Source: Gaiellaceae bacterium
GTDB taxonomy: Bacteria; Actinomycetota; Thermoleophilia; Gaiellales; Gaiellaceae
Reading direction: 5' to 3'
Length of the DNA: 47,957 nucleotides
Assembly: GCA_035640335.1 (NCBI GenBank)
Contig: DASQWH010000042.1
Span: 1 to 47,957, forward strand
In this document: positions 1 to 47,957 of the stretch, in pieces
Numbering within the stretch: position 1 is the stretch's first letter
Layout: every line of letters begins with the position of its first letter
Position numbers and translations under genes: made by a program
The notes under the pieces: generated by a model
What the model was told of the DNA's origin: nothing
The model's database searches: none
Seen by the model: only the letters and a program-made list of their open reading frames with translations

Positions 1-270
1 CGGGCCGTCTCGAGGGCGACCCCGGCACCCGAGCCGACGCTCGGCGCGGACGATCGGGCCATCTCGCGGGCGACCCCGGCACCTGAGCCCACGCTCGGCG
101 TGGACGACCGGGCCGTCTCGCGAGCGACCCCGGCGCCGGAGGCGACGCTCGGCGCGGACGACCGGGCCGTCTCGAGGGCGACCCCGGCACCCGAGCCGAC
201 CCTCGGCGTCGACGACCGGGCCGTCGTGCGGGCGACGCCGACACCGGAGCCCATCGCCACGGTCGACGAC
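1..270 (+). repeat. 54-nt (18-codon) in-frame tandem repeat, 5 copies visible, array continues off the left edge
   Basis: Units start with cgggcc at 1, 55, 109, 163 and 217. Each ends ...gacga(c/t). Copies differ by a few substitutions. Confidence 0.9.
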
Positions 271-459
271 CGGAATCTGCCGAGAGGGACGAGCGACTTC
301 GTCACGTCCGAGCCCGGCGTCGCCGGTGACACCGGCGACTCATGGGCACCGGGCCCGGCAGGCACGGCGGCCATCGGAGGAGCGATCGCGCTGGCAATCA
401 CGGGCGCAGCGTTCCTGGCGACCACCCGCCGGCGCCGCCCGGACGTTCGCCCGGCGTAA
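1..459 (+). CDS. Repeat-rich exported protein (5' end off-window) with C-terminal hydrophobic anchor and RRRR tail
   Basis: Frame 1 is open from nt 1. At least 5 tandem 18-aa units (DDRAVSRATPAPEPTLGA) are followed by GTAAIGGAIALAITGAAFLATT + RRRRPDVRPA and TAA at 457-459. No LPXTG motif seen. Confidence 0.6.
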   Translation, partial: RAVSRATPAPEPTLGADDRAISRATPAPEPTLGVDDRAVSRATPAPEATLGADDRAVSRATPAPEPTLGVDDRAVVRATPTPEPIATVDDRNLPRGTSDFVTSEPGVAGDTGDSWAPGPAGTAAIGGAIALAITGAAFLATTRRRRPDVRPA

Positions 460-469
460 CACGACATGT

Positions 470-500
470 GGAGCGCCACTCGCTCGCCGAGTGGCGCTCC
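470..500 (+). terminator. Stem-loop terminator candidate (13-bp perfect stem, 5-nt loop) 11 nt after the stop
   Basis: ggagcgccactcg (470-482) / ctcgc / cgagtggcgctcc (488-500). No T-tract follows, which is not unusual in high-GC genomes. Confidence 0.55.
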
Positions 501-673
501 CGGCTGCCCGCGGGTGACGGCGAGCCTGTCTTGACACCTCCGGTCGCGGAGCAGGATTGTTCTTGCGAATGGCCGGCGGCCAAGGCAGCGGTCGGCGAGG
601 AAGCCTTCGCCGCGGCCTGGGCGCGTGGCGATGCGACGACGCCGGAGGAGATCGCCGCGATTACGATGCCTTC

Positions 674-1063
674 GTGACGCGCTTCCTGCACACGATGGTC
701 CGGATCACCGACCCGGAGCGCAGCCGCGCGTTCTACGAGGCTCTCGGCTTCGCCTTCGCGGGCGACTTCGACATCGTCCGCGACGGGCAGCTTGAGGCGA
801 CGAACTACTTCTTCTCGCTGGGCAACCAGGAGTCGGTGCTCGAGCTGACGTACAACCACGACGGGCGTACGTACGACCTCGGCACCGGCTACGGCCACAT
901 TGCCGTCGGCGTCGACGACCTGGACGGGACGCTCGAGCGGCTCGCCGGCCAGGGGATCGAGCCGGAGCGCGAGCCGTACAGCGTCCGCGAGGGCGGCTCG
1001 CGGCTCTGCTTCGTCCGCGACCCGGACGGCTACCGCATCGAGCTGATCGAGCGCTCGGCGTAG
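674..1063 (+). CDS. gloA: Lactoylglutathione lyase (glyoxalase I, VOC family)
   Basis: FLHTMVRITDPERSRAFYEALGF...LELTYNHDG..YDLGTGYGHIAVGVDD...FVRDPDGYRIELIE is collinear with E. coli GloA motifs. GTG at 674 chosen because the upstream part of the ORF is Arg/Gly-rich junk. Confidence 0.85.
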   Translation: MTRFLHTMVRITDPERSRAFYEALGFAFAGDFDIVRDGQLEATNYFFSLGNQESVLELTYNHDGRTYDLGTGYGHIAVGVDDLDGTLERLAGQGIEPEREPYSVREGGSRLCFVRDPDGYRIELIERSA

Positions 1064-1188
1064 TCGCTGCCAATCGAGGGGGCGGGCTACATCACAGCGG
1101 GGCGGATGCCTCGTCAGAGCGGGCTTGCCGGGGACCTGTGACGGTGGTAGACCTGCCCCGTCCAGAGCTACGACAAGAGGGGGGACTT

Positions 1189-2706
1189 ATGAAGAGGATT
1201 GCCCTCGCACTGGGCCTGGTCTGTGCTGCGGTAGTCGCAGGCCCAGCCGGAGCGGATGTGTTTCCTTCGCCGGCATCACTACCGGTGGTTTCGGGGCCGA
1301 GCCCGTTTGCACCGGGCTGCGAAGGCGTCGCCCAGTCGGGGACGCTCTATCAGAATGCCGAGGTCGAGCCACGGGTCGCCGTCGACCCGAACGACTCGGC
1401 GCACATCGTGGGCGCTTACCAGCAGGACCGGTGGTCGAACGGCGGCGCGCACGGTCTCGTCGCCGCGACATCGATCAATGGCGGCACGAGCTGGACGCAC
1501 TCGTTCGCCCACTTCAGCATCTGCGCGGGTGGGACGGTCGCGAACGGCGGCGACTTCCAGCGCGCCTCGGATCCGTGGGTGACGTTCTCGCCGAACGGCG
1601 TCGTCCATCAGATCGCGCTGTCGTTCAACGACACGAACGCGGACAACGCGATCCTGGCGAGCAGGTCGACGAACGGCGGCACGAGTTGGAGCGAGCCGGC
1701 CACGCTGCAGCGCGAGAACACGGGCTCGACGTCTCTGTTCGTCGACAAGGAGTCGATCACCGCAGACCCGTTCGACTCGAACTTCGTCTACGCCGTCTGG
1801 GATCGGAGCACGTTCCCGAGCGACAGCGTCAGCTTCACCGCGCTCCTGAACACGTTCGCGCTGCGCTCCCAGACGGTCTTCACGCGATCGACGAACGGCG
1901 GCGTCTCGTGGGAGCCGGCTCGAGCGATCTTCGACGAGCGGCGGGCGATCTCGTTCACGATCGGAAACCAGATCGCAGTCGTTCCGAGCGGCGCCGCTTT
2001 GCCGACCCTGGTGAACGTGATGTGGCTGTTCCACGGCTCAGGCGTGCAACGAACCTGCTGTGAAGTCGCCGTCCTGCGCTCGACCGATCGTGGGCTCACC
2101 TGGTCGGCGCCCATCAGGATCAGCAAGGTCGATACCGTCGGTGTCGTCGATCCCGATACGGGTCAGAGCGTGCGATCGGGCGACATCATCCCCGACGTCG
2201 CGGCCGGGCTCACCGCCGGACGTGTCTACGCCGTCTGGCAGGACGGCCGCTTCAGCGGCCCGCCCAGGGGCCGGGAACACGCGGGCATCGCGTTCTCGCA
2301 GTCGCTGAACGGTGGCCTGACGTGGTCGCCGCCGATCCAGATCAACCAGGTGCCTGCGACCCAGGCCTTCACGCCGTCGGTCGCTGTTGGCGCCGACGGC
2401 ACGGTCGGAGTCACGTACTACGACTTCCGCCACAACACGCCGGCGCCGGGTCTGCCAACCGATTACTGGTTCGTGCACTGTCACGCGGCGACCGAGGACT
2501 GCACCCACCCGGACAACTGGGCATCGGAAACGCACGTCGCCGGCCCGTTCGACATGGAGACGGCACCGAACGCCAACGGCTTGTTCGTCGGCGACTACGA
2601 GGGCCTCGCCCGCGCGGGGAACTCGTTCGTCGCCCAGTTCGCCATGGCAAACGACGGGAACACGACAAACCGGACCGATATCTTCCACGCAACGCTGAGT
2701 CGGTAG
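1189..2706 (+). CDS. Secreted BNR/Asp-box repeat protein (sialidase-like beta-propeller)
   Basis: ATG at 1189 preceded by aagagggggg. Signal peptide MKRIALALGLVCAAVVAGPAGA. Five S-x-[DN]-x-G-x-[TS]-W boxes (SINGGTSW, STNGGTSW, STNGGVSW, STDRGLTW, SLNGGLTW). Confidence 0.8.
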   Translation: MKRIALALGLVCAAVVAGPAGADVFPSPASLPVVSGPSPFAPGCEGVAQSGTLYQNAEVEPRVAVDPNDSAHIVGAYQQDRWSNGGAHGLVAATSINGGTSWTHSFAHFSICAGGTVANGGDFQRASDPWVTFSPNGVVHQIALSFNDTNADNAILASRSTNGGTSWSEPATLQRENTGSTSLFVDKESITADPFDSNFVYAVWDRSTFPSDSVSFTALLNTFALRSQTVFTRSTNGGVSWEPARAIFDERRAISFTIGNQIAVVPSGAALPTLVNVMWLFHGSGVQRTCCEVAVLRSTDRGLTWSAPIRISKVDTVGVVDPDTGQSVRSGDIIPDVAAGLTAGRVYAVWQDGRFSGPPRGREHAGIAFSQSLNGGLTWSPPIQINQVPATQAFTPSVAVGADGTVGVTYYDFRHNTPAPGLPTDYWFVHCHAATEDCTHPDNWASETHVAGPFDMETAPNANGLFVGDYEGLARAGNSFVAQFAMANDGNTTNRTDIFHATLSR

Positions 2707-2710
2707 CTTC

Positions 2711-2746
2711 AGCCCCAGGGGGCCGCGCTCCGCGGCCCCTGGGGCT
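2711..2746 (+). terminator. GC-rich hairpin terminator candidate after the BNR gene
   Basis: agccccagggggccgcg / ctc / cgcggcccctggggct, 16-17 bp stem with one bulged G, starting 5 nt after the TAG at 2704-2706. Confidence 0.6.
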
Positions 2747-2752
2747 CCATCG

Positions 2753-3415
2753 ATGGCGACGACTCGACCACCGCTCTACGGGCCGCAGCAGTCGGCGTTC
2801 GCCCGGTACCTGGAGCGCCGGGAGGCACGGCGCCCCGATCCCGTGCACCGCGAGCTGCGGCGACGCCTCCTCGCCGGTCTGCGCGGGCGCGTGATCGAAG
2901 TCGGGTCCGGAGACGGCCGCTCGTTCGAGCACTATCCGGCGCGGGTCAGCCACGTTGTCGCGATCGAGCCGGACGCGACGGCCAGGGGTAGCGCGGCGAT
3001 GCGTGCGCTGGAGGCAGCGGTTCCGATCGAGGTCGTCGACGGCGTCGGCGATTCGCTGCCTGCGGGCGACGGCGCGTTCGATGCGGCCGTTCTGATGGGC
3101 GTGTTGTGCACGGTGCCGGAACCGAGTGCGGCGCTCGCCGAGCTACGACGAGTGCTCGTGCCCGGGGGCGAGCTGCGGTTCTGGGAGCACGTTCGCTCCG
3201 CCAGCGTCCTCTTTCGAGGCGTCCAGCGCCTCGTCGACGCCGCGTTCTGGACGCGCGCCCTCGGCGGCTGCGAGACCACACGCGACGCGGAGACTGCGAT
3301 CCGCAACGCCGGCTTCGAGATCGTCGCTCTCGACCGCGGCTTTCATTCCTCGTCGCTGCTGACGATCACGTCAGCGCCGTACGTCCTCGGCGTCGCGCGG
3401 CGCGGCGGAGACTAG
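2753..3415 (+). CDS. Class I SAM-dependent methyltransferase
   Basis: Motif I VIEVGSGDGRS and a Methyltransf_11-like core (FDAAVLMGVLCTVPEP...LRRVLVPGGELRFWEH). Confidence 0.8.
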   Translation: MATTRPPLYGPQQSAFARYLERREARRPDPVHRELRRRLLAGLRGRVIEVGSGDGRSFEHYPARVSHVVAIEPDATARGSAAMRALEAAVPIEVVDGVGDSLPAGDGAFDAAVLMGVLCTVPEPSAALAELRRVLVPGGELRFWEHVRSASVLFRGVQRLVDAAFWTRALGGCETTRDAETAIRNAGFEIVALDRGFHSSSLLTITSAPYVLGVARRGGD

Positions 3416-5346
3416 CGCCAGTCGACCGAGACGACCTCGACGGGCTGCTCGAAGCCCTTGAGGGTCTCGCTTCGCGGCTCCGAGAGGCGGAACGCCGTGC
3501 CGATCCCGTCGACGCTCTCCTTGCTGAGCAGGATCTCGCCCGCTCCGGCGGCTGCGCCGATGCGCGCTGCTGTATGCACGCCCTGCCCGCCGTAGTCCGC
3601 GAACTCGCCCTCCGTCTTGAAGGCGCCGCCGGTGTGACCGCCGATGCGGACGTCCGGCGCGACGATCTCCGCATCGAGGGCGCGCTGGATCGCGATCGCC
3701 GCCTCGATCGCCGCCTTCGCACTTCCGAACGCGGCGAAGTAGCCGTCGCCGGTGTGCTTGATGATCTCGCCGCCGCTCTCGACGATCCGGTCTCGGAGGA
3801 GCTCGTCGTGCCGCGCGAGGAGCTTGCGCCACTTCTCGTTGCCGAGCGTCTCAAGCAGCCGGGTCGAGTCGACGATGTCCGTGAAGATGAACGTGCGCTG
3901 GGCCTGCAGGCGCCCCAGCAGCTCCTTCGCCCGCTCCTGGTCGAGCCGGGCGCCCAGCCGCTCGAAGACGGCTTCGGCGGCCTCGAGCTCATCGGTCGCG
4001 GCATGCTCATCGCCCTCGCGGCGCAGCGCGATGCCGAGCAGCATGCGGGCCTGCGCGGTCTCGTATGGCGCGCCGACTCCGTGCCATCCGTCGCGCGCCC
4101 TGCGGAGGCAACGGGTTGCGCCCTCGGAGTCGCCTTCCGCGAGCTTGATCTGGCCGTGGGCGAGATGCACGGTCGCGTCGAAGGCCGCGGCCCGGTGCCC
4201 ACCGATCTTGTACGAGTCGACGATCTGCTCGAGCTCGGCCGCGGCGGCACGCGCGGTCTTCAGGTCGGCTGCGGCGACGGCGATCTCGATCTGGGCAGGC
4301 AGCCGGCGCAGCCTGGAGAGCGGATCCTCGAGCTCGTCGAGCGCGCGCGTGATGCCCGCGACCGCGGCGTCGATCTTGCCTTCGGCGAGGCGCAGGAGTG
4401 CGAGCCCGGGCTGAGGCGGGCGGCCGAACTCGTTCGAGATCCGGAATGCCTCCTCGGCGGCGGCGAAGTCACCACGGCGGCGGCGGATCTCGCCGACTTC
4501 GTAGTAGCCGCCCGCCGTGATGAAGCGGTCGAAGTCGTGGAGCTCCTCGCAGGCCTCGATTGCCTGCTTCTCGGCGCCCAGCCAGTCGCCGCTCAGCCGC
4601 ATGATCTCGGCCCGGTGGATGCGGCAGGCTCCAGGAAAGCCGCTCACGTCGAGGCGGTCGCACCAGCGGTTCGCGACCTCGGTCCACTCGGCCGCGCGCC
4701 GGTAGTCGCCCAGGTCCTGGCACGAGCTGATCGTGATGCAGTAGACGAGGCCGGTGTAGAACGGCTTCAACTCACCGCAGACCGCTGCGGCGCTCCCCTC
4801 GTCGAGCAGCGCCAGGCCGGCCTCGATCTCTCCCATCTTGATCAGCGCGCGGCCCTTGCCGGTCAGCGACAGCACCTGGATGTTCCGGTCACCGAAGCGC
4901 TTGGCGATGTCAGCCGCCTCGTCGAACCCTTCGACCGCGGCTGCGATGTCGCCCTCGGCCCAGAGCGCGTTGACTGCCCGCGTCAACGCCAGATGGCCGT
5001 GCACAACCGATTCGGGCTCACCCTCGAGCAGCCGCTCGGCATTCGCAAACCAGCCGTGTGACACCGCGAAGGCGCCGCGCGCGGACTGATCCCACGAGAG
5101 CGTCAGTGCCAGCCGCGCAGCGTCCAGCGTCTCGCCTGCCGCCGAGAAGCCCGCGTAGGCGCGCTCCCGCAGGCCGATCGCCTGGTCGAGCCGCCCCGTC
5201 AGCCAGGCTGCGTCCGCGAAGCGTTCGAGGTCGCTCGGCGAGAGCTCGCGTGCGTCCGCGGCGGAGTACGCGTCGTACGCCTCGCGCCAGGCGTGGTTGC
5301 CCGCGGCGGTGCGGGCGGCCTCAAGGGAGTCGATCACGTGTGACAC
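3412..5346 (-). CDS. TPR-like repeat protein with C-terminal class III adenylate/guanylate cyclase domain
   Basis: C-terminal RTFIFTDIVDSTRLLETLG...IKHTGDGYFAAFGS...RIGGHTGGA...GQGVHTAARIGAAAGAGEILLS is a CYCc catalytic core. About 450 aa of helical TPR-like repeats lie N-terminal to it. A GTG start at 5346 or 5337 is possible. Confidence 0.85.
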   Translation of the reverse strand: MSHVIDSLEAARTAAGNHAWREAYDAYSAADARELSPSDLERFADAAWLTGRLDQAIGLRERAYAGFSAAGETLDAARLALTLSWDQSARGAFAVSHGWFANAERLLEGEPESVVHGHLALTRAVNALWAEGDIAAAVEGFDEAADIAKRFGDRNIQVLSLTGKGRALIKMGEIEAGLALLDEGSAAAVCGELKPFYTGLVYCITISSCQDLGDYRRAAEWTEVANRWCDRLDVSGFPGACRIHRAEIMRLSGDWLGAEKQAIEACEELHDFDRFITAGGYYEVGEIRRRRGDFAAAEEAFRISNEFGRPPQPGLALLRLAEGKIDAAVAGITRALDELEDPLSRLRRLPAQIEIAVAAADLKTARAAAAELEQIVDSYKIGGHRAAAFDATVHLAHGQIKLAEGDSEGATRCLRRARDGWHGVGAPYETAQARMLLGIALRREGDEHAATDELEAAEAVFERLGARLDQERAKELLGRLQAQRTFIFTDIVDSTRLLETLGNEKWRKLLARHDELLRDRIVESGGEIIKHTGDGYFAAFGSAKAAIEAAIAIQRALDAEIVAPDVRIGGHTGGAFKTEGEFADYGGQGVHTAARIGAAAGAGEILLSKESVDGIGTAFRLSEPRSETLKGFEQPVEVVSVDWR

Positions 5347-5398
5347 AGCTTGCCTTCATTGTGCCATCGACTCTGCTGCGGGCCAGGCCCGCCCGCGA

Positions 5399-6442
5399 TC
5401 AGCCTCGGACGAGAAACGCGGCGCGGCCCTGCGCGCCCGAGGCCCAGCAGGCCCAGCCGCCGGCGCAGTCGACCGTGTCGAAGCTGCCGTTGTCGATGCG
5501 GGCCCAGGACCGACCTGCGTCCTGCGTGACGTCGCTGCCGGTCTCACCGACCGTGATCGCGACGCGTCCGTTGACCCAGTGCACGCCCGACCGGTACTCG
5601 TCCGGCGCGCCCGCGGCGAGCTGCCACGTCACGCCGCCGTCGTGGGTCAGCGCGAGAGCATCAGGTGAAGCCGCGGGGGTCAGGAGGTCGCCGCCGCTCG
5701 CGATGCCGTGGCGCGGATCGCGGAACGCCAACGCGAAGACGCCGGCGGCCTCCCCGCCGTGCATCGGGGTCGTCGTCACCGCCCAGCTCTCCCCTCGGTC
5801 GCGCGAGCGGAACACACGCGCTTCGTCCTGGGCGCCGGTCCCGAAGAACGCGTCTCGCCCGCCTACGGTGACGAGGCACTGGCCGCTCGCCGCGAAGGCG
5901 GCCTCGCCGGCCAGCGCGGGCGGCATGTCGGCGTCGACGACGCGCCAGCTGCGCCCGCCGTCGCTCGTCGAGATGATCCGGAAGAAGCCGTCCACCGGGT
6001 CGGAGACGGCGAGCCCGCGGTGCTTGTCCCAGAAGGACATGCAGTCGTAGAACGCGTTGGGATCCTTGTTCAAGAATGTGAGCGTCCAGGTCTGGCCGCC
6101 GTCCGAGGTCACGTAGACGCGCGACGTGTCGCCCGGGCCGATGGCGAGAATGACGGCGTTCTGGGCGTCGAAGGCCTCGACGTCGCGGAAGAGCAGCGTG
6201 GCAGTGTTCGGCGGCGTCACGTTCTGCCACGTCGCGCCTCGGTCCACCGTGCGGAGAACCGTTCCCGTGCCGCTCGCCCACGCGACCGAGGAGCTGACCG
6301 CGGACAGACCGCGCAACCTCGCGGTCGAGCCCGTCGGCGTCACGTGCCAGCTGAGCTCGCGGTGGCCGGGGGACGGCGCGAAGGCCGCGGAGGTGCCCGC
6401 CAGCACGAGCGCGGTGGCGGCCAGCAGGACTCGCTTCGGCAC
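5399..6442 (-). CDS. Secreted BNR-like/Ycf48-like beta-propeller protein
   Basis: Signal peptide MPKRVLLAATALVLAGTSAAFA. Repeated D-x-G-x-[TS]-W boxes (VDRGATW, SDGGQTW, SDGGRSW, RDRGESW, HDGGVTW, QDAGRSW). Confidence 0.75.
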   Translation of the reverse strand: MPKRVLLAATALVLAGTSAAFAPSPGHRELSWHVTPTGSTARLRGLSAVSSSVAWASGTGTVLRTVDRGATWQNVTPPNTATLLFRDVEAFDAQNAVILAIGPGDTSRVYVTSDGGQTWTLTFLNKDPNAFYDCMSFWDKHRGLAVSDPVDGFFRIISTSDGGRSWRVVDADMPPALAGEAAFAASGQCLVTVGGRDAFFGTGAQDEARVFRSRDRGESWAVTTTPMHGGEAAGVFALAFRDPRHGIASGGDLLTPAASPDALALTHDGGVTWQLAAGAPDEYRSGVHWVNGRVAITVGETGSDVTQDAGRSWARIDNGSFDTVDCAGGWACWASGAQGRAAFLVRG

Positions 6443-6478
6443 GGCCGGGAAGTTAACAGCCCTCGCCGCGTTTTGCCG

Positions 6479-6745
6479 CTAACGGCGCTCGGCGAGCCGG
6501 CCGGCGATCTCGGCCGCGTCGAGCCCTTCGATCTCGACGACCTTTCGGCGGGAGGTCCGCCCGGCGACGACTGCGACCTGGCTGCGGCGGACGTCCAGCC
6601 TTGCGGCGAGCAGCGCCTCGAGCGCGTCGTTCGCCTTCCCGCCTTCGGGCGGCGCGGAGACGCGCGCCTTCCACCCGTCGCCGTGGCGCCCGACCAGCTC
6701 GCTGCGGACGGCGCCGGGGGAGACGGTGACCGTGATCCGGGCCAC
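6479..6745 (-). CDS. DUF167 (YggU) family protein
   Basis: [16 protein letters not shown]...[26 protein letters not shown]...[18 protein letters not shown] matches the YggU/DUF167 pattern. Confidence 0.75.
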
Positions 6746-6781
6746 GCTGCGACCCTAGCCCGCTCTGCGATAGTCAGAGCC

Positions 6782-7381
6782 GTGCTGCTCTACAACAGCC
6801 CCGTGTCCGGCAATTGCTACAAGGTTCGTCTGCTGCTGGCGCACCTCGGACTTCCGTACGAGCGGCACACAATGGACGTCGTCGACCGCTCGAACCGCGA
6901 GGAGGAGCTCGGCGGGCTGAACCCGGCGCTGCGCGTGCCGACGCTCGTTCTGGACGACGGCCGTGCCCTCGCCGAGTCGGGAGCGATCCTCTGGTACTTC
7001 GGCGAGGGTACGGACTTCCTTCCGGCCGATCGGTACGAGCGCGCCCAGGTGCTGCAGTGGATGTTCTTCGAGCAGTACGACCACGAGCCGGCGATCGCCG
7101 TCGTTCGGTTCTGGGTGGCGTACTCAGGTCGCCCGCAGGCGTTCACCGACCGCCTCGAGGAGCGCATGGCGGCTGGCTACCGCGCGCTCGGGGCGATGGA
7201 GCGGCATCTGGACGGGCGCACGTTTCTCGTCGGAGAGGCGCCGTCGATTGCGGACCTCGCTCTCTACGCGTACACGCACGTGGCGCACGAGGGCGGGTTC
7301 GAGCTCGGGGAGTACGCGGCCGTGCGCGCGTGGCTGGAGCGGGTCGCGGCGCTTCCCGGGCACGTGCCGATCGACGCCTGA
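6782..7381 (+). CDS. Glutathione S-transferase family protein
   Basis: GTG at 6782. N-terminal thioredoxin-like GST fold ([19 protein letters not shown]...[21 protein letters not shown]) and a C-terminal helical domain. The 5' 1 kb of the long ORF is antisense junk. Confidence 0.8.
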
Positions 7382-7383
7382 GG

Positions 7384-7878
7384 GTGGCGTTCGAGATCGT
7401 CGACGGGAGTGCCCCGGGGCGGGTCGCCGAGGCGCGTTTGCTCTTCCGCGAGTACGCGGCCTCGCTCGGCTTCGATCTCGAGTTCCAGGGCTTCGACGAC
7501 GAGCTGCGCGGTCTGCCCGGTGACTACGCGCCGCCTGCGGGCCGGCTCTTGCTCGGGCTCGTGCGGGGTGAGGTTGCGGGGTGTGTCGCGTTGCGCGAGC
7601 TCGAGCCCGGGGTCTGCGAGATGAAGCGTCTCTACGTACGGCCCGCTCATCGCGGTTCGGGTCTCGGCCGCGCGCTGGCGGAGGCAATCGTCGCCGAGGG
7701 GCGTGCGGCGGGATACGCGTGGATGCGCCTGGACACAGTGCCGCAGATGCGCGCGGCACGAAAGCTCTACGCGACGCTCGGCTTCCGGGAGATCGAGCCG
7801 TATCGCTTCAACCCGATCGCGGGAACGAGCTTCATGGAGCTCGACCTACGCCGTCATAGTTCCGGCACGAACGTGTGA
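7384..7878 (+). CDS. GNAT family N-acetyltransferase
   Basis: GTG at 7384, 2 nt after the GST stop. Motif [21 protein letters not shown]...ATLGFREI. Confidence 0.8.
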
Positions 7879-7914
7879 CCCACGTGTGACGTTTCCCTCG
7901 GTAGCGTCGCCTTC

Positions 7915-8190
7915 ATGGCAAAGGCGGCTACACCCTGGGGCCCGGCGACGCTCGTCGAGGAGCTCGCGCTTCAGCAGCGCGCCGGCGAGAAGCGCTTTGC
8001 GTCGCTCGTCCAGCTGCTCGAGGACGACAAGGGCCAGCGGCTCGTCCGCTTCGCGTACTCGACGGGCGGGACGGCGCGCCGAGGCCCGGTCACGCTTCGC
8101 GCGCGTGACCTCGACCGGTTGCGGGAGGCGGTCGCGACCTGTCCCGGGCTCGAAGAGACGTTACGGCTCCAGCGGCCGGCACGGAGGTGA
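7915..8190 (+). CDS. Hypothetical protein (91 aa)
   Basis: ATG ORF with strong third-position GC bias. No recognisable motif. Confidence 0.45.
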   Translation: MAKAATPWGPATLVEELALQQRAGEKRFASLVQLLEDDKGQRLVRFAYSTGGTARRGPVTLRARDLDRLREAVATCPGLEETLRLQRPARR

Positions 8191-8240
8191 GCGCCTAGAC
8201 GGTCGCGGCGACCTTCAGCGACATACCGTGACGCGTGCGC

Positions 8241-8945
8241 CTAGGCGGTCGCGAGTGCGCGGTCGCGGACGGCGTCGAGCAGCGAGCCCAGGACCAGGGC
8301 CCCGTCCGTCGAGCCGAGGAGGGAGTCGACGGCGTGCTCGGGATGCGGCATGAGCCCGAAGACGTTGCCCTCCGCGTTGGCGACGCCCGCAATCCCGTCG
8401 ATCGAGCCGTTCGGGTTGTCGTCTTCGCGGTAGCGCAGCACGACCTGGCCGCTCGCCTCGAGCTCGGCGAGCAGCTCCTCGTCCGCGAAGTAGCAGCCCT
8501 CGCCGTGCTTCACGGGGATGGTCAGCTCCTGGCTGGTCTCGCAGCGGGACGTGAAGGGCGTATCCGTGCGCTCGACGCGGACGGCCACGTCGCGGCACAC
8601 GAACGCCAGCGACATGTTCGGCCGCAGTGCGCCGGGCAGCAGGCCTGCCTCGCAGAGCACTTGGAAGCCGTTGCAGATGCCGAGCACGAGCCCGCCGTTC
8701 GCGGCGAAGTCGGCGACGGCACGCATCGCGGGCGAGAAGCGCGCGATCGCACCGCAACGGAGGTAGTCGCCGTACGAGAAGCCGCCCGGAAGGACGACCG
8801 CTCCGAGGTCGGGAAGCTCGTCGTCGCCGTGCCACACGAGGATCGCCTCGGCGCCGAGCCCCTCGAGCGCGAGGGCGGCGTCGCGGTCGTCGTTCGAGCC
8901 TGGAAAGACGACGACGCCGACTCGCGGGCGTGGCTCCGTGCTCAC
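8241..8945 (-). CDS. purQ: Phosphoribosylformylglycinamidine synthase subunit PurQ (glutaminase)
   Basis: [14 protein letters not shown]...[12 protein letters not shown]...GICNGFQVL...MPHPE triad motifs. GTG at 8945 overlaps the purS stop (GTGA). Confidence 0.9.
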
Positions 8946-9187
8946 GAGCCCTCCGGGAGCTCGATCTCGTAGCTCTCGATCAGGGGGTTGGCGAGCAATT
9001 CCGCGCACATGCGCTCGACCTGCTCGCGCGCGCTCGCCGCGTCGCTCGCGTCGACCTCGAGGTCGACGAGCCGGCCGACGCGTGCGTCGTCGACTGCGAA
9101 GCCGAGGTGGCGGAGCGAGGCCTCGACCGCCTCGCCCTGCGGGTCGAGGATTCCGGGCTTCGGCCTGACGAGGACGGAGACCCTCAC
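8942..9187 (-). CDS. purS: Phosphoribosylformylglycinamidine synthase subunit PurS
   Basis: VRVSVLVRPKPGILDPQGEAVEASLRHLGF... is a typical PurS of about 81 aa. GTG at 9187 overlaps the purC stop (GTGA). Confidence 0.85.
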   Translation of the reverse strand: MRVSVLVRPKPGILDPQGEAVEASLRHLGFAVDDARVGRLVDLEVDASDAASAREQVERMCAELLANPLIESYEIELPEGS

Positions 9188-10044
9188 CGGAGGACGACCT
9201 CCGGCTCGGCTGCGTACTCGTCGAATCCGATGCCGGTCAGGCGCTCGAACGCCTCGACGTAGCGCTGCCGCGTGCCCTCGACGATGTCTTCGGGCAGCTC
9301 GGGCCCCGGATACGTCTTGTCCCACTCGAGCGACTCGCAGTAGTCACGCGCGAACTGCTTGTCGAAAGAGGGCTGCGGTCCGCCCGGGGCGTACTCGTCC
9401 GCCGGCCAGAACCGGGACGAGTCCGGCGTGAACGCCTCGTCGGCGAGGAGGAGCCCACCGGAGTCGTCGACGCCGAGCTCGAACTTCGTGTCGGCGATGA
9501 TGATCCCGCGCTCCGCCGCGTGGGCCGCGGCGAACGCGTAGAGCTCGAGCGAGATGCGCTCGACCTCCGCGAAGCGCTCGTCGCCGACGAGCTCTGCCGC
9601 CTGGTCCGGGGTCAGCGGCTCGTCGTGGCCCGTGATCGCCTTCGTCGTCGGCGTGAAGATCGGCTCGGGAAGGCGATCCGACTCCTGCAGGCCGGCGGGG
9701 AGAGCGATGCCACAGACCTCGCCGCGCTCCCGGTAGCTCTTCCAGCCCGAGCCCGAGAGGTAGCCCCGGACGACGCACTCGAGCGGCAGCATCTCCAGCC
9801 GGCGGCACTCGGTCGACCGCCCGTCCTCGCGGATCGCGAGCAGGTGGTTGGGACAGAGCTCTCGCGCGCGCGTAAACCAGAACCCGGAGAGCCCGGTGAG
9901 GACGCGCCCCTTGTCGGGGATCTCCGTCGGCAGGACGACGTCGAAGACGGAGATGCGGTCGCTCGCAACGAGCAGCAGCCGCTCCTCGTCGAGCGCGAAG
10001 AGCTCACGCACCTTTCCGCTGCCGACGTGCAAGGCCTCAGGCAT
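9184..10044 (-). CDS. purC: Phosphoribosylaminoimidazole-succinocarboxamide (SAICAR) synthase
   Basis: GSGKVRELF...LLLVASDRISVFD...IIADTKFELG motifs. Confidence 0.9.
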   Translation of the reverse strand: MPEALHVGSGKVRELFALDEERLLLVASDRISVFDVVLPTEIPDKGRVLTGLSGFWFTRARELCPNHLLAIREDGRSTECRRLEMLPLECVVRGYLSGSGWKSYRERGEVCGIALPAGLQESDRLPEPIFTPTTKAITGHDEPLTPDQAAELVGDERFAEVERISLELYAFAAAHAAERGIIIADTKFELGVDDSGGLLLADEAFTPDSSRFWPADEYAPGGPQPSFDKQFARDYCESLEWDKTYPGPELPEDIVEGTRQRYVEAFERLTGIGFDEYAAEPEVVLR

Positions 10045-11362
10045 GAACTGGTTCCTCCTTTCGGGTCAGGGCGTGGAGTCGCTCGAAGACGACGTCGACG
10101 TGGCGTGTGTAGCTGTCGAGGTCGAAGACGGCGTCGAGCGCGCCGGAGTCGAGGTGCCGGTTCAGCTCGGGATCCTCGCGCACGAGCGCCGGAAAGTCGC
10201 GCTCCTCCTCCCACGCGCGCATGGCGTGGCGCTGAACGAGTCGATACGCCTCGTCGCGAGGCAGGCCGGCGTCGACGAGCGCGAGCAGCAGCCGTTGGCT
10301 GAAGTGCAGACCATGGCTCGCGTCGAGATTGCGGCGCATCCGCTCCGGCCGGACGACGAGCCCTTCCACGAGCCACGTGAACTTGTCCAGCATGTAGTCG
10401 AGCGCGAAGAAGGCGTCGGGGATCACGACACGCTCGGCCGAGGAGTGCGAGATGTCCCGCTCGTGCCAGAGGGCGACGTTCTCGAGGCCGACGAGCGAGG
10501 CCGCGCGCACGACCCTCGCGAGGCCGCAGATCCGCTCGGCAACGATCGGATTCCGCTTGTGCGGCATCGCGGACGAGCCCTTCTGCCCGCTCGCGAACGG
10601 CTCCTGCACCTCGGCCACCTCCGTCCGCGCGAGGTTGCGGATCTCGAGCGCGAAGCGCTCGAGCGAGGCCGCCGTGACGGCGAGCGCGCCGAGCAGGTCG
10701 GCGTGGCGGTCGCGCTGGAGGATCTGTGTCGCCGCCGGCGCGGGCTCGAGACCGAGGCGTTCGCAAGCGAGGCGTTCGACCTCCGGGTCGGTGACGGCGT
10801 ACGTCCCGACGGCACCCGAGAGCTTCCCTACGCGAAGGCCCTCGAGCGCGCGCGCGACGCGGGCGCGATCGCGATCGAGTTCGAACGCCCAGACGGCGAG
10901 CTTGAGCCCGAACGTCGTCGGCTCGGCGTGCACGCCGTGCGTGCGGCCGATCGTCAGCGTCGCGCGGTGCTCCTCCGCGCGCGCCACGACGGCGGCGAAT
11001 GCGTCGTCGATCCCGCGCAGGATCAGCTCGCCGGCTGCGCGGACCTGGAGCGCGAGTCCAGTGTCGAGCACGTCCGACGACGTCAGGCCGTAGTGGAACC
11101 AGCGGCCGACCGGGCCGAGCTCGATCGCCACGGCGTCGACGAAGGCGGCCAGGTCGTGCTGGGTGCGCGCCTCGAGCTCCGCGACGCGGGCGGGGGAAGG
11201 AGGCCTCGCGGCGTCCCGGATTTCACGCGCCGCCTCAGCCGGAACAACGCCGACCTCCGCCCACGCATCGAGGGCCGCGAGCTCGACCTCGAGCCAGTTC
11301 TCGAGCTTGGCCTCCTCCGACCACACCTTGGCCATGGCCGGGCGGGAGTAGCGTGGAATCAC
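10037..11362 (-). CDS. purB: Adenylosuccinate lyase
   Basis: MIPRYSRPAM..W..E.K...WLEVE...GLTSSDVLDT...GSSAMPHKRNP signature. The GTG start shares 1 nt with the purE stop. Confidence 0.9.
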   Translation of the reverse strand: MIPRYSRPAMAKVWSEEAKLENWLEVELAALDAWAEVGVVPAEAAREIRDAARPPSPARVAELEARTQHDLAAFVDAVAIELGPVGRWFHYGLTSSDVLDTGLALQVRAAGELILRGIDDAFAAVVARAEEHRATLTIGRTHGVHAEPTTFGLKLAVWAFELDRDRARVARALEGLRVGKLSGAVGTYAVTDPEVERLACERLGLEPAPAATQILQRDRHADLLGALAVTAASLERFALEIRNLARTEVAEVQEPFASGQKGSSAMPHKRNPIVAERICGLARVVRAASLVGLENVALWHERDISHSSAERVVIPDAFFALDYMLDKFTWLVEGLVVRPERMRRNLDASHGLHFSQRLLLALVDAGLPRDEAYRLVQRHAMRAWEEERDFPALVREDPELNRHLDSGALDAVFDLDSYTRHVDVVFERLHALTRKEEPVHA

Positions 11363-11862
11363 TACGCGGAGTGTAGTGACGGCCCCTGCGGGTACCCGCC
11401 GCCCTGAGCGAGGATTCGTGCCGCGAGGATCGCCGCGTTGCGCGAGCCGTCGACCGAGACGCAGGCGACGGGCACGCCGGGGGGCATCTGCACGATCGAC
11501 AGCAGCGCGTCGAGACCGCCGCCGACCGACTTGCTCGACCGGAGCGGCACCCCGATCACCGGCAGGTCGCTGTATGCCGCCACGACGCCCGGCAGCGCTG
11601 CGGCCATCCCGGCGCCGGCGATGATCACGCGCACGCCGCGCAGCTGCGCCGTCGACGCGTACTCCGCGACGGCGCGCGGGTCTCGGTGCGCCGACAGCAC
11701 GCGCAACTCGTACGAGATGCCTCGTTCGTCCAGTTCGTGCGCCGCCGGCTCGATCGCCTCGCGGTCGGACTCGCTGCCGATGATGATCCCGACGAGCGGC
11801 CCCGGCTCGAGCTCCTCGAGCAGCCCGAGCGGGTGCTCCTGGACCTCGGGCTCACCCGGCAA
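11362..11862 (-). CDS. purE: 5-(carboxyamino)imidazole ribonucleotide mutase (class I PurE-like)
   Basis: VGIIIGSESD...VLSAHRDP...IIAGAGMAAALPGVVAA...PVIGVP. The start is uncertain: TTG at 11862 gives 166 aa and an 11-nt overlap with purD. The ORF-track start at 11940 would overlap purD by 89 nt. Confidence 0.8.
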   Translation of the reverse strand: MPGEPEVQEHPLGLLEELEPGPLVGIIIGSESDREAIEPAAHELDERGISYELRVLSAHRDPRAVAEYASTAQLRGVRVIIAGAGMAAALPGVVAAYSDLPVIGVPLRSSKSVGGGLDALLSIVQMPPGVPVACVSVDGSRNAAILAARILAQGGGYPQGPSLHSA

Positions 11863-13072
11863 CGTTGGCCGTCCTCTCGCCGACGTCGGTCCGGTAGCGC
11901 TTGCCGGGGAACGAGATCTGCGCGCACGCCGCATACGCACGGACGCGCGCCTCCTCGACGTTCTCGCCGAGGGCGGTCACGTTCAGGATCCGCCCGCCGT
12001 TCGTCACGAGCCGGCCGTCGCGGGCGGCGGTCCCGGCGTGGAAGACGATCGCGCCGTCCGCCTCGGCCTCATCGACACCCTCGATCGGCGAGCCGACGTC
12101 GCCCGCCTCGGGGTACCGCTCGGCGACGAGCGCGACCGTGACGGCTGCGGAGTCGGACGTGCGGAGGTCGACCTCGCTCAGGTCGCCGCGGGCCGACGCG
12201 GCCAGCGCGCCGAGCACGTCGCCTTCGAGTCGCGGTAGGACGACCTGCGTCTCGGGGTCGCCGAAGCGGCAGTTGAACTCGAGCACGCGTGCTCCGCCGT
12301 CGCCGAGCATCAATCCCGCATAGAGGAGCCCGATGAAGGGTGCCCCGCGCGCCGCGAGCTCCTCGAGCACGGGCCGGTGCACGGTCTCGACGAGCTCTTC
12401 GACGTCGGACGCGCTCACGTCGGGAACCGGCGAGTACGCGCCCATGCCACCGGTGTTCGGGCCCGTGTCACCGTCACCGGCGCGCTTATAGTCACGTGCA
12501 GCGGCGAGGCCGACGACCTGCGTCCCGGCGGCGAGCGCGAACACCGAGAGCTCCTCGCCCTCGAGAAGCTCTTCGATCATCCACTGGTCTCCAAAAGCCG
12601 AGACCGCGCGCAAGGCTGCGTCGAGCTCCTCCTGCGTGCGGCACACGAAGACTCCCTTGCCCGCCGCGAGGCCGTCCGCCTTCACCACGCAGGGCGGTCG
12701 GGCGACGGACATCGTCTCCGCCGTCGCGACGCCGGCCGCGCGCATGACCTCCTTCGCGAACGTCTTCGATCCCTCGATGCGAGCCGCGGCCGCACTCGGC
12801 CCGAAAACGGCGAGGCCGAAGTGCCGAAGCTTGTCGCCGAGGCCGGCGACGAGCGGCGCCTCCGGGCCGACGACGACGAGGTCGGCTCGCAGCATGTGCG
12901 CCAGGTCGAGCAGTCCCTCGCCGTCCTCGGCGCGGATCGGATGGCACGTCCCGAGCTGCGCGATGCCCGGGTTGCCGGGGGCGGCGTGCAGTTCTGTCAG
13001 GCCGGGGCTCTGCGCCAGCTTCCACGCGAGCGCATGCTCGCGCCCGCCGGAGCCGACGAGGAGGACCTTCAC
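11852..13072 (-). CDS. purD: Phosphoribosylamine-glycine ligase
   Basis: [19 protein letters not shown]...ATP-grasp...[12 protein letters not shown]...[10 protein letters not shown]. Confidence 0.9.
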
Positions 13073-13144
13073 CGGCGCGAGTGTAATCGCGGGGCCGGGC
13101 GTTTCAAAAGGATTTCCGCAGCAACGCCGCGAGGCGATCGAGAG

Positions 13145-13435
13145 CTACCGCGAGGTGTTCGAGACGCTGCTCGCCGAGCGCAGGCCGCTCTGATCCTCCA
13201 CCGGCTCCGCATCCGCGGCACGGCGGTGGCCTTCGGCGAGAAGGAACCCGTGGGCGCTGACGTCGAAGTACTCATCGAGGGTGAGCTCGACGGTCTCGCG
13301 GCAACCCGGCCGGCCGCACTCGCAGAGGAAACGCCACGAGTCGCCGGCGACACCGAGCCGCTCGGCGGCACGCTCGATGTTCTCGTTGACTTCGCGCAGG
13401 AAGCTTTCGTCGCGGTCTGACTGGCGCACGCCCAC
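13145..13435 (-). CDS. Hypothetical small protein with CxC-x4-C cluster
   Basis: 96-aa ORF with GC3 bias. Contains [23 protein letters not shown]. No family recognised from memory. Confidence 0.45.
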
Positions 13436-13581
13436 GATGCAGACACTCTGTCACTGCCGGTGCCTGCGGTTCAATGGGCCGTTCGGCCTATTTTCGGGCT
13501 CGGCGGAGGCGCGCGCGGTCGGGAATGCGGAGGTCCGCGGCGCTCGGCGCCGGGGGCTTTTTTCGAACGGGCGCTTGGCGC

Positions 13582-14889
<1,308 letters not shown>

Positions 14890-14958
14890 GGGGCCTGAGT
14901 CTAGACGCGGCTCCGGGCGCCGCGTTTAGACGGCCGCGCCGCTCGGTAAGGAACGGGC

Positions 14959-15114
14959 ATGCCCGAGAGACGAGCGCCTGATCCGTTACGGCCCGGCGAA
15001 GTTCCAAAGGGCAAGCCGTTTGCAGGCATCGGCCGACCCGAGGCGGGCGTCGTCGTCGTCGCGCTCGTCGTCACGGTCGCGGTCGCGCTGATTGTCTACG
15101 CGCTCGTGACCTAG
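14959..15114 (+). CDS. Possible small membrane protein (51 aa)
   Basis: ATG at 14959 preceded by aaggaacggg. MPERRAPDPLRPGEVPKGKPFAGIGRPEAGVVVVALVVTVAVALIVYALVT ends in one TM helix. Below the ORF-track length cut-off. Confidence 0.3.
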   Translation: MPERRAPDPLRPGEVPKGKPFAGIGRPEAGVVVVALVVTVAVALIVYALVT

Positions 15115-15117
15115 GCC

Positions 15118-17004
15118 CTATGCGGCGAGGTCGGCGAACTTCGCGTAGCGCTTGAGGAAGGACAGCTTCTCCGAGCCCGTCGGTCCGTTGCGGTGCTTCG
15201 CGCAGATCACTTCGGCGAGCCCCTGCTGGTCGGTCTCCTCGTTGTAGTACTCGTCGCGGTAGATGAAGAAGACGAGGTCCGAGTCCTGCTCGATCGAGTT
15301 GTGGACGACGATGTCGTCGGCGACGAAGTTGTGTAGGCCGTCGACGGTGAGGTCATAGACCTGCTCCTCGCCGTCGCGCTCGACACGAACGACCTCGTCC
15401 CAGTACACCTCTCCGAGCTCGGGCGTCGGGGCCGCGGGGCTCGCCGGCCCGGACCGGCCGTCGGCGACGGCGACTGCGGCCGCGAGACGCGGGCGGAGCG
15501 GGGAGGAGGCCGCGAGCGGAACGGCGATGCGCATCGTCGGGGCGAGGTCGTCGAGCCGGCGCCAGCCGTCGTACGAGAGGAACTTGTGGTTTCCGGTCGC
15601 GCGAATCGTCCGCCCGAGCCGGGTCGTCAGCCAATACACCGGCTTCCGCCCCGTCGAGAACGCACGCAGGATCCGCCGCGGCTCGAAGAGCCACGTCTGC
15701 TCGTTGAGCGCAAGGACGCGCGTGCCCTCGCAGCCCATCAGCTGGGCGATCGGCACGTAGACGCCCTCGTCGGGGAGGAAGACGCTCGACTCTCCGGTCA
15801 GACAGCCCGACTCTCTCAGGTCGGACAGGATCGGCCGCTTGTCGTGGCGCTGCTCGACGGCGCGCGAGAGCTGCGACATCGCGAGCACCGGCACGTCGAG
15901 GTCCCGCGCGAGCACCTTCAGCTGCCGCGAGATCTGCGAGACCTCCTGGACGCGGTTCTCGACGGTCGCGCCGGAGGTCATCAGCTGCAGGTAGTCGACG
16001 ATGATCAGCGCGAGGTTCGGCTCCTGCGTCTTCAGCCGCCTCGCCTTCGATCGGATCTCCATCATCGTGATCGAGCCGGTGTCGTCGACGTAGATCGGCG
16101 CTTTCGCGAGCTTGTCGCAGGCGGCCGTCAGCCGGGGCCAGTCGTCGGCGGCGAGCTTGCCGCTCCGGAGTCGCTGCGACTCGACCTTCGCCTCGCTGCA
16201 CATGAGCCGCTGCGTGACTTCCGACTTGGACATCTCGAGGGTGAACAGCGCGACCGGGTACTGGTGGCGGACGGCGATGTTGGCGGCCATGCACAGGCCG
16301 AGCGCGGACTTGCCCATGCTCGGCCGCGCGGCGACGATGATCAGATTGCCGGGCTGGAAGCCGGACGTCAGCCGGTCGATGTCGCGGAAGCCCGACGGGA
16401 CCCCGGTCAGCTCCTCGCCGGCCTCATAGAGCGCCGTGATCCGCTCGAAGCTTTCCTTGAGCAGCGCCTCGATGTGGCTGAACTCCGTCGAGACCCGGCT
16501 CTGCGAGAGCTCGAAGATGACCTGCTCCGCGCGGTCGACGAGCTCCTGCGCGTCGCCGGGGCGCTCCCATCCGAGCCGAGCAACCTCGCCGCCGGCACGG
16601 ATGAGCCCGCGGAGCGTCGCCATCTCGCGCACGATGCGCGCGTAGTGGCCGGCGTTCGCCGTCGCGGGCACGAGCGCCGCGAGCTCCTGGATGCGGCCGC
16701 GGCCACCCGCGTCCTCCAATTCGCTGCGCTCCTCGAGCTCGTCGACGAGCGTGATCGCGTCGACGGGCTCCCCGCGCGCGTACAGCCCGAGCGCCGCGCG
16801 GTAGATCTTGGCGTGGCTCTCCCGGTAGAAGTCGCCGGCGTCGAGGACCTCGCTCACGGACCCGATCGCGCCGGGCGCGAGCATCATCGCGCCGAGGACG
16901 GACTCCTCGGCGTCGAGGTTCTGCGGGGGCACAGGAGCGGCCTGCGCGGACGGGGCGACAGTGGCCACGTCGTCAGTGAACCCCGCCCTAGCCACGACGT
17001 CCAT
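15118..17004 (-). CDS. dnaB: Replicative DNA helicase DnaB, interrupted in-frame by a mini-intein
   Basis: N-terminal PQNLDAEESVLGAMM, Walker A ARPSMGKSA, IIVDYLQLM, and then LSDLRESG | intein | SIEQDSDLVFFIYRDEYY. The mature helicase would be 459 aa. Confidence 0.92.
   Translation of the reverse strand: MDVVARAGFTDDVATVAPSAQAAPVPPQNLDAEESVLGAMMLAPGAIGSVSEVLDAGDFYRESHAKIYRAALGLYARGEPVDAITLVDELEERSELEDAGGRGRIQELAALVPATANAGHYARIVREMATLRGLIRAGGEVARLGWERPGDAQELVDRAEQVIFELSQSRVSTEFSHIEALLKESFERITALYEAGEELTGVPSGFRDIDRLTSGFQPGNLIIVAARPSMGKSALGLCMAANIAVRHQYPVALFTLEMSKSEVTQRLMCSEAKVESQRLRSGKLAADDWPRLTAACDKLAKAPIYVDDTGSITMMEIRSKARRLKTQEPNLALIIVDYLQLMTSGATVENRVQEVSQISRQLKVLARDLDVPVLAMSQLSRAVEQRHDKRPILSDLRESGCLTGESSVFLPDEGVYVPIAQLMGCEGTRVLALNEQTWLFEPRRILRAFSTGRKPVYWLTTRLGRTIRATGNHKFLSYDGWRRLDDLAPTMRIAVPLAASSPLRPRLAAAVAVADGRSGPASPAAPTPELGEVYWDEVVRVERDGEEQVYDLTVDGLHNFVADDIVVHNSIEQDSDLVFFIYRDEYYNEETDQQGLAEVICAKHRNGPTGSEKLSFLKRYAKFADLAA
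15298..15804 (-). mobile_element. 169-aa mini-intein (no homing-endonuclease domain) at the RESG/SIEQD site of DnaB
   Basis: Starts with Cys (TGT at 15804-15802, CLTGESSVFL, block A). Block B is IRATGNHKF, block F is VYDLTVDGLHNFVA, and block G is DIVVHN followed by +1 Ser (TCG at 15297-15295). The extein junction restores the canonical DnaB motif. Confidence 0.88.
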
Positions 17005-17173
17005 CCCCAGACGCTCCTACTACTAGGAGGCGGGCGCGACGCTTGCAGGGCTTTGAGAACATACGTTCGCAAGATTATCCCCAGCGAACCGGCTGTCAGC
17101 CCGCGTCTGGCGCGATTCGTGAACAGGCTCTCCTCCACGAAAAACGCGCTGTTTGCGAGAGGTTCGTCGATTT

Positions 17174-17208
17174 ATCCACAGGCTTGCTCCCAGCCTGTGG
17201 ATCTTTTT
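17174..17208. terminator. 11-bp hairpin at the rplI 3' end, with the T5 run on the + strand (A-run on the gene strand)
   Basis: atccacaggct (17174-17184) / tgctccc / agcctgtggat (17192-17202), then c + ttttt (17204-17208). It overlaps the rplI stop at 17208-17210. Confidence 0.5.
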
Positions 17209-17900
17209 CAGCGCTCTTGTGACTCCTCGCCCACCGGCTCGGCGTCCACCGCGCGGTCGAACGCGTCCTCGGGCACCTGCTCGTCCTCGGCGCCCTCGGG
17301 CCGCTCGGGCTGCTCGGCGGCCGCGATCGCATCGTCGAGCGCCTCGTCGGAGTACTGGTCGACCTCGGCGTCCTCGCTCTCGGCCGCGTCCGCGACGGGT
17401 GCCGCCTCGTCCTCTTCGGGCACAGGCGCTTCGGCCTCCGGCGGGAGCTCGCCACCCTCGGGGATGACGAGCGTGCGCACCTGGACGGTCACGTCCTGGA
17501 AGAGCTCGACCGGGATCTCGTAGCGCCCGATGCGCTTGATCGGCTCCGAAAGCTCGATCTTGCGGCGGTCGACGCGGACCTTGTGGCGCTCCCACAGCGT
17601 GTCGGCGATGTCGGTCGGCGTGACCGAGCCGAAGAGGACGCCGGTCTCGCCCGCCTTGACGTCGAAGCGCAGCTCCAATTGCGCGACCCGCTGCGAGATC
17701 TCCTGCGCCTGCTCGAACGTCTGCGCCTCGTGGCGGGCGCGATTCGCCGCCACCTTCTCGACCTCAGCGATCCGGGCGGGCGTCGCCGCCTCGGCCAGCT
17801 TCCGCGGCAGCAGGAAGTTCCGCGCGTACCCACGGGCGACGTCGACGACCTCGCCGCGCAGGCCGACGTTCTCGACGTCCTGTCGGAGGATGACCTTCAT
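17208..17900 (-). CDS. rplI: 50S ribosomal protein L9 with an acidic C-terminal extension of about 80 aa
   Basis: MKVILRQDVENVGLRGEVVDVARGYARNFLLPRKLA... is canonical L9 to about residue 148. A Glu/Asp/Ala/Pro-rich tail follows. Confidence 0.9.
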   Translation of the reverse strand: MKVILRQDVENVGLRGEVVDVARGYARNFLLPRKLAEAATPARIAEVEKVAANRARHEAQTFEQAQEISQRVAQLELRFDVKAGETGVLFGSVTPTDIADTLWERHKVRVDRRKIELSEPIKRIGRYEIPVELFQDVTVQVRTLVIPEGGELPPEAEAPVPEEDEAAPVADAAESEDAEVDQYSDEALDDAIAAAEQPERPEGAEDEQVPEDAFDRAVDAEPVGEESQER

Positions 17901-18003
17901 GCCTAATTAGACACGTCTGAGGCGCCGCTTGCGGTGCCGATTCCAGGACGTGCGAACTCTGGTCGCGCGTCCGTCTGAACTGACCGGTCGAGAAGGCTCA
18001 TCA

Positions 18004-18261
18004 CTAGTTGGAGACGTACGGCAGCAGAGCCATCTCGCGGGCACGCTTCACCGCGACCGCGACCTGCTTCTGGTGCCGCCGGCACGTGCCCGTGATGCGC
18101 CGCGAGCGGATCTTCCCCTTCTCCGAGACGTACCGGCGCAGCTGGTTGTAGTTCTTGTAGTCGACCTCGTCGACCTTGTCCTTGCAGAAGAAGCAGCTCC
18201 GCCGCCGTGGTGGCGGAGCCGGTCTCTGCCTGCGTTGCTGTCGCTCTTTCTGCTGCGCCAT
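18004..18261 (-). CDS. rpsR: 30S ribosomal protein S18
   Basis: ATG at 18261 overlaps the ssb stop (ATGA). [60 protein letters not shown]. Confidence 0.9.
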
Positions 18262-18698
18262 CAGAACGGGATGTCGTCGTCGGCAGCCTGGCCGCCGAAG
18301 TCGGCGTTCGCCTCGCTCGCTGCGCCGGCCGGCACGAACTGCGGCTGGCCCTCCGCATCGCCGCGGCTGCCCAGGAACTGGACGGTGTCCGCGATGATCT
18401 CGACCGCCTGGCGCTTGGTGCCGTCCTGCGCCTCCCACTCGCGCCAGTCGAGACGGCCATCGACGCCGACGGGGCGGCCCTTCGAGAGGTACTGCGCACA
18501 GCTCTCGCCCTGGTTGCCCCAGACGGTGACGTCGAAGTAGTTCGGCTTGTCGCCCCACTCGCCGGTCGACTGGTCCTTCTGGCGCGTGTTGACGGCGATG
18601 CGGAGCTTGCAGACGGCCGTGCCGCTCGGCGTGTGCCGGAGCTCGGGGTCGCGGGTCAGGTTGCCGACGAGGACGACTCGGTTGATGTTCGCCATCAT
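18261..18698 (-). CDS. ssb: Single-stranded DNA-binding protein
   Basis: [36 protein letters not shown]-fold. Gly-rich linker. C-terminal DDDIPF tip. Confidence 0.92.
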
Positions 18699-19072
18699 TC
18701 CCTCCCTTGGTCTTGCGCTGGCTCGCCAGCGTACTCGGGCTCACGGTCGGCGGCGGGCCGCGGCGCAGCCGACGGCGACGCGCTCGGCTTCGGCCGGCGG
18801 ACGGCCATGTGGCGCATGACGCCGTCGGTGATCTTGAGGATGCGCGACACCTCGTCGAGGGTCGCGGGCTCGGCGGAGAAGGTCAGCAGGTGGTACGACC
18901 CTTCCGGCTTGTGGTCGATCTCGTAAGCGAGCTTGCGCCGTCCCCAGACGTCGTGCGTCGCGAAGCTGCCGCCGCTGCGCTCGATGAGCTCGCGCGTGCG
19001 CGTCACGATCTCGTTGTGGCGCTCGTCCGGGAGGTCCGGATCGAGCATGAGCAGGATCTCGTAGTCGATCAC
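18695..19072 (-). CDS. rpsF: 30S ribosomal protein S6
   Basis: GTG at 19072 after gaagaaaggg. [11 protein letters not shown]...[19 protein letters not shown]...GSYHLLTF. The stop overlaps the ssb ATG (ATGA). Confidence 0.88.
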
Positions 19073-19182
19073 GTTCCCTTTCTTCTCCCTTCGGTCTGAG
19101 TCGGCCTCACCGTCTCGCGAGCGCCCGGGAACGGGGCGTCGCTCGGGCGAGGCAGGGCGGCGGACACTGTAGCATCGGCCTC

Positions 19183-19488
19183 GTGAGGAGCCGGATCGCC
19201 GTCCTGCTCGGAGGCGCGGCCGTCGCCGGCGCGGCCGTGTATCGCGCTCTGCGGCCGGGGCGCCCCAGGCCGGAGGCGCCGTCGGCTCCCGACGGGCCCG
19301 CGGACGAGCTGCGCGCGAAGCTGGAAGAGGCCCGCAGCGTCGCATCCGAGCGTGACGAGTTCGAGGCCGCCGAGGTGCCGATCGACCACGCCGAGGAGGT
19401 CGTAGTCGACGTCGCCGACCGGCGTCGCGCCGTGCACGAGCGCGGTCGGCGTGTGGCGGAGCACATGCGCCGGCCCGACCCCGACTAG
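19183..19488 (+). CDS. Hypothetical single-pass membrane protein (101 aa)
   Basis: GTG start. N-terminal TM (RIAVLLGGAAVAGAAVY), then a charged helical region. GC3-biased. Confidence 0.45.
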   Translation: MRSRIAVLLGGAAVAGAAVYRALRPGRPRPEAPSAPDGPADELRAKLEEARSVASERDEFEAAEVPIDHAEEVVVDVADRRRAVHERGRRVAEHMRRPDPD

Positions 19489-19604
19489 ACCGCCTGCCGG
19501 CAGGCCGCGGCGCTCGAGCTCCGCAGAAAGCGGGGCTATTTCGGAATCTCGCCGCTCGGTGGCATCATGGACAGCGGGGTCGAAGGAGAGAGGAGATAGC
19601 TGCG

Positions 19605-22600
19605 GTGAAGCCGGCGACCACGATGGTCTGGTTCCTCGTCGTCGCATGCGGCGTCCTGGCCGTCGTCGCCGGCGCGCTCGGCGCGGCCGCCCCCATCCGC
19701 TCGGCAGCAAGCCTCGGCCCGGGCGTGCCCGACGAGCCGCCGGTGCGGATCTCTGTCAACGATGCGAGCGTGACGGAGGGCGACTCGGGCACGGTCGCCG
19801 CCACCTTCACGGTCTCGCTGTCGAGGGCGCACACGCTCCCGGTGACCGTCGACTACGCAACGGCGAACGAGACCGCCACGGCACCCGTCGACTATGTGGC
19901 CGCGGCCGGCCAGCTGAGCTTCGCGCCCGGCGTAACGTCGCTCCCGGTCACCGTCCTCGTCAACGGTGACAGCACGGACGAGGCAGTCGAGAGGTTCTTC
20001 GTGAACCTCTCGAATCCGACGAATGCCGACATCCAGGACGGCCAGGGCTTCGGCGTGATCAACGACGACGACGGCCCGGCACTCTCGATCGCCGACGTGG
20101 CCGTCACGGAGGGCAACTCCGGGCCTGTGACCGCGACCTTCGTTCTCTCTCTGAGTGCCGCGAGCCCGCAGGCGGTCAGCGTGCAGTACGCGACGGCGAA
20201 CGGGTCCGCGATCTCGCCGAGCGACTACGTCGCGGCCACGGGCATCGTCTCGTTCACCGCCGGCCAGACGACGAGGAGCGTCGCCGTGACGGTCAACGGC
20301 GATGTCCTCGACGAGTCGAACGAGACCTTCTTCGTCAACCTCTCCGGCGCCGTGAACGGCACGATCGCCGACGCCCAGGGCGTCGGAACGATCAACGACG
20401 ACGACGGTCAGCCGTCTTTGTCCGTGAACGACGTTGGGGTCACCGAGGGCAACTCGGGCTCGGTGAACGCCACCTTCACCGTCACGCTCGCGCCTGCGAG
20501 CGGCCAGACCGTGACGCTCGACTACGCCACCGCCGACGACACCGCCACCGCGGGTGCGGACTACCAGTCGACGAGCGGACAGCTGAGCTTCGTGGCCGGG
20601 CAGACGGCTCGCACGGTCACGGTGCCCGTGTTCGGCGACGCCATCGACGAGACGCACGAGAGGTTTACGGTCGCTCTCTCGAACGCGGCCAACGCGACGA
20701 TCGCGGACGGTCAGGGCGTCGGGACGATCAACGACGACGACGGCCCGACCGTCTCGATCGGTGACATTGCGGTCGCGGAGGGGAACTCCGGGACGGCGAC
20801 GGCGAGCTTCCTCGTCTCGCTCAGCGCGCCGAGCCCGCAAACGGTGGGCGTGTCGTACGCGACCGCGAACGGAACAGCCACGGCTCCGGCCGACTACGTC
20901 GCGGCCGCCGGGACGCTCACCTTCGCGCCCGGTGAGACGGCGAAGCCGGTCGCCGTGGGGGTCAACGGAGACGTCTTCGACGAGCTCGACGAGGCCTTCT
21001 TCGTGAACCTGTCGGCTCCGGTCAACGGCACCGTCGGGGACGGTCAGGGCGTCGGCACGATCACGGACGACGACGCCGAGCCTGCTCTCTCCGTCAACGA
21101 CCTCACCGTGACGGAGGGGAACTCGGGCACGACCAACGCGACGTTCGTCGTCACGCTCTCCGCCGCGAGCGGCCGGTCGGTGACGGTTGACTACGCGACG
21201 AGCGACGGGACGGCGACGGCGCCGGCGGACTACGCCGCCCGGACCGGCCAGGTCACGTTCGCGCCCGGCGAGGCGACGCGGGCCGTGACCGTGCCGGTCA
21301 ACGGCGATCTGCTCGACGAGGCCGACGAGACCTTCACCGTGGAGCTGTCCGGTCCCGTCAATGCGACGATCTCCGACGCGCTCGGCCTGGCGACGATCAC
21401 GGACGACGACGCGCTCCCGGCGCTCTCGGTCGGCAACGCCACCGTCGGCGAAGGGAACAGCGGCACGACGACCGCGACGTTCACGGTCACTCTCAGCGCG
21501 GCCAGCGGGAGGGCGGTCTCCGTCGGCTTCGCGACTGCCGACGATACCGCGGAGGCGCCGGGCGACTACCAGACGGCAACCGGGACGCTCGGCTTCGCTG
21601 CCGGGCAGACGGCGAGGACGGTGACGGTCGTCGTCAACGGGGACACGTCCATCGAAGGCAACGAGACGTTCCTCCTCCTGCTCTCGGCGCCGGCCAACGC
21701 CACGATCGCGGACGGCGAGGGCGTGGGCACGATCGTCGACGACGAGCTCGCGCCGACTCTCTCCATCGGCGACGCCGCGGTCACGGAGGGGAGCTCGGGG
21801 ACGGTCAACGCGACGTTCACGGTCGCGCTCGCATCCGCTAGCGAGCAGACGGTCACCGTCGGATTCGCGACGGCGGACGGGACGGCGACCGCTCCCGCCG
21901 ACTACGCCGCCGCGACCAGTCAGCTGAGCTTCGCGCCGGGTGAGACGACTCGCACGATCACCGTTGTCGTCAACGGCGACGCGCTCGATGAGAGCAACGA
22001 GACATTCCTCGTCGACCTGTCGGGCGCCGTCAACGCGACGATCGCGGACGGCCAGGGCATCGGCACGATCACGGACGACGACGCGCCGCCGACGCTCTCG
22101 ATCGACGACGTCACGGTCCCCGAGGGCAGCTCCGGGAGCACGAGCGCGACCTTCACCGTCAGGCTCAACACGGCGAGCGGCCAGTCACTCTCGGTCGACT
22201 ACGCGACCGCCGACGGCAGTGCCACTGCCGGCAGCGACTACACGGCGGGCAACGGGACGGTCGCCTTCGTGCCCGGCCAGACGAGCCGCCAGGTAACGGT
22301 TCCGATCGTCCCGGACGCGCTCGACGAGAACGACGAGACCTTCAACGTGAATCTCACGAACGCGGTCAACGCGACGATCGCCGACGGGCAGGCCGTCGGC
22401 AGGATCACGGACGATGACCCGCTGCCGACGCTCTCGATCGAGGACAAGGTCGTCACCGAGGGCAACTCGGGCACCCTGAACGCGACCTTCACGGTCAGCC
22501 TGGACACGGCGAGCGGGCGGTCTCTCACCGTGAACTACGCGACCGCGGACGGGACGGCGACGGCGACGGCCGACTACCAGACGCGCACTGGGACGCTCAC

Positions 22601-23834
22601 GTTCGCCCCCGGCCAGACGACGCGGCCGGTGACCGTCCCGATCGTGGGCGACACGCTCGACGAGAACAACGAGACGTTCACGGTCAACCTGTCGGGCGCC
22701 GTCAACGCGACGATCGGTGACGCCCAGGGCATCGCCACGATCATCGACGACGACGGGGAGCCGGCGCTGACCGTCCACGACGCGGCGGTGACTGAGGGGA
22801 ACGCCGGCTCCGTCGACGCCGTCTTCACGGTGACGCTCGCGCCGTCCAGCGGGCAGACGGTGACCGTCGACTACGCGACTGCGAACGGCACCGCCACCGC
22901 CGGTGGCGACTACCAGGCCCGCAGCGGGAGGCTGACGTTCGCGGGAGGCGTAACTACGCGCGAGGTCGTTGTGCCCGTGAGCGGCGACGTGCTCGACGAG
23001 GTCGACGAGACCTTCACCGTCACCCTCTCGAACGCCGTCAACGCGGTCCTCGCCGACGCGCAAGGGATCGGCACGATCGTCGACGACGACCAACCGCCGG
23101 CGGCCTCGATCGGCGACGTCTCGGTCGCCGAGGGCAATTCGGCCACGACGACGGCGACGTTCACCGTCGTGCTGAGCGCCCCGAGTGGCCGCACCGTCAC
23201 GATCGACGGCGCGACGGCCGACGTGACCGCGCACGCGCCGTCCGACTACCTCGCGGTGCCGGCGACACCCGTCTCGTTCGCGCCCGGCCAGACGTCGCGA
23301 ACGATCGCGGTCGTCGTCAACGGCGACATCGTCGTCGAGCCCGACGAGACCTTCGCCGTCAATCTCGCCAACGCCAACGGCGCGACGATCGCCGACGCGC
23401 AGGCGCTCGGCACGATCTCGAACGACGACGCGCCGGCGCCGCCTCCTCCACCGCCTCCTCCGCCGCCGCTACCGCCCCCGCCACCGCCTCCACCGCCTCC
23501 TTCACGCCCGCCCGCACGCACGCGCGCCGCGCTCTACCTCCCTCCGGCCGGCGCCCGGGTGACGAAGCCTCCGCTCCTCGCCTGGCGGGCCGTCCCCCGC
23601 GCGCGCTTCTACAACGTCCAGCTCTTCCGGAAGGGGCGGAAGATCCTCAGCGTGTGGCCTTACCGGCCGCGGCTACGGCTCAAGGCGACGTGGACCTACC
23701 GGGGCCGGACGATGAGCTTGCGGGCCGGCTCGTACACCTGGATCGTCTGGCCCGCCTTCGGGCGCCTCGAGCAGCCTCGCTACGGCGGCAAGCTGGGCGC
23801 GAGCACCTTCAGGATCGTGAAGGCGCGCGGATGA
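19605..23834 (+). CDS. Giant secreted Calx-beta repeat protein 1 (11 units) with a poly-Pro linker and a basic C-terminal module
   Basis: ggagagaggag lies 8-18 nt upstream of GTG 19605. Signal peptide MKPATTMVWFLVVACGVLAVVAGALGAAAP. 11 units of ..S..D..VTEGNSGT..ATFTV.LS..SG..V.V.YATA.GTATAP.DY....G.L.F.PG.T...V.V.VNGD..DE..E.F.V.LS...NATI.D.QG.GTI.DDD. Then APAP10LP10SRPPA and a 105-aa Arg/Lys-rich tail. Confidence 0.9.
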   Translation: MKPATTMVWFLVVACGVLAVVAGALGAAAPIRSAASLGPGVPDEPPVRISVNDASVTEGDSGTVAATFTVSLSRAHTLPVTVDYATANETATAPVDYVAAAGQLSFAPGVTSLPVTVLVNGDSTDEAVERFFVNLSNPTNADIQDGQGFGVINDDDGPALSIADVAVTEGNSGPVTATFVLSLSAASPQAVSVQYATANGSAISPSDYVAATGIVSFTAGQTTRSVAVTVNGDVLDESNETFFVNLSGAVNGTIADAQGVGTINDDDGQPSLSVNDVGVTEGNSGSVNATFTVTLAPASGQTVTLDYATADDTATAGADYQSTSGQLSFVAGQTARTVTVPVFGDAIDETHERFTVALSNAANATIADGQGVGTINDDDGPTVSIGDIAVAEGNSGTATASFLVSLSAPSPQTVGVSYATANGTATAPADYVAAAGTLTFAPGETAKPVAVGVNGDVFDELDEAFFVNLSAPVNGTVGDGQGVGTITDDDAEPALSVNDLTVTEGNSGTTNATFVVTLSAASGRSVTVDYATSDGTATAPADYAARTGQVTFAPGEATRAVTVPVNGDLLDEADETFTVELSGPVNATISDALGLATITDDDALPALSVGNATVGEGNSGTTTATFTVTLSAASGRAVSVGFATADDTAEAPGDYQTATGTLGFAAGQTARTVTVVVNGDTSIEGNETFLLLLSAPANATIADGEGVGTIVDDELAPTLSIGDAAVTEGSSGTVNATFTVALASASEQTVTVGFATADGTATAPADYAAATSQLSFAPGETTRTITVVVNGDALDESNETFLVDLSGAVNATIADGQGIGTITDDDAPPTLSIDDVTVPEGSSGSTSATFTVRLNTASGQSLSVDYATADGSATAGSDYTAGNGTVAFVPGQTSRQVTVPIVPDALDENDETFNVNLTNAVNATIADGQAVGRITDDDPLPTLSIEDKVVTEGNSGTLNATFTVSLDTASGRSLTVNYATADGTATATADYQTRTGTLTFAPGQTTRPVTVPIVGDTLDENNETFTVNLSGAVNATIGDAQGIATIIDDDGEPALTVHDAAVTEGNAGSVDAVFTVTLAPSSGQTVTVDYATANGTATAGGDYQARSGRLTFAGGVTTREVVVPVSGDVLDEVDETFTVTLSNAVNAVLADAQGIGTIVDDDQPPAASIGDVSVAEGNSATTTATFTVVLSAPSGRTVTIDGATADVTAHAPSDYLAVPATPVSFAPGQTSRTIAVVVNGDIVVEPDETFAVNLANANGATIADAQALGTISNDDAPAPPPPPPPPPPLPPPPPPPPPPSRPPARTRAALYLPPAGARVTKPPLLAWRAVPRARFYNVQLFRKGRKILSVWPYRPRLRLKATWTYRGRTMSLRAGSYTWIVWPAFGRLEQPRYGGKLGASTFRIVKARG
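19740..23429 (+). repeat. Coding tandem array: 11 diverged Calx-beta units of 333-336 nt
   Basis: Unit boundaries at each ..GTI.DDD / ..P.LS..D junction. Antisense shadow ORFs recur at 336-nt spacing (21230, 21566; 22238, 22574, 22910, 23246). Confidence 0.9.
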
Positions 23835-24501
23835 AGGCGTCGACGCCCGCCACGAAGCCCTTCGCGACGCGCAGCTGGTAACCGGGCGAGCGCAGGAGGC
23901 GGCCTTCGGACGGGTTCGTCAGGAACCCCGTCTCCGCGAGCACGACCGGTACGTTCGCCCAGTTGAACCCCGTCAGATCGCTCCGCCGGACGAGGCCGAG
24001 GTCGCGTGCTCCCGTCGAGCGAACGAGCTCGCGCTGGATGACGCGACCCGCTCGCAGGCTCCGCGAGTACACGTCGTCCGTCCAGCCACGGCGGAAAGCG
24101 GGGTAGTACATCGCCGCCCCGCGCCGGCTCGTGTCGGTCGAGCCGTCGGCATGGATGCGCAGCATGAGCGCCGCGCCGCGGCGGTTGCAGAACTGCGCCC
24201 GCGCGATGTTGCCGCCGCTCCCGTATGTGAAAGTCGGTCCCGGGCGCGTCATCGCCACGCGGTAGCCGCGGGCGAGCAGAAGCGCTCTCGTCCGCTTCGC
24301 GATCTGCAGGACGACCTCGGCCTCGCCTCGCGTGCCGCCCCCGTCTTTCTCCTTCAGCACCGACGAGCCCGGCCCGATCGGCTCGCGCTGCCGACCGATC
24401 GCAGGCGGGGTCCCGTGCCCGGGATCGAGGCAGATCAGTGCCGACGCGAGCGCTTCGACGAGCAGGCTCCAGACGATAGCGGTGCGAGCCGCTTTGCAAA
24501 T
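23809..24501 (-). CDS. N-acetylmuramoyl-L-alanine amidase (Amidase_3/CwlD-like); start codon unresolved
   Basis: ICLDPGHG...GTRGEAEVVLQIAKR...GAALMLRIHADGS...VPVVLAETGFLTNPSEG. A signal-like segment KAARTAIVWSLLVEALASAL precedes the domain. No in-frame ATG/GTG/TTG lies before the divergent gene. 24501 is an ATT codon used here only as a provisional boundary. Confidence 0.7.
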   Translation of the reverse strand: MCKAARTAIVWSLLVEALASALICLDPGHGTPPAIGRQREPIGPGSSVLKEKDGGGTRGEAEVVLQIAKRTRALLLARGYRVAMTRPGPTFTYGSGGNIARAQFCNRRGAALMLRIHADGSTDTSRRGAAMYYPAFRRGWTDDVYSRSLRAGRVIQRELVRSTGARDLGLVRRSDLTGFNWANVPVVLAETGFLTNPSEGRLLRSPGYQLRVAKGFVAGVDAFIRAPSRS

Positions 24502-24558
24502 GTCGAAAAAGGTGCCAACATGGTCGAAAGTTCGTAATCCGGTGCGGCAGGTGCGGAA

Positions 24559-25245
24559 GTGGTTCGAGGGGGAGTCCTTGCGAAGGTGTTGCGAGCGGGC
24601 GCGCTCGCGTTCGTCGCGGTCGGCCTGGGGCTGGCCTCGGTCGGCGCTGCCTTCGCAGCCGACGGGCCGAAGCCCGATCCGCCTCCCGTCGCGCCGCCGC
24701 CACCGCCGCCGCGCCCCGCACCTCCACCGCCAGTAACGCCGCCTCCACCGCCGGTCTTCGAGGCGCCTCCACCGCCCGTGTACCGCGGCCCGTCCGCGGC
24801 GGAGATCGCAGCCGCGCGCCGGGCGGCGGAGGCCCAGCGCGCGCAGCGTTTGGCGGCGCGGCGCCAGAAAGCGCGTCGACTCGCGTTGCAGCGCAAGCGC
24901 GCGCAGGCCAACGCGCAGGCCAAGCGTCTCGCGGCGCGCGCGCGAGCGGCCGCGGGCCGTGAGGCGGACAGCCGGAGCGTCGGCGCCCTGAGCGCGGGGC
25001 CGAAATCGGCCTCTGGCCGCTTCAGCGTCGAACGCGAGTCGCCTCTGAAGAACGGGGCGCTGCTTGTGATCGTCGTCGTGCTCGCGCTGATCCCGCTCGT
25101 GCTCTCGCTGATCCCTGCCTACGTCGTGCCGTGGTATCGCGCGTCGATGGTGCTCGAGGCGCACCGCCACGAGTTCGCCCTCGTCGGCGGCATGGCGCTG
25201 CTCGCCACCGGAATCTTCTTCCTCATGGTCGTGCTCGGGGGGTAA
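24559..25245 (+). CDS. Proline-rich, Ala/Arg coiled-coil membrane protein (signal peptide + 2 C-terminal TM helices)
   Basis: LRAGALAFVAVGLGLASVGAAFA/ADG signal. PKPDPPPVAPPPPPPRPAPPPPVTPPPPPVFEAPPPPVY. AAEIAAARRAAEAQRAQRLAARRQKARRLALQRKRAQANAQAKRLAARARAAA. TM helices LLVIVVVLALIPLVLSLIPAYVV and LVGGMALLATGIFFLMVVLGG. The start could be GTG 24559 or GTG 24586. Confidence 0.65.
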   Translation: MVRGGVLAKVLRAGALAFVAVGLGLASVGAAFAADGPKPDPPPVAPPPPPPRPAPPPPVTPPPPPVFEAPPPPVYRGPSAAEIAAARRAAEAQRAQRLAARRQKARRLALQRKRAQANAQAKRLAARARAAAGREADSRSVGALSAGPKSASGRFSVERESPLKNGALLVIVVVLALIPLVLSLIPAYVVPWYRASMVLEAHRHEFALVGGMALLATGIFFLMVVLGG

Positions 25246-28200
25246 ATCACATCTCTCTGCGGTTCGGAGTCCTCGCCCTGACAATTTGTTTCCTCACGCC
25301 GCTGGCCTCGGCCACGGTGGGGAGCGCTCCATCCGCCGAGAGCCTCTCGATCGACGACGTGACCGTCACGGAGGGAAACAGCGGCACGACGGCGGCGACG
25401 TTCACGGTCACGCTCTCCGCGAGCAGCGTTGACACCGTCACCGCCGACTACGCCACCGCCGACGGGACGGCGGTCGCGCCCGCGGACTATGCGGCGACGA
25501 GCGGTCCGCTGACCTTCCTGCCGGGCGAGACGACCAAGACCGTGACGGTCGACGTCGCTGGCGACACGATCGACGAGATTGACGAGGGCTTCACCGTCGA
25601 CCTGGCCAATCCGGTCAATGCGACGATCGTCGACGGGCAGGGCGCCGGCACGATCGGCGACGACGACGCAGCCCCGGCGCTGTCGGTCGACGACGTCACC
25701 GTCGCCGAGGGCGACGTCGGCACCGTGAACGCCGTCTTCACGGCGAGCCTCTCCGCGGCGAGCGGCCAAACGGTGACCGTCGACTTTGCGAGCGCCGACG
25801 GCACGGCGAGTGCTCCGGCCGACTACGGTGCGGTCGCCGGCGGCGTCAGCTTCGCCCCGGGCGAGACGACGAAGACGGTCACGGTCGCGATCGTCGGCGA
25901 CCTCCTGGACGAGGCGAACGAGACGTACACCGTCAACCTCGCGAACGCGACGAACGCGACGATTGCCGACGGCAGCGGCCTGGGCACGATCACCGACGAC
26001 GACGGGACGCCGTCGCTCTCGATCGACGACGTCACCGTCGCCGAGGGCAACGCAGGGACCGTCAACGCGAACTTCACCGTCAGCCTCTCGGCCGCGAGCG
26101 GCCTGCCAGTCACGGTCGACTTCGCCACCGCCGACGGCACTGCCACCGCGCCGGCCGACTACGCGGCGGCGAGCGGCACGCTGACCTTCCTCCCCGGCCA
26201 GACGACGCGGCCGGTCACCGTCCAGGTTGCTGGCGACCTGCTCGACGAGGTGAACGAGACCTTCCTCGTCAACCTCTCGAACGGGGTCGGCGCCACGATC
26301 GCGGATGGCCAGGGCATTGGGACGATCACCAACGACGACGGGCTGCCGGCGCTGTCCGTCGGCGACATGACCGTCGTCGAGGGCAGCTCGGGGACGACGA
26401 CTGCGTCCTTCGCGGTCACGCTCGCGCCTGCGAGCGGTCGCGAGGTAACCGTTCACTACGCGACCGCCGACGGGACCGCGACGGCGCCGGCGGACTACAC
26501 CGCCGCAGCCGGGACGCTCACGTTCGCGCCGGGGCAGACGTCGAAGCCCGTCAGCGTCACGGTCAACGGCGACGCGCTCGACGAGGTCGACGAGACGTTC
26601 ACGCTCGGTCTCTCGGCACCCACGAACGCCACGATCGCGGACGACCTCGGGCTGGGCACGATCACCGACGACGACGCGCCGCCGACGGTCTCGATCGGCG
26701 ACGCCACGGTGACCGAGGGCGACAGCGGCACCGTCGCCGCCACGTTCACGGTGAGCCTCGACGCGCCGAGCGGCCGCGCGCTCTCCGTCGACTACGCGAC
26801 CGCGAACGGCACGGCGACCGCGCCGGCGGACTACGTCGCGACGAGCGGCACGCTCGCCTTCGCGGCGGGCCAGACCTCGCGCCAGGTGACCGTGCTCGTC
26901 AACGGCGACGTGCTCGACGAAGAGAACGAGACGTACAGCGTCAACCTCTCGAACCCGAGCAACGTGACGATCGGCGACGGGCAGGGCCTCGGGACGATCA
27001 CGGACGACGACCCGCTGCCGGCGATCGCGATCGGCGACGCGACAGTGCCCGAGGGCAACTCGGGCACCGTCAACGCGACCTTCGCGCTCAGCCTCGACGC
27101 GCCCAGTGGGCGCCCCGTCACGGTCACCTACGCGACGCAGGACGGCACCGCGATCGCGCCCGGCGACTACGTCGCGGGTACGGGCACGGTCACGTTCGCG
27201 CCCGGGCAGACGTCGCGAAACGTCACGGTCGTCGTCAACGGGGACACCGTCGACGAGGCCAACGAGACGTACAGCGTCGACCTGACCAACCCCGGTAACG
27301 GGACCATCGCCGACGGCGAGGGCATCGGCACGATCATCGACGACGACGGGTCGCCGTCGCTCTCGGTCAACGACGTCGTGGTCACCGAGGGGAACAGCGG
27401 CACCGTCAACGCGAACTTCACCGTCTCCCTGTCAGGGTCGAGCGGACAGACCGTCAGCGTCGGGTACGCGACCGCAGACGGGACGGCAACCGCCGGCGAG
27501 GACTACAACGCGGTCGGCGGCAGCCTCGTCTTCGCGCCCGGCCAGACCACGAAGACCATCGCCGTGGCCGTGCGCGGGGACACGCTCGACGAGATCGACG
27601 AGACGTACACGCTCAACCTCTCGAACGCCGTCAACGCGGCGATCGCGGACGGCCAGGGGCTCGGAACGATCACGGACGACGACCAGCAGCCGTCGCTCTC
27701 CGTCGACGACGTCACCGTCAACGAGGGCAATGCCGGCACGGCGAACGCGACGTTCACGGTCAGCCTGAACATCGCCAGCGGCCGCGCCGTCTCGGTCGAG
27801 TACGCAACGGCCAACGGGACCGCGACCGCTCCTGCCGACTACACGGCCACGGGCGGCACCCTCACCTTCGCCGCTGGCCAGACGACACGCACCTTCACGG
27901 TGCTCGTCAACGGAGATCTCCTCGACGAGGCGAACGAGACGTTCTTCGTCAACCTCGGTAACCCGACGAACGCCACGATCGCGGACGGGCAGGGCGTGGG
28001 GACGATCACGGACGACGACGCCGCGCCCGCCCTCGCCATCGACGACGTGACCGTCGCCGAGGGCAATGTCGGCACCGTCAACGCGACGTTCACGGTCAGC
28101 TTGAGCGCCACGAGCGGGCGGAACGTCTCAGTCGACTTCGCGACGGCAGACGTGACGGCGACGGCCCCGGCCGACTACCTGGCGGCAACGGGGACGGTCG

Positions 28201-31157
28201 CGTTCGCCCAGGGCGAGACGACGAAGACGGTGACGGTGCTCGTCAACGGCGACACGCTCGACGAGGCGAACGAGACGTTCCGCGTCAACCTGTCGAACGC
28301 GGTCAACGCGACGATCGGGGACGCATTCGGGGTCGGGACGATCACCGACAACGACGCGCCGGTCGCGGTCTCGGTTAACGACGCGTCGGTGCTCGAGGGG
28401 AACTCGGGCCAGGCGACCGCGACCTTCACCGTGTCGCTGTCCGGCGCGAGCGGCCAGCCCGTGAGCGTCGACTATGCAACGGCGGACAACACCGCGATCG
28501 CGCCCGGCGACTACGTCGCGACTAGCGGGCAGCTGAGCTTCGCGCCGGGCCAGACGACGCGGACGGTCGCGGTGCTCGTCAACGGGGACACGCTCGACGA
28601 GATCAACGAGACGTACTTCCTCAACCTCTCCAACCCCGGCAACGCAACGATTTCGGACGGGCAGGGCATTGGCACGATCACGAACGACGACGGCCAGCCC
28701 AGCCTCTCCGTCAACGACGTAACGGTGACCGAAGGCGACTCCGGCACGACGAGCGCCACGTTCACCGTCACGCTGGCCCCCGTGAGTGGGCAGAACGTGA
28801 GCGTCAACTACTCGACGGCGGACGGGACGGCGACCGCACCCGCCGACTACACCGCAACGAGTGGCACGCTCACGTTCGCCCCGGGCCAGGCAACTCGCAC
28901 GTTCACGGTGCTCGTCAACGGAGACACGCTCGACGAGGCGAACGAGACCTACACCGTCAGCCTGACGAGCCCCGTCAACGCCACGATCGCCGACGGCCTC
29001 GGCCTCGGCACGATCAACGACAACGACCCGCTCCCGCAGCTGTCGATCAACGACCAGACGGTCAACGAGGGCGATACCGGGACGGTGACCGCGACGTTCA
29101 CGGTCACCCTGAACGGGCCGAGCGGACGCGCGCTCTCCGTCGACTACACGACTGCAGACGGGACGGCAACCGCGGGCGCCGACTACCAGGCGGTGAGCGG
29201 CACGCTGACCTTCCCGGCCGGCGTCACGTCGCGCCAGGTGACGGTGGCGGTGAACGGCGACCTCCTCGACGAGGCGAACGAGACGTTCTTCATCAACCTG
29301 ACGAACCCGACGAACCTCACGATCCTGGACGGCCAGGGTCTCGGCACGATCACCGACAACGACCCGCAGCCGCAGCTGTCGATCAACGACGCGACGGTGA
29401 CGGAGACGGACAGCGGCACGGTGAACGCGACCTTCACCGTCGCGCTCTCTTCGGTGAGCGGACGGCAGGTGAGGATCGACTACGCAACGGTCAACGGTAC
29501 GGCGACGGCGCCCGCCGACTACCTCGCGACGAACGGGACGCTCACCTTCGCACCGGGCGAGACGAGCAAGCAGATCACCGTCACCGTCAACGGCGACACG
29601 CTAGACGAGGCGAACGAGACGTTCTTCGTCAATCTCTCGAGCCCGCAGAACGCGACGATCGGCGACGGCCAGGGGGTCGGCGCCATCACCGACAACGACC
29701 CAGTGCCCGCGCTCGTGGTGAACGACGCCAACGTCATCGAGGGCAACACGGGCACTGTCGTCGCCGTCTTCACCGTCAGCCTGAGCGCAGTCAGCGGCCG
29801 CTCGGTGACCGTGGACTACGCCACCGCGAACGACACGGCGACCGCAGGCGTCGACTACACCACCGCCGCCGGCACGCTGACGATCCCGGCCGGCCAGACG
29901 TCGGGCACCATCACCGTGCAGGTCAACGGCGACACCGCCGACGAGATTAACGAGACCTACTTCGTCAACCTGACGAACGCGGGGAACGCGACGATCTCGG
30001 ACTCGCAAGCGGTCGGCACGATCATCGACGACGACGGCGGCCCGCTGATCTCGATCAGCGATGTGACTGTGACCGAGGGAGAGAGCGCGAGCTTCGTCGT
30101 CAGCCTGTCGGCCTCGAGCGGGCAGACCGTCAGCGTCGGCTACGCGACGGCGAACGGCAACGCGACCGCAGGCGCCGACTACACCGCCGTCGGTGGGAGC
30201 CTCATCTTCGACCCCGGCCAGACCGCGAAGACGGTTTCCGTGTCGGTGCTCGGCGACACCCTCGACGAGGTCAACGAGACGTTCACGGTCAACCTCTCCA
30301 ATCCCGTCTATGGCGAGATCGCCGACGGCGAGGGTCTCGGCACGATCACCGACGACGACCCGCCGCCGGTGCTGTCGATCAACGACGTGACCGTGACGGA
30401 GCCCGACAGCGGAAGCGTCAGCGCGACGTTTACAGTCAGCCTGAACACCGCGAGCGGCAAGAGCGTCTCCGTCGACTTCGCGACGGCCGACGGCACGGCG
30501 CAGGCTCCCGAGGACTACGCCGGCGGGAGCGGAACACTCACCTTTGCCGCGGGGCAGACGGCGAGGCAGCTGACCGTCCTGGTCAACGGCGACCTGCTGT
30601 TCGAGGCGAACGAGACGTACTTCGTCAACCTCTCGAATCCGCTGAACGCGACGATCGGCGACAGCCAGGGCCTCGGCACGATCACGAACGACGACCCGCT
30701 GCCGCCTCCGCCGCCTCCTCCTCCACCACCACCACCGGCGCCTCCTCCGCCACCGCCGCCACCACCGCCGCCGCCGCCTCCGCCACCACCCCCTCCGCCA
30801 CCACCGCCGGCCCCGCTTCCGCCACCGCCGCCTCCGCCCGCGCAACGGCAGACGGCTGCACTCGCCTCACCGCGGAACGGCGCGAGCGTCGCCGTACCGC
30901 CACTCCTTTCCTGGCGGGCCGCCAGGGGCGCGCGCTTCTACAACGTCCAGGTCTACCGCGGCGGCCGCAAGATCCTCAGCGTCTGGCCGAAGCGGCCCCG
31001 ATTCAAGCTGAGGCGCACCTGGACCTACGCAGGGCGCACGTACCGGCTCCGGCGCGGCTCGTACACCTGGCTCGTCTGGCCGGCGCTAGGAACGGCAAGG
31101 AACCCTCGCTACGGGAAGGCGCTCGGCCAGAGCACGTTCCGCTACGTCGGTCGTTAG
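25131..31157 (+). CDS. Giant secreted Calx-beta repeat protein 2 (16 units) with a 48-residue poly-Pro stalk and a basic C-terminal module; coordinates are the maximal ORF, true start unresolved
   Basis: Signal-peptide-like ISLRFGVLALTICFLTPLASA/TVG begins at 25251 (ATC). 16 Calx-beta units run 25341-30695, poly-Pro 30696-30839, and the C-terminal module to 31154. The only canonical upstream start (GTG 25131) overlaps the previous gene by 115 nt and encodes Arg-rich junk. Confidence 0.88.
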   Translation: MVSRVDGARGAPPRVRPRRRHGAARHRNLLPHGRARGVNHISLRFGVLALTICFLTPLASATVGSAPSAESLSIDDVTVTEGNSGTTAATFTVTLSASSVDTVTADYATADGTAVAPADYAATSGPLTFLPGETTKTVTVDVAGDTIDEIDEGFTVDLANPVNATIVDGQGAGTIGDDDAAPALSVDDVTVAEGDVGTVNAVFTASLSAASGQTVTVDFASADGTASAPADYGAVAGGVSFAPGETTKTVTVAIVGDLLDEANETYTVNLANATNATIADGSGLGTITDDDGTPSLSIDDVTVAEGNAGTVNANFTVSLSAASGLPVTVDFATADGTATAPADYAAASGTLTFLPGQTTRPVTVQVAGDLLDEVNETFLVNLSNGVGATIADGQGIGTITNDDGLPALSVGDMTVVEGSSGTTTASFAVTLAPASGREVTVHYATADGTATAPADYTAAAGTLTFAPGQTSKPVSVTVNGDALDEVDETFTLGLSAPTNATIADDLGLGTITDDDAPPTVSIGDATVTEGDSGTVAATFTVSLDAPSGRALSVDYATANGTATAPADYVATSGTLAFAAGQTSRQVTVLVNGDVLDEENETYSVNLSNPSNVTIGDGQGLGTITDDDPLPAIAIGDATVPEGNSGTVNATFALSLDAPSGRPVTVTYATQDGTAIAPGDYVAGTGTVTFAPGQTSRNVTVVVNGDTVDEANETYSVDLTNPGNGTIADGEGIGTIIDDDGSPSLSVNDVVVTEGNSGTVNANFTVSLSGSSGQTVSVGYATADGTATAGEDYNAVGGSLVFAPGQTTKTIAVAVRGDTLDEIDETYTLNLSNAVNAAIADGQGLGTITDDDQQPSLSVDDVTVNEGNAGTANATFTVSLNIASGRAVSVEYATANGTATAPADYTATGGTLTFAAGQTTRTFTVLVNGDLLDEANETFFVNLGNPTNATIADGQGVGTITDDDAAPALAIDDVTVAEGNVGTVNATFTVSLSATSGRNVSVDFATADVTATAPADYLAATGTVAFAQGETTKTVTVLVNGDTLDEANETFRVNLSNAVNATIGDAFGVGTITDNDAPVAVSVNDASVLEGNSGQATATFTVSLSGASGQPVSVDYATADNTAIAPGDYVATSGQLSFAPGQTTRTVAVLVNGDTLDEINETYFLNLSNPGNATISDGQGIGTITNDDGQPSLSVNDVTVTEGDSGTTSATFTVTLAPVSGQNVSVNYSTADGTATAPADYTATSGTLTFAPGQATRTFTVLVNGDTLDEANETYTVSLTSPVNATIADGLGLGTINDNDPLPQLSINDQTVNEGDTGTVTATFTVTLNGPSGRALSVDYTTADGTATAGADYQAVSGTLTFPAGVTSRQVTVAVNGDLLDEANETFFINLTNPTNLTILDGQGLGTITDNDPQPQLSINDATVTETDSGTVNATFTVALSSVSGRQVRIDYATVNGTATAPADYLATNGTLTFAPGETSKQITVTVNGDTLDEANETFFVNLSSPQNATIGDGQGVGAITDNDPVPALVVNDANVIEGNTGTVVAVFTVSLSAVSGRSVTVDYATANDTATAGVDYTTAAGTLTIPAGQTSGTITVQVNGDTADEINETYFVNLTNAGNATISDSQAVGTIIDDDGGPLISISDVTVTEGESASFVVSLSASSGQTVSVGYATANGNATAGADYTAVGGSLIFDPGQTAKTVSVSVLGDTLDEVNETFTVNLSNPVYGEIADGEGLGTITDDDPPPVLSINDVTVTEPDSGSVSATFTVSLNTASGKSVSVDFATADGTAQAPEDYAGGSGTLTFAAGQTARQLTVLVNGDLLFEANETYFVNLSNPLNATIGDSQGLGTITNDDPLPPPPPPPPPPPPAPPPPPPPPPPPPPPPPPPPPPPPAPLPPPPPPPAQRQTAALASPRNGASVAVPPLLSWRAARGARFYNVQVYRGGRKILSVWPKRPRFKLRRTWTYAGRTYRLRRGSYTWLVWPALGTARNPRYGKALGQSTFRYVGR
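25341..30695 (+). repeat. Coding tandem array: 16 diverged Calx-beta units, mostly exactly 336 nt
   Basis: Antisense shadow ORFs start at 26495, 26831, 27167, 27503, 27839, 28175, 28511, 29183 and 29519, each offset a multiple of 336. Unit 15 lacks 3 codons. Confidence 0.9.
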
Positions 31158-31159
31158 AG

Positions 31160-31182
31160 GTCCCGGGCCACGGGCCCGGGAC
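31160..31182 (+). terminator. Perfect 10-bp GC hairpin 3 nt after the giant gene 2 stop
   Basis: gtcccgggcc (31160-31169) / acg / ggcccgggac (31173-31182). Confidence 0.6.
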
Positions 31183-31211
31183 TCGCCGAAAATGCTCCAC
31201 ACTTTCGGCGA
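31183..31211. terminator. Second hairpin (9-bp stem, 11-nt loop) in the convergent intergenic region
   Basis: tcgccgaaa (31183-31191) ... tttcggcga (31203-31211). It lies between the convergent stops at 31157 (+) and 31319 (-). Confidence 0.4.
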
Positions 31212-31318
31212 CTAAAAGCACGGCTACTGGAATGCCGACGCCGCTGACCAGCGTGTAGTTGGGCCTATCCGCCCTAAGCGGCACTGGAGGCACGAGGGAG
31301 GCGTGCTAAGGCCTGCTG

Positions 31319-32098
31319 CTACGCGGCGCCGGCGCGCTCGGCGCTCTTCAGGCCGCGGGCGGCCCAGAGCCCGAACACGAACGCGAGCAGCACCGCGAGG
31401 CCAAATGCGAGCGCGACGTGCTGCGGGTCACCCTCGATCAGGCTGCGTCCGGCCTCGAGGAGAGCCGTCACCGGGTTCACCGACGCGACCGCGTGCAGCC
31501 AGCCCTGGAGCAGGTCGAGCGGCACGTAGACCGGCGCGAAGAACAGCACCAGGAAGACCGGCAGCTGCATGATCGGCCCCGACTGGATCGTGCGGAAACG
31601 CATCGACACGCCGGTCGCCCACATCGTCGTCGTCAGATTCACGATCAGCGCGAGCCCGTAGAGGCCGAAGAGGTCGACGCCGCTGCCGCCGACGTCCATC
31701 TGGGCGATCAGCGCCACTACCGTCAGCAGCGTCGCCGTCACCGCCCAGCGGCCGAGCGCCGCGAGCGCGTAGCCCGCGATCAGCCCGCCGCGCCGCGGCG
31801 CCGCGATCAGGAGGCGCCGCGCGAACCCGTACTCGAAGTCGCGCGCCACCCCGAACCCCGTGAACACGCCGCCGAACGCCGCGGATTGCAGCAGCACGAA
31901 CACGAACTGGAACGCGGTGTACCCGGGTGGGAAGTCGAAGCCGGGGATGTTGTCCACGCGCGAGAGCCCGCCCGCGAACGCCGTGAAGAAGAAGAGCGGG
32001 AAGATCAGTCCCGGCAGGAAGAGCGACGGCGTCGTGAAGACGTTGTGCAGCACCCGCCACGCGACGGCGAACGCCACCGACCAGAACGCGCGGCTCAC
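31319..32098 (-). CDS. ABC-2 type transporter permease
   Basis: Six predicted TM segments typical of the ABC-2/DrrB family. GTG at 32098 overlaps the upstream stop (GTGA). Confidence 0.8.
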   Translation of the reverse strand: MSRAFWSVAFAVAWRVLHNVFTTPSLFLPGLIFPLFFFTAFAGGLSRVDNIPGFDFPPGYTAFQFVFVLLQSAAFGGVFTGFGVARDFEYGFARRLLIAAPRRGGLIAGYALAALGRWAVTATLLTVVALIAQMDVGGSGVDLFGLYGLALIVNLTTTMWATGVSMRFRTIQSGPIMQLPVFLVLFFAPVYVPLDLLQGWLHAVASVNPVTALLEAGRSLIEGDPQHVALAFGLAVLLAFVFGLWAARGLKSAERAGAA

Positions 32099-32868
32099 GT
32101 GCGCGTCAGCCTCAGACGCATCGCCCACGTCGCGGCCGCGAGCGAGCAAACGAGGATCAGCACGGCGAACCCGAACGCGAGCACGAGTGCCTGCCCGTCC
32201 CAGCCGACGATGATCAGGCTGCGTACGCCTTCGATCAGGTACGAGATCGGGTTCAGGGTGGCGACGTGCCGGAACCAGTCGGTCTCGATCAGGTTCCTCG
32301 GCAGGTTCATCGAGGACAGGAAGAGCCCGACGAAGAGCAACGGGAAGAGGCCCTGCACGGCCTCGCCGGAGCCCGTGCGCAGAGCGAAGAACGCCCCGAC
32401 TGCCCCGAACGAGAGGGCGATCAGCGCTGCCAGCCCGAGCAGCACGAACGCGCCCGCGACGCCCGACTCGAGGCGCACGCCGGCCGCCAGCCCGACGGCC
32501 AGGTAGACGACCGCCTGCACGACGCCCATCAACGCGATGCCGCCGAGCTGTCCGGCGATCAAGGCCGCGCCACGCATCGGCGTCAGGGCGAGCCGGTTGA
32601 GGAAGCCGCTCTGGATGTCGCGCGCGAGGTCGGTGCCCGCGTTCATCGTCGCGAACAAAGCGCCCTGGATGAACGGGAACGCTAGGAAGAAGGCGAGAAA
32701 CGAGTCACTCGGAAAGCCCGGGATCTCCGTCGCCGGGTCGAGCCCCGCCGAGGTGACGGCGAGCAGCGCCATCGGAAAGATGAGCGGCGGGATCGCGTTC
32801 GCGGGCTGCCGGATCGTGCGGACGACCGACCTCCGCGCGATGTGCCCGACCTGGGCGGCGAGCGTCAC
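32095..32868 (-). CDS. ABC-2 type transporter permease
   Basis: Polytopic membrane protein, paralogous in layout to the downstream permease. The GTG start overlaps the ATPase stop (GTGA). Confidence 0.8.
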   Translation of the reverse strand: MTLAAQVGHIARRSVVRTIRQPANAIPPLIFPMALLAVTSAGLDPATEIPGFPSDSFLAFFLAFPFIQGALFATMNAGTDLARDIQSGFLNRLALTPMRGAALIAGQLGGIALMGVVQAVVYLAVGLAAGVRLESGVAGAFVLLGLAALIALSFGAVGAFFALRTGSGEAVQGLFPLLFVGLFLSSMNLPRNLIETDWFRHVATLNPISYLIEGVRSLIIVGWDGQALVLAFGFAVLILVCSLAAATWAMRLRLTRT

Positions 32869-33887
32869 GTCCGGGCCGGCTCCTCTTCTTCCTCGGCCTT
32901 GTCGTGCTCCTCGCCCGCGCCCTCGAGCGAGCGGCCGGTCTTGGCGAGGAAGACGTCGTCGAGGCTCGGCGCGTGCAGCTGCAGCTGCTCGACCTTGATC
33001 CCCTCGGCGTCGAGCGCGCGCACGATGCCCGCGAGGTCGCCGACCCCGTGCTCGAGCCGGACGGCGACGGACTTCGGCGATCCCGCCGTCGGCTCGCCGA
33101 AGCGCTCGAGGATCTCCGCGATGGCCTCAGGCGAATGACCGTCGCCCGGGATCGCCTCGACCGTCGCGCGGCCGATCTGCGCCTTCAGCTCGACGGGCGT
33201 GCCCTCGGCGACGATCTTGCCGTGGTCGATGATCCCGACGCGGTCGGCGAGGACGTCGGCCTCCTCGAGGTACTGCGTCGTCAGGAAGACCGTGACGCCC
33301 TCGTCGCGGGCGAGCCGTCCGACCTCGGCCCAGAGCGCGGTGCGGCTCTGCGGGTCGAGGCCAGTCGTCGGCTCGTCGAGGAAGAGGATCGTCGGGTGGT
33401 GTGCGAGGGCGAGTGCGAGGTCGAGGCGCCGCTTCATGCCGCCGGAGTATCCGCCGACCTTGCGGTCGGCCGCCTGCGTGAGGCCGACCCGCTCGAGCAG
33501 CTCCTGAGCGCGCGCGTCGCGCTCGCGGCGCGGGATTCCGTGCAGCGCGCACTGGAGGCGGATGTGCTCGCGGCCCGTGAGGAGGAGGTCGAGCGCCGCC
33601 TCCTGCAACGCCGCTCCGATCGCGCGGCGCACCTTCGGGCCTTCCCGCACGACGTCGTAGCCCGCCACCCGGGCAGTTCCTGCAGTGGGCGGCAACAGCG
33701 TGGTCAGCATGTGGACCGTCGTCGACTTGCCGGCACCGTTCGGCCCGAGGAAGCCGTAGATCTCGCCGGGCGCGACCTCCAGTTCGATCCCGTCGACGGC
33801 GCGAATGTCGCCCTTGAAGACGCGGACGAGGCCCTCGGCCTCGATGCCGTGCCGCTCCCCTGCCATGACGTTCGACTCTATCGGCAC
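32865..33887 (-). CDS. ABC transporter ATP-binding protein (DrrA/daunorubicin-resistance type)
   Basis: Walker A GPNGAGKST, signature YSGGMKRRLDLA, Walker B ILFLDEPTTGLD, plus the C-terminal DrrA-type extension. An alternative ATG start lies at 33866. Confidence 0.88.
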   Translation of the reverse strand: MPIESNVMAGERHGIEAEGLVRVFKGDIRAVDGIELEVAPGEIYGFLGPNGAGKSTTVHMLTTLLPPTAGTARVAGYDVVREGPKVRRAIGAALQEAALDLLLTGREHIRLQCALHGIPRRERDARAQELLERVGLTQAADRKVGGYSGGMKRRLDLALALAHHPTILFLDEPTTGLDPQSRTALWAEVGRLARDEGVTVFLTTQYLEEADVLADRVGIIDHGKIVAEGTPVELKAQIGRATVEAIPGDGHSPEAIAEILERFGEPTAGSPKSVAVRLEHGVGDLAGIVRALDAEGIKVEQLQLHAPSLDDVFLAKTGRSLEGAGEEHDKAEEEEEPART

Positions 33888-33894
33888 GCGACTT

Positions 33895-34488
33895 TCAGGC
33901 GGCGGCGGTCACCGGGGCGGGCCGGGGCGCACTCGAAGCGCGCGCGGCTTCGGCGAGCGCCTCTAGCAGCTCGGCGACCGCGGCCCGCGCCCGTCCGTCG
34001 ACGAGCCTGCCGCCCTCCGCGTCGAAGACGTCCCGCGCGAGCGGGATCGCGACGTCGTGTCCCTCGACGACTTCGGCGCCCGGAAAGAGCAGCGCTTCTC
34101 GGACCTGCTCCTGGGCGCGGCGCGTCCCGCCACGGCCGGTCGTCGCTCCCATGATCGCGACGGGCTTCCAGCGCAGGACGGACGCGAGCGCCGGCCGCGA
34201 GAGCCAGTCGATCGCGTTCTTGAGCACACCCGACGTGCCGCGGTTGTACTCGGGCGTCGCCAGCAGGAGCGCGTCGGCCTCACGCACCGCGGCCCGCAGC
34301 TCCTCGACGGCCGGCGGCGCGCCGCTCGCCTCGACGTCGCCGTCGTAGAGCGGGATGGGGGCGAGGTCGGCCTCGACGAGCTCGACGCCCGGCGGGGCGA
34401 GCTCGGCCGCAGCCCGCAGGAGCGCGCGGTTGAACGAGCGCTCCCGCAGGCTGCCCGATACGGCCAGGATCCGGATCGGGTCGCTCAC
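33895..34488 (-). CDS. NADPH-dependent FMN reductase family protein
   Basis: ILAVSGSLRERSFNRALLRAA...ADALLLATPEYNRGTSGVLKNAIDWLSRP. GTG at 34488 overlaps the yceI stop (GTGA). Confidence 0.82.
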   Translation of the reverse strand: MSDPIRILAVSGSLRERSFNRALLRAAAELAPPGVELVEADLAPIPLYDGDVEASGAPPAVEELRAAVREADALLLATPEYNRGTSGVLKNAIDWLSRPALASVLRWKPVAIMGATTGRGGTRRAQEQVREALLFPGAEVVEGHDVAIPLARDVFDAEGGRLVDGRARAAVAELLEALAEAARASSAPRPAPVTAAA

Positions 34489-34991
34489 TGGCGTGCGGCC
34501 GAGATCTCCGCGGTCAGCTCGACCCGTGTCGGGCCCCACTCGATCGCGCCGTCGAAGCGGATCGCGATCTTCTCGTTGCCCCACGCGTCGGTGCCCGTGC
34601 CGCGCAGGCGCGCCTCGAGCTCGACGGGGATCGGCGTCTCCTTGACGGTCAGCTCCCCCCGGACGCGGAAGCGCTCGCCCTCGACGTGCTCGACCGCGGT
34701 CGACGTGAAGCGGATCTCGGGGAAGCGCTCGACGTCGAGCATGTCCGCGGAGCGGATGTCCGCGTCCCGCTGGTCGTTGTCGGTGGCGAGGCTCGGCGTG
34801 CGGACGACGCCGGAGAGTTCCGGCAGCTCGCCGCCGGTGAGCGTGCCCTCGAACTCGGTGAAGCGCCCGTTGATCGCGGCGACGTGGTTCTCGAGGCTGA
34901 TGACTGCGAACGCGATCTGCGAGTGGACCGGGTCGACGGCCCACATGCCAGCCGGGACGAGGAGCTGCTGTTCGGTCTGGACTGAGGACAT
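34485..34991 (-). CDS. YceI-like polyisoprenoid-binding protein
   Basis: WAVDPVHSQIAFAV...FEGTL...SLATDNDQRDADIRSADMLDVERFPEIRFTS...GELTVKETPIPVELE. Confidence 0.85.
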   Translation of the reverse strand: MSSVQTEQQLLVPAGMWAVDPVHSQIAFAVISLENHVAAINGRFTEFEGTLTGGELPELSGVVRTPSLATDNDQRDADIRSADMLDVERFPEIRFTSTAVEHVEGERFRVRGELTVKETPIPVELEARLRGTGTDAWGNEKIAIRFDGAIEWGPTRVELTAEISAARQ

Positions 34992-35017
34992 GGACGATCT
35001 CCTTCGATCGGTTATAC

Positions 35018-35058
35018 TTGAGCAGTCAACAATCTATCAAAGATATTTGAGTAGTCAA
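35018..35058. promoter_or_regulatory. Duplicated operator-like motif TTGAGyAGTCAA in the yceI/marR divergent region
   Basis: TTGAGCAGTCAA at 35018-35029 and TTGAGTAGTCAA at 35047-35058. Each has a TTGA-n4-TCAA dyad. They sit in an unusually AT-rich 55-nt spacer, and copy 2 covers the proposed marR TTG start. Confidence 0.55.
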
Positions 35059-35514
35059 GTAACCACTGAGCGGGGCATCGAGCGCGAGGCGTGGATCAAC
35101 TTCCTGCGCGCGCACGCCGCCGTCACGCGGCAGTTCAACACCGAGCTGCTCGAGACCCACGGGCTGACGCTGAACGACTTCGACGTCCTCGCGCAGCTGG
35201 GCCGCGGGCCGGAGCACGGCCTGAAGCGCTCCGAGCTTGCCGAGCGCGTCCTGCTCACGCCGTCCGGGATCACGCGGCTGCTCGACGGGCTCGAGCGCGC
35301 CGGTTACGTGCGCAAGGGCGAGTGTGAGTCCGACGCGCGAGTCACGTACGCCGTGCTCACCGACGAGGGGCGCGGGAAACTGCGCGAGGCGGCGAAGACG
35401 CACCTCGCGAGTGTCGAGGCGCTGCTCTCGGAGCGCTTCACGAAGGGCGAGCTCGAGCAGCTGGCCGAGCTGCTCGGGCGGCTGCCGATGCGGGCGGACG
35501 CCGACTGCACCTAG
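35047..35514 (+). CDS. MarR family transcriptional regulator
   Basis: LTLNDFDVLAQLGRGPEHGLKRSELAERVLLTPSGITRLLDGLERAGYVRKGECESDARVTYAVLTDEGR is a winged HTH. TTG 35047 gives 155 aa. The upstream part of the ORF is antisense to yceI and the reductase. Confidence 0.82.
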   Translation: MSSQVTTERGIEREAWINFLRAHAAVTRQFNTELLETHGLTLNDFDVLAQLGRGPEHGLKRSELAERVLLTPSGITRLLDGLERAGYVRKGECESDARVTYAVLTDEGRGKLREAAKTHLASVEALLSERFTKGELEQLAELLGRLPMRADADCT

Positions 35515-35515
35515 C

Positions 35516-36022
35516 GTGATCGAGCTCCGGCCGATGACGCCCGAGTTTCTCGAGGCGCTCCTGGAGGGAAGGCGCGACGAGGCGTCGCGCATGATCGGCG
35601 CCGAGCTGCCCGAAGGTTTTCCGCGCGACGGCGGCCTGCACTTCTTCGCCCGCCGGCTCGCGCGGATGCGCGAGGACGCGCGCTTCGAGGAGTGGTGCCC
35701 GCACGCGGTCGTGCTCGACGGCGTCATGATCGGGCACGCCGGCTACCACGGCCCGCCTGGCGTGAACGCCAAGAGCAACCCGGGAGCGGTCGAGATCGGC
35801 TACACGATCGAGGAGCCGTACCGCGGCCGCGGCCATGCGACGGCAGCGGCAGCGGAGCTCCTGCGCCGGGCCGAAGAGCGCGGCGTTCGCCACTTCGTCG
35901 CCTCGGCGGCGCCGGACAACGAGCCGTCGCTCGCGATCATCCGCCGGCTCGGCTTCACGCAGACCGGCGAGGCGATGGACGAGGAGGACGGCCTCGAGCT
36001 CGTTTTCGAGCTGAAGCGCTAG
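35516..36022 (+). CDS. GNAT family N-acetyltransferase
   Basis: GTG is 2 nt after the marR stop. IGYTIEEPYRGRGHATAAAAELLRRAEERGVRHFVASAAPDNEPSLAIIRRLGF. Confidence 0.78.
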   Translation: MIELRPMTPEFLEALLEGRRDEASRMIGAELPEGFPRDGGLHFFARRLARMREDARFEEWCPHAVVLDGVMIGHAGYHGPPGVNAKSNPGAVEIGYTIEEPYRGRGHATAAAAELLRRAEERGVRHFVASAAPDNEPSLAIIRRLGFTQTGEAMDEEDGLELVFELKR

Positions 36023-36180
36023 ATCACGAGGTAGATCGTCAGTGCGATCGCGAGCACGACGGCGACCGCGATCGCAACGACGAGCGTGACGCCCGAGAGG
36101 ACGATCGCCGGGGTCTGCGGATCGCGCCCGCGGGCGGCGCGGCGGAAGAGTCGCCTGGGCGTCTCGGTCGGCTCGGTCAT
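36019..36180 (-). CDS. Small tail-anchored membrane protein (53 aa)
   Basis: ATG at 36180. MTEPTETPRRLFRRAARGRDPQTPAIVLSGVTLVVAIAVAVVLAIALTIYLVI. Confidence 0.4.
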   Translation of the reverse strand: MTEPTETPRRLFRRAARGRDPQTPAIVLSGVTLVVAIAVAVVLAIALTIYLVI

Positions 36181-36220
36181 CGACCGAAATGTGCCCTTTT
36201 TCGCGGCGGACGAATCTCGG

Positions 36221-36427
36221 TTACGACTGGCGGCCGCCCCAGCGCCCGCTGAGCGGGATGCTCTCAACGAGGTGCCCGGCTGCGAAGACCGCGAGACCCC
36301 ATGTCAGGAAGTCCCACTGATTGTCCTCGCTGAGGGCGGCGACGATGAAGAGCACGATCGCCAGAAGCAGCAGAAGGCCCTTGAGGCCGACGTTCATCAT
36401 GGCGGGATCGTTCGACGCGGTCGCCAC
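36221..36427 (-). CDS. Small two-TM membrane protein (68 aa)
   Basis: GLKGLLLLLAIVLFIVAAL and WGLAVFAAGHLV hydrophobic segments. Confidence 0.45.
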   Translation of the reverse strand: MATASNDPAMMNVGLKGLLLLLAIVLFIVAALSEDNQWDFLTWGLAVFAAGHLVESIPLSGRWGGRQS

Positions 36428-36482
36428 GCTTCCTTCGCGTGAGACGAGGGGCGGCCCAGCGGCCGCCCCTCTCCCAGTCCTG

Positions 36483-37409
36483 CTAGCGCCGAAGGTTGCC
36501 GATCGCCTCGCTGACCTCGGTCGGGTCCGCGAAGCGCTTCTCGGGCAGGCGCTCGAGCGTCGAGCGGACGTTCCGGCTCGCGCCGCTCCGCTCCGCCTCC
36601 CGGATCAGGTCACCCCGTCTCGTGGGGTACGAGACGCCGTCGAGGAATGACTGCACCTCGACCGGGTTCGCCTTGGCACGGGTCTGCGTCCTGCGCGAGC
36701 CGCCCCGGGCGCGGCTCGAGGTCGAGCGCGAGGTGCTCCGGCTCGTCGCCGACGACGAGCGGCCGCGCCTGCGGCTGATCGCCTGCTTCAGCTGCGTCTT
36801 GTTCATCTTCGATCGGCCGGGGACGTCGAGCTTCTTCGCCTGCTCGTACAGCTCGTCGCGCGTCGGCTCGTCGCTCGTGCGCGAGCGGCTCGTGGTCCTT
36901 CCACGCGACCTGGTGCTCGAGCTCGACCGCGAGCGGCTGCTCGAGCCGGAGCGCGAACGAGCGCTCGAGCGCGACCGTGATCTCGACTGGCTGCTCGACC
37001 GCGACTGCCGTCCACCCTCCGTACGCCGGCCGGACGGCGGCGGCACGCGGGTCTCCTGCATCCTGACGGCAGCCGGCGTCGCGTAGTACGACGCGAGCTC
37101 CCGCCGGTACAGACCGGTCGCGCCGACCGTGATGTCGTACTCGGGCGCGTTCTTGATCTCCTCGCGAGTGCGGTCGATGAAGACTCGCTCCTGATTGTCG
37201 TCGACGCGATCGATCAACCCGGCCGGGATCAGCACCCGCTTGCCGAAGATCCACGGGCCGGTGTCGACGATCACCCAGTGCTCGTCGACGTCCTGCGTCG
37301 ACTGGTCGATCGACCCGATCGACCCGTCTCTGGCTTCCACTTCGTAACCCGTCAGGTCGCGACCGGCTTCCACGCCCTGCGGGTACCTCCACATCTGCGT
37401 TGATGCCAT
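36483..37409 (-). CDS. PRC-barrel domain protein with Ser/Arg-rich linkers, a Rho_N-like helix motif and a C-terminal DUF2795 domain
   Basis: ATG 37409 after GAGGAGG. PRC-barrel (LTGYEVEARDGSIGSIDQ...VLIPAGLIDRVD). SR-rich tracts. DELYEQAKKLDVPGRSKMNKTQLKQAI. DUF2795-like VQSFLDGVSYPTRRGDLIREAERSGASRNVRSTLERLPEKRFADPTEVSEAIG. Confidence 0.8.
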   Translation of the reverse strand: MASTQMWRYPQGVEAGRDLTGYEVEARDGSIGSIDQSTQDVDEHWVIVDTGPWIFGKRVLIPAGLIDRVDDNQERVFIDRTREEIKNAPEYDITVGATGLYRRELASYYATPAAVRMQETRVPPPSGRRTEGGRQSRSSSQSRSRSRSSARSRSGSSSRSRSSSSTRSRGRTTSRSRTSDEPTRDELYEQAKKLDVPGRSKMNKTQLKQAISRRRGRSSSATSRSTSRSTSSRARGGSRRTQTRAKANPVEVQSFLDGVSYPTRRGDLIREAERSGASRNVRSTLERLPEKRFADPTEVSEAIGNLRR

Positions 37410-37495
37410 GAGGCCTCCTCGTGTCGAATCCACCTCCTGGGTGCCCCCTGGAGCAAGCGCTAACCCTCCGTTCGGAAGGCCGTTACGGTACGGCC

Positions 37496-37918
37496 GTGGC
37501 GGCCCGGCCTGACCTCGTCGACAGCCTCTCGCAGCTGACGCTCTTCTCCGACATGAGCCGTCCCGAGCTGGAGTCGCTCGCGCACACCGTCGACGAGGAG
37601 GTGTTCGGCGAGGGCCAGCGCGTGCTGCGCCAGGGTCTCACCGGCAGCGCGTTCTACGTCATCCTCGAAGGCACGGCCGCGATCCGCATCGACGGCGAGG
37701 AGCCGTGGACACTCGGGCCGGGCGATTTCTTCGGCGAGGTGTCGGCGCTCGGCGGAGAGCCGCCGACCGCGGACGTCGTCGCGAAGACGATGCTCCGTTG
37801 CGTCGTCGTTCCGGGCCCGGAGCTGGAGGAGTTCCTGCTCGAGCGGCCGCAGCTCCTTCTGCGCATGCTCCGGGCCGAGACGAACAGGCTGCGGGCGGCG
37901 CTCGAGTGGCGAGCGTAG
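37496..37918 (+). CDS. Stand-alone cyclic nucleotide-binding domain protein
   Basis: LFSDMSRPELESLAHTVDEEVFGEGQRVLRQGLTGSAFYVILEGTAAIRIDG...GDFFGEVSAL is a cNMP-binding beta-barrel with no HTH. The start is uncertain (GTG 37496 chosen; the ORF opens at 37421). Confidence 0.75.
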   Translation: MAARPDLVDSLSQLTLFSDMSRPELESLAHTVDEEVFGEGQRVLRQGLTGSAFYVILEGTAAIRIDGEEPWTLGPGDFFGEVSALGGEPPTADVVAKTMLRCVVVPGPELEEFLLERPQLLLRMLRAETNRLRAALEWRA

Positions 37919-39393
37919 AGCAACCCTTTCCGCCGGGCGACTACGGCGTGGTCGTCGTCGGCAGCGGGCCCGGCGGGCTGCAGACGAGCTATTCGCTGCG
38001 GCGGCTCGGGGTCGAGCATGCGGTGCTCTCCGCGGACGAAGAGCCGGGCGGCATGTTTCGCCGCTTCCCGACCTTCGAGCGGCTGATCAGCTGGACGAAG
38101 CCCGACGCCCCCTTCCCGCGCGAATCCCGCGAGTACGAGTGGTACGACCACAACAGCCTCGTTGCCGACGAGCCGGAGCACCGAGCGCTCGTCCCCAGCC
38201 TCATGGATCGCACGTTCGACGTCCCTTCACGCCAGGAGATGGAAGAGGCCCTCGTCGGCTTCGCCGAGCGGACGGGGATCACCGTGCGGCACGGCTGCCG
38301 TTGGGAAGGGACGCGCCGCGAGGACAACGGGCTGGCGCTGGAGACGTCGGACGGCGAGTACCGGTGCCGCGCCGCTGTGTTCGCCCTGGGCGTGACCGAG
38401 CCGTGGAAGGCCGACATTCCCGGAGTCGAGCACGCACCGCACTACGCCGAGACGCGGCGCCCGGAGGAATACCGCGGCAAGAGCGTCTTCATCGTCGGCA
38501 AGCGGAACTCCGGCTTCGAGGTCGCCTACGGGCTGCTGCCGTGGGCGAGCCGGATCGTGATGGCCTCGCCGCGGCCCGCGGACATCCGCGTGCTCGGGCG
38601 CTCGCCGCTACGCGTCCGCTACCTACAGCCGCTCGACGAATACTCGCGCGGCGGGTCCGGCGCGTACGTCATCGACGCGTCGATCGAGCGCATCGAGCGG
38701 CGCGGCGACGGCTATCGCGTGCACACGCACGGGACGACCTGGAAGGGCGAGCTTGTCTTCGACGTCGACGAGGTCGTGATCGCGACGGGGTTCCGGACGC
38801 CGCTGCGCGATCTGCCGGCGCTCGGCCTGGCGACGGTCTCGGACGGGCGCATCCCGGCGCAGACGCCGTTCTTCGAGAGCGTCTCGGTGCCGGGGGTCTA
38901 CTTCGCCGGCAATGCGACCCAGGGCTCGCCCGGGCTGCGCAAGCAGGGGCTCGCGAGCAACTCGACCTCTGTGAACGGCTTCCGCTACAACGCGCGCGTA
39001 CTCGTACGGCATGTCGCCGAGACGCGGTTCGGCGTGCAGGTCGAGCGGCCGGTCGTGGCACGGGAACAGGTGCTGGGCTACCTGCTGTCGGAGCTGGCTC
39101 ACGCGCCGGAGCTGTGGATCCAGAAGGGGTACCTGACGCGGGTGCTGTCCTTCGAAGGCGAAATTCGCGACGAGGGGATCGTCCCGCTCGAGCACTTCGT
39201 GGACCAGGCAGGCCCGGACGCGGTCGCCGCTGCCGTCGAGATGGACTCGCAGGCGACGATCTACCCGTCCGTCTACGTGCGCGCGGGGGGCAAGCTCGCC
39301 GAGCACCACCTCGAGCCGCACCCGGCCCACGCCTTCGACGGCGAGGCCCACGCGCGGGAGCTCGCCGCGCGGCTGGAATCGCTCCTCGGCTGA
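37906..39393 (+). CDS. FAD/NAD(P)-binding oxidoreductase (flavin monooxygenase / pyridine-nucleotide-disulfide oxidoreductase-like)
   Basis: DYGVVVVGSGPGGL dinucleotide motif, second GKSVFIVGKRNSGFEVA motif, ATGF. GTG 37906 overlaps the cNMP gene by 13 nt. Confidence 0.78.
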   Translation: MASVEQPFPPGDYGVVVVGSGPGGLQTSYSLRRLGVEHAVLSADEEPGGMFRRFPTFERLISWTKPDAPFPRESREYEWYDHNSLVADEPEHRALVPSLMDRTFDVPSRQEMEEALVGFAERTGITVRHGCRWEGTRREDNGLALETSDGEYRCRAAVFALGVTEPWKADIPGVEHAPHYAETRRPEEYRGKSVFIVGKRNSGFEVAYGLLPWASRIVMASPRPADIRVLGRSPLRVRYLQPLDEYSRGGSGAYVIDASIERIERRGDGYRVHTHGTTWKGELVFDVDEVVIATGFRTPLRDLPALGLATVSDGRIPAQTPFFESVSVPGVYFAGNATQGSPGLRKQGLASNSTSVNGFRYNARVLVRHVAETRFGVQVERPVVAREQVLGYLLSELAHAPELWIQKGYLTRVLSFEGEIRDEGIVPLEHFVDQAGPDAVAAAVEMDSQATIYPSVYVRAGGKLAEHHLEPHPAHAFDGEAHARELAARLESLLG

Positions 39394-39394
39394 A

Positions 39395-40348
39395 TCAGAG
39401 ATCGACCGGGGCGTGGCGGGCGGCCGACTCGTACAGCGCCTCGATCGTGCGTGCCTGGCCGAGGGCGTCCTCGCGGCCGAGGAGGAGCGGCGCTTCGCCA
39501 CGGATCGCGGCGGAGACGTTTTCCAGCTCGAGCCGGTACGAGTCCTCAGGCTGGACGTCGAGCGGCTCGCCGTTGAGATGGATCACGCTCTCGGTGGCAT
39601 TCCACGCGTCGGTAAGACGCAGGGTGCCCGCGCTGCCGACCGCCTCCAGGTCGCGGTGATGCGTCGTGGCGAACGACGACATGAACTCCGCGACGACGTC
39701 TCCCGCGAAGCGGAGTGTGCCCGCGAAGTGCACGTCGACGCCGGTCGGCCCGAGCACCTGCTCGCCGTAGACGCGCTCCGGCTCGCCGGCCAGCAGCCGG
39801 GCGCCGCTCACGCAGTAGCACCCCACGTCCATGAGCGCGCCTCCGTCCAGGTCGGCGAGCAGCCGCACATTCGTCTCGTCGGCGAGCGGGAACGCGAACG
39901 AGGCGCGGATCGCGCGCAGCTCGCCGATCTCGGGAAGGAGCTCGACCAGCCGGCGCGCCAGCGGGTTGTGGCGCCACATGAAGGCCTCGGAGAGGACGAG
40001 ACCCGCATGCTCAGCCGCGTCGAACGCCTCTTCGACCTCCGCCGCGCGCCGCGTGTACGGCTTCTCGCAGAGCACGTGCTTGCCGTGGTTCAGCGCGCGC
40101 ATCGTCCACTCGTGGTGCATCGAGTTCGGCAGCGGGATGTAGATCGCGTCGACGCCGTCGGCCGCGAGCAGGGCCTCGTAGGACCCGTGCGCCCGCGGAA
40201 TGCCGTGCTCGCGCGCGTACGCCTCTGCGCGCGCCGCATCCCGGCTCGCGACCGCGGCGATCTCGACGCCGTCCGCCTCGCGCGCCCCCGCCAGGACGAG
40301 CCGGTTGATCCGCGCCGTCGAGAGGATGCCCCAGCGGGTCGCCGCCAT
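39395..40348 (-). CDS. Gfo/Idh/MocA family oxidoreductase
   Basis: MAATRWGILSTARINRLVL...AVASRDAARAEAYA...DAIYIPLPNSMHHEW...GKHVLCEKP. Confidence 0.85.
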   Translation of the reverse strand: MAATRWGILSTARINRLVLAGAREADGVEIAAVASRDAARAEAYAREHGIPRAHGSYEALLAADGVDAIYIPLPNSMHHEWTMRALNHGKHVLCEKPYTRRAAEVEEAFDAAEHAGLVLSEAFMWRHNPLARRLVELLPEIGELRAIRASFAFPLADETNVRLLADLDGGALMDVGCYCVSGARLLAGEPERVYGEQVLGPTGVDVHFAGTLRFAGDVVAEFMSSFATTHHRDLEAVGSAGTLRLTDAWNATESVIHLNGEPLDVQPEDSYRLELENVSAAIRGEAPLLLGREDALGQARTIEALYESAARHAPVDL

Positions 40349-40370
40349 CGGGCGAGGATACGCTCGGCGC

Positions 40371-41366
40371 GTGGCAACCCGCGGACGCAGTTTCTGGGCG
40401 CCGGGCCGGGTGAATCTGATCGGCGAGTACACCGACCTGGCGGGCGGGCTCGTGCTCCCGGCGGCGCTCGACCTCGGCGTGCGGATCGACGCGCTGCCGG
40501 CGGAGACGATCAACCTGCGTTCCGAGGGCTACGACCACGCGGCCCGAGCGGCGGCCGACGGTCACGCGGGACAGGGAGCCGGCTGGGGGCGCTACGTCTC
40601 AGCGGTCGCGGTCGAGCTCGACCTGCTCGGCCGGCCGCCCGTCGGCATCGAGGGCACCGTCAGCTCGACGCTACCCGTCGGGGCGGGCCTCTCGTCGTCG
40701 GCAGCCCTCGAGGTCGCCGTCGCGGTCGCGCTCTGCGCCGTGGCCGACTTCGAGGTTGATCCGCTCGCCCTCGCGCAGGTTGCACAGCGCTCCGAGCTGC
40801 GGGCGGTGGGCGTGCCGTGCGGGATCATGGACCAGGCGGCGTCGATGCTCGGCAAGGCCGGCCACGCGCTTCTGCTCGACACGGGCTCCCTCGAGCACGA
40901 GCTCGTCGAGCTGCCCGCAGAGCTCGCGCTCGTCATCGTCGACTCCGGCATCCAGCGCAGCCTCGAGAGCTCGCAGTACGCCGAGCGCCGAAGGGAGATC
41001 GAACGAGGCTCAGACCCCCGCCGGCGCCGGCACATCGAGACCGAGAACGAGCGCGTCCGCGACGTCGTGGCCGCGCTCCGCACGCAGCGGCTCGATGACC
41101 TCGGAGGCCTCTTCCGCGACGGCCACGAGAGCCTGCGGCGCGATCTCGAGGTCACGATCCCCGAGCTCGACCGCCTCGTCGAGCTCGCCTACGAGCACGG
41201 AGCGATCGCTGCGCGCATGACGGGAGGCGGCTTCGGCGGCTCGATCGTGGCGCTAGCCGACACGCGCGACGCCGCGCAGCTCGGCGAGTCGGTCGTGCGC
41301 GCGTACGCCGGGCACGGCACGGCCTACGTCTGCGCCGCGGCCGACGGCGCCGGAGAAGTCGGCTAG
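40371..41366 (+). CDS. galK: Galactokinase (GHMP kinase)
   Basis: APGRVNLIGEYTDLAGGLVLPAAL signature, GHMP motif PVGAGLSSSAALEVA, and MTGGGFGGSIVAL. The start is uncertain (GTG 40371; an ATG at 40326 would overlap the divergent gene). Confidence 0.82.
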   Translation: MATRGRSFWAPGRVNLIGEYTDLAGGLVLPAALDLGVRIDALPAETINLRSEGYDHAARAAADGHAGQGAGWGRYVSAVAVELDLLGRPPVGIEGTVSSTLPVGAGLSSSAALEVAVAVALCAVADFEVDPLALAQVAQRSELRAVGVPCGIMDQAASMLGKAGHALLLDTGSLEHELVELPAELALVIVDSGIQRSLESSQYAERRREIERGSDPRRRRHIETENERVRDVVAALRTQRLDDLGGLFRDGHESLRRDLEVTIPELDRLVELAYEHGAIAARMTGGGFGGSIVALADTRDAAQLGESVVRAYAGHGTAYVCAAADGAGEVG

Positions 41367-41440
41367 CGGCTTGACCCGTGCGAGTGGCGCCGATATGACT
41401 GCGCCGAAGCCATTCAAATCTCAAGGTGAGGGAGGGCAAG

Positions 41441-42766
41441 ATGCCCGGTATTCGGATCGGCCGTCGGCGCGAGCTGCGCGTGACGGCTCCGAGACTGATG
41501 CTCCTCGCCGCGATCGCGCTCCTATTCGTCCCGGCGGCCGGCACTGCGGGCCCGTCGGCGAAGAGCGGCTCGCAGGCGACGTGTCGGCTCTCGGTCTTCT
41601 CATGGTGGACCGGCGGCGGTGAGGCGGCCGGGCTTGCCAAGCTGATCAAGACCTGGAACAGGAACAACCCGAGCTGCAGGTTCAAGAACGAGACCGTCGC
41701 CGGAGGCGCCGGCTCGAAGGCGAAGGCCGTGCTGGCCCAGCGGCTCGCCGCGCATAAGCCGCCCGACTCCTTCCAGGGGCACGCGGGCGCAGAGCTTCGG
41801 GACTACATCACGGCGAAGCAGATCGTGCCCATCGACTTCATCTACCGGCAGTACGGCTTCCGGAAGGCGATGTCGAAGCAGCTGATCAGCCAGATCACGT
41901 ACAAGGGCCACATCTACTCGGTGCCGGTGAACATCCACCGGGCGAACATCCTCTGGTACAACCCGAAAGTCCTGCGCAGGGCCGGCGTCACCTCGGCGCC
42001 GAAGACCTGGTCACAGTTCATCGCGGCGCTCGACAAGGCGAAGGACGCCAACGTCATCCCGCTCGCGCTGGCCGAGCAGTGGACTGCCGTGCACCTGCTC
42101 GAGACGGTCATGATCGCGACGATCGGGCCGGCTCGCTGGGCCGGGCTCTGGAAGAAGGGCGCCGACTGGAGCAACCCGGGCGTGACGCTCGCTCTCAACC
42201 GCTACAAGACGCTGCTCGGCTACACGAATTCCGACGCGGCGTCGCTCACGTGGCAGGACGCGGGCAAGCTCGTCGTCGATGGCAAGGCGGCGTTCAACAT
42301 CATGGGTGACTGGCAGGACGGCTACTTCAGCGGCACGAAGGCTGGCGGCAACCTCGCGCTGAAGCCGAAGGTCGACTACAACTGGGCTCCCGTGCCCGGC
42401 ACGGTCGGCGTCTACGACTGGCTGTCCGACAGCTTCACGCTCCCGAAGGGCGCGCCGCACCGCACGGCTGCGATCAAGTGGCTTGGCTTCCTCGGCAGCA
42501 AGAAGGCTCAGGACCAGTTCAACCCGGTCAAGGGCTCGATCCCGGCCAGGACGGACGCCAACCCAAGGCTCTACGGCCCGTACCTGAAGTGGGCCCTGAC
42601 GCAGTGGAAGACGAACAAGCTCGCCGGGTCGTTGGCCCACGGCGTCGTCGCACCGGGTGCCTGGTACAAGGACATCGACACCGCGCTCGGCCTGTTCCTG
42701 CAGAACAAGAACGTCGACCGGTTCCAGGATGCCCTCGTCACGGCCGCGAAGAGGAGGGCCACGTAG
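41441..42766 (+). CDS. Sugar ABC transporter substrate-binding protein (family 1)
   Basis: ATG after gagggaggg. Signal peptide RLMLLAAIALLFVPAAGTAG. Typical SBP_bac_1 length and composition. First gene of an ABC importer operon. Confidence 0.8.
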   Translation: MPGIRIGRRRELRVTAPRLMLLAAIALLFVPAAGTAGPSAKSGSQATCRLSVFSWWTGGGEAAGLAKLIKTWNRNNPSCRFKNETVAGGAGSKAKAVLAQRLAAHKPPDSFQGHAGAELRDYITAKQIVPIDFIYRQYGFRKAMSKQLISQITYKGHIYSVPVNIHRANILWYNPKVLRRAGVTSAPKTWSQFIAALDKAKDANVIPLALAEQWTAVHLLETVMIATIGPARWAGLWKKGADWSNPGVTLALNRYKTLLGYTNSDAASLTWQDAGKLVVDGKAAFNIMGDWQDGYFSGTKAGGNLALKPKVDYNWAPVPGTVGVYDWLSDSFTLPKGAPHRTAAIKWLGFLGSKKAQDQFNPVKGSIPARTDANPRLYGPYLKWALTQWKTNKLAGSLAHGVVAPGAWYKDIDTALGLFLQNKNVDRFQDALVTAAKRRAT

Positions 42767-42814
42767 CGGTCGCAGCGGTGAAATAGTCGTCCCTGCAGTG
42801 CGGGGAGGCGAGAG

Positions 42815-43702
42815 TTGAGAAACGTTCGACGGTGGGGACCAGGGTTGCTCCTGGTCTCCCCGTCGATCGTGCTGATCGCGATTTTCGTGTACGGCCTGAT
42901 CGGCTGGAACGTCAAGGTCTCGCTCAGCGACTGGCGCCAGGCCGAGCAGACGTCGGGCTGGGCCGGTCTCAACGCGTACCGGGACCTGAACACCGACCCG
43001 GCCTGGGACGAGAGCGTCCACCACCTGCTCGTCTTCACCGGGACGTTCATCGTCGGCACGCTCTTCTTCGGGCTCCTGCTCGCCTTCCTCTTGGAGAAGG
43101 GCGTTCGCGGCGAGGGCTTCTTCCGCTCCGTGTACATCTTTCCGCTGGCGATCTCGTTCATCGCCGCGGGAGTCGTCTGGCGCTGGCTGATGAACCCGGC
43201 GCCCGGCGACCGCGCGAGCGGCCTCAACGTCGCCTTCGACAAGCTCGGCGCCGACTTTCTGAGAAACGACTGGTATCTCGGCCTGGACTGGGGGATGGCC
43301 GCAATCGCCATGCCCGCGATCTGGGCGCTCTCCGGCTACATCATGGCTCTCTACCTCGCCGGCTTCCGCGGCGTGCCCGAGGAGCTTCGCGAGGCGGCGC
43401 GGATGGACGGCGCGTCGGAGTGGCGCGTGTACCGGCACGTCGTCTTCCCCTACCTGCGCCCGGTGACGCTCTCGGCGCTGATCATCCTCGGCCACATCTC
43501 GATCAAGGTCTTCGACCTGATCGTCGCCATCGGCGGCAAGCAGTTGATCACGCAGACGCCCGCCGTCTACATGTGGATCCTGATCTACGACGCGCGCGAC
43601 TACGCCGAGGGCGCCGCGATCGCGACTCTCCTCCTGATCGGGATCTCGATTCTCGTCATCCCGTACCTCGTCTACTCCGTCCGCTCGGAGCAAAGAGCAT
43701 GA
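42815..43702 (+). CDS. Sugar ABC transporter permease (MalF/UgpA-like)
   Basis: TTG start after ggggagg. EAA loop LRGVPEELREAARMDGASEWRVYRHVVFPYLRP. Confidence 0.85.
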   Translation: MRNVRRWGPGLLLVSPSIVLIAIFVYGLIGWNVKVSLSDWRQAEQTSGWAGLNAYRDLNTDPAWDESVHHLLVFTGTFIVGTLFFGLLLAFLLEKGVRGEGFFRSVYIFPLAISFIAAGVVWRWLMNPAPGDRASGLNVAFDKLGADFLRNDWYLGLDWGMAAIAMPAIWALSGYIMALYLAGFRGVPEELREAARMDGASEWRVYRHVVFPYLRPVTLSALIILGHISIKVFDLIVAIGGKQLITQTPAVYMWILIYDARDYAEGAAIATLLLIGISILVIPYLVYSVRSEQRA

Positions 43703-44583
43703 GCACCGCGACCACTCCGGCCCCGCCGATCCCGGCTCGGCTACGTCTGCGCCGGCGGCGCGTGAGCCGGACGTCGGCCTACGCCGTCAAGGTCGGGCTG
43801 ATCGTGTTCTTCGCCGTCCTCGTCCTGACGCCGCTCTACGTCGCCATCGTGACGAGCTTCAAGGAGGCTGCGGAGACCGATCCCGCGCACGCGTGGTCGC
43901 TGCCCAGCGTGTGGACGCTCGACGCTTGGCGTGAGGCCTGGAGCACGTTGAAGCCGAACATGACGAACACGTTCAAGCTCGTCATCCCGGCCACGGTGAT
44001 CTCGACCGTCCTCGGCTCACTGAACGGATTCGTGCTCTCGAAGTGGCGCTTCCCCGGCGCGGACATCGTCTTCACGCTGATGCTCTTCGGCCTCTTCATC
44101 CCTTACCAGGCGGTGATGATCCCACTGACGACGTTGCTTTCGGACATCCACTTCCCCGACCAGATCCCGAGCCTCGCCTTCGCGCACATCGTGTACGGCA
44201 TCCCGATCACGACCCTCATCTTCCGCAGCTACTACGCGACGATCCCGGAGGAGCTGATGGAAGCGGCCCGGATGGACCGGGCCGGGATGCTCCGCACGTA
44301 CTGGTCCGTGATCCTCCCGCTCTCGGCGCCCGCGTTCGTCGTCACCGCGATCTGGCAGTTCACCTCGATCTGGAACGACTTCCTCTTCGCCGTCTTCATC
44401 ATCACCGACCCGGACAAATGGCCCGTGACCGTCGCCGTGAACAACGCCGCCGGGTCGATGGTGGCGAACTACAACCTGCAGATGTCGGCTGCGCTACTCG
44501 CTTCGCTGCCGACGCTCGTCGTCTACATCGTCCTCGGGCGCTACTTCGTCCGCGGGCTTCTCGCCGGGGCGCTGAAGGGTTAG
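43699..44583 (+). CDS. Sugar ABC transporter permease (MalG/UgpE-like)
   Basis: The ATG overlaps the upstream stop (ATGA). EAA loop YATIPEELMEAARMDRAGMLRTYWSVILPLSAP. Confidence 0.85.
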   Translation: MSTATTPAPPIPARLRLRRRRVSRTSAYAVKVGLIVFFAVLVLTPLYVAIVTSFKEAAETDPAHAWSLPSVWTLDAWREAWSTLKPNMTNTFKLVIPATVISTVLGSLNGFVLSKWRFPGADIVFTLMLFGLFIPYQAVMIPLTTLLSDIHFPDQIPSLAFAHIVYGIPITTLIFRSYYATIPEELMEAARMDRAGMLRTYWSVILPLSAPAFVVTAIWQFTSIWNDFLFAVFIITDPDKWPVTVAVNNAAGSMVANYNLQMSAALLASLPTLVVYIVLGRYFVRGLLAGALKG

Positions 44584-44587
44584 CTGA

Positions 44588-45792
<1,205 letters not shown>

Positions 45793-45796
<4 letters not shown>

Positions 45797-47253
45797 TCGA
45801 GACCTCCGACGTCGAGGACGGCCGTCTTCAGGTCGGTCATGTCGAGCATCGTGTAACGCCCGCCGATCCGGCCCCACCCGGTCCGCGTCCCCGAGGCGCC
45901 GCCGAACGGTTCGTGCGCCTCCCAGTAGTCCGTCGAGTCGTTGACGACGACGTTGCCGACCCGCAGGTTGTCGAGGTAGCGGAAGGCCCGCTTCAGGCTC
46001 GACGTGTAGACCGCGGCCTGGAGGCCGAGGTGCGAGTCGTTCGCCACCTCGAGCGCCTCGTCGTCACCGGCGACGGTGATCAGCGGCACGATCGGGCCGA
46101 ACGTTTCGTCGCGGTTGATGAGCGTGTCGACCCCGACGGCGTCGACGACCGTCGGCTGGTAGTAGAGCTCGGTCGGGCGCTCCGAGTCGCGGCTCCCGCC
46201 GAGCACGACGGACGCGCCCTTCTCGACTGCATCCTCGAGATGCCGGTCCATCTTCTGCGCGGTCGGCTCGTTGTTCATCGGCCCCACGAGCGTGTCGTCG
46301 TCGAACGGGTCGCCGAGTTTCCAGTCGCCGGCCTCATCGACGACGGCCTGCAGGAAGTCGTCGTGCACGTTGCGGTCGACCAGCACTCGCTCGGTCGCGC
46401 AGCAGACCTGCCCGGCGCAGAAGAACCCGCCGAAGACGGCTCCCTTCGCCGCCGCCTGCAGGTCGGCGTCCTCGCAGACGATGACGGGGCCGTTACCGCT
46501 CGCCTCGATGAGCGTGCGCTTGAGGCCGGCCGCGCGGACGATCTTCTCCGCGGTGGTGTGCGAGCCGACGAAGCCGACGCAATCGATGTTCTCGTCGGTG
46601 ATCAGCCGTTCGCCGACCTCGCCGCCGCCGTACACGACGTTGACGACTCCTTCGGGCAGGCCGGCGTCGGCCATCGCCTGCATGAAGGTCGCCATCGCGA
46701 TCGGCGTCCACTCGGAGGGCTTCATGACGATCGTGTTCCCCGCGGCGATGCCCGGCGCGATCAGCTCGACCGGGATCAGCGTCGGGAAGTTCCACGGCGT
46801 GATCCCTGCGTAGACGCCGTTCGGCTTGCGGAAGGTGAGGATCCGCTTGTTGACGTCTTGCGAAGGGATGATGGCCGTCTCCATCCGCTTCACGTCCTCC
46901 GCGGCGATGCGGAAGTTCTCGGCCGTCTCCTCGATGTCCGGAATCGCCTCGGCCGCGAACGGCTTGCCCTGCTCGAGCGTGAGCTCACGGGCCACGTCTT
47001 CCTTGCGCTCGTCGATCAGGTCGGCGATTGCGTGACAGATCGACGCCCGATCCCAGGCCGAGAGGGCGGCCCAGCGGGGCTGAGCCTTCCGAGCGGCGCG
47101 CGCCGCGCGGGCGACGTCCTCCGGCCCGGCGTCGGGCACCTCGGCGAGGGTCTCGCCCGTGACCGGCGAGACGATCTGCCTGACGTGCTCGCCGGTCGAT
47201 TCGACCCACTCGCCGCCAACGAAGTTCTGAAGGGTGCGGACGGTCGTTGCCAT
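45793..47253 (-). CDS. NAD(P)-dependent aldehyde dehydrogenase
   Basis: ATG 47253 after gaaaggag. NFVGGEWV, ITPWNFP, catalytic FFCAGQVCCATERV, and EASGNGP. Confidence 0.88.
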
Positions 47254-47269
47254 GGAGCTCCTTTCGGTT

Positions 47270-47957
47270 TCAAACACCCGGCACGACGGCCGCCTGGCGG
47301 CGGGCATGTTCCGTGCCGCGGAGGACGAGGTAGGCGACGACGATCGCCACGAGCGTGAGCGCGAGGATCATCGCGGCGGTCGCGTTCACGATCGGGGAGA
47401 CGCCGAAGCGAAGCGACGAGAAGATGCGCAGTGGCAGCGTCGTCGTCCCCGCACCGGAGACGAAGAACGACGTGATGAAATCGTCGAACGAGAACGTGAA
47501 GGCCAGGAGTCCGCCCGCGAGGATCGCGGGCGCGAGGCGCGGCAGGGTCACCTGCCGAAACGTCGAGACCGGGCCGGCGCCCAGGTCGTACGACGCCTCT
47601 TCGAGCGACTGGCCCATCCCGACAAAGCGTGCGCGCACGATCAGCGCGACAACCGAGGCGTTGAAGACGACGTGCGCGAACAGGATCGTCTTCAGTCCGA
47701 GCGGGATGCCGACCTGCACGAAGAAGATCAGCGCCGAGACGCCGAAGACGATCTCGGGCGTGACGAGGGTCATGTAGACGAGCGCGTCGAGCGGCGTCCG
47801 CACGACGCCCGGCAGCCGAGGTAGCGCGAGCGCGAACAGCGTCCCCAGCACGGACGCGAGGACGGCGTTGCCCGAGGCGACTAGCAGGCTGTTGCGGAAC
47901 GGCTCGGTGATCGTCGGGTCGTGGAGCGCCTCGCCGAACCATTTCGTCGAGAAGCCT
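47270..47957 (-). CDS. ABC transporter permease, spermidine/putrescine PotC-like (5' end off-window)
   Basis: The frame stays open upstream of the ORF-track start: ...STKWFGEALHDPTITEPFRNSLLVASGNAVLASVLGTLFALAL... EAA-type loop GQSLEEASYDLGAGPVSTFRQVTLPRLAP. Confidence 0.8.
   Translation of the reverse strand, partial: GFSTKWFGEALHDPTITEPFRNSLLVASGNAVLASVLGTLFALALPRLPGVVRTPLDALVYMTLVTPEIVFGVSALIFFVQVGIPLGLKTILFAHVVFNASVVALIVRARFVGMGQSLEEASYDLGAGPVSTFRQVTLPRLAPAILAGGLLAFTFSFDDFITSFFVSGAGTTTLPLRIFSSLRFGVSPIVNATAAMILALTLVAIVVAYLVLRGTEHARRQAAVVPGV

Follow-up and report, generated by a model that had tools for sequence, protein, structure and literature searches.

The two giant Calx-beta proteins encoded in the window (the whole 47,957-nucleotide stretch analysed) are, by their sequences, members of an extensive unnamed family of surface proteins from Thermoleophilia that is defined by a basic C-terminal domain, here called Cmod. 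The second giant, ProtB, forms an operon-like pair with the gene for a proline-rich membrane protein, ProTM, a pairing that is kept in several genomic contexts. The conserved unit of the locus appears to be the gene pair itself, ProTM followed directly by a Cmod protein, and the giants at this locus are otherwise ordinary adhesin-like fibres. The gene pairing suggests that proteins are held on the cell surface in a manner not yet described.

Organization of the locus

The features of the locus are collected in Table 1. At the rpsF site, the order of small ORF, amidase (minus strand), ProTM and Cmod protein is kept in every orthologous locus seen. Housekeeping proteins are 61-99% identical among most loci with a ProTM-Cmod pair, which marks their carriers as fairly close relatives, and the conserved order at the rpsF locus is weak evidence because the orthologous loci come from such relatives. 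Other giant repeat proteins also occur in this region in relatives, and an extra giant of the ProtA type lies upstream of the amidase in loci L005 and L037. A promoter and terminator scan of the locus, whose DNA is 70% GC, was uninformative.

Table 1. Features of the Calx-beta locus, with positions in the window
Feature	Position	Strand	Basis
Small conserved protein, 101 aa: weak N-terminal hydrophobic segment, charged helical tail	19183..19488	+	
ProtA, 1409 aa: signal peptide, 11 Calx-beta units, poly-Pro, Cmod	19605..23834	+	Pfam, Tandem Repeats Finder
ProtA Calx-beta array: 11 units, each ~112 aa, pI 4.05	19743..23429	+	PF03160, Tandem Repeats Finder
Poly-Pro tract of ProtA, 24 aa	23430..23501	+	
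Cmod of ProtA: FN3-like C-terminal domain, net charge +21, pI 12	23517..23831	+	Profile E 4e-52
Single-domain Amidase_3 (N-acetylmuramoyl-L-alanine amidase), ~220 aa, start codon uncertain	23809..24477	-	Pfam E 7e-32
ProTM, 228 aa: signal peptide, GPKPDPPP motif, poly-Pro, 64-residue basic helix, C-terminal two-helix membrane hairpin	24559..25245	+	Alignments, AF2
ProtB, 1968 aa: signal peptide, 16 Calx-beta units, poly-Pro, Cmod	25251..31157	+	Most likely start ATC 25251
ProtB Calx-beta array: 16 units of 112 aa	25338..30695	+	Pfam, Tandem Repeats Finder
Poly-Pro tract of ProtB, 48 aa	30696..30839	+	
Cmod of ProtB: net charge +22, pI 12	30843..31151	+	Profile E 6.6e-50

The giant Calx-beta proteins

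Pfam matches and sequence features identify ProtA and ProtB as Sec-exported, strongly acidic Calx-beta arrays (pI 4.05 for the repeat region), in agreement with a preliminary description of two paralogous secreted giants with signal peptides and 11 and 16 units. The Pfam family PF03160 matches ProtA in 11 stretches (E 2.9e-183, 598.8 bits against a cut-off of 27) and ProtB in 16 (E 1.9e-279, 909.1 bits against the same cut-off). The repeat unit is 112 aa, or 336 bp, in both giants, and Tandem Repeats Finder reports two arrays of period 336 (20260-23431 and 25344-30695, the second of 16.0 copies) whose DNA copies are 67-69% identical. The junctions between units carry the triads DDD (9), DDE (1) and NDD (1) in ProtA and DDD (9), DND (4) and NDD (3) in ProtB. 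DDD is the commonest in both, but the acidic pattern [DN]D[DE] once ascribed to every junction does not cover the four DND junctions of ProtB. By sequence, the nearest solved structure to the units is NCX1 CBD12 (E 1.5e-15), and their acidic loop, GDxxDExxE(T)F, aligns with that of the exchanger. In CBD1, the Ca2+ sites are located at the domain end with the acidic loop, adjoining the C-terminal DDD.

The sequence GGAGAGAGGAG lies upstream of the GTG start of ProtA. The start of ProtB is most likely ATC 25251 rather than the alternative GTG 25131, giving 1968 aa; of the size range first proposed, about 1970-2008 aa, the upper value of 2008 aa is reached only from GTG 25131. The poly-Pro tract expected after each array is present in both giants (24 aa in ProtA, 48 aa in ProtB), as is the conserved basic C-terminal module, which is 65% identical between them (E 3e-43).

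A loose pattern search finds no LPXTG-type motif near either C-terminus, the only internal occurrence being LAATG at ProtB residue 977, and the C-terminal ends (...FRIVKARG and ...FRYVGR) lie inside a folded domain. Pfam gives no SLH family in ProtA or ProtB and no HemolysinCabind (RTX) match in the giants, which carry Sec-type leaders instead. The absence of LPXTG and SLH signals and of a T1SS partner, noted at the outset, is upheld, the nearby ABC system being of the DrrAB/ABC-2 type.

Cmod, a C-terminal domain found in Thermoleophilia

Cmod spans about 90-100 aa and matches no Pfam or NCBIfam model. The fn3 model (PF00041) has no match in 25 members even at E<=1, neither PF13731 (WxL; Pfam) nor Por_Secre_tail or TIGR04183 (Pfam, NCBIfam) matches the Cmod proteins, and a profile search for PDB relatives by sequence gives nothing meaningful. 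The AF2 model of Cmod is all-beta (pLDDT 92.3), and the PDB folds that match it best come from FN3 structures, among them 4mmx_C and 2cum (Foldseek E ~3e-3, TM ~0.55-0.6, sequence identity ~17%). As modelled, Cmod is a divergent FN3-like sandwich. The module was correctly described as basic (charge about +21) and without a named family in Pfam or NCBIfam; novelty in its fold is not supported, given the AF2 model and its FN3-like fold matches.

Cmod is not special to this locus: it defines a large family of about 3,000 protein clusters, with 2,988 representative clusters matching its profile at E<=1e-3. Among the 151 top representatives, Cmod lies no more than 6 aa from the C-terminus in 144, and its mean pI is 11.5 against a median of 5.2 for the remainder of the protein. 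It is not C-terminal in the other 7 or in locus L026, and some copies are N-terminal or internal. An N-terminal hydrophobic leader is present in 78 of 85 full-length Cmod proteins. Passengers on Cmod proteins are Ig-like repeats (Big_13, HYR, Big_3_3, Y_Y_Y). Calx-beta units were found in 2 of 65 sampled family members and poly-Pro in 2 of 151, a rarity at odds with the initial view that the plan is defined by a poly-Pro stalk bearing a Calx-beta rod.

All genome matches to Cmod fall in the class Thermoleophilia of the Actinomycetota, in lineages represented by soil MAGs. When the genes of the loci were clustered all against all, no universal neighbour of Cmod genes emerged besides ProTM-type genes and other surface proteins. 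A search of the full-text literature for Thermoleophilia surface proteins, their envelopes or Cmod found nothing. Short proteins of 80-160 aa that seemed to be stand-alone Cmod domains were discounted as truncated gene calls at contig ends or products of upstream coding-sequence breaks.

ProTM and its pairing with Cmod genes

The Pro-rich protein between the giants was described as having a signal peptide, a Pro-rich region, an Ala/Arg coiled coil and two TM helices, a layout borne out by alignments and an AF2 model. The model comprises a helix at residues 4-33, a coil at 34-79, a helix at 80-143 (64 residues, pLDDT ~96-98) and two C-terminal helices, and the alignments show the PDPPP motif to be near-invariant. 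ProTM has no Pfam match, and the TolA or VirB10 labels on its homologues are rejected as low-complexity artefacts. A helix so rich in Arg and Lys outside the membrane, as predicted for ProTM, is unusual.

The proposed link between the Pro-rich protein and the downstream giant is well founded: in every locus, 0-8 nt separate the stop codon of ProTM from the start of the downstream gene, and the pairing is kept in several contexts. The ProTM-Cmod pair is present in at least 15 loci at the rpsF site and in L008, L041 and L019, and L011 and L013 carry distant single-TM variants of ProTM with the same PDPPP motif. Overall, the pair occurs in at least four genomic contexts with differing passengers, the proteins downstream of ProTM bearing 4 to 18 Calx-beta units, or HYR. 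A search by motif and topology over the loci collected up to that stage returned 12 ORFs, all 12 of them directly upstream of a Cmod gene or a giant Calx-beta gene. Most Cmod genes have no adjoining ProTM gene, so ProTM is either a shared receptor or relevant to its own partner only.

A fusion of a Calx-beta unit to the ProTM anchor in L035, on a contig of 1.86 kb, was considered as a Rosetta-stone clue and set aside, since a deletion or a collapsed assembly between the two poly-Pro tracts would look the same.

Neighbouring genes

An Amidase_3 gene on the opposite strand between the giants, as first reported, is confirmed by Pfam (PF01520, E 7e-32, 111.3 bits, cut-off 27, covering profile positions 1-173 of 174; minus strand). 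It is Rv3717-like, but against the Rv3717-family model NF038140 it scores 65.9 bits, far below the cut-off of 335. No orthologue has a signal peptide, no canonical start codon is present within the window, and in the orthologues an in-frame stop lies at most about 24 aa before ICLDPGHG. The gene is transcribed separately, being convergent with ProtA and divergent from ProTM, and it is absent from the ProTM-Cmod loci L008, L019, L041, L011 and L013. The question raised at the outset, whether giant, Pro-rich protein and amidase occur together, is answered positively for ProTM and Cmod and negatively for the amidase, which is missing from the pairs outside the rpsF locus. Its supposed accessory role suffers from the missing leader peptide, the opposite strand and the absence from pairs elsewhere, and the amidase is probably a syntenic neighbour rather than part of the system.

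The small upstream ORF (19183-19488) is real and conserved, as proposed; its N-terminal hydrophobic segment is weak. It has no match in Pfam, NCBIfam or PHROG. Its casting as an accessory is contradicted by its distribution, which tracks rpsF: it lies beside this gene both in relatives with a ProtA-type gene downstream and in those without one. The small protein is probably not part of the system either.

A reading of the amidase as a prophage endolysin and of the small ORF as its holin was rejected, since the position beside rpsF is conserved and phage genes are absent; the amidase has a weak generic endolysin match in PHROG (E 6.7e-10). The adjoining ABC system consists of DrrA and two ABC-2 permeases on the opposite strand with a MarR regulator. 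It was dismissed as the exporter of the giants because it is convergent, of the DrrAB type and not beside the ProTM-Cmod pair in other contexts.

A candidate surface-display module and its alternatives

ProTM and its Cmod cargo are, on balance, judged to form a two-component surface-display module, a reading held with guarded confidence. The acidic loop and junction motifs of the Calx-beta arrays may bind Ca2+, which would make the arrays stiff rods of about 50-70 nm, a length estimated from the known size of the Calx-beta domain, and the poly-Pro tracts would act as rigid spacers. ProTM would expose a cleaved N-terminus with the PDPPP motif, a poly-Pro segment and the long basic helix, with the C-terminal hairpin as its membrane anchor; this topology is drawn from predictions together with the positive tail that the single-TM variants carry. 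Cmod would keep the cargo at the envelope non-covalently, docking either on the outward ProTM stalk or on an anionic wall or membrane polymer alongside ProTM. Direct binding of Cmod to the ProTM helix is disfavoured because both are highly basic. The passenger part would be exchangeable (Calx-beta, HYR or FN3-like), and the amidase and the small upstream protein would be neighbours, not components. A bolder version is distinctly tentative: Cmod with a ProTM-type stalk would constitute an undescribed, class-wide Thermoleophilia display system in which the invariant PDPPP tip docks the aromatic-rich, basic, FN3-like Cmod of hundreds to thousands of exchangeable Ig-like/Calx-beta cargos.

Other readings of the locus account for parts of these data. 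The giants might be released matrix or adhesin proteins whose Cmod binds external eDNA, acidic polysaccharide or clay, with ProTM co-expressed for some other role. Such release is in keeping with the net charge of Cmod, about +20 where the rest of the protein is acidic, and with the soil origin of the MAGs, but it does not explain why the gene of a membrane protein is tightly coupled to a Cmod gene and stays so in several contexts, and this reading is unlikely. There is still less to recommend the absence of any system, in which ordinary large repetitive surface proteins would happen to adjoin unrelated genes where surface-protein genes readily insert. The other giant repeat proteins in the same region of relatives and the free swapping of passenger domains would fit, yet in every case, and across at least four contexts, ProTM immediately precedes a Cmod gene with a gap of 0-8 nt.

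Type IX secretion cargo carries beta-sandwich C-terminal domains, and Cmod could similarly be a sorting or secretion signal that is later removed, handled by a dedicated lineage-specific machine that includes ProTM. The near-strictly C-terminal position of a beta-sandwich of about 90 aa on very diverse cargo is suggestive, but the genome matches are all from Thermoleophilia (Actinomycetota), the cargo already has a Sec leader (the hydrophobic N-terminus in 78 of 85 full-length members), no gene of a conserved machinery turns up repeatedly beside Cmod genes, Por_Secre_tail and TIGR04183 do not match and some Cmod copies are N-terminal or internal. A sorting signal is accordingly quite improbable. 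An envelope-fibre system of four or five genes, with the amidase opening the wall so that fibres can be inserted and with ProTM and the small TM protein assisting in assembly, would agree with the gene order kept in every orthologous rpsF locus seen. That order is weak evidence among close relatives, however, and the amidase lacks a signal peptide in all orthologues, runs opposite to its neighbours (convergent with ProtA, divergent from ProTM) and is absent from the same five loci (L008, L019, L041, L011 and L013), while the small ORF occurs with or without ProtA; such a system is highly improbable.

Gaiellales, Solirubrobacterales and their relatives are abundant soil bacteria. A single unnamed C-terminal domain shared by some 3,000 secreted repeat-protein clusters, together with a conserved membrane partner, offers a handle on protein display in Thermoleophilia. 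If the bolder version of the module proves true, it would add a new class of non-covalent anchoring beside LPXTG, SLH, LysM, CWB2, GW and WxL, and a new non-covalent anchoring principle for monoderm bacteria. Cmod merits a family model, which would put an end to 'hypothetical' and 'large repetitive protein' annotations.

Comparison with known systems

The giants share with the NCX exchanger the Calx-beta domain, matched 11 and 16 times by PF03160, and an acidic loop that aligns to CBD12, but they are long extracellular head-to-tail arrays, whereas the exchanger has a cytoplasmic regulatory pair. LPXTG/sortase-anchored proteins likewise combine a Sec leader, a repeat array, a Pro-rich spacer and a C-terminal retention element; the giants instead end in a folded domain, without the C-terminal motif, hydrophobic segment and charged tail. 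FN3 domains provide the best fold matches of the Cmod model, yet its charge and fixed terminal position are unlike generic FN3 spacers, and PF00041 goes unmatched. The giants do not belong with RTX/T1SS proteins, the neighbouring DrrA and ABC-2 permeases not being an ABC-MFP-TolC type system, nor does Cmod belong with the C-terminal domains of T9SS cargo, its lineage being Actinomycetota.

ProTM resembles TolA/TonB-type proteins in joining an extended Pro-rich stretch and a long basic helix rich in Ala to a membrane anchor, and its homologues are called 'colicin import membrane protein' in some sources. Its score against TIGR02794 (TolA) is 20.8, below the cut-off of 59.45, and comes from the low-complexity helix only. 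In contrast to TolA/TonB, the ProTM anchor is C-terminal rather than N-terminal, and ProTM has neither a C-terminal globular domain nor a TolQR or ExbBD partner.

The WxL surface proteins of Lactobacillales and Bacillales also place a conserved C-terminal domain on Sec-secreted cargo, are retained non-covalently and have clustered genes, and their interaction with a cluster-encoded cognate transmembrane protein has been demonstrated (PMC5817068). On the evidence of their gene pairing, Cmod cargo and the membrane protein ProTM would be alike in logic. WxL domains are 120-190 aa long and carry the motif YXXX(L/I/V)TWXLXXXP (PMC5817068), whereas Cmod is about 90-100 aa, lacks this motif and any PF13731 match, and is FN3-like and extremely basic; the phylum also differs. 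ProTM is no recognised WxL-cluster protein because it has no Pfam match at all. We infer by analogy that, while not a member of the WxL family, the ProTM-Cmod pair is closest in logic to WxL proteins and their cognate membrane protein.

Two Calx-beta giants in a housekeeping neighbourhood

The locus encodes two secreted, acidic, Calx-beta-rich giants, ProtA and ProtB, both ending in a basic C-terminal module (Cmod), and its setting in the window (70% GC) is a housekeeping neighbourhood. The anatomy given in the preliminary description holds: PF03160, the search proposed there, matches 11 and 16 times, and in both proteins a poly-Pro tract (24 aa in ProtA, 48 aa in ProtB) leads from the array to Cmod, which is 65% identical between the two. 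The junction triads, described as [DN]D[DE], are indeed mostly DDD (DDD 9, DDE 1 and NDD 1 in ProtA; DDD 9 and NDD 3 in ProtB), with the exception of 4 DND in ProtB.

Each Calx-beta unit spans 112 aa (336 bp), and DNA copies of the units are only 67-69% identical, so the arrays are old rather than recent expansions. Strings of antisense ORFs in both giant genes were rejected as genes; these frame artefacts of the repeats run to ~99-112 codons with very high GC3 and mirror the 336-bp period. The repeat regions are strongly acidic (pI 4.05), and the closest solved structure by sequence is the NCX1 CBD12 Ca2+-sensor pair (3us9, E 1.5e-15). Because the GDxxDExxETF loop of the units aligns to the acidic loop of the NCX exchanger, and given established knowledge of CBD1, it can reasonably be inferred by analogy that the arrays would be Ca2+-stiffened rods. 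Two related loci (L005, L037) likewise have an extra ProtA-type Calx-beta/Cmod giant, inserted past the small ORF and before the amidase gene. In the closest relative (L029), the giant is separated from the ABC-2 genes by an inserted gene for a BNR/sortilin-type protein with faint Pfam matches.

Positions of features in the window and in loci of relatives (L numbers; other genomes or metagenome contigs)
Feature	Locus	Positions	Strand	Content
BNR/sortilin-type repeat protein	window	5399-6478	-	~13 kb upstream
Upstream genes	window		-	purine genes, adenylosuccinate synthetase, intein-containing dnaB, rplI, rpsR, ssb, rpsF
DnaB helicase gene	window	15118-17004	-	intein in C-terminal ATPase domain (PF14890, E 1.7e-27)
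Small ORF	window	19183-19488	+	
ProtA	window	19605-23834		1409 aa; 11 Calx-beta stretches (PF03160, E 2.9e-183)
Rejected ORF strings	window	21920-22534, 27167-29815	-	antisense to giants
Amidase	window	23809-24477	-	Amidase_3
Amidase frame searched for starts	window	24380-24800	-	
ProTM	window	24559-25245	+	Pro-rich membrane protein
ProtB	window	25251-31157	+	16 Calx-beta stretches (PF03160, E 1.9e-279); from the probable ATC start
Nearer downstream genes	window		-	two ABC-2 permeases, DrrA-type ATPase
Further downstream genes	window			MarR, GNAT, sugar genes
I-S-L-R starts	window	25243-25260		
	L029	~2690-2710		
	L031	~2435-2455		
	L035	~648-668		
BNR/sortilin-type protein	L029	6780-7814		
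GWSGxGCSGTGxC repeat protein	L008	78-5639		1853 aa
Paralogous ProTM-coupled giant	L008	6410-10306		8 Calx-beta stretches (Pfam)
Calx-beta/ProTM fusion	L035	3-650		1.86-kb metagenome contig
Cmod loci with preceding secreted protein	L011	4231-8235		
	L018	3671-6694		
	L021	5906-8365		
	L015	5667-8267		

A large family tagged by Cmod

Cmod is unnamed, yet neither local nor new in fold. The window copies and 25 relatives match no Pfam, NCBIfam or PHROG model even at E<=1, and a profile search of PDB sequences returns nothing. An AlphaFold2 model built on a 25-sequence alignment is confident and all-beta (pLDDT 92.3), and the PDB folds that it matches best are FN3 domains, at a modest level (E ~3e-3, TM 0.55-0.6, ~17% identity). 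Searched exhaustively with a profile, 1.84 billion representatives yield 2,988 matching clusters at E<=1e-3, of which 1,330 also pass E<=1e-10. In the best 150 proteins, Cmod lies <=6 residues from the C-terminus in 144 of the top 151 domains and has a mean pI of 11.5, the remainder of each protein being acidic (median pI 5.2); the window copies carry net charges of +21 and +22 (pI 12). A hydrophobic N-terminal leader is present in 78/85 full-length members. Source annotations for the family read "hypothetical" or "large repetitive protein". Their passengers are Ig-like repeats, led by Big_13 (33/65) and HYR (22/65), then Big_3_3, Y_Y_Y and Big_6. All 28 genome matches are Thermoleophilia-type MAGs (Gaiellaceae, Solirubrobacteraceae, Miltoncostaeaceae, unclassified Actinomycetota), a scan whose strict motifs mean that the true range may be wider.

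Since Cmod is common to thousands of clusters, mostly with other passengers, the giants, with their unusual passenger, both belong to a big uncharacterised family of secreted proteins whose hallmark is a very basic domain at the C-terminus. Calx-beta with poly-Pro, taken in the preliminary description as the defining plan, does not define this family (Calx-beta in 2/65 members, poly-Pro before Cmod in 2/151), and the module thought new belongs to a large FN3-like family still without a named model.

Two side observations concern other Cmod loci. A second group (L011, L018, L021, L015) has a secreted protein of 800-1300 aa preceding the Cmod gene, with Ser/Gln/Asn/Ala-rich repeats (NTNxPVRVLSPGDDGxVxQSNSV...), paired Cys and no Pfam match, and in L022 a PMT_2 (GT-C glycosyltransferase) gene lies directly 5' of the Cmod gene.

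ProTM and its neighbours

ProTM opens with a leader that carries an AxA-type cleavage site; 2-8 residues further on comes GPKPDPPP, which is near-invariant, then poly-Pro, a single 64-residue Ala/Arg/Lys helix (pLDDT ~96-98) and a conserved C-terminal two-helix hairpin (LVPAYVVPWYR...LEEHR...F). Structure prediction, proposed as a check on the C-terminal module and the Pro-rich protein, thus gives confident models of both the FN3-like Cmod and this helix. A comparison covering 41 related loci shows that all relatives examined keep one arrangement at the orthologous locus: rpsF, small ORF, amidase (-), ProTM, Cmod protein, ABC-2 transporter (-), MarR. Because these relatives are close (housekeeping proteins 61-99% identical), synteny alone proves little. 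The ProTM stop lies 0-8 nt from the Cmod-gene start in every locus. Without the other rpsF-locus genes, the pair recurs in L008, 27 kb from the main locus of the same genome and beside a different giant repeat protein, in a LanC/LtrA/GAF context (L041), and in another context with a Cmod protein of 326 aa (L019). A more distant ProTM variant directly 5' of Cmod genes (L011, L013) has a signal peptide, A/SPDPPP, a Pro-rich basic region, a single C-terminal TM and a basic tail. Among the loci covered by a blind search for P[DE]PPP with a preceding leader and a tail TM, 12 ORFs matched, all directly 5' of a Cmod or giant Calx-beta gene. The gene behind ProTM may encode between 4 and 18 Calx-beta units, Calx-beta together with a cupredoxin, or a small HYR protein (~283 aa). 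Because the pair recurs in other contexts with varying passengers, what is conserved is ProTM paired with a Cmod protein of any kind, rather than the Calx-beta fibre itself.

The amidase has a bona fide Amidase_3 domain. In its orthologues, in-frame stops <=~24 aa before the first catalytic-domain strand leave no room for a positively charged or hydrophobic leader; the gene is convergent with ProtA, divergent from ProTM and absent from all other ProTM-Cmod contexts examined. On these grounds it is treated as a conserved neighbour, probably not the accessory once proposed. Giant, amidase and Pro-rich genes, whose co-occurrence was the suggested check, are all kept at the rpsF locus of close relatives, and the amidase is missing elsewhere. 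The small ORF, formerly counted in the fibre locus, adjoins rpsF with or without a ProtA-type gene after it and is therefore not a ProtA accessory. Of the proposed accessories, only the Pro-rich protein is tied to a giant, by the tight and recurrent pairing of its gene with Cmod genes.

In the paralogous L008 giant, the Calx-beta stretches are followed by ~50 residues of poly-Pro, a cupredoxin (plastocyanin/azurin-like), a Pro-rich run of well >100 residues and Cmod; just upstream lies a protein of ~81-aa repeats. In L035, a Calx-beta unit end is joined via PPPP to the ProTM basic helix and hairpin, with a ProtB-like gene after it; this fusion would have arisen either by a natural deletion from one poly-Pro tract to the other or by chimeric assembly.

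Start codons

In the window, L029, L031 and L035, the giant's signal peptide begins AUY-UCU-CUG-CGG (I-S-L-R), which in this subclade sits 5-8 nt past the ProTM stop codon, right after a GGGGGG run. No in-frame ATG, GTG or TTG lies upstream of the leader in L029 or L031, a stop codon sits 16 codons upstream of the leader start in L031, and the next canonical start downstream would remove the leader; elsewhere among the relatives this position holds an ATG or GTG. Candidate explanations are initiation at AUC/AUU (or CUG) and a termination-reinitiation mechanism that couples the gene to ProTM. The amidase frame lacks any ATG, GTG or TTG in the vicinity of the N-terminus while its catalytic domain is intact (Pfam), so the gene would either use a non-canonical start codon or be decaying.

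Mechanism and alternatives

The giants share with the whole family a terminal, very basic FN3-like domain. A conserved, tightly coupled gene at this locus, upstream of ProtB, codes for a Pro-rich protein that is anchored in the membrane by its C-terminus. Cmod would keep its cargo at the envelope non-covalently, with ProTM as its membrane-anchored partner. Cmod may dock on the ProTM ectodomain: a polyproline-recognition interface is conceivable because the PDPPP tip is invariant and Cmod has many invariant Trp/Tyr residues, and binding to the ProTM helix is disfavoured because both are positively charged. Alternatively, the two might share an anionic polymer of the wall or membrane as their ligand.

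As most Cmod genes have no adjacent ProTM gene, ProTM would either serve many Cmod proteins as a common receptor or act only with the protein encoded beside it. Simple co-location of the two genes, with no system behind it, is highly improbable beside the recurrence of the pair, and it is just as doubtful that Cmod is a cleaved sorting signal with ProTM in its machinery. The giants might instead be released matrix proteins whose basic Cmod binds external anionic material, which seems unlikely for cargo encoded next to a membrane-anchored protein. The description that fits the locus best is a pair of adhesin-like Calx-beta fibres that belong to an undescribed surface-display module of Thermoleophilia, formed by Cmod and ProTM. 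The earlier proposal of an envelope-fibre locus thus holds as observation, with minor corrections, and was right in part as interpretation.

Comparison with known systems

That proposal matched the locus to no named surface system, and the membership tests agree: the giants are not LPXTG, SLH or RTX/T1SS proteins, Cmod is not a T9SS-CTD and ProTM is not TolA. The closest working analogy to Cmod and ProTM is the WxL system of Lactobacillales, in which clustered genes encode proteins held non-covalently at the surface by a C-terminal domain, together with a cognate transmembrane protein (PMC5817068). Membership in WxL is excluded, as Cmod has no PF13731 match and differs in size, motif and fold. 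By analogy, the Cmod-ProTM module would fall within a known principle: surface display that is non-covalent and involves a cognate membrane protein.
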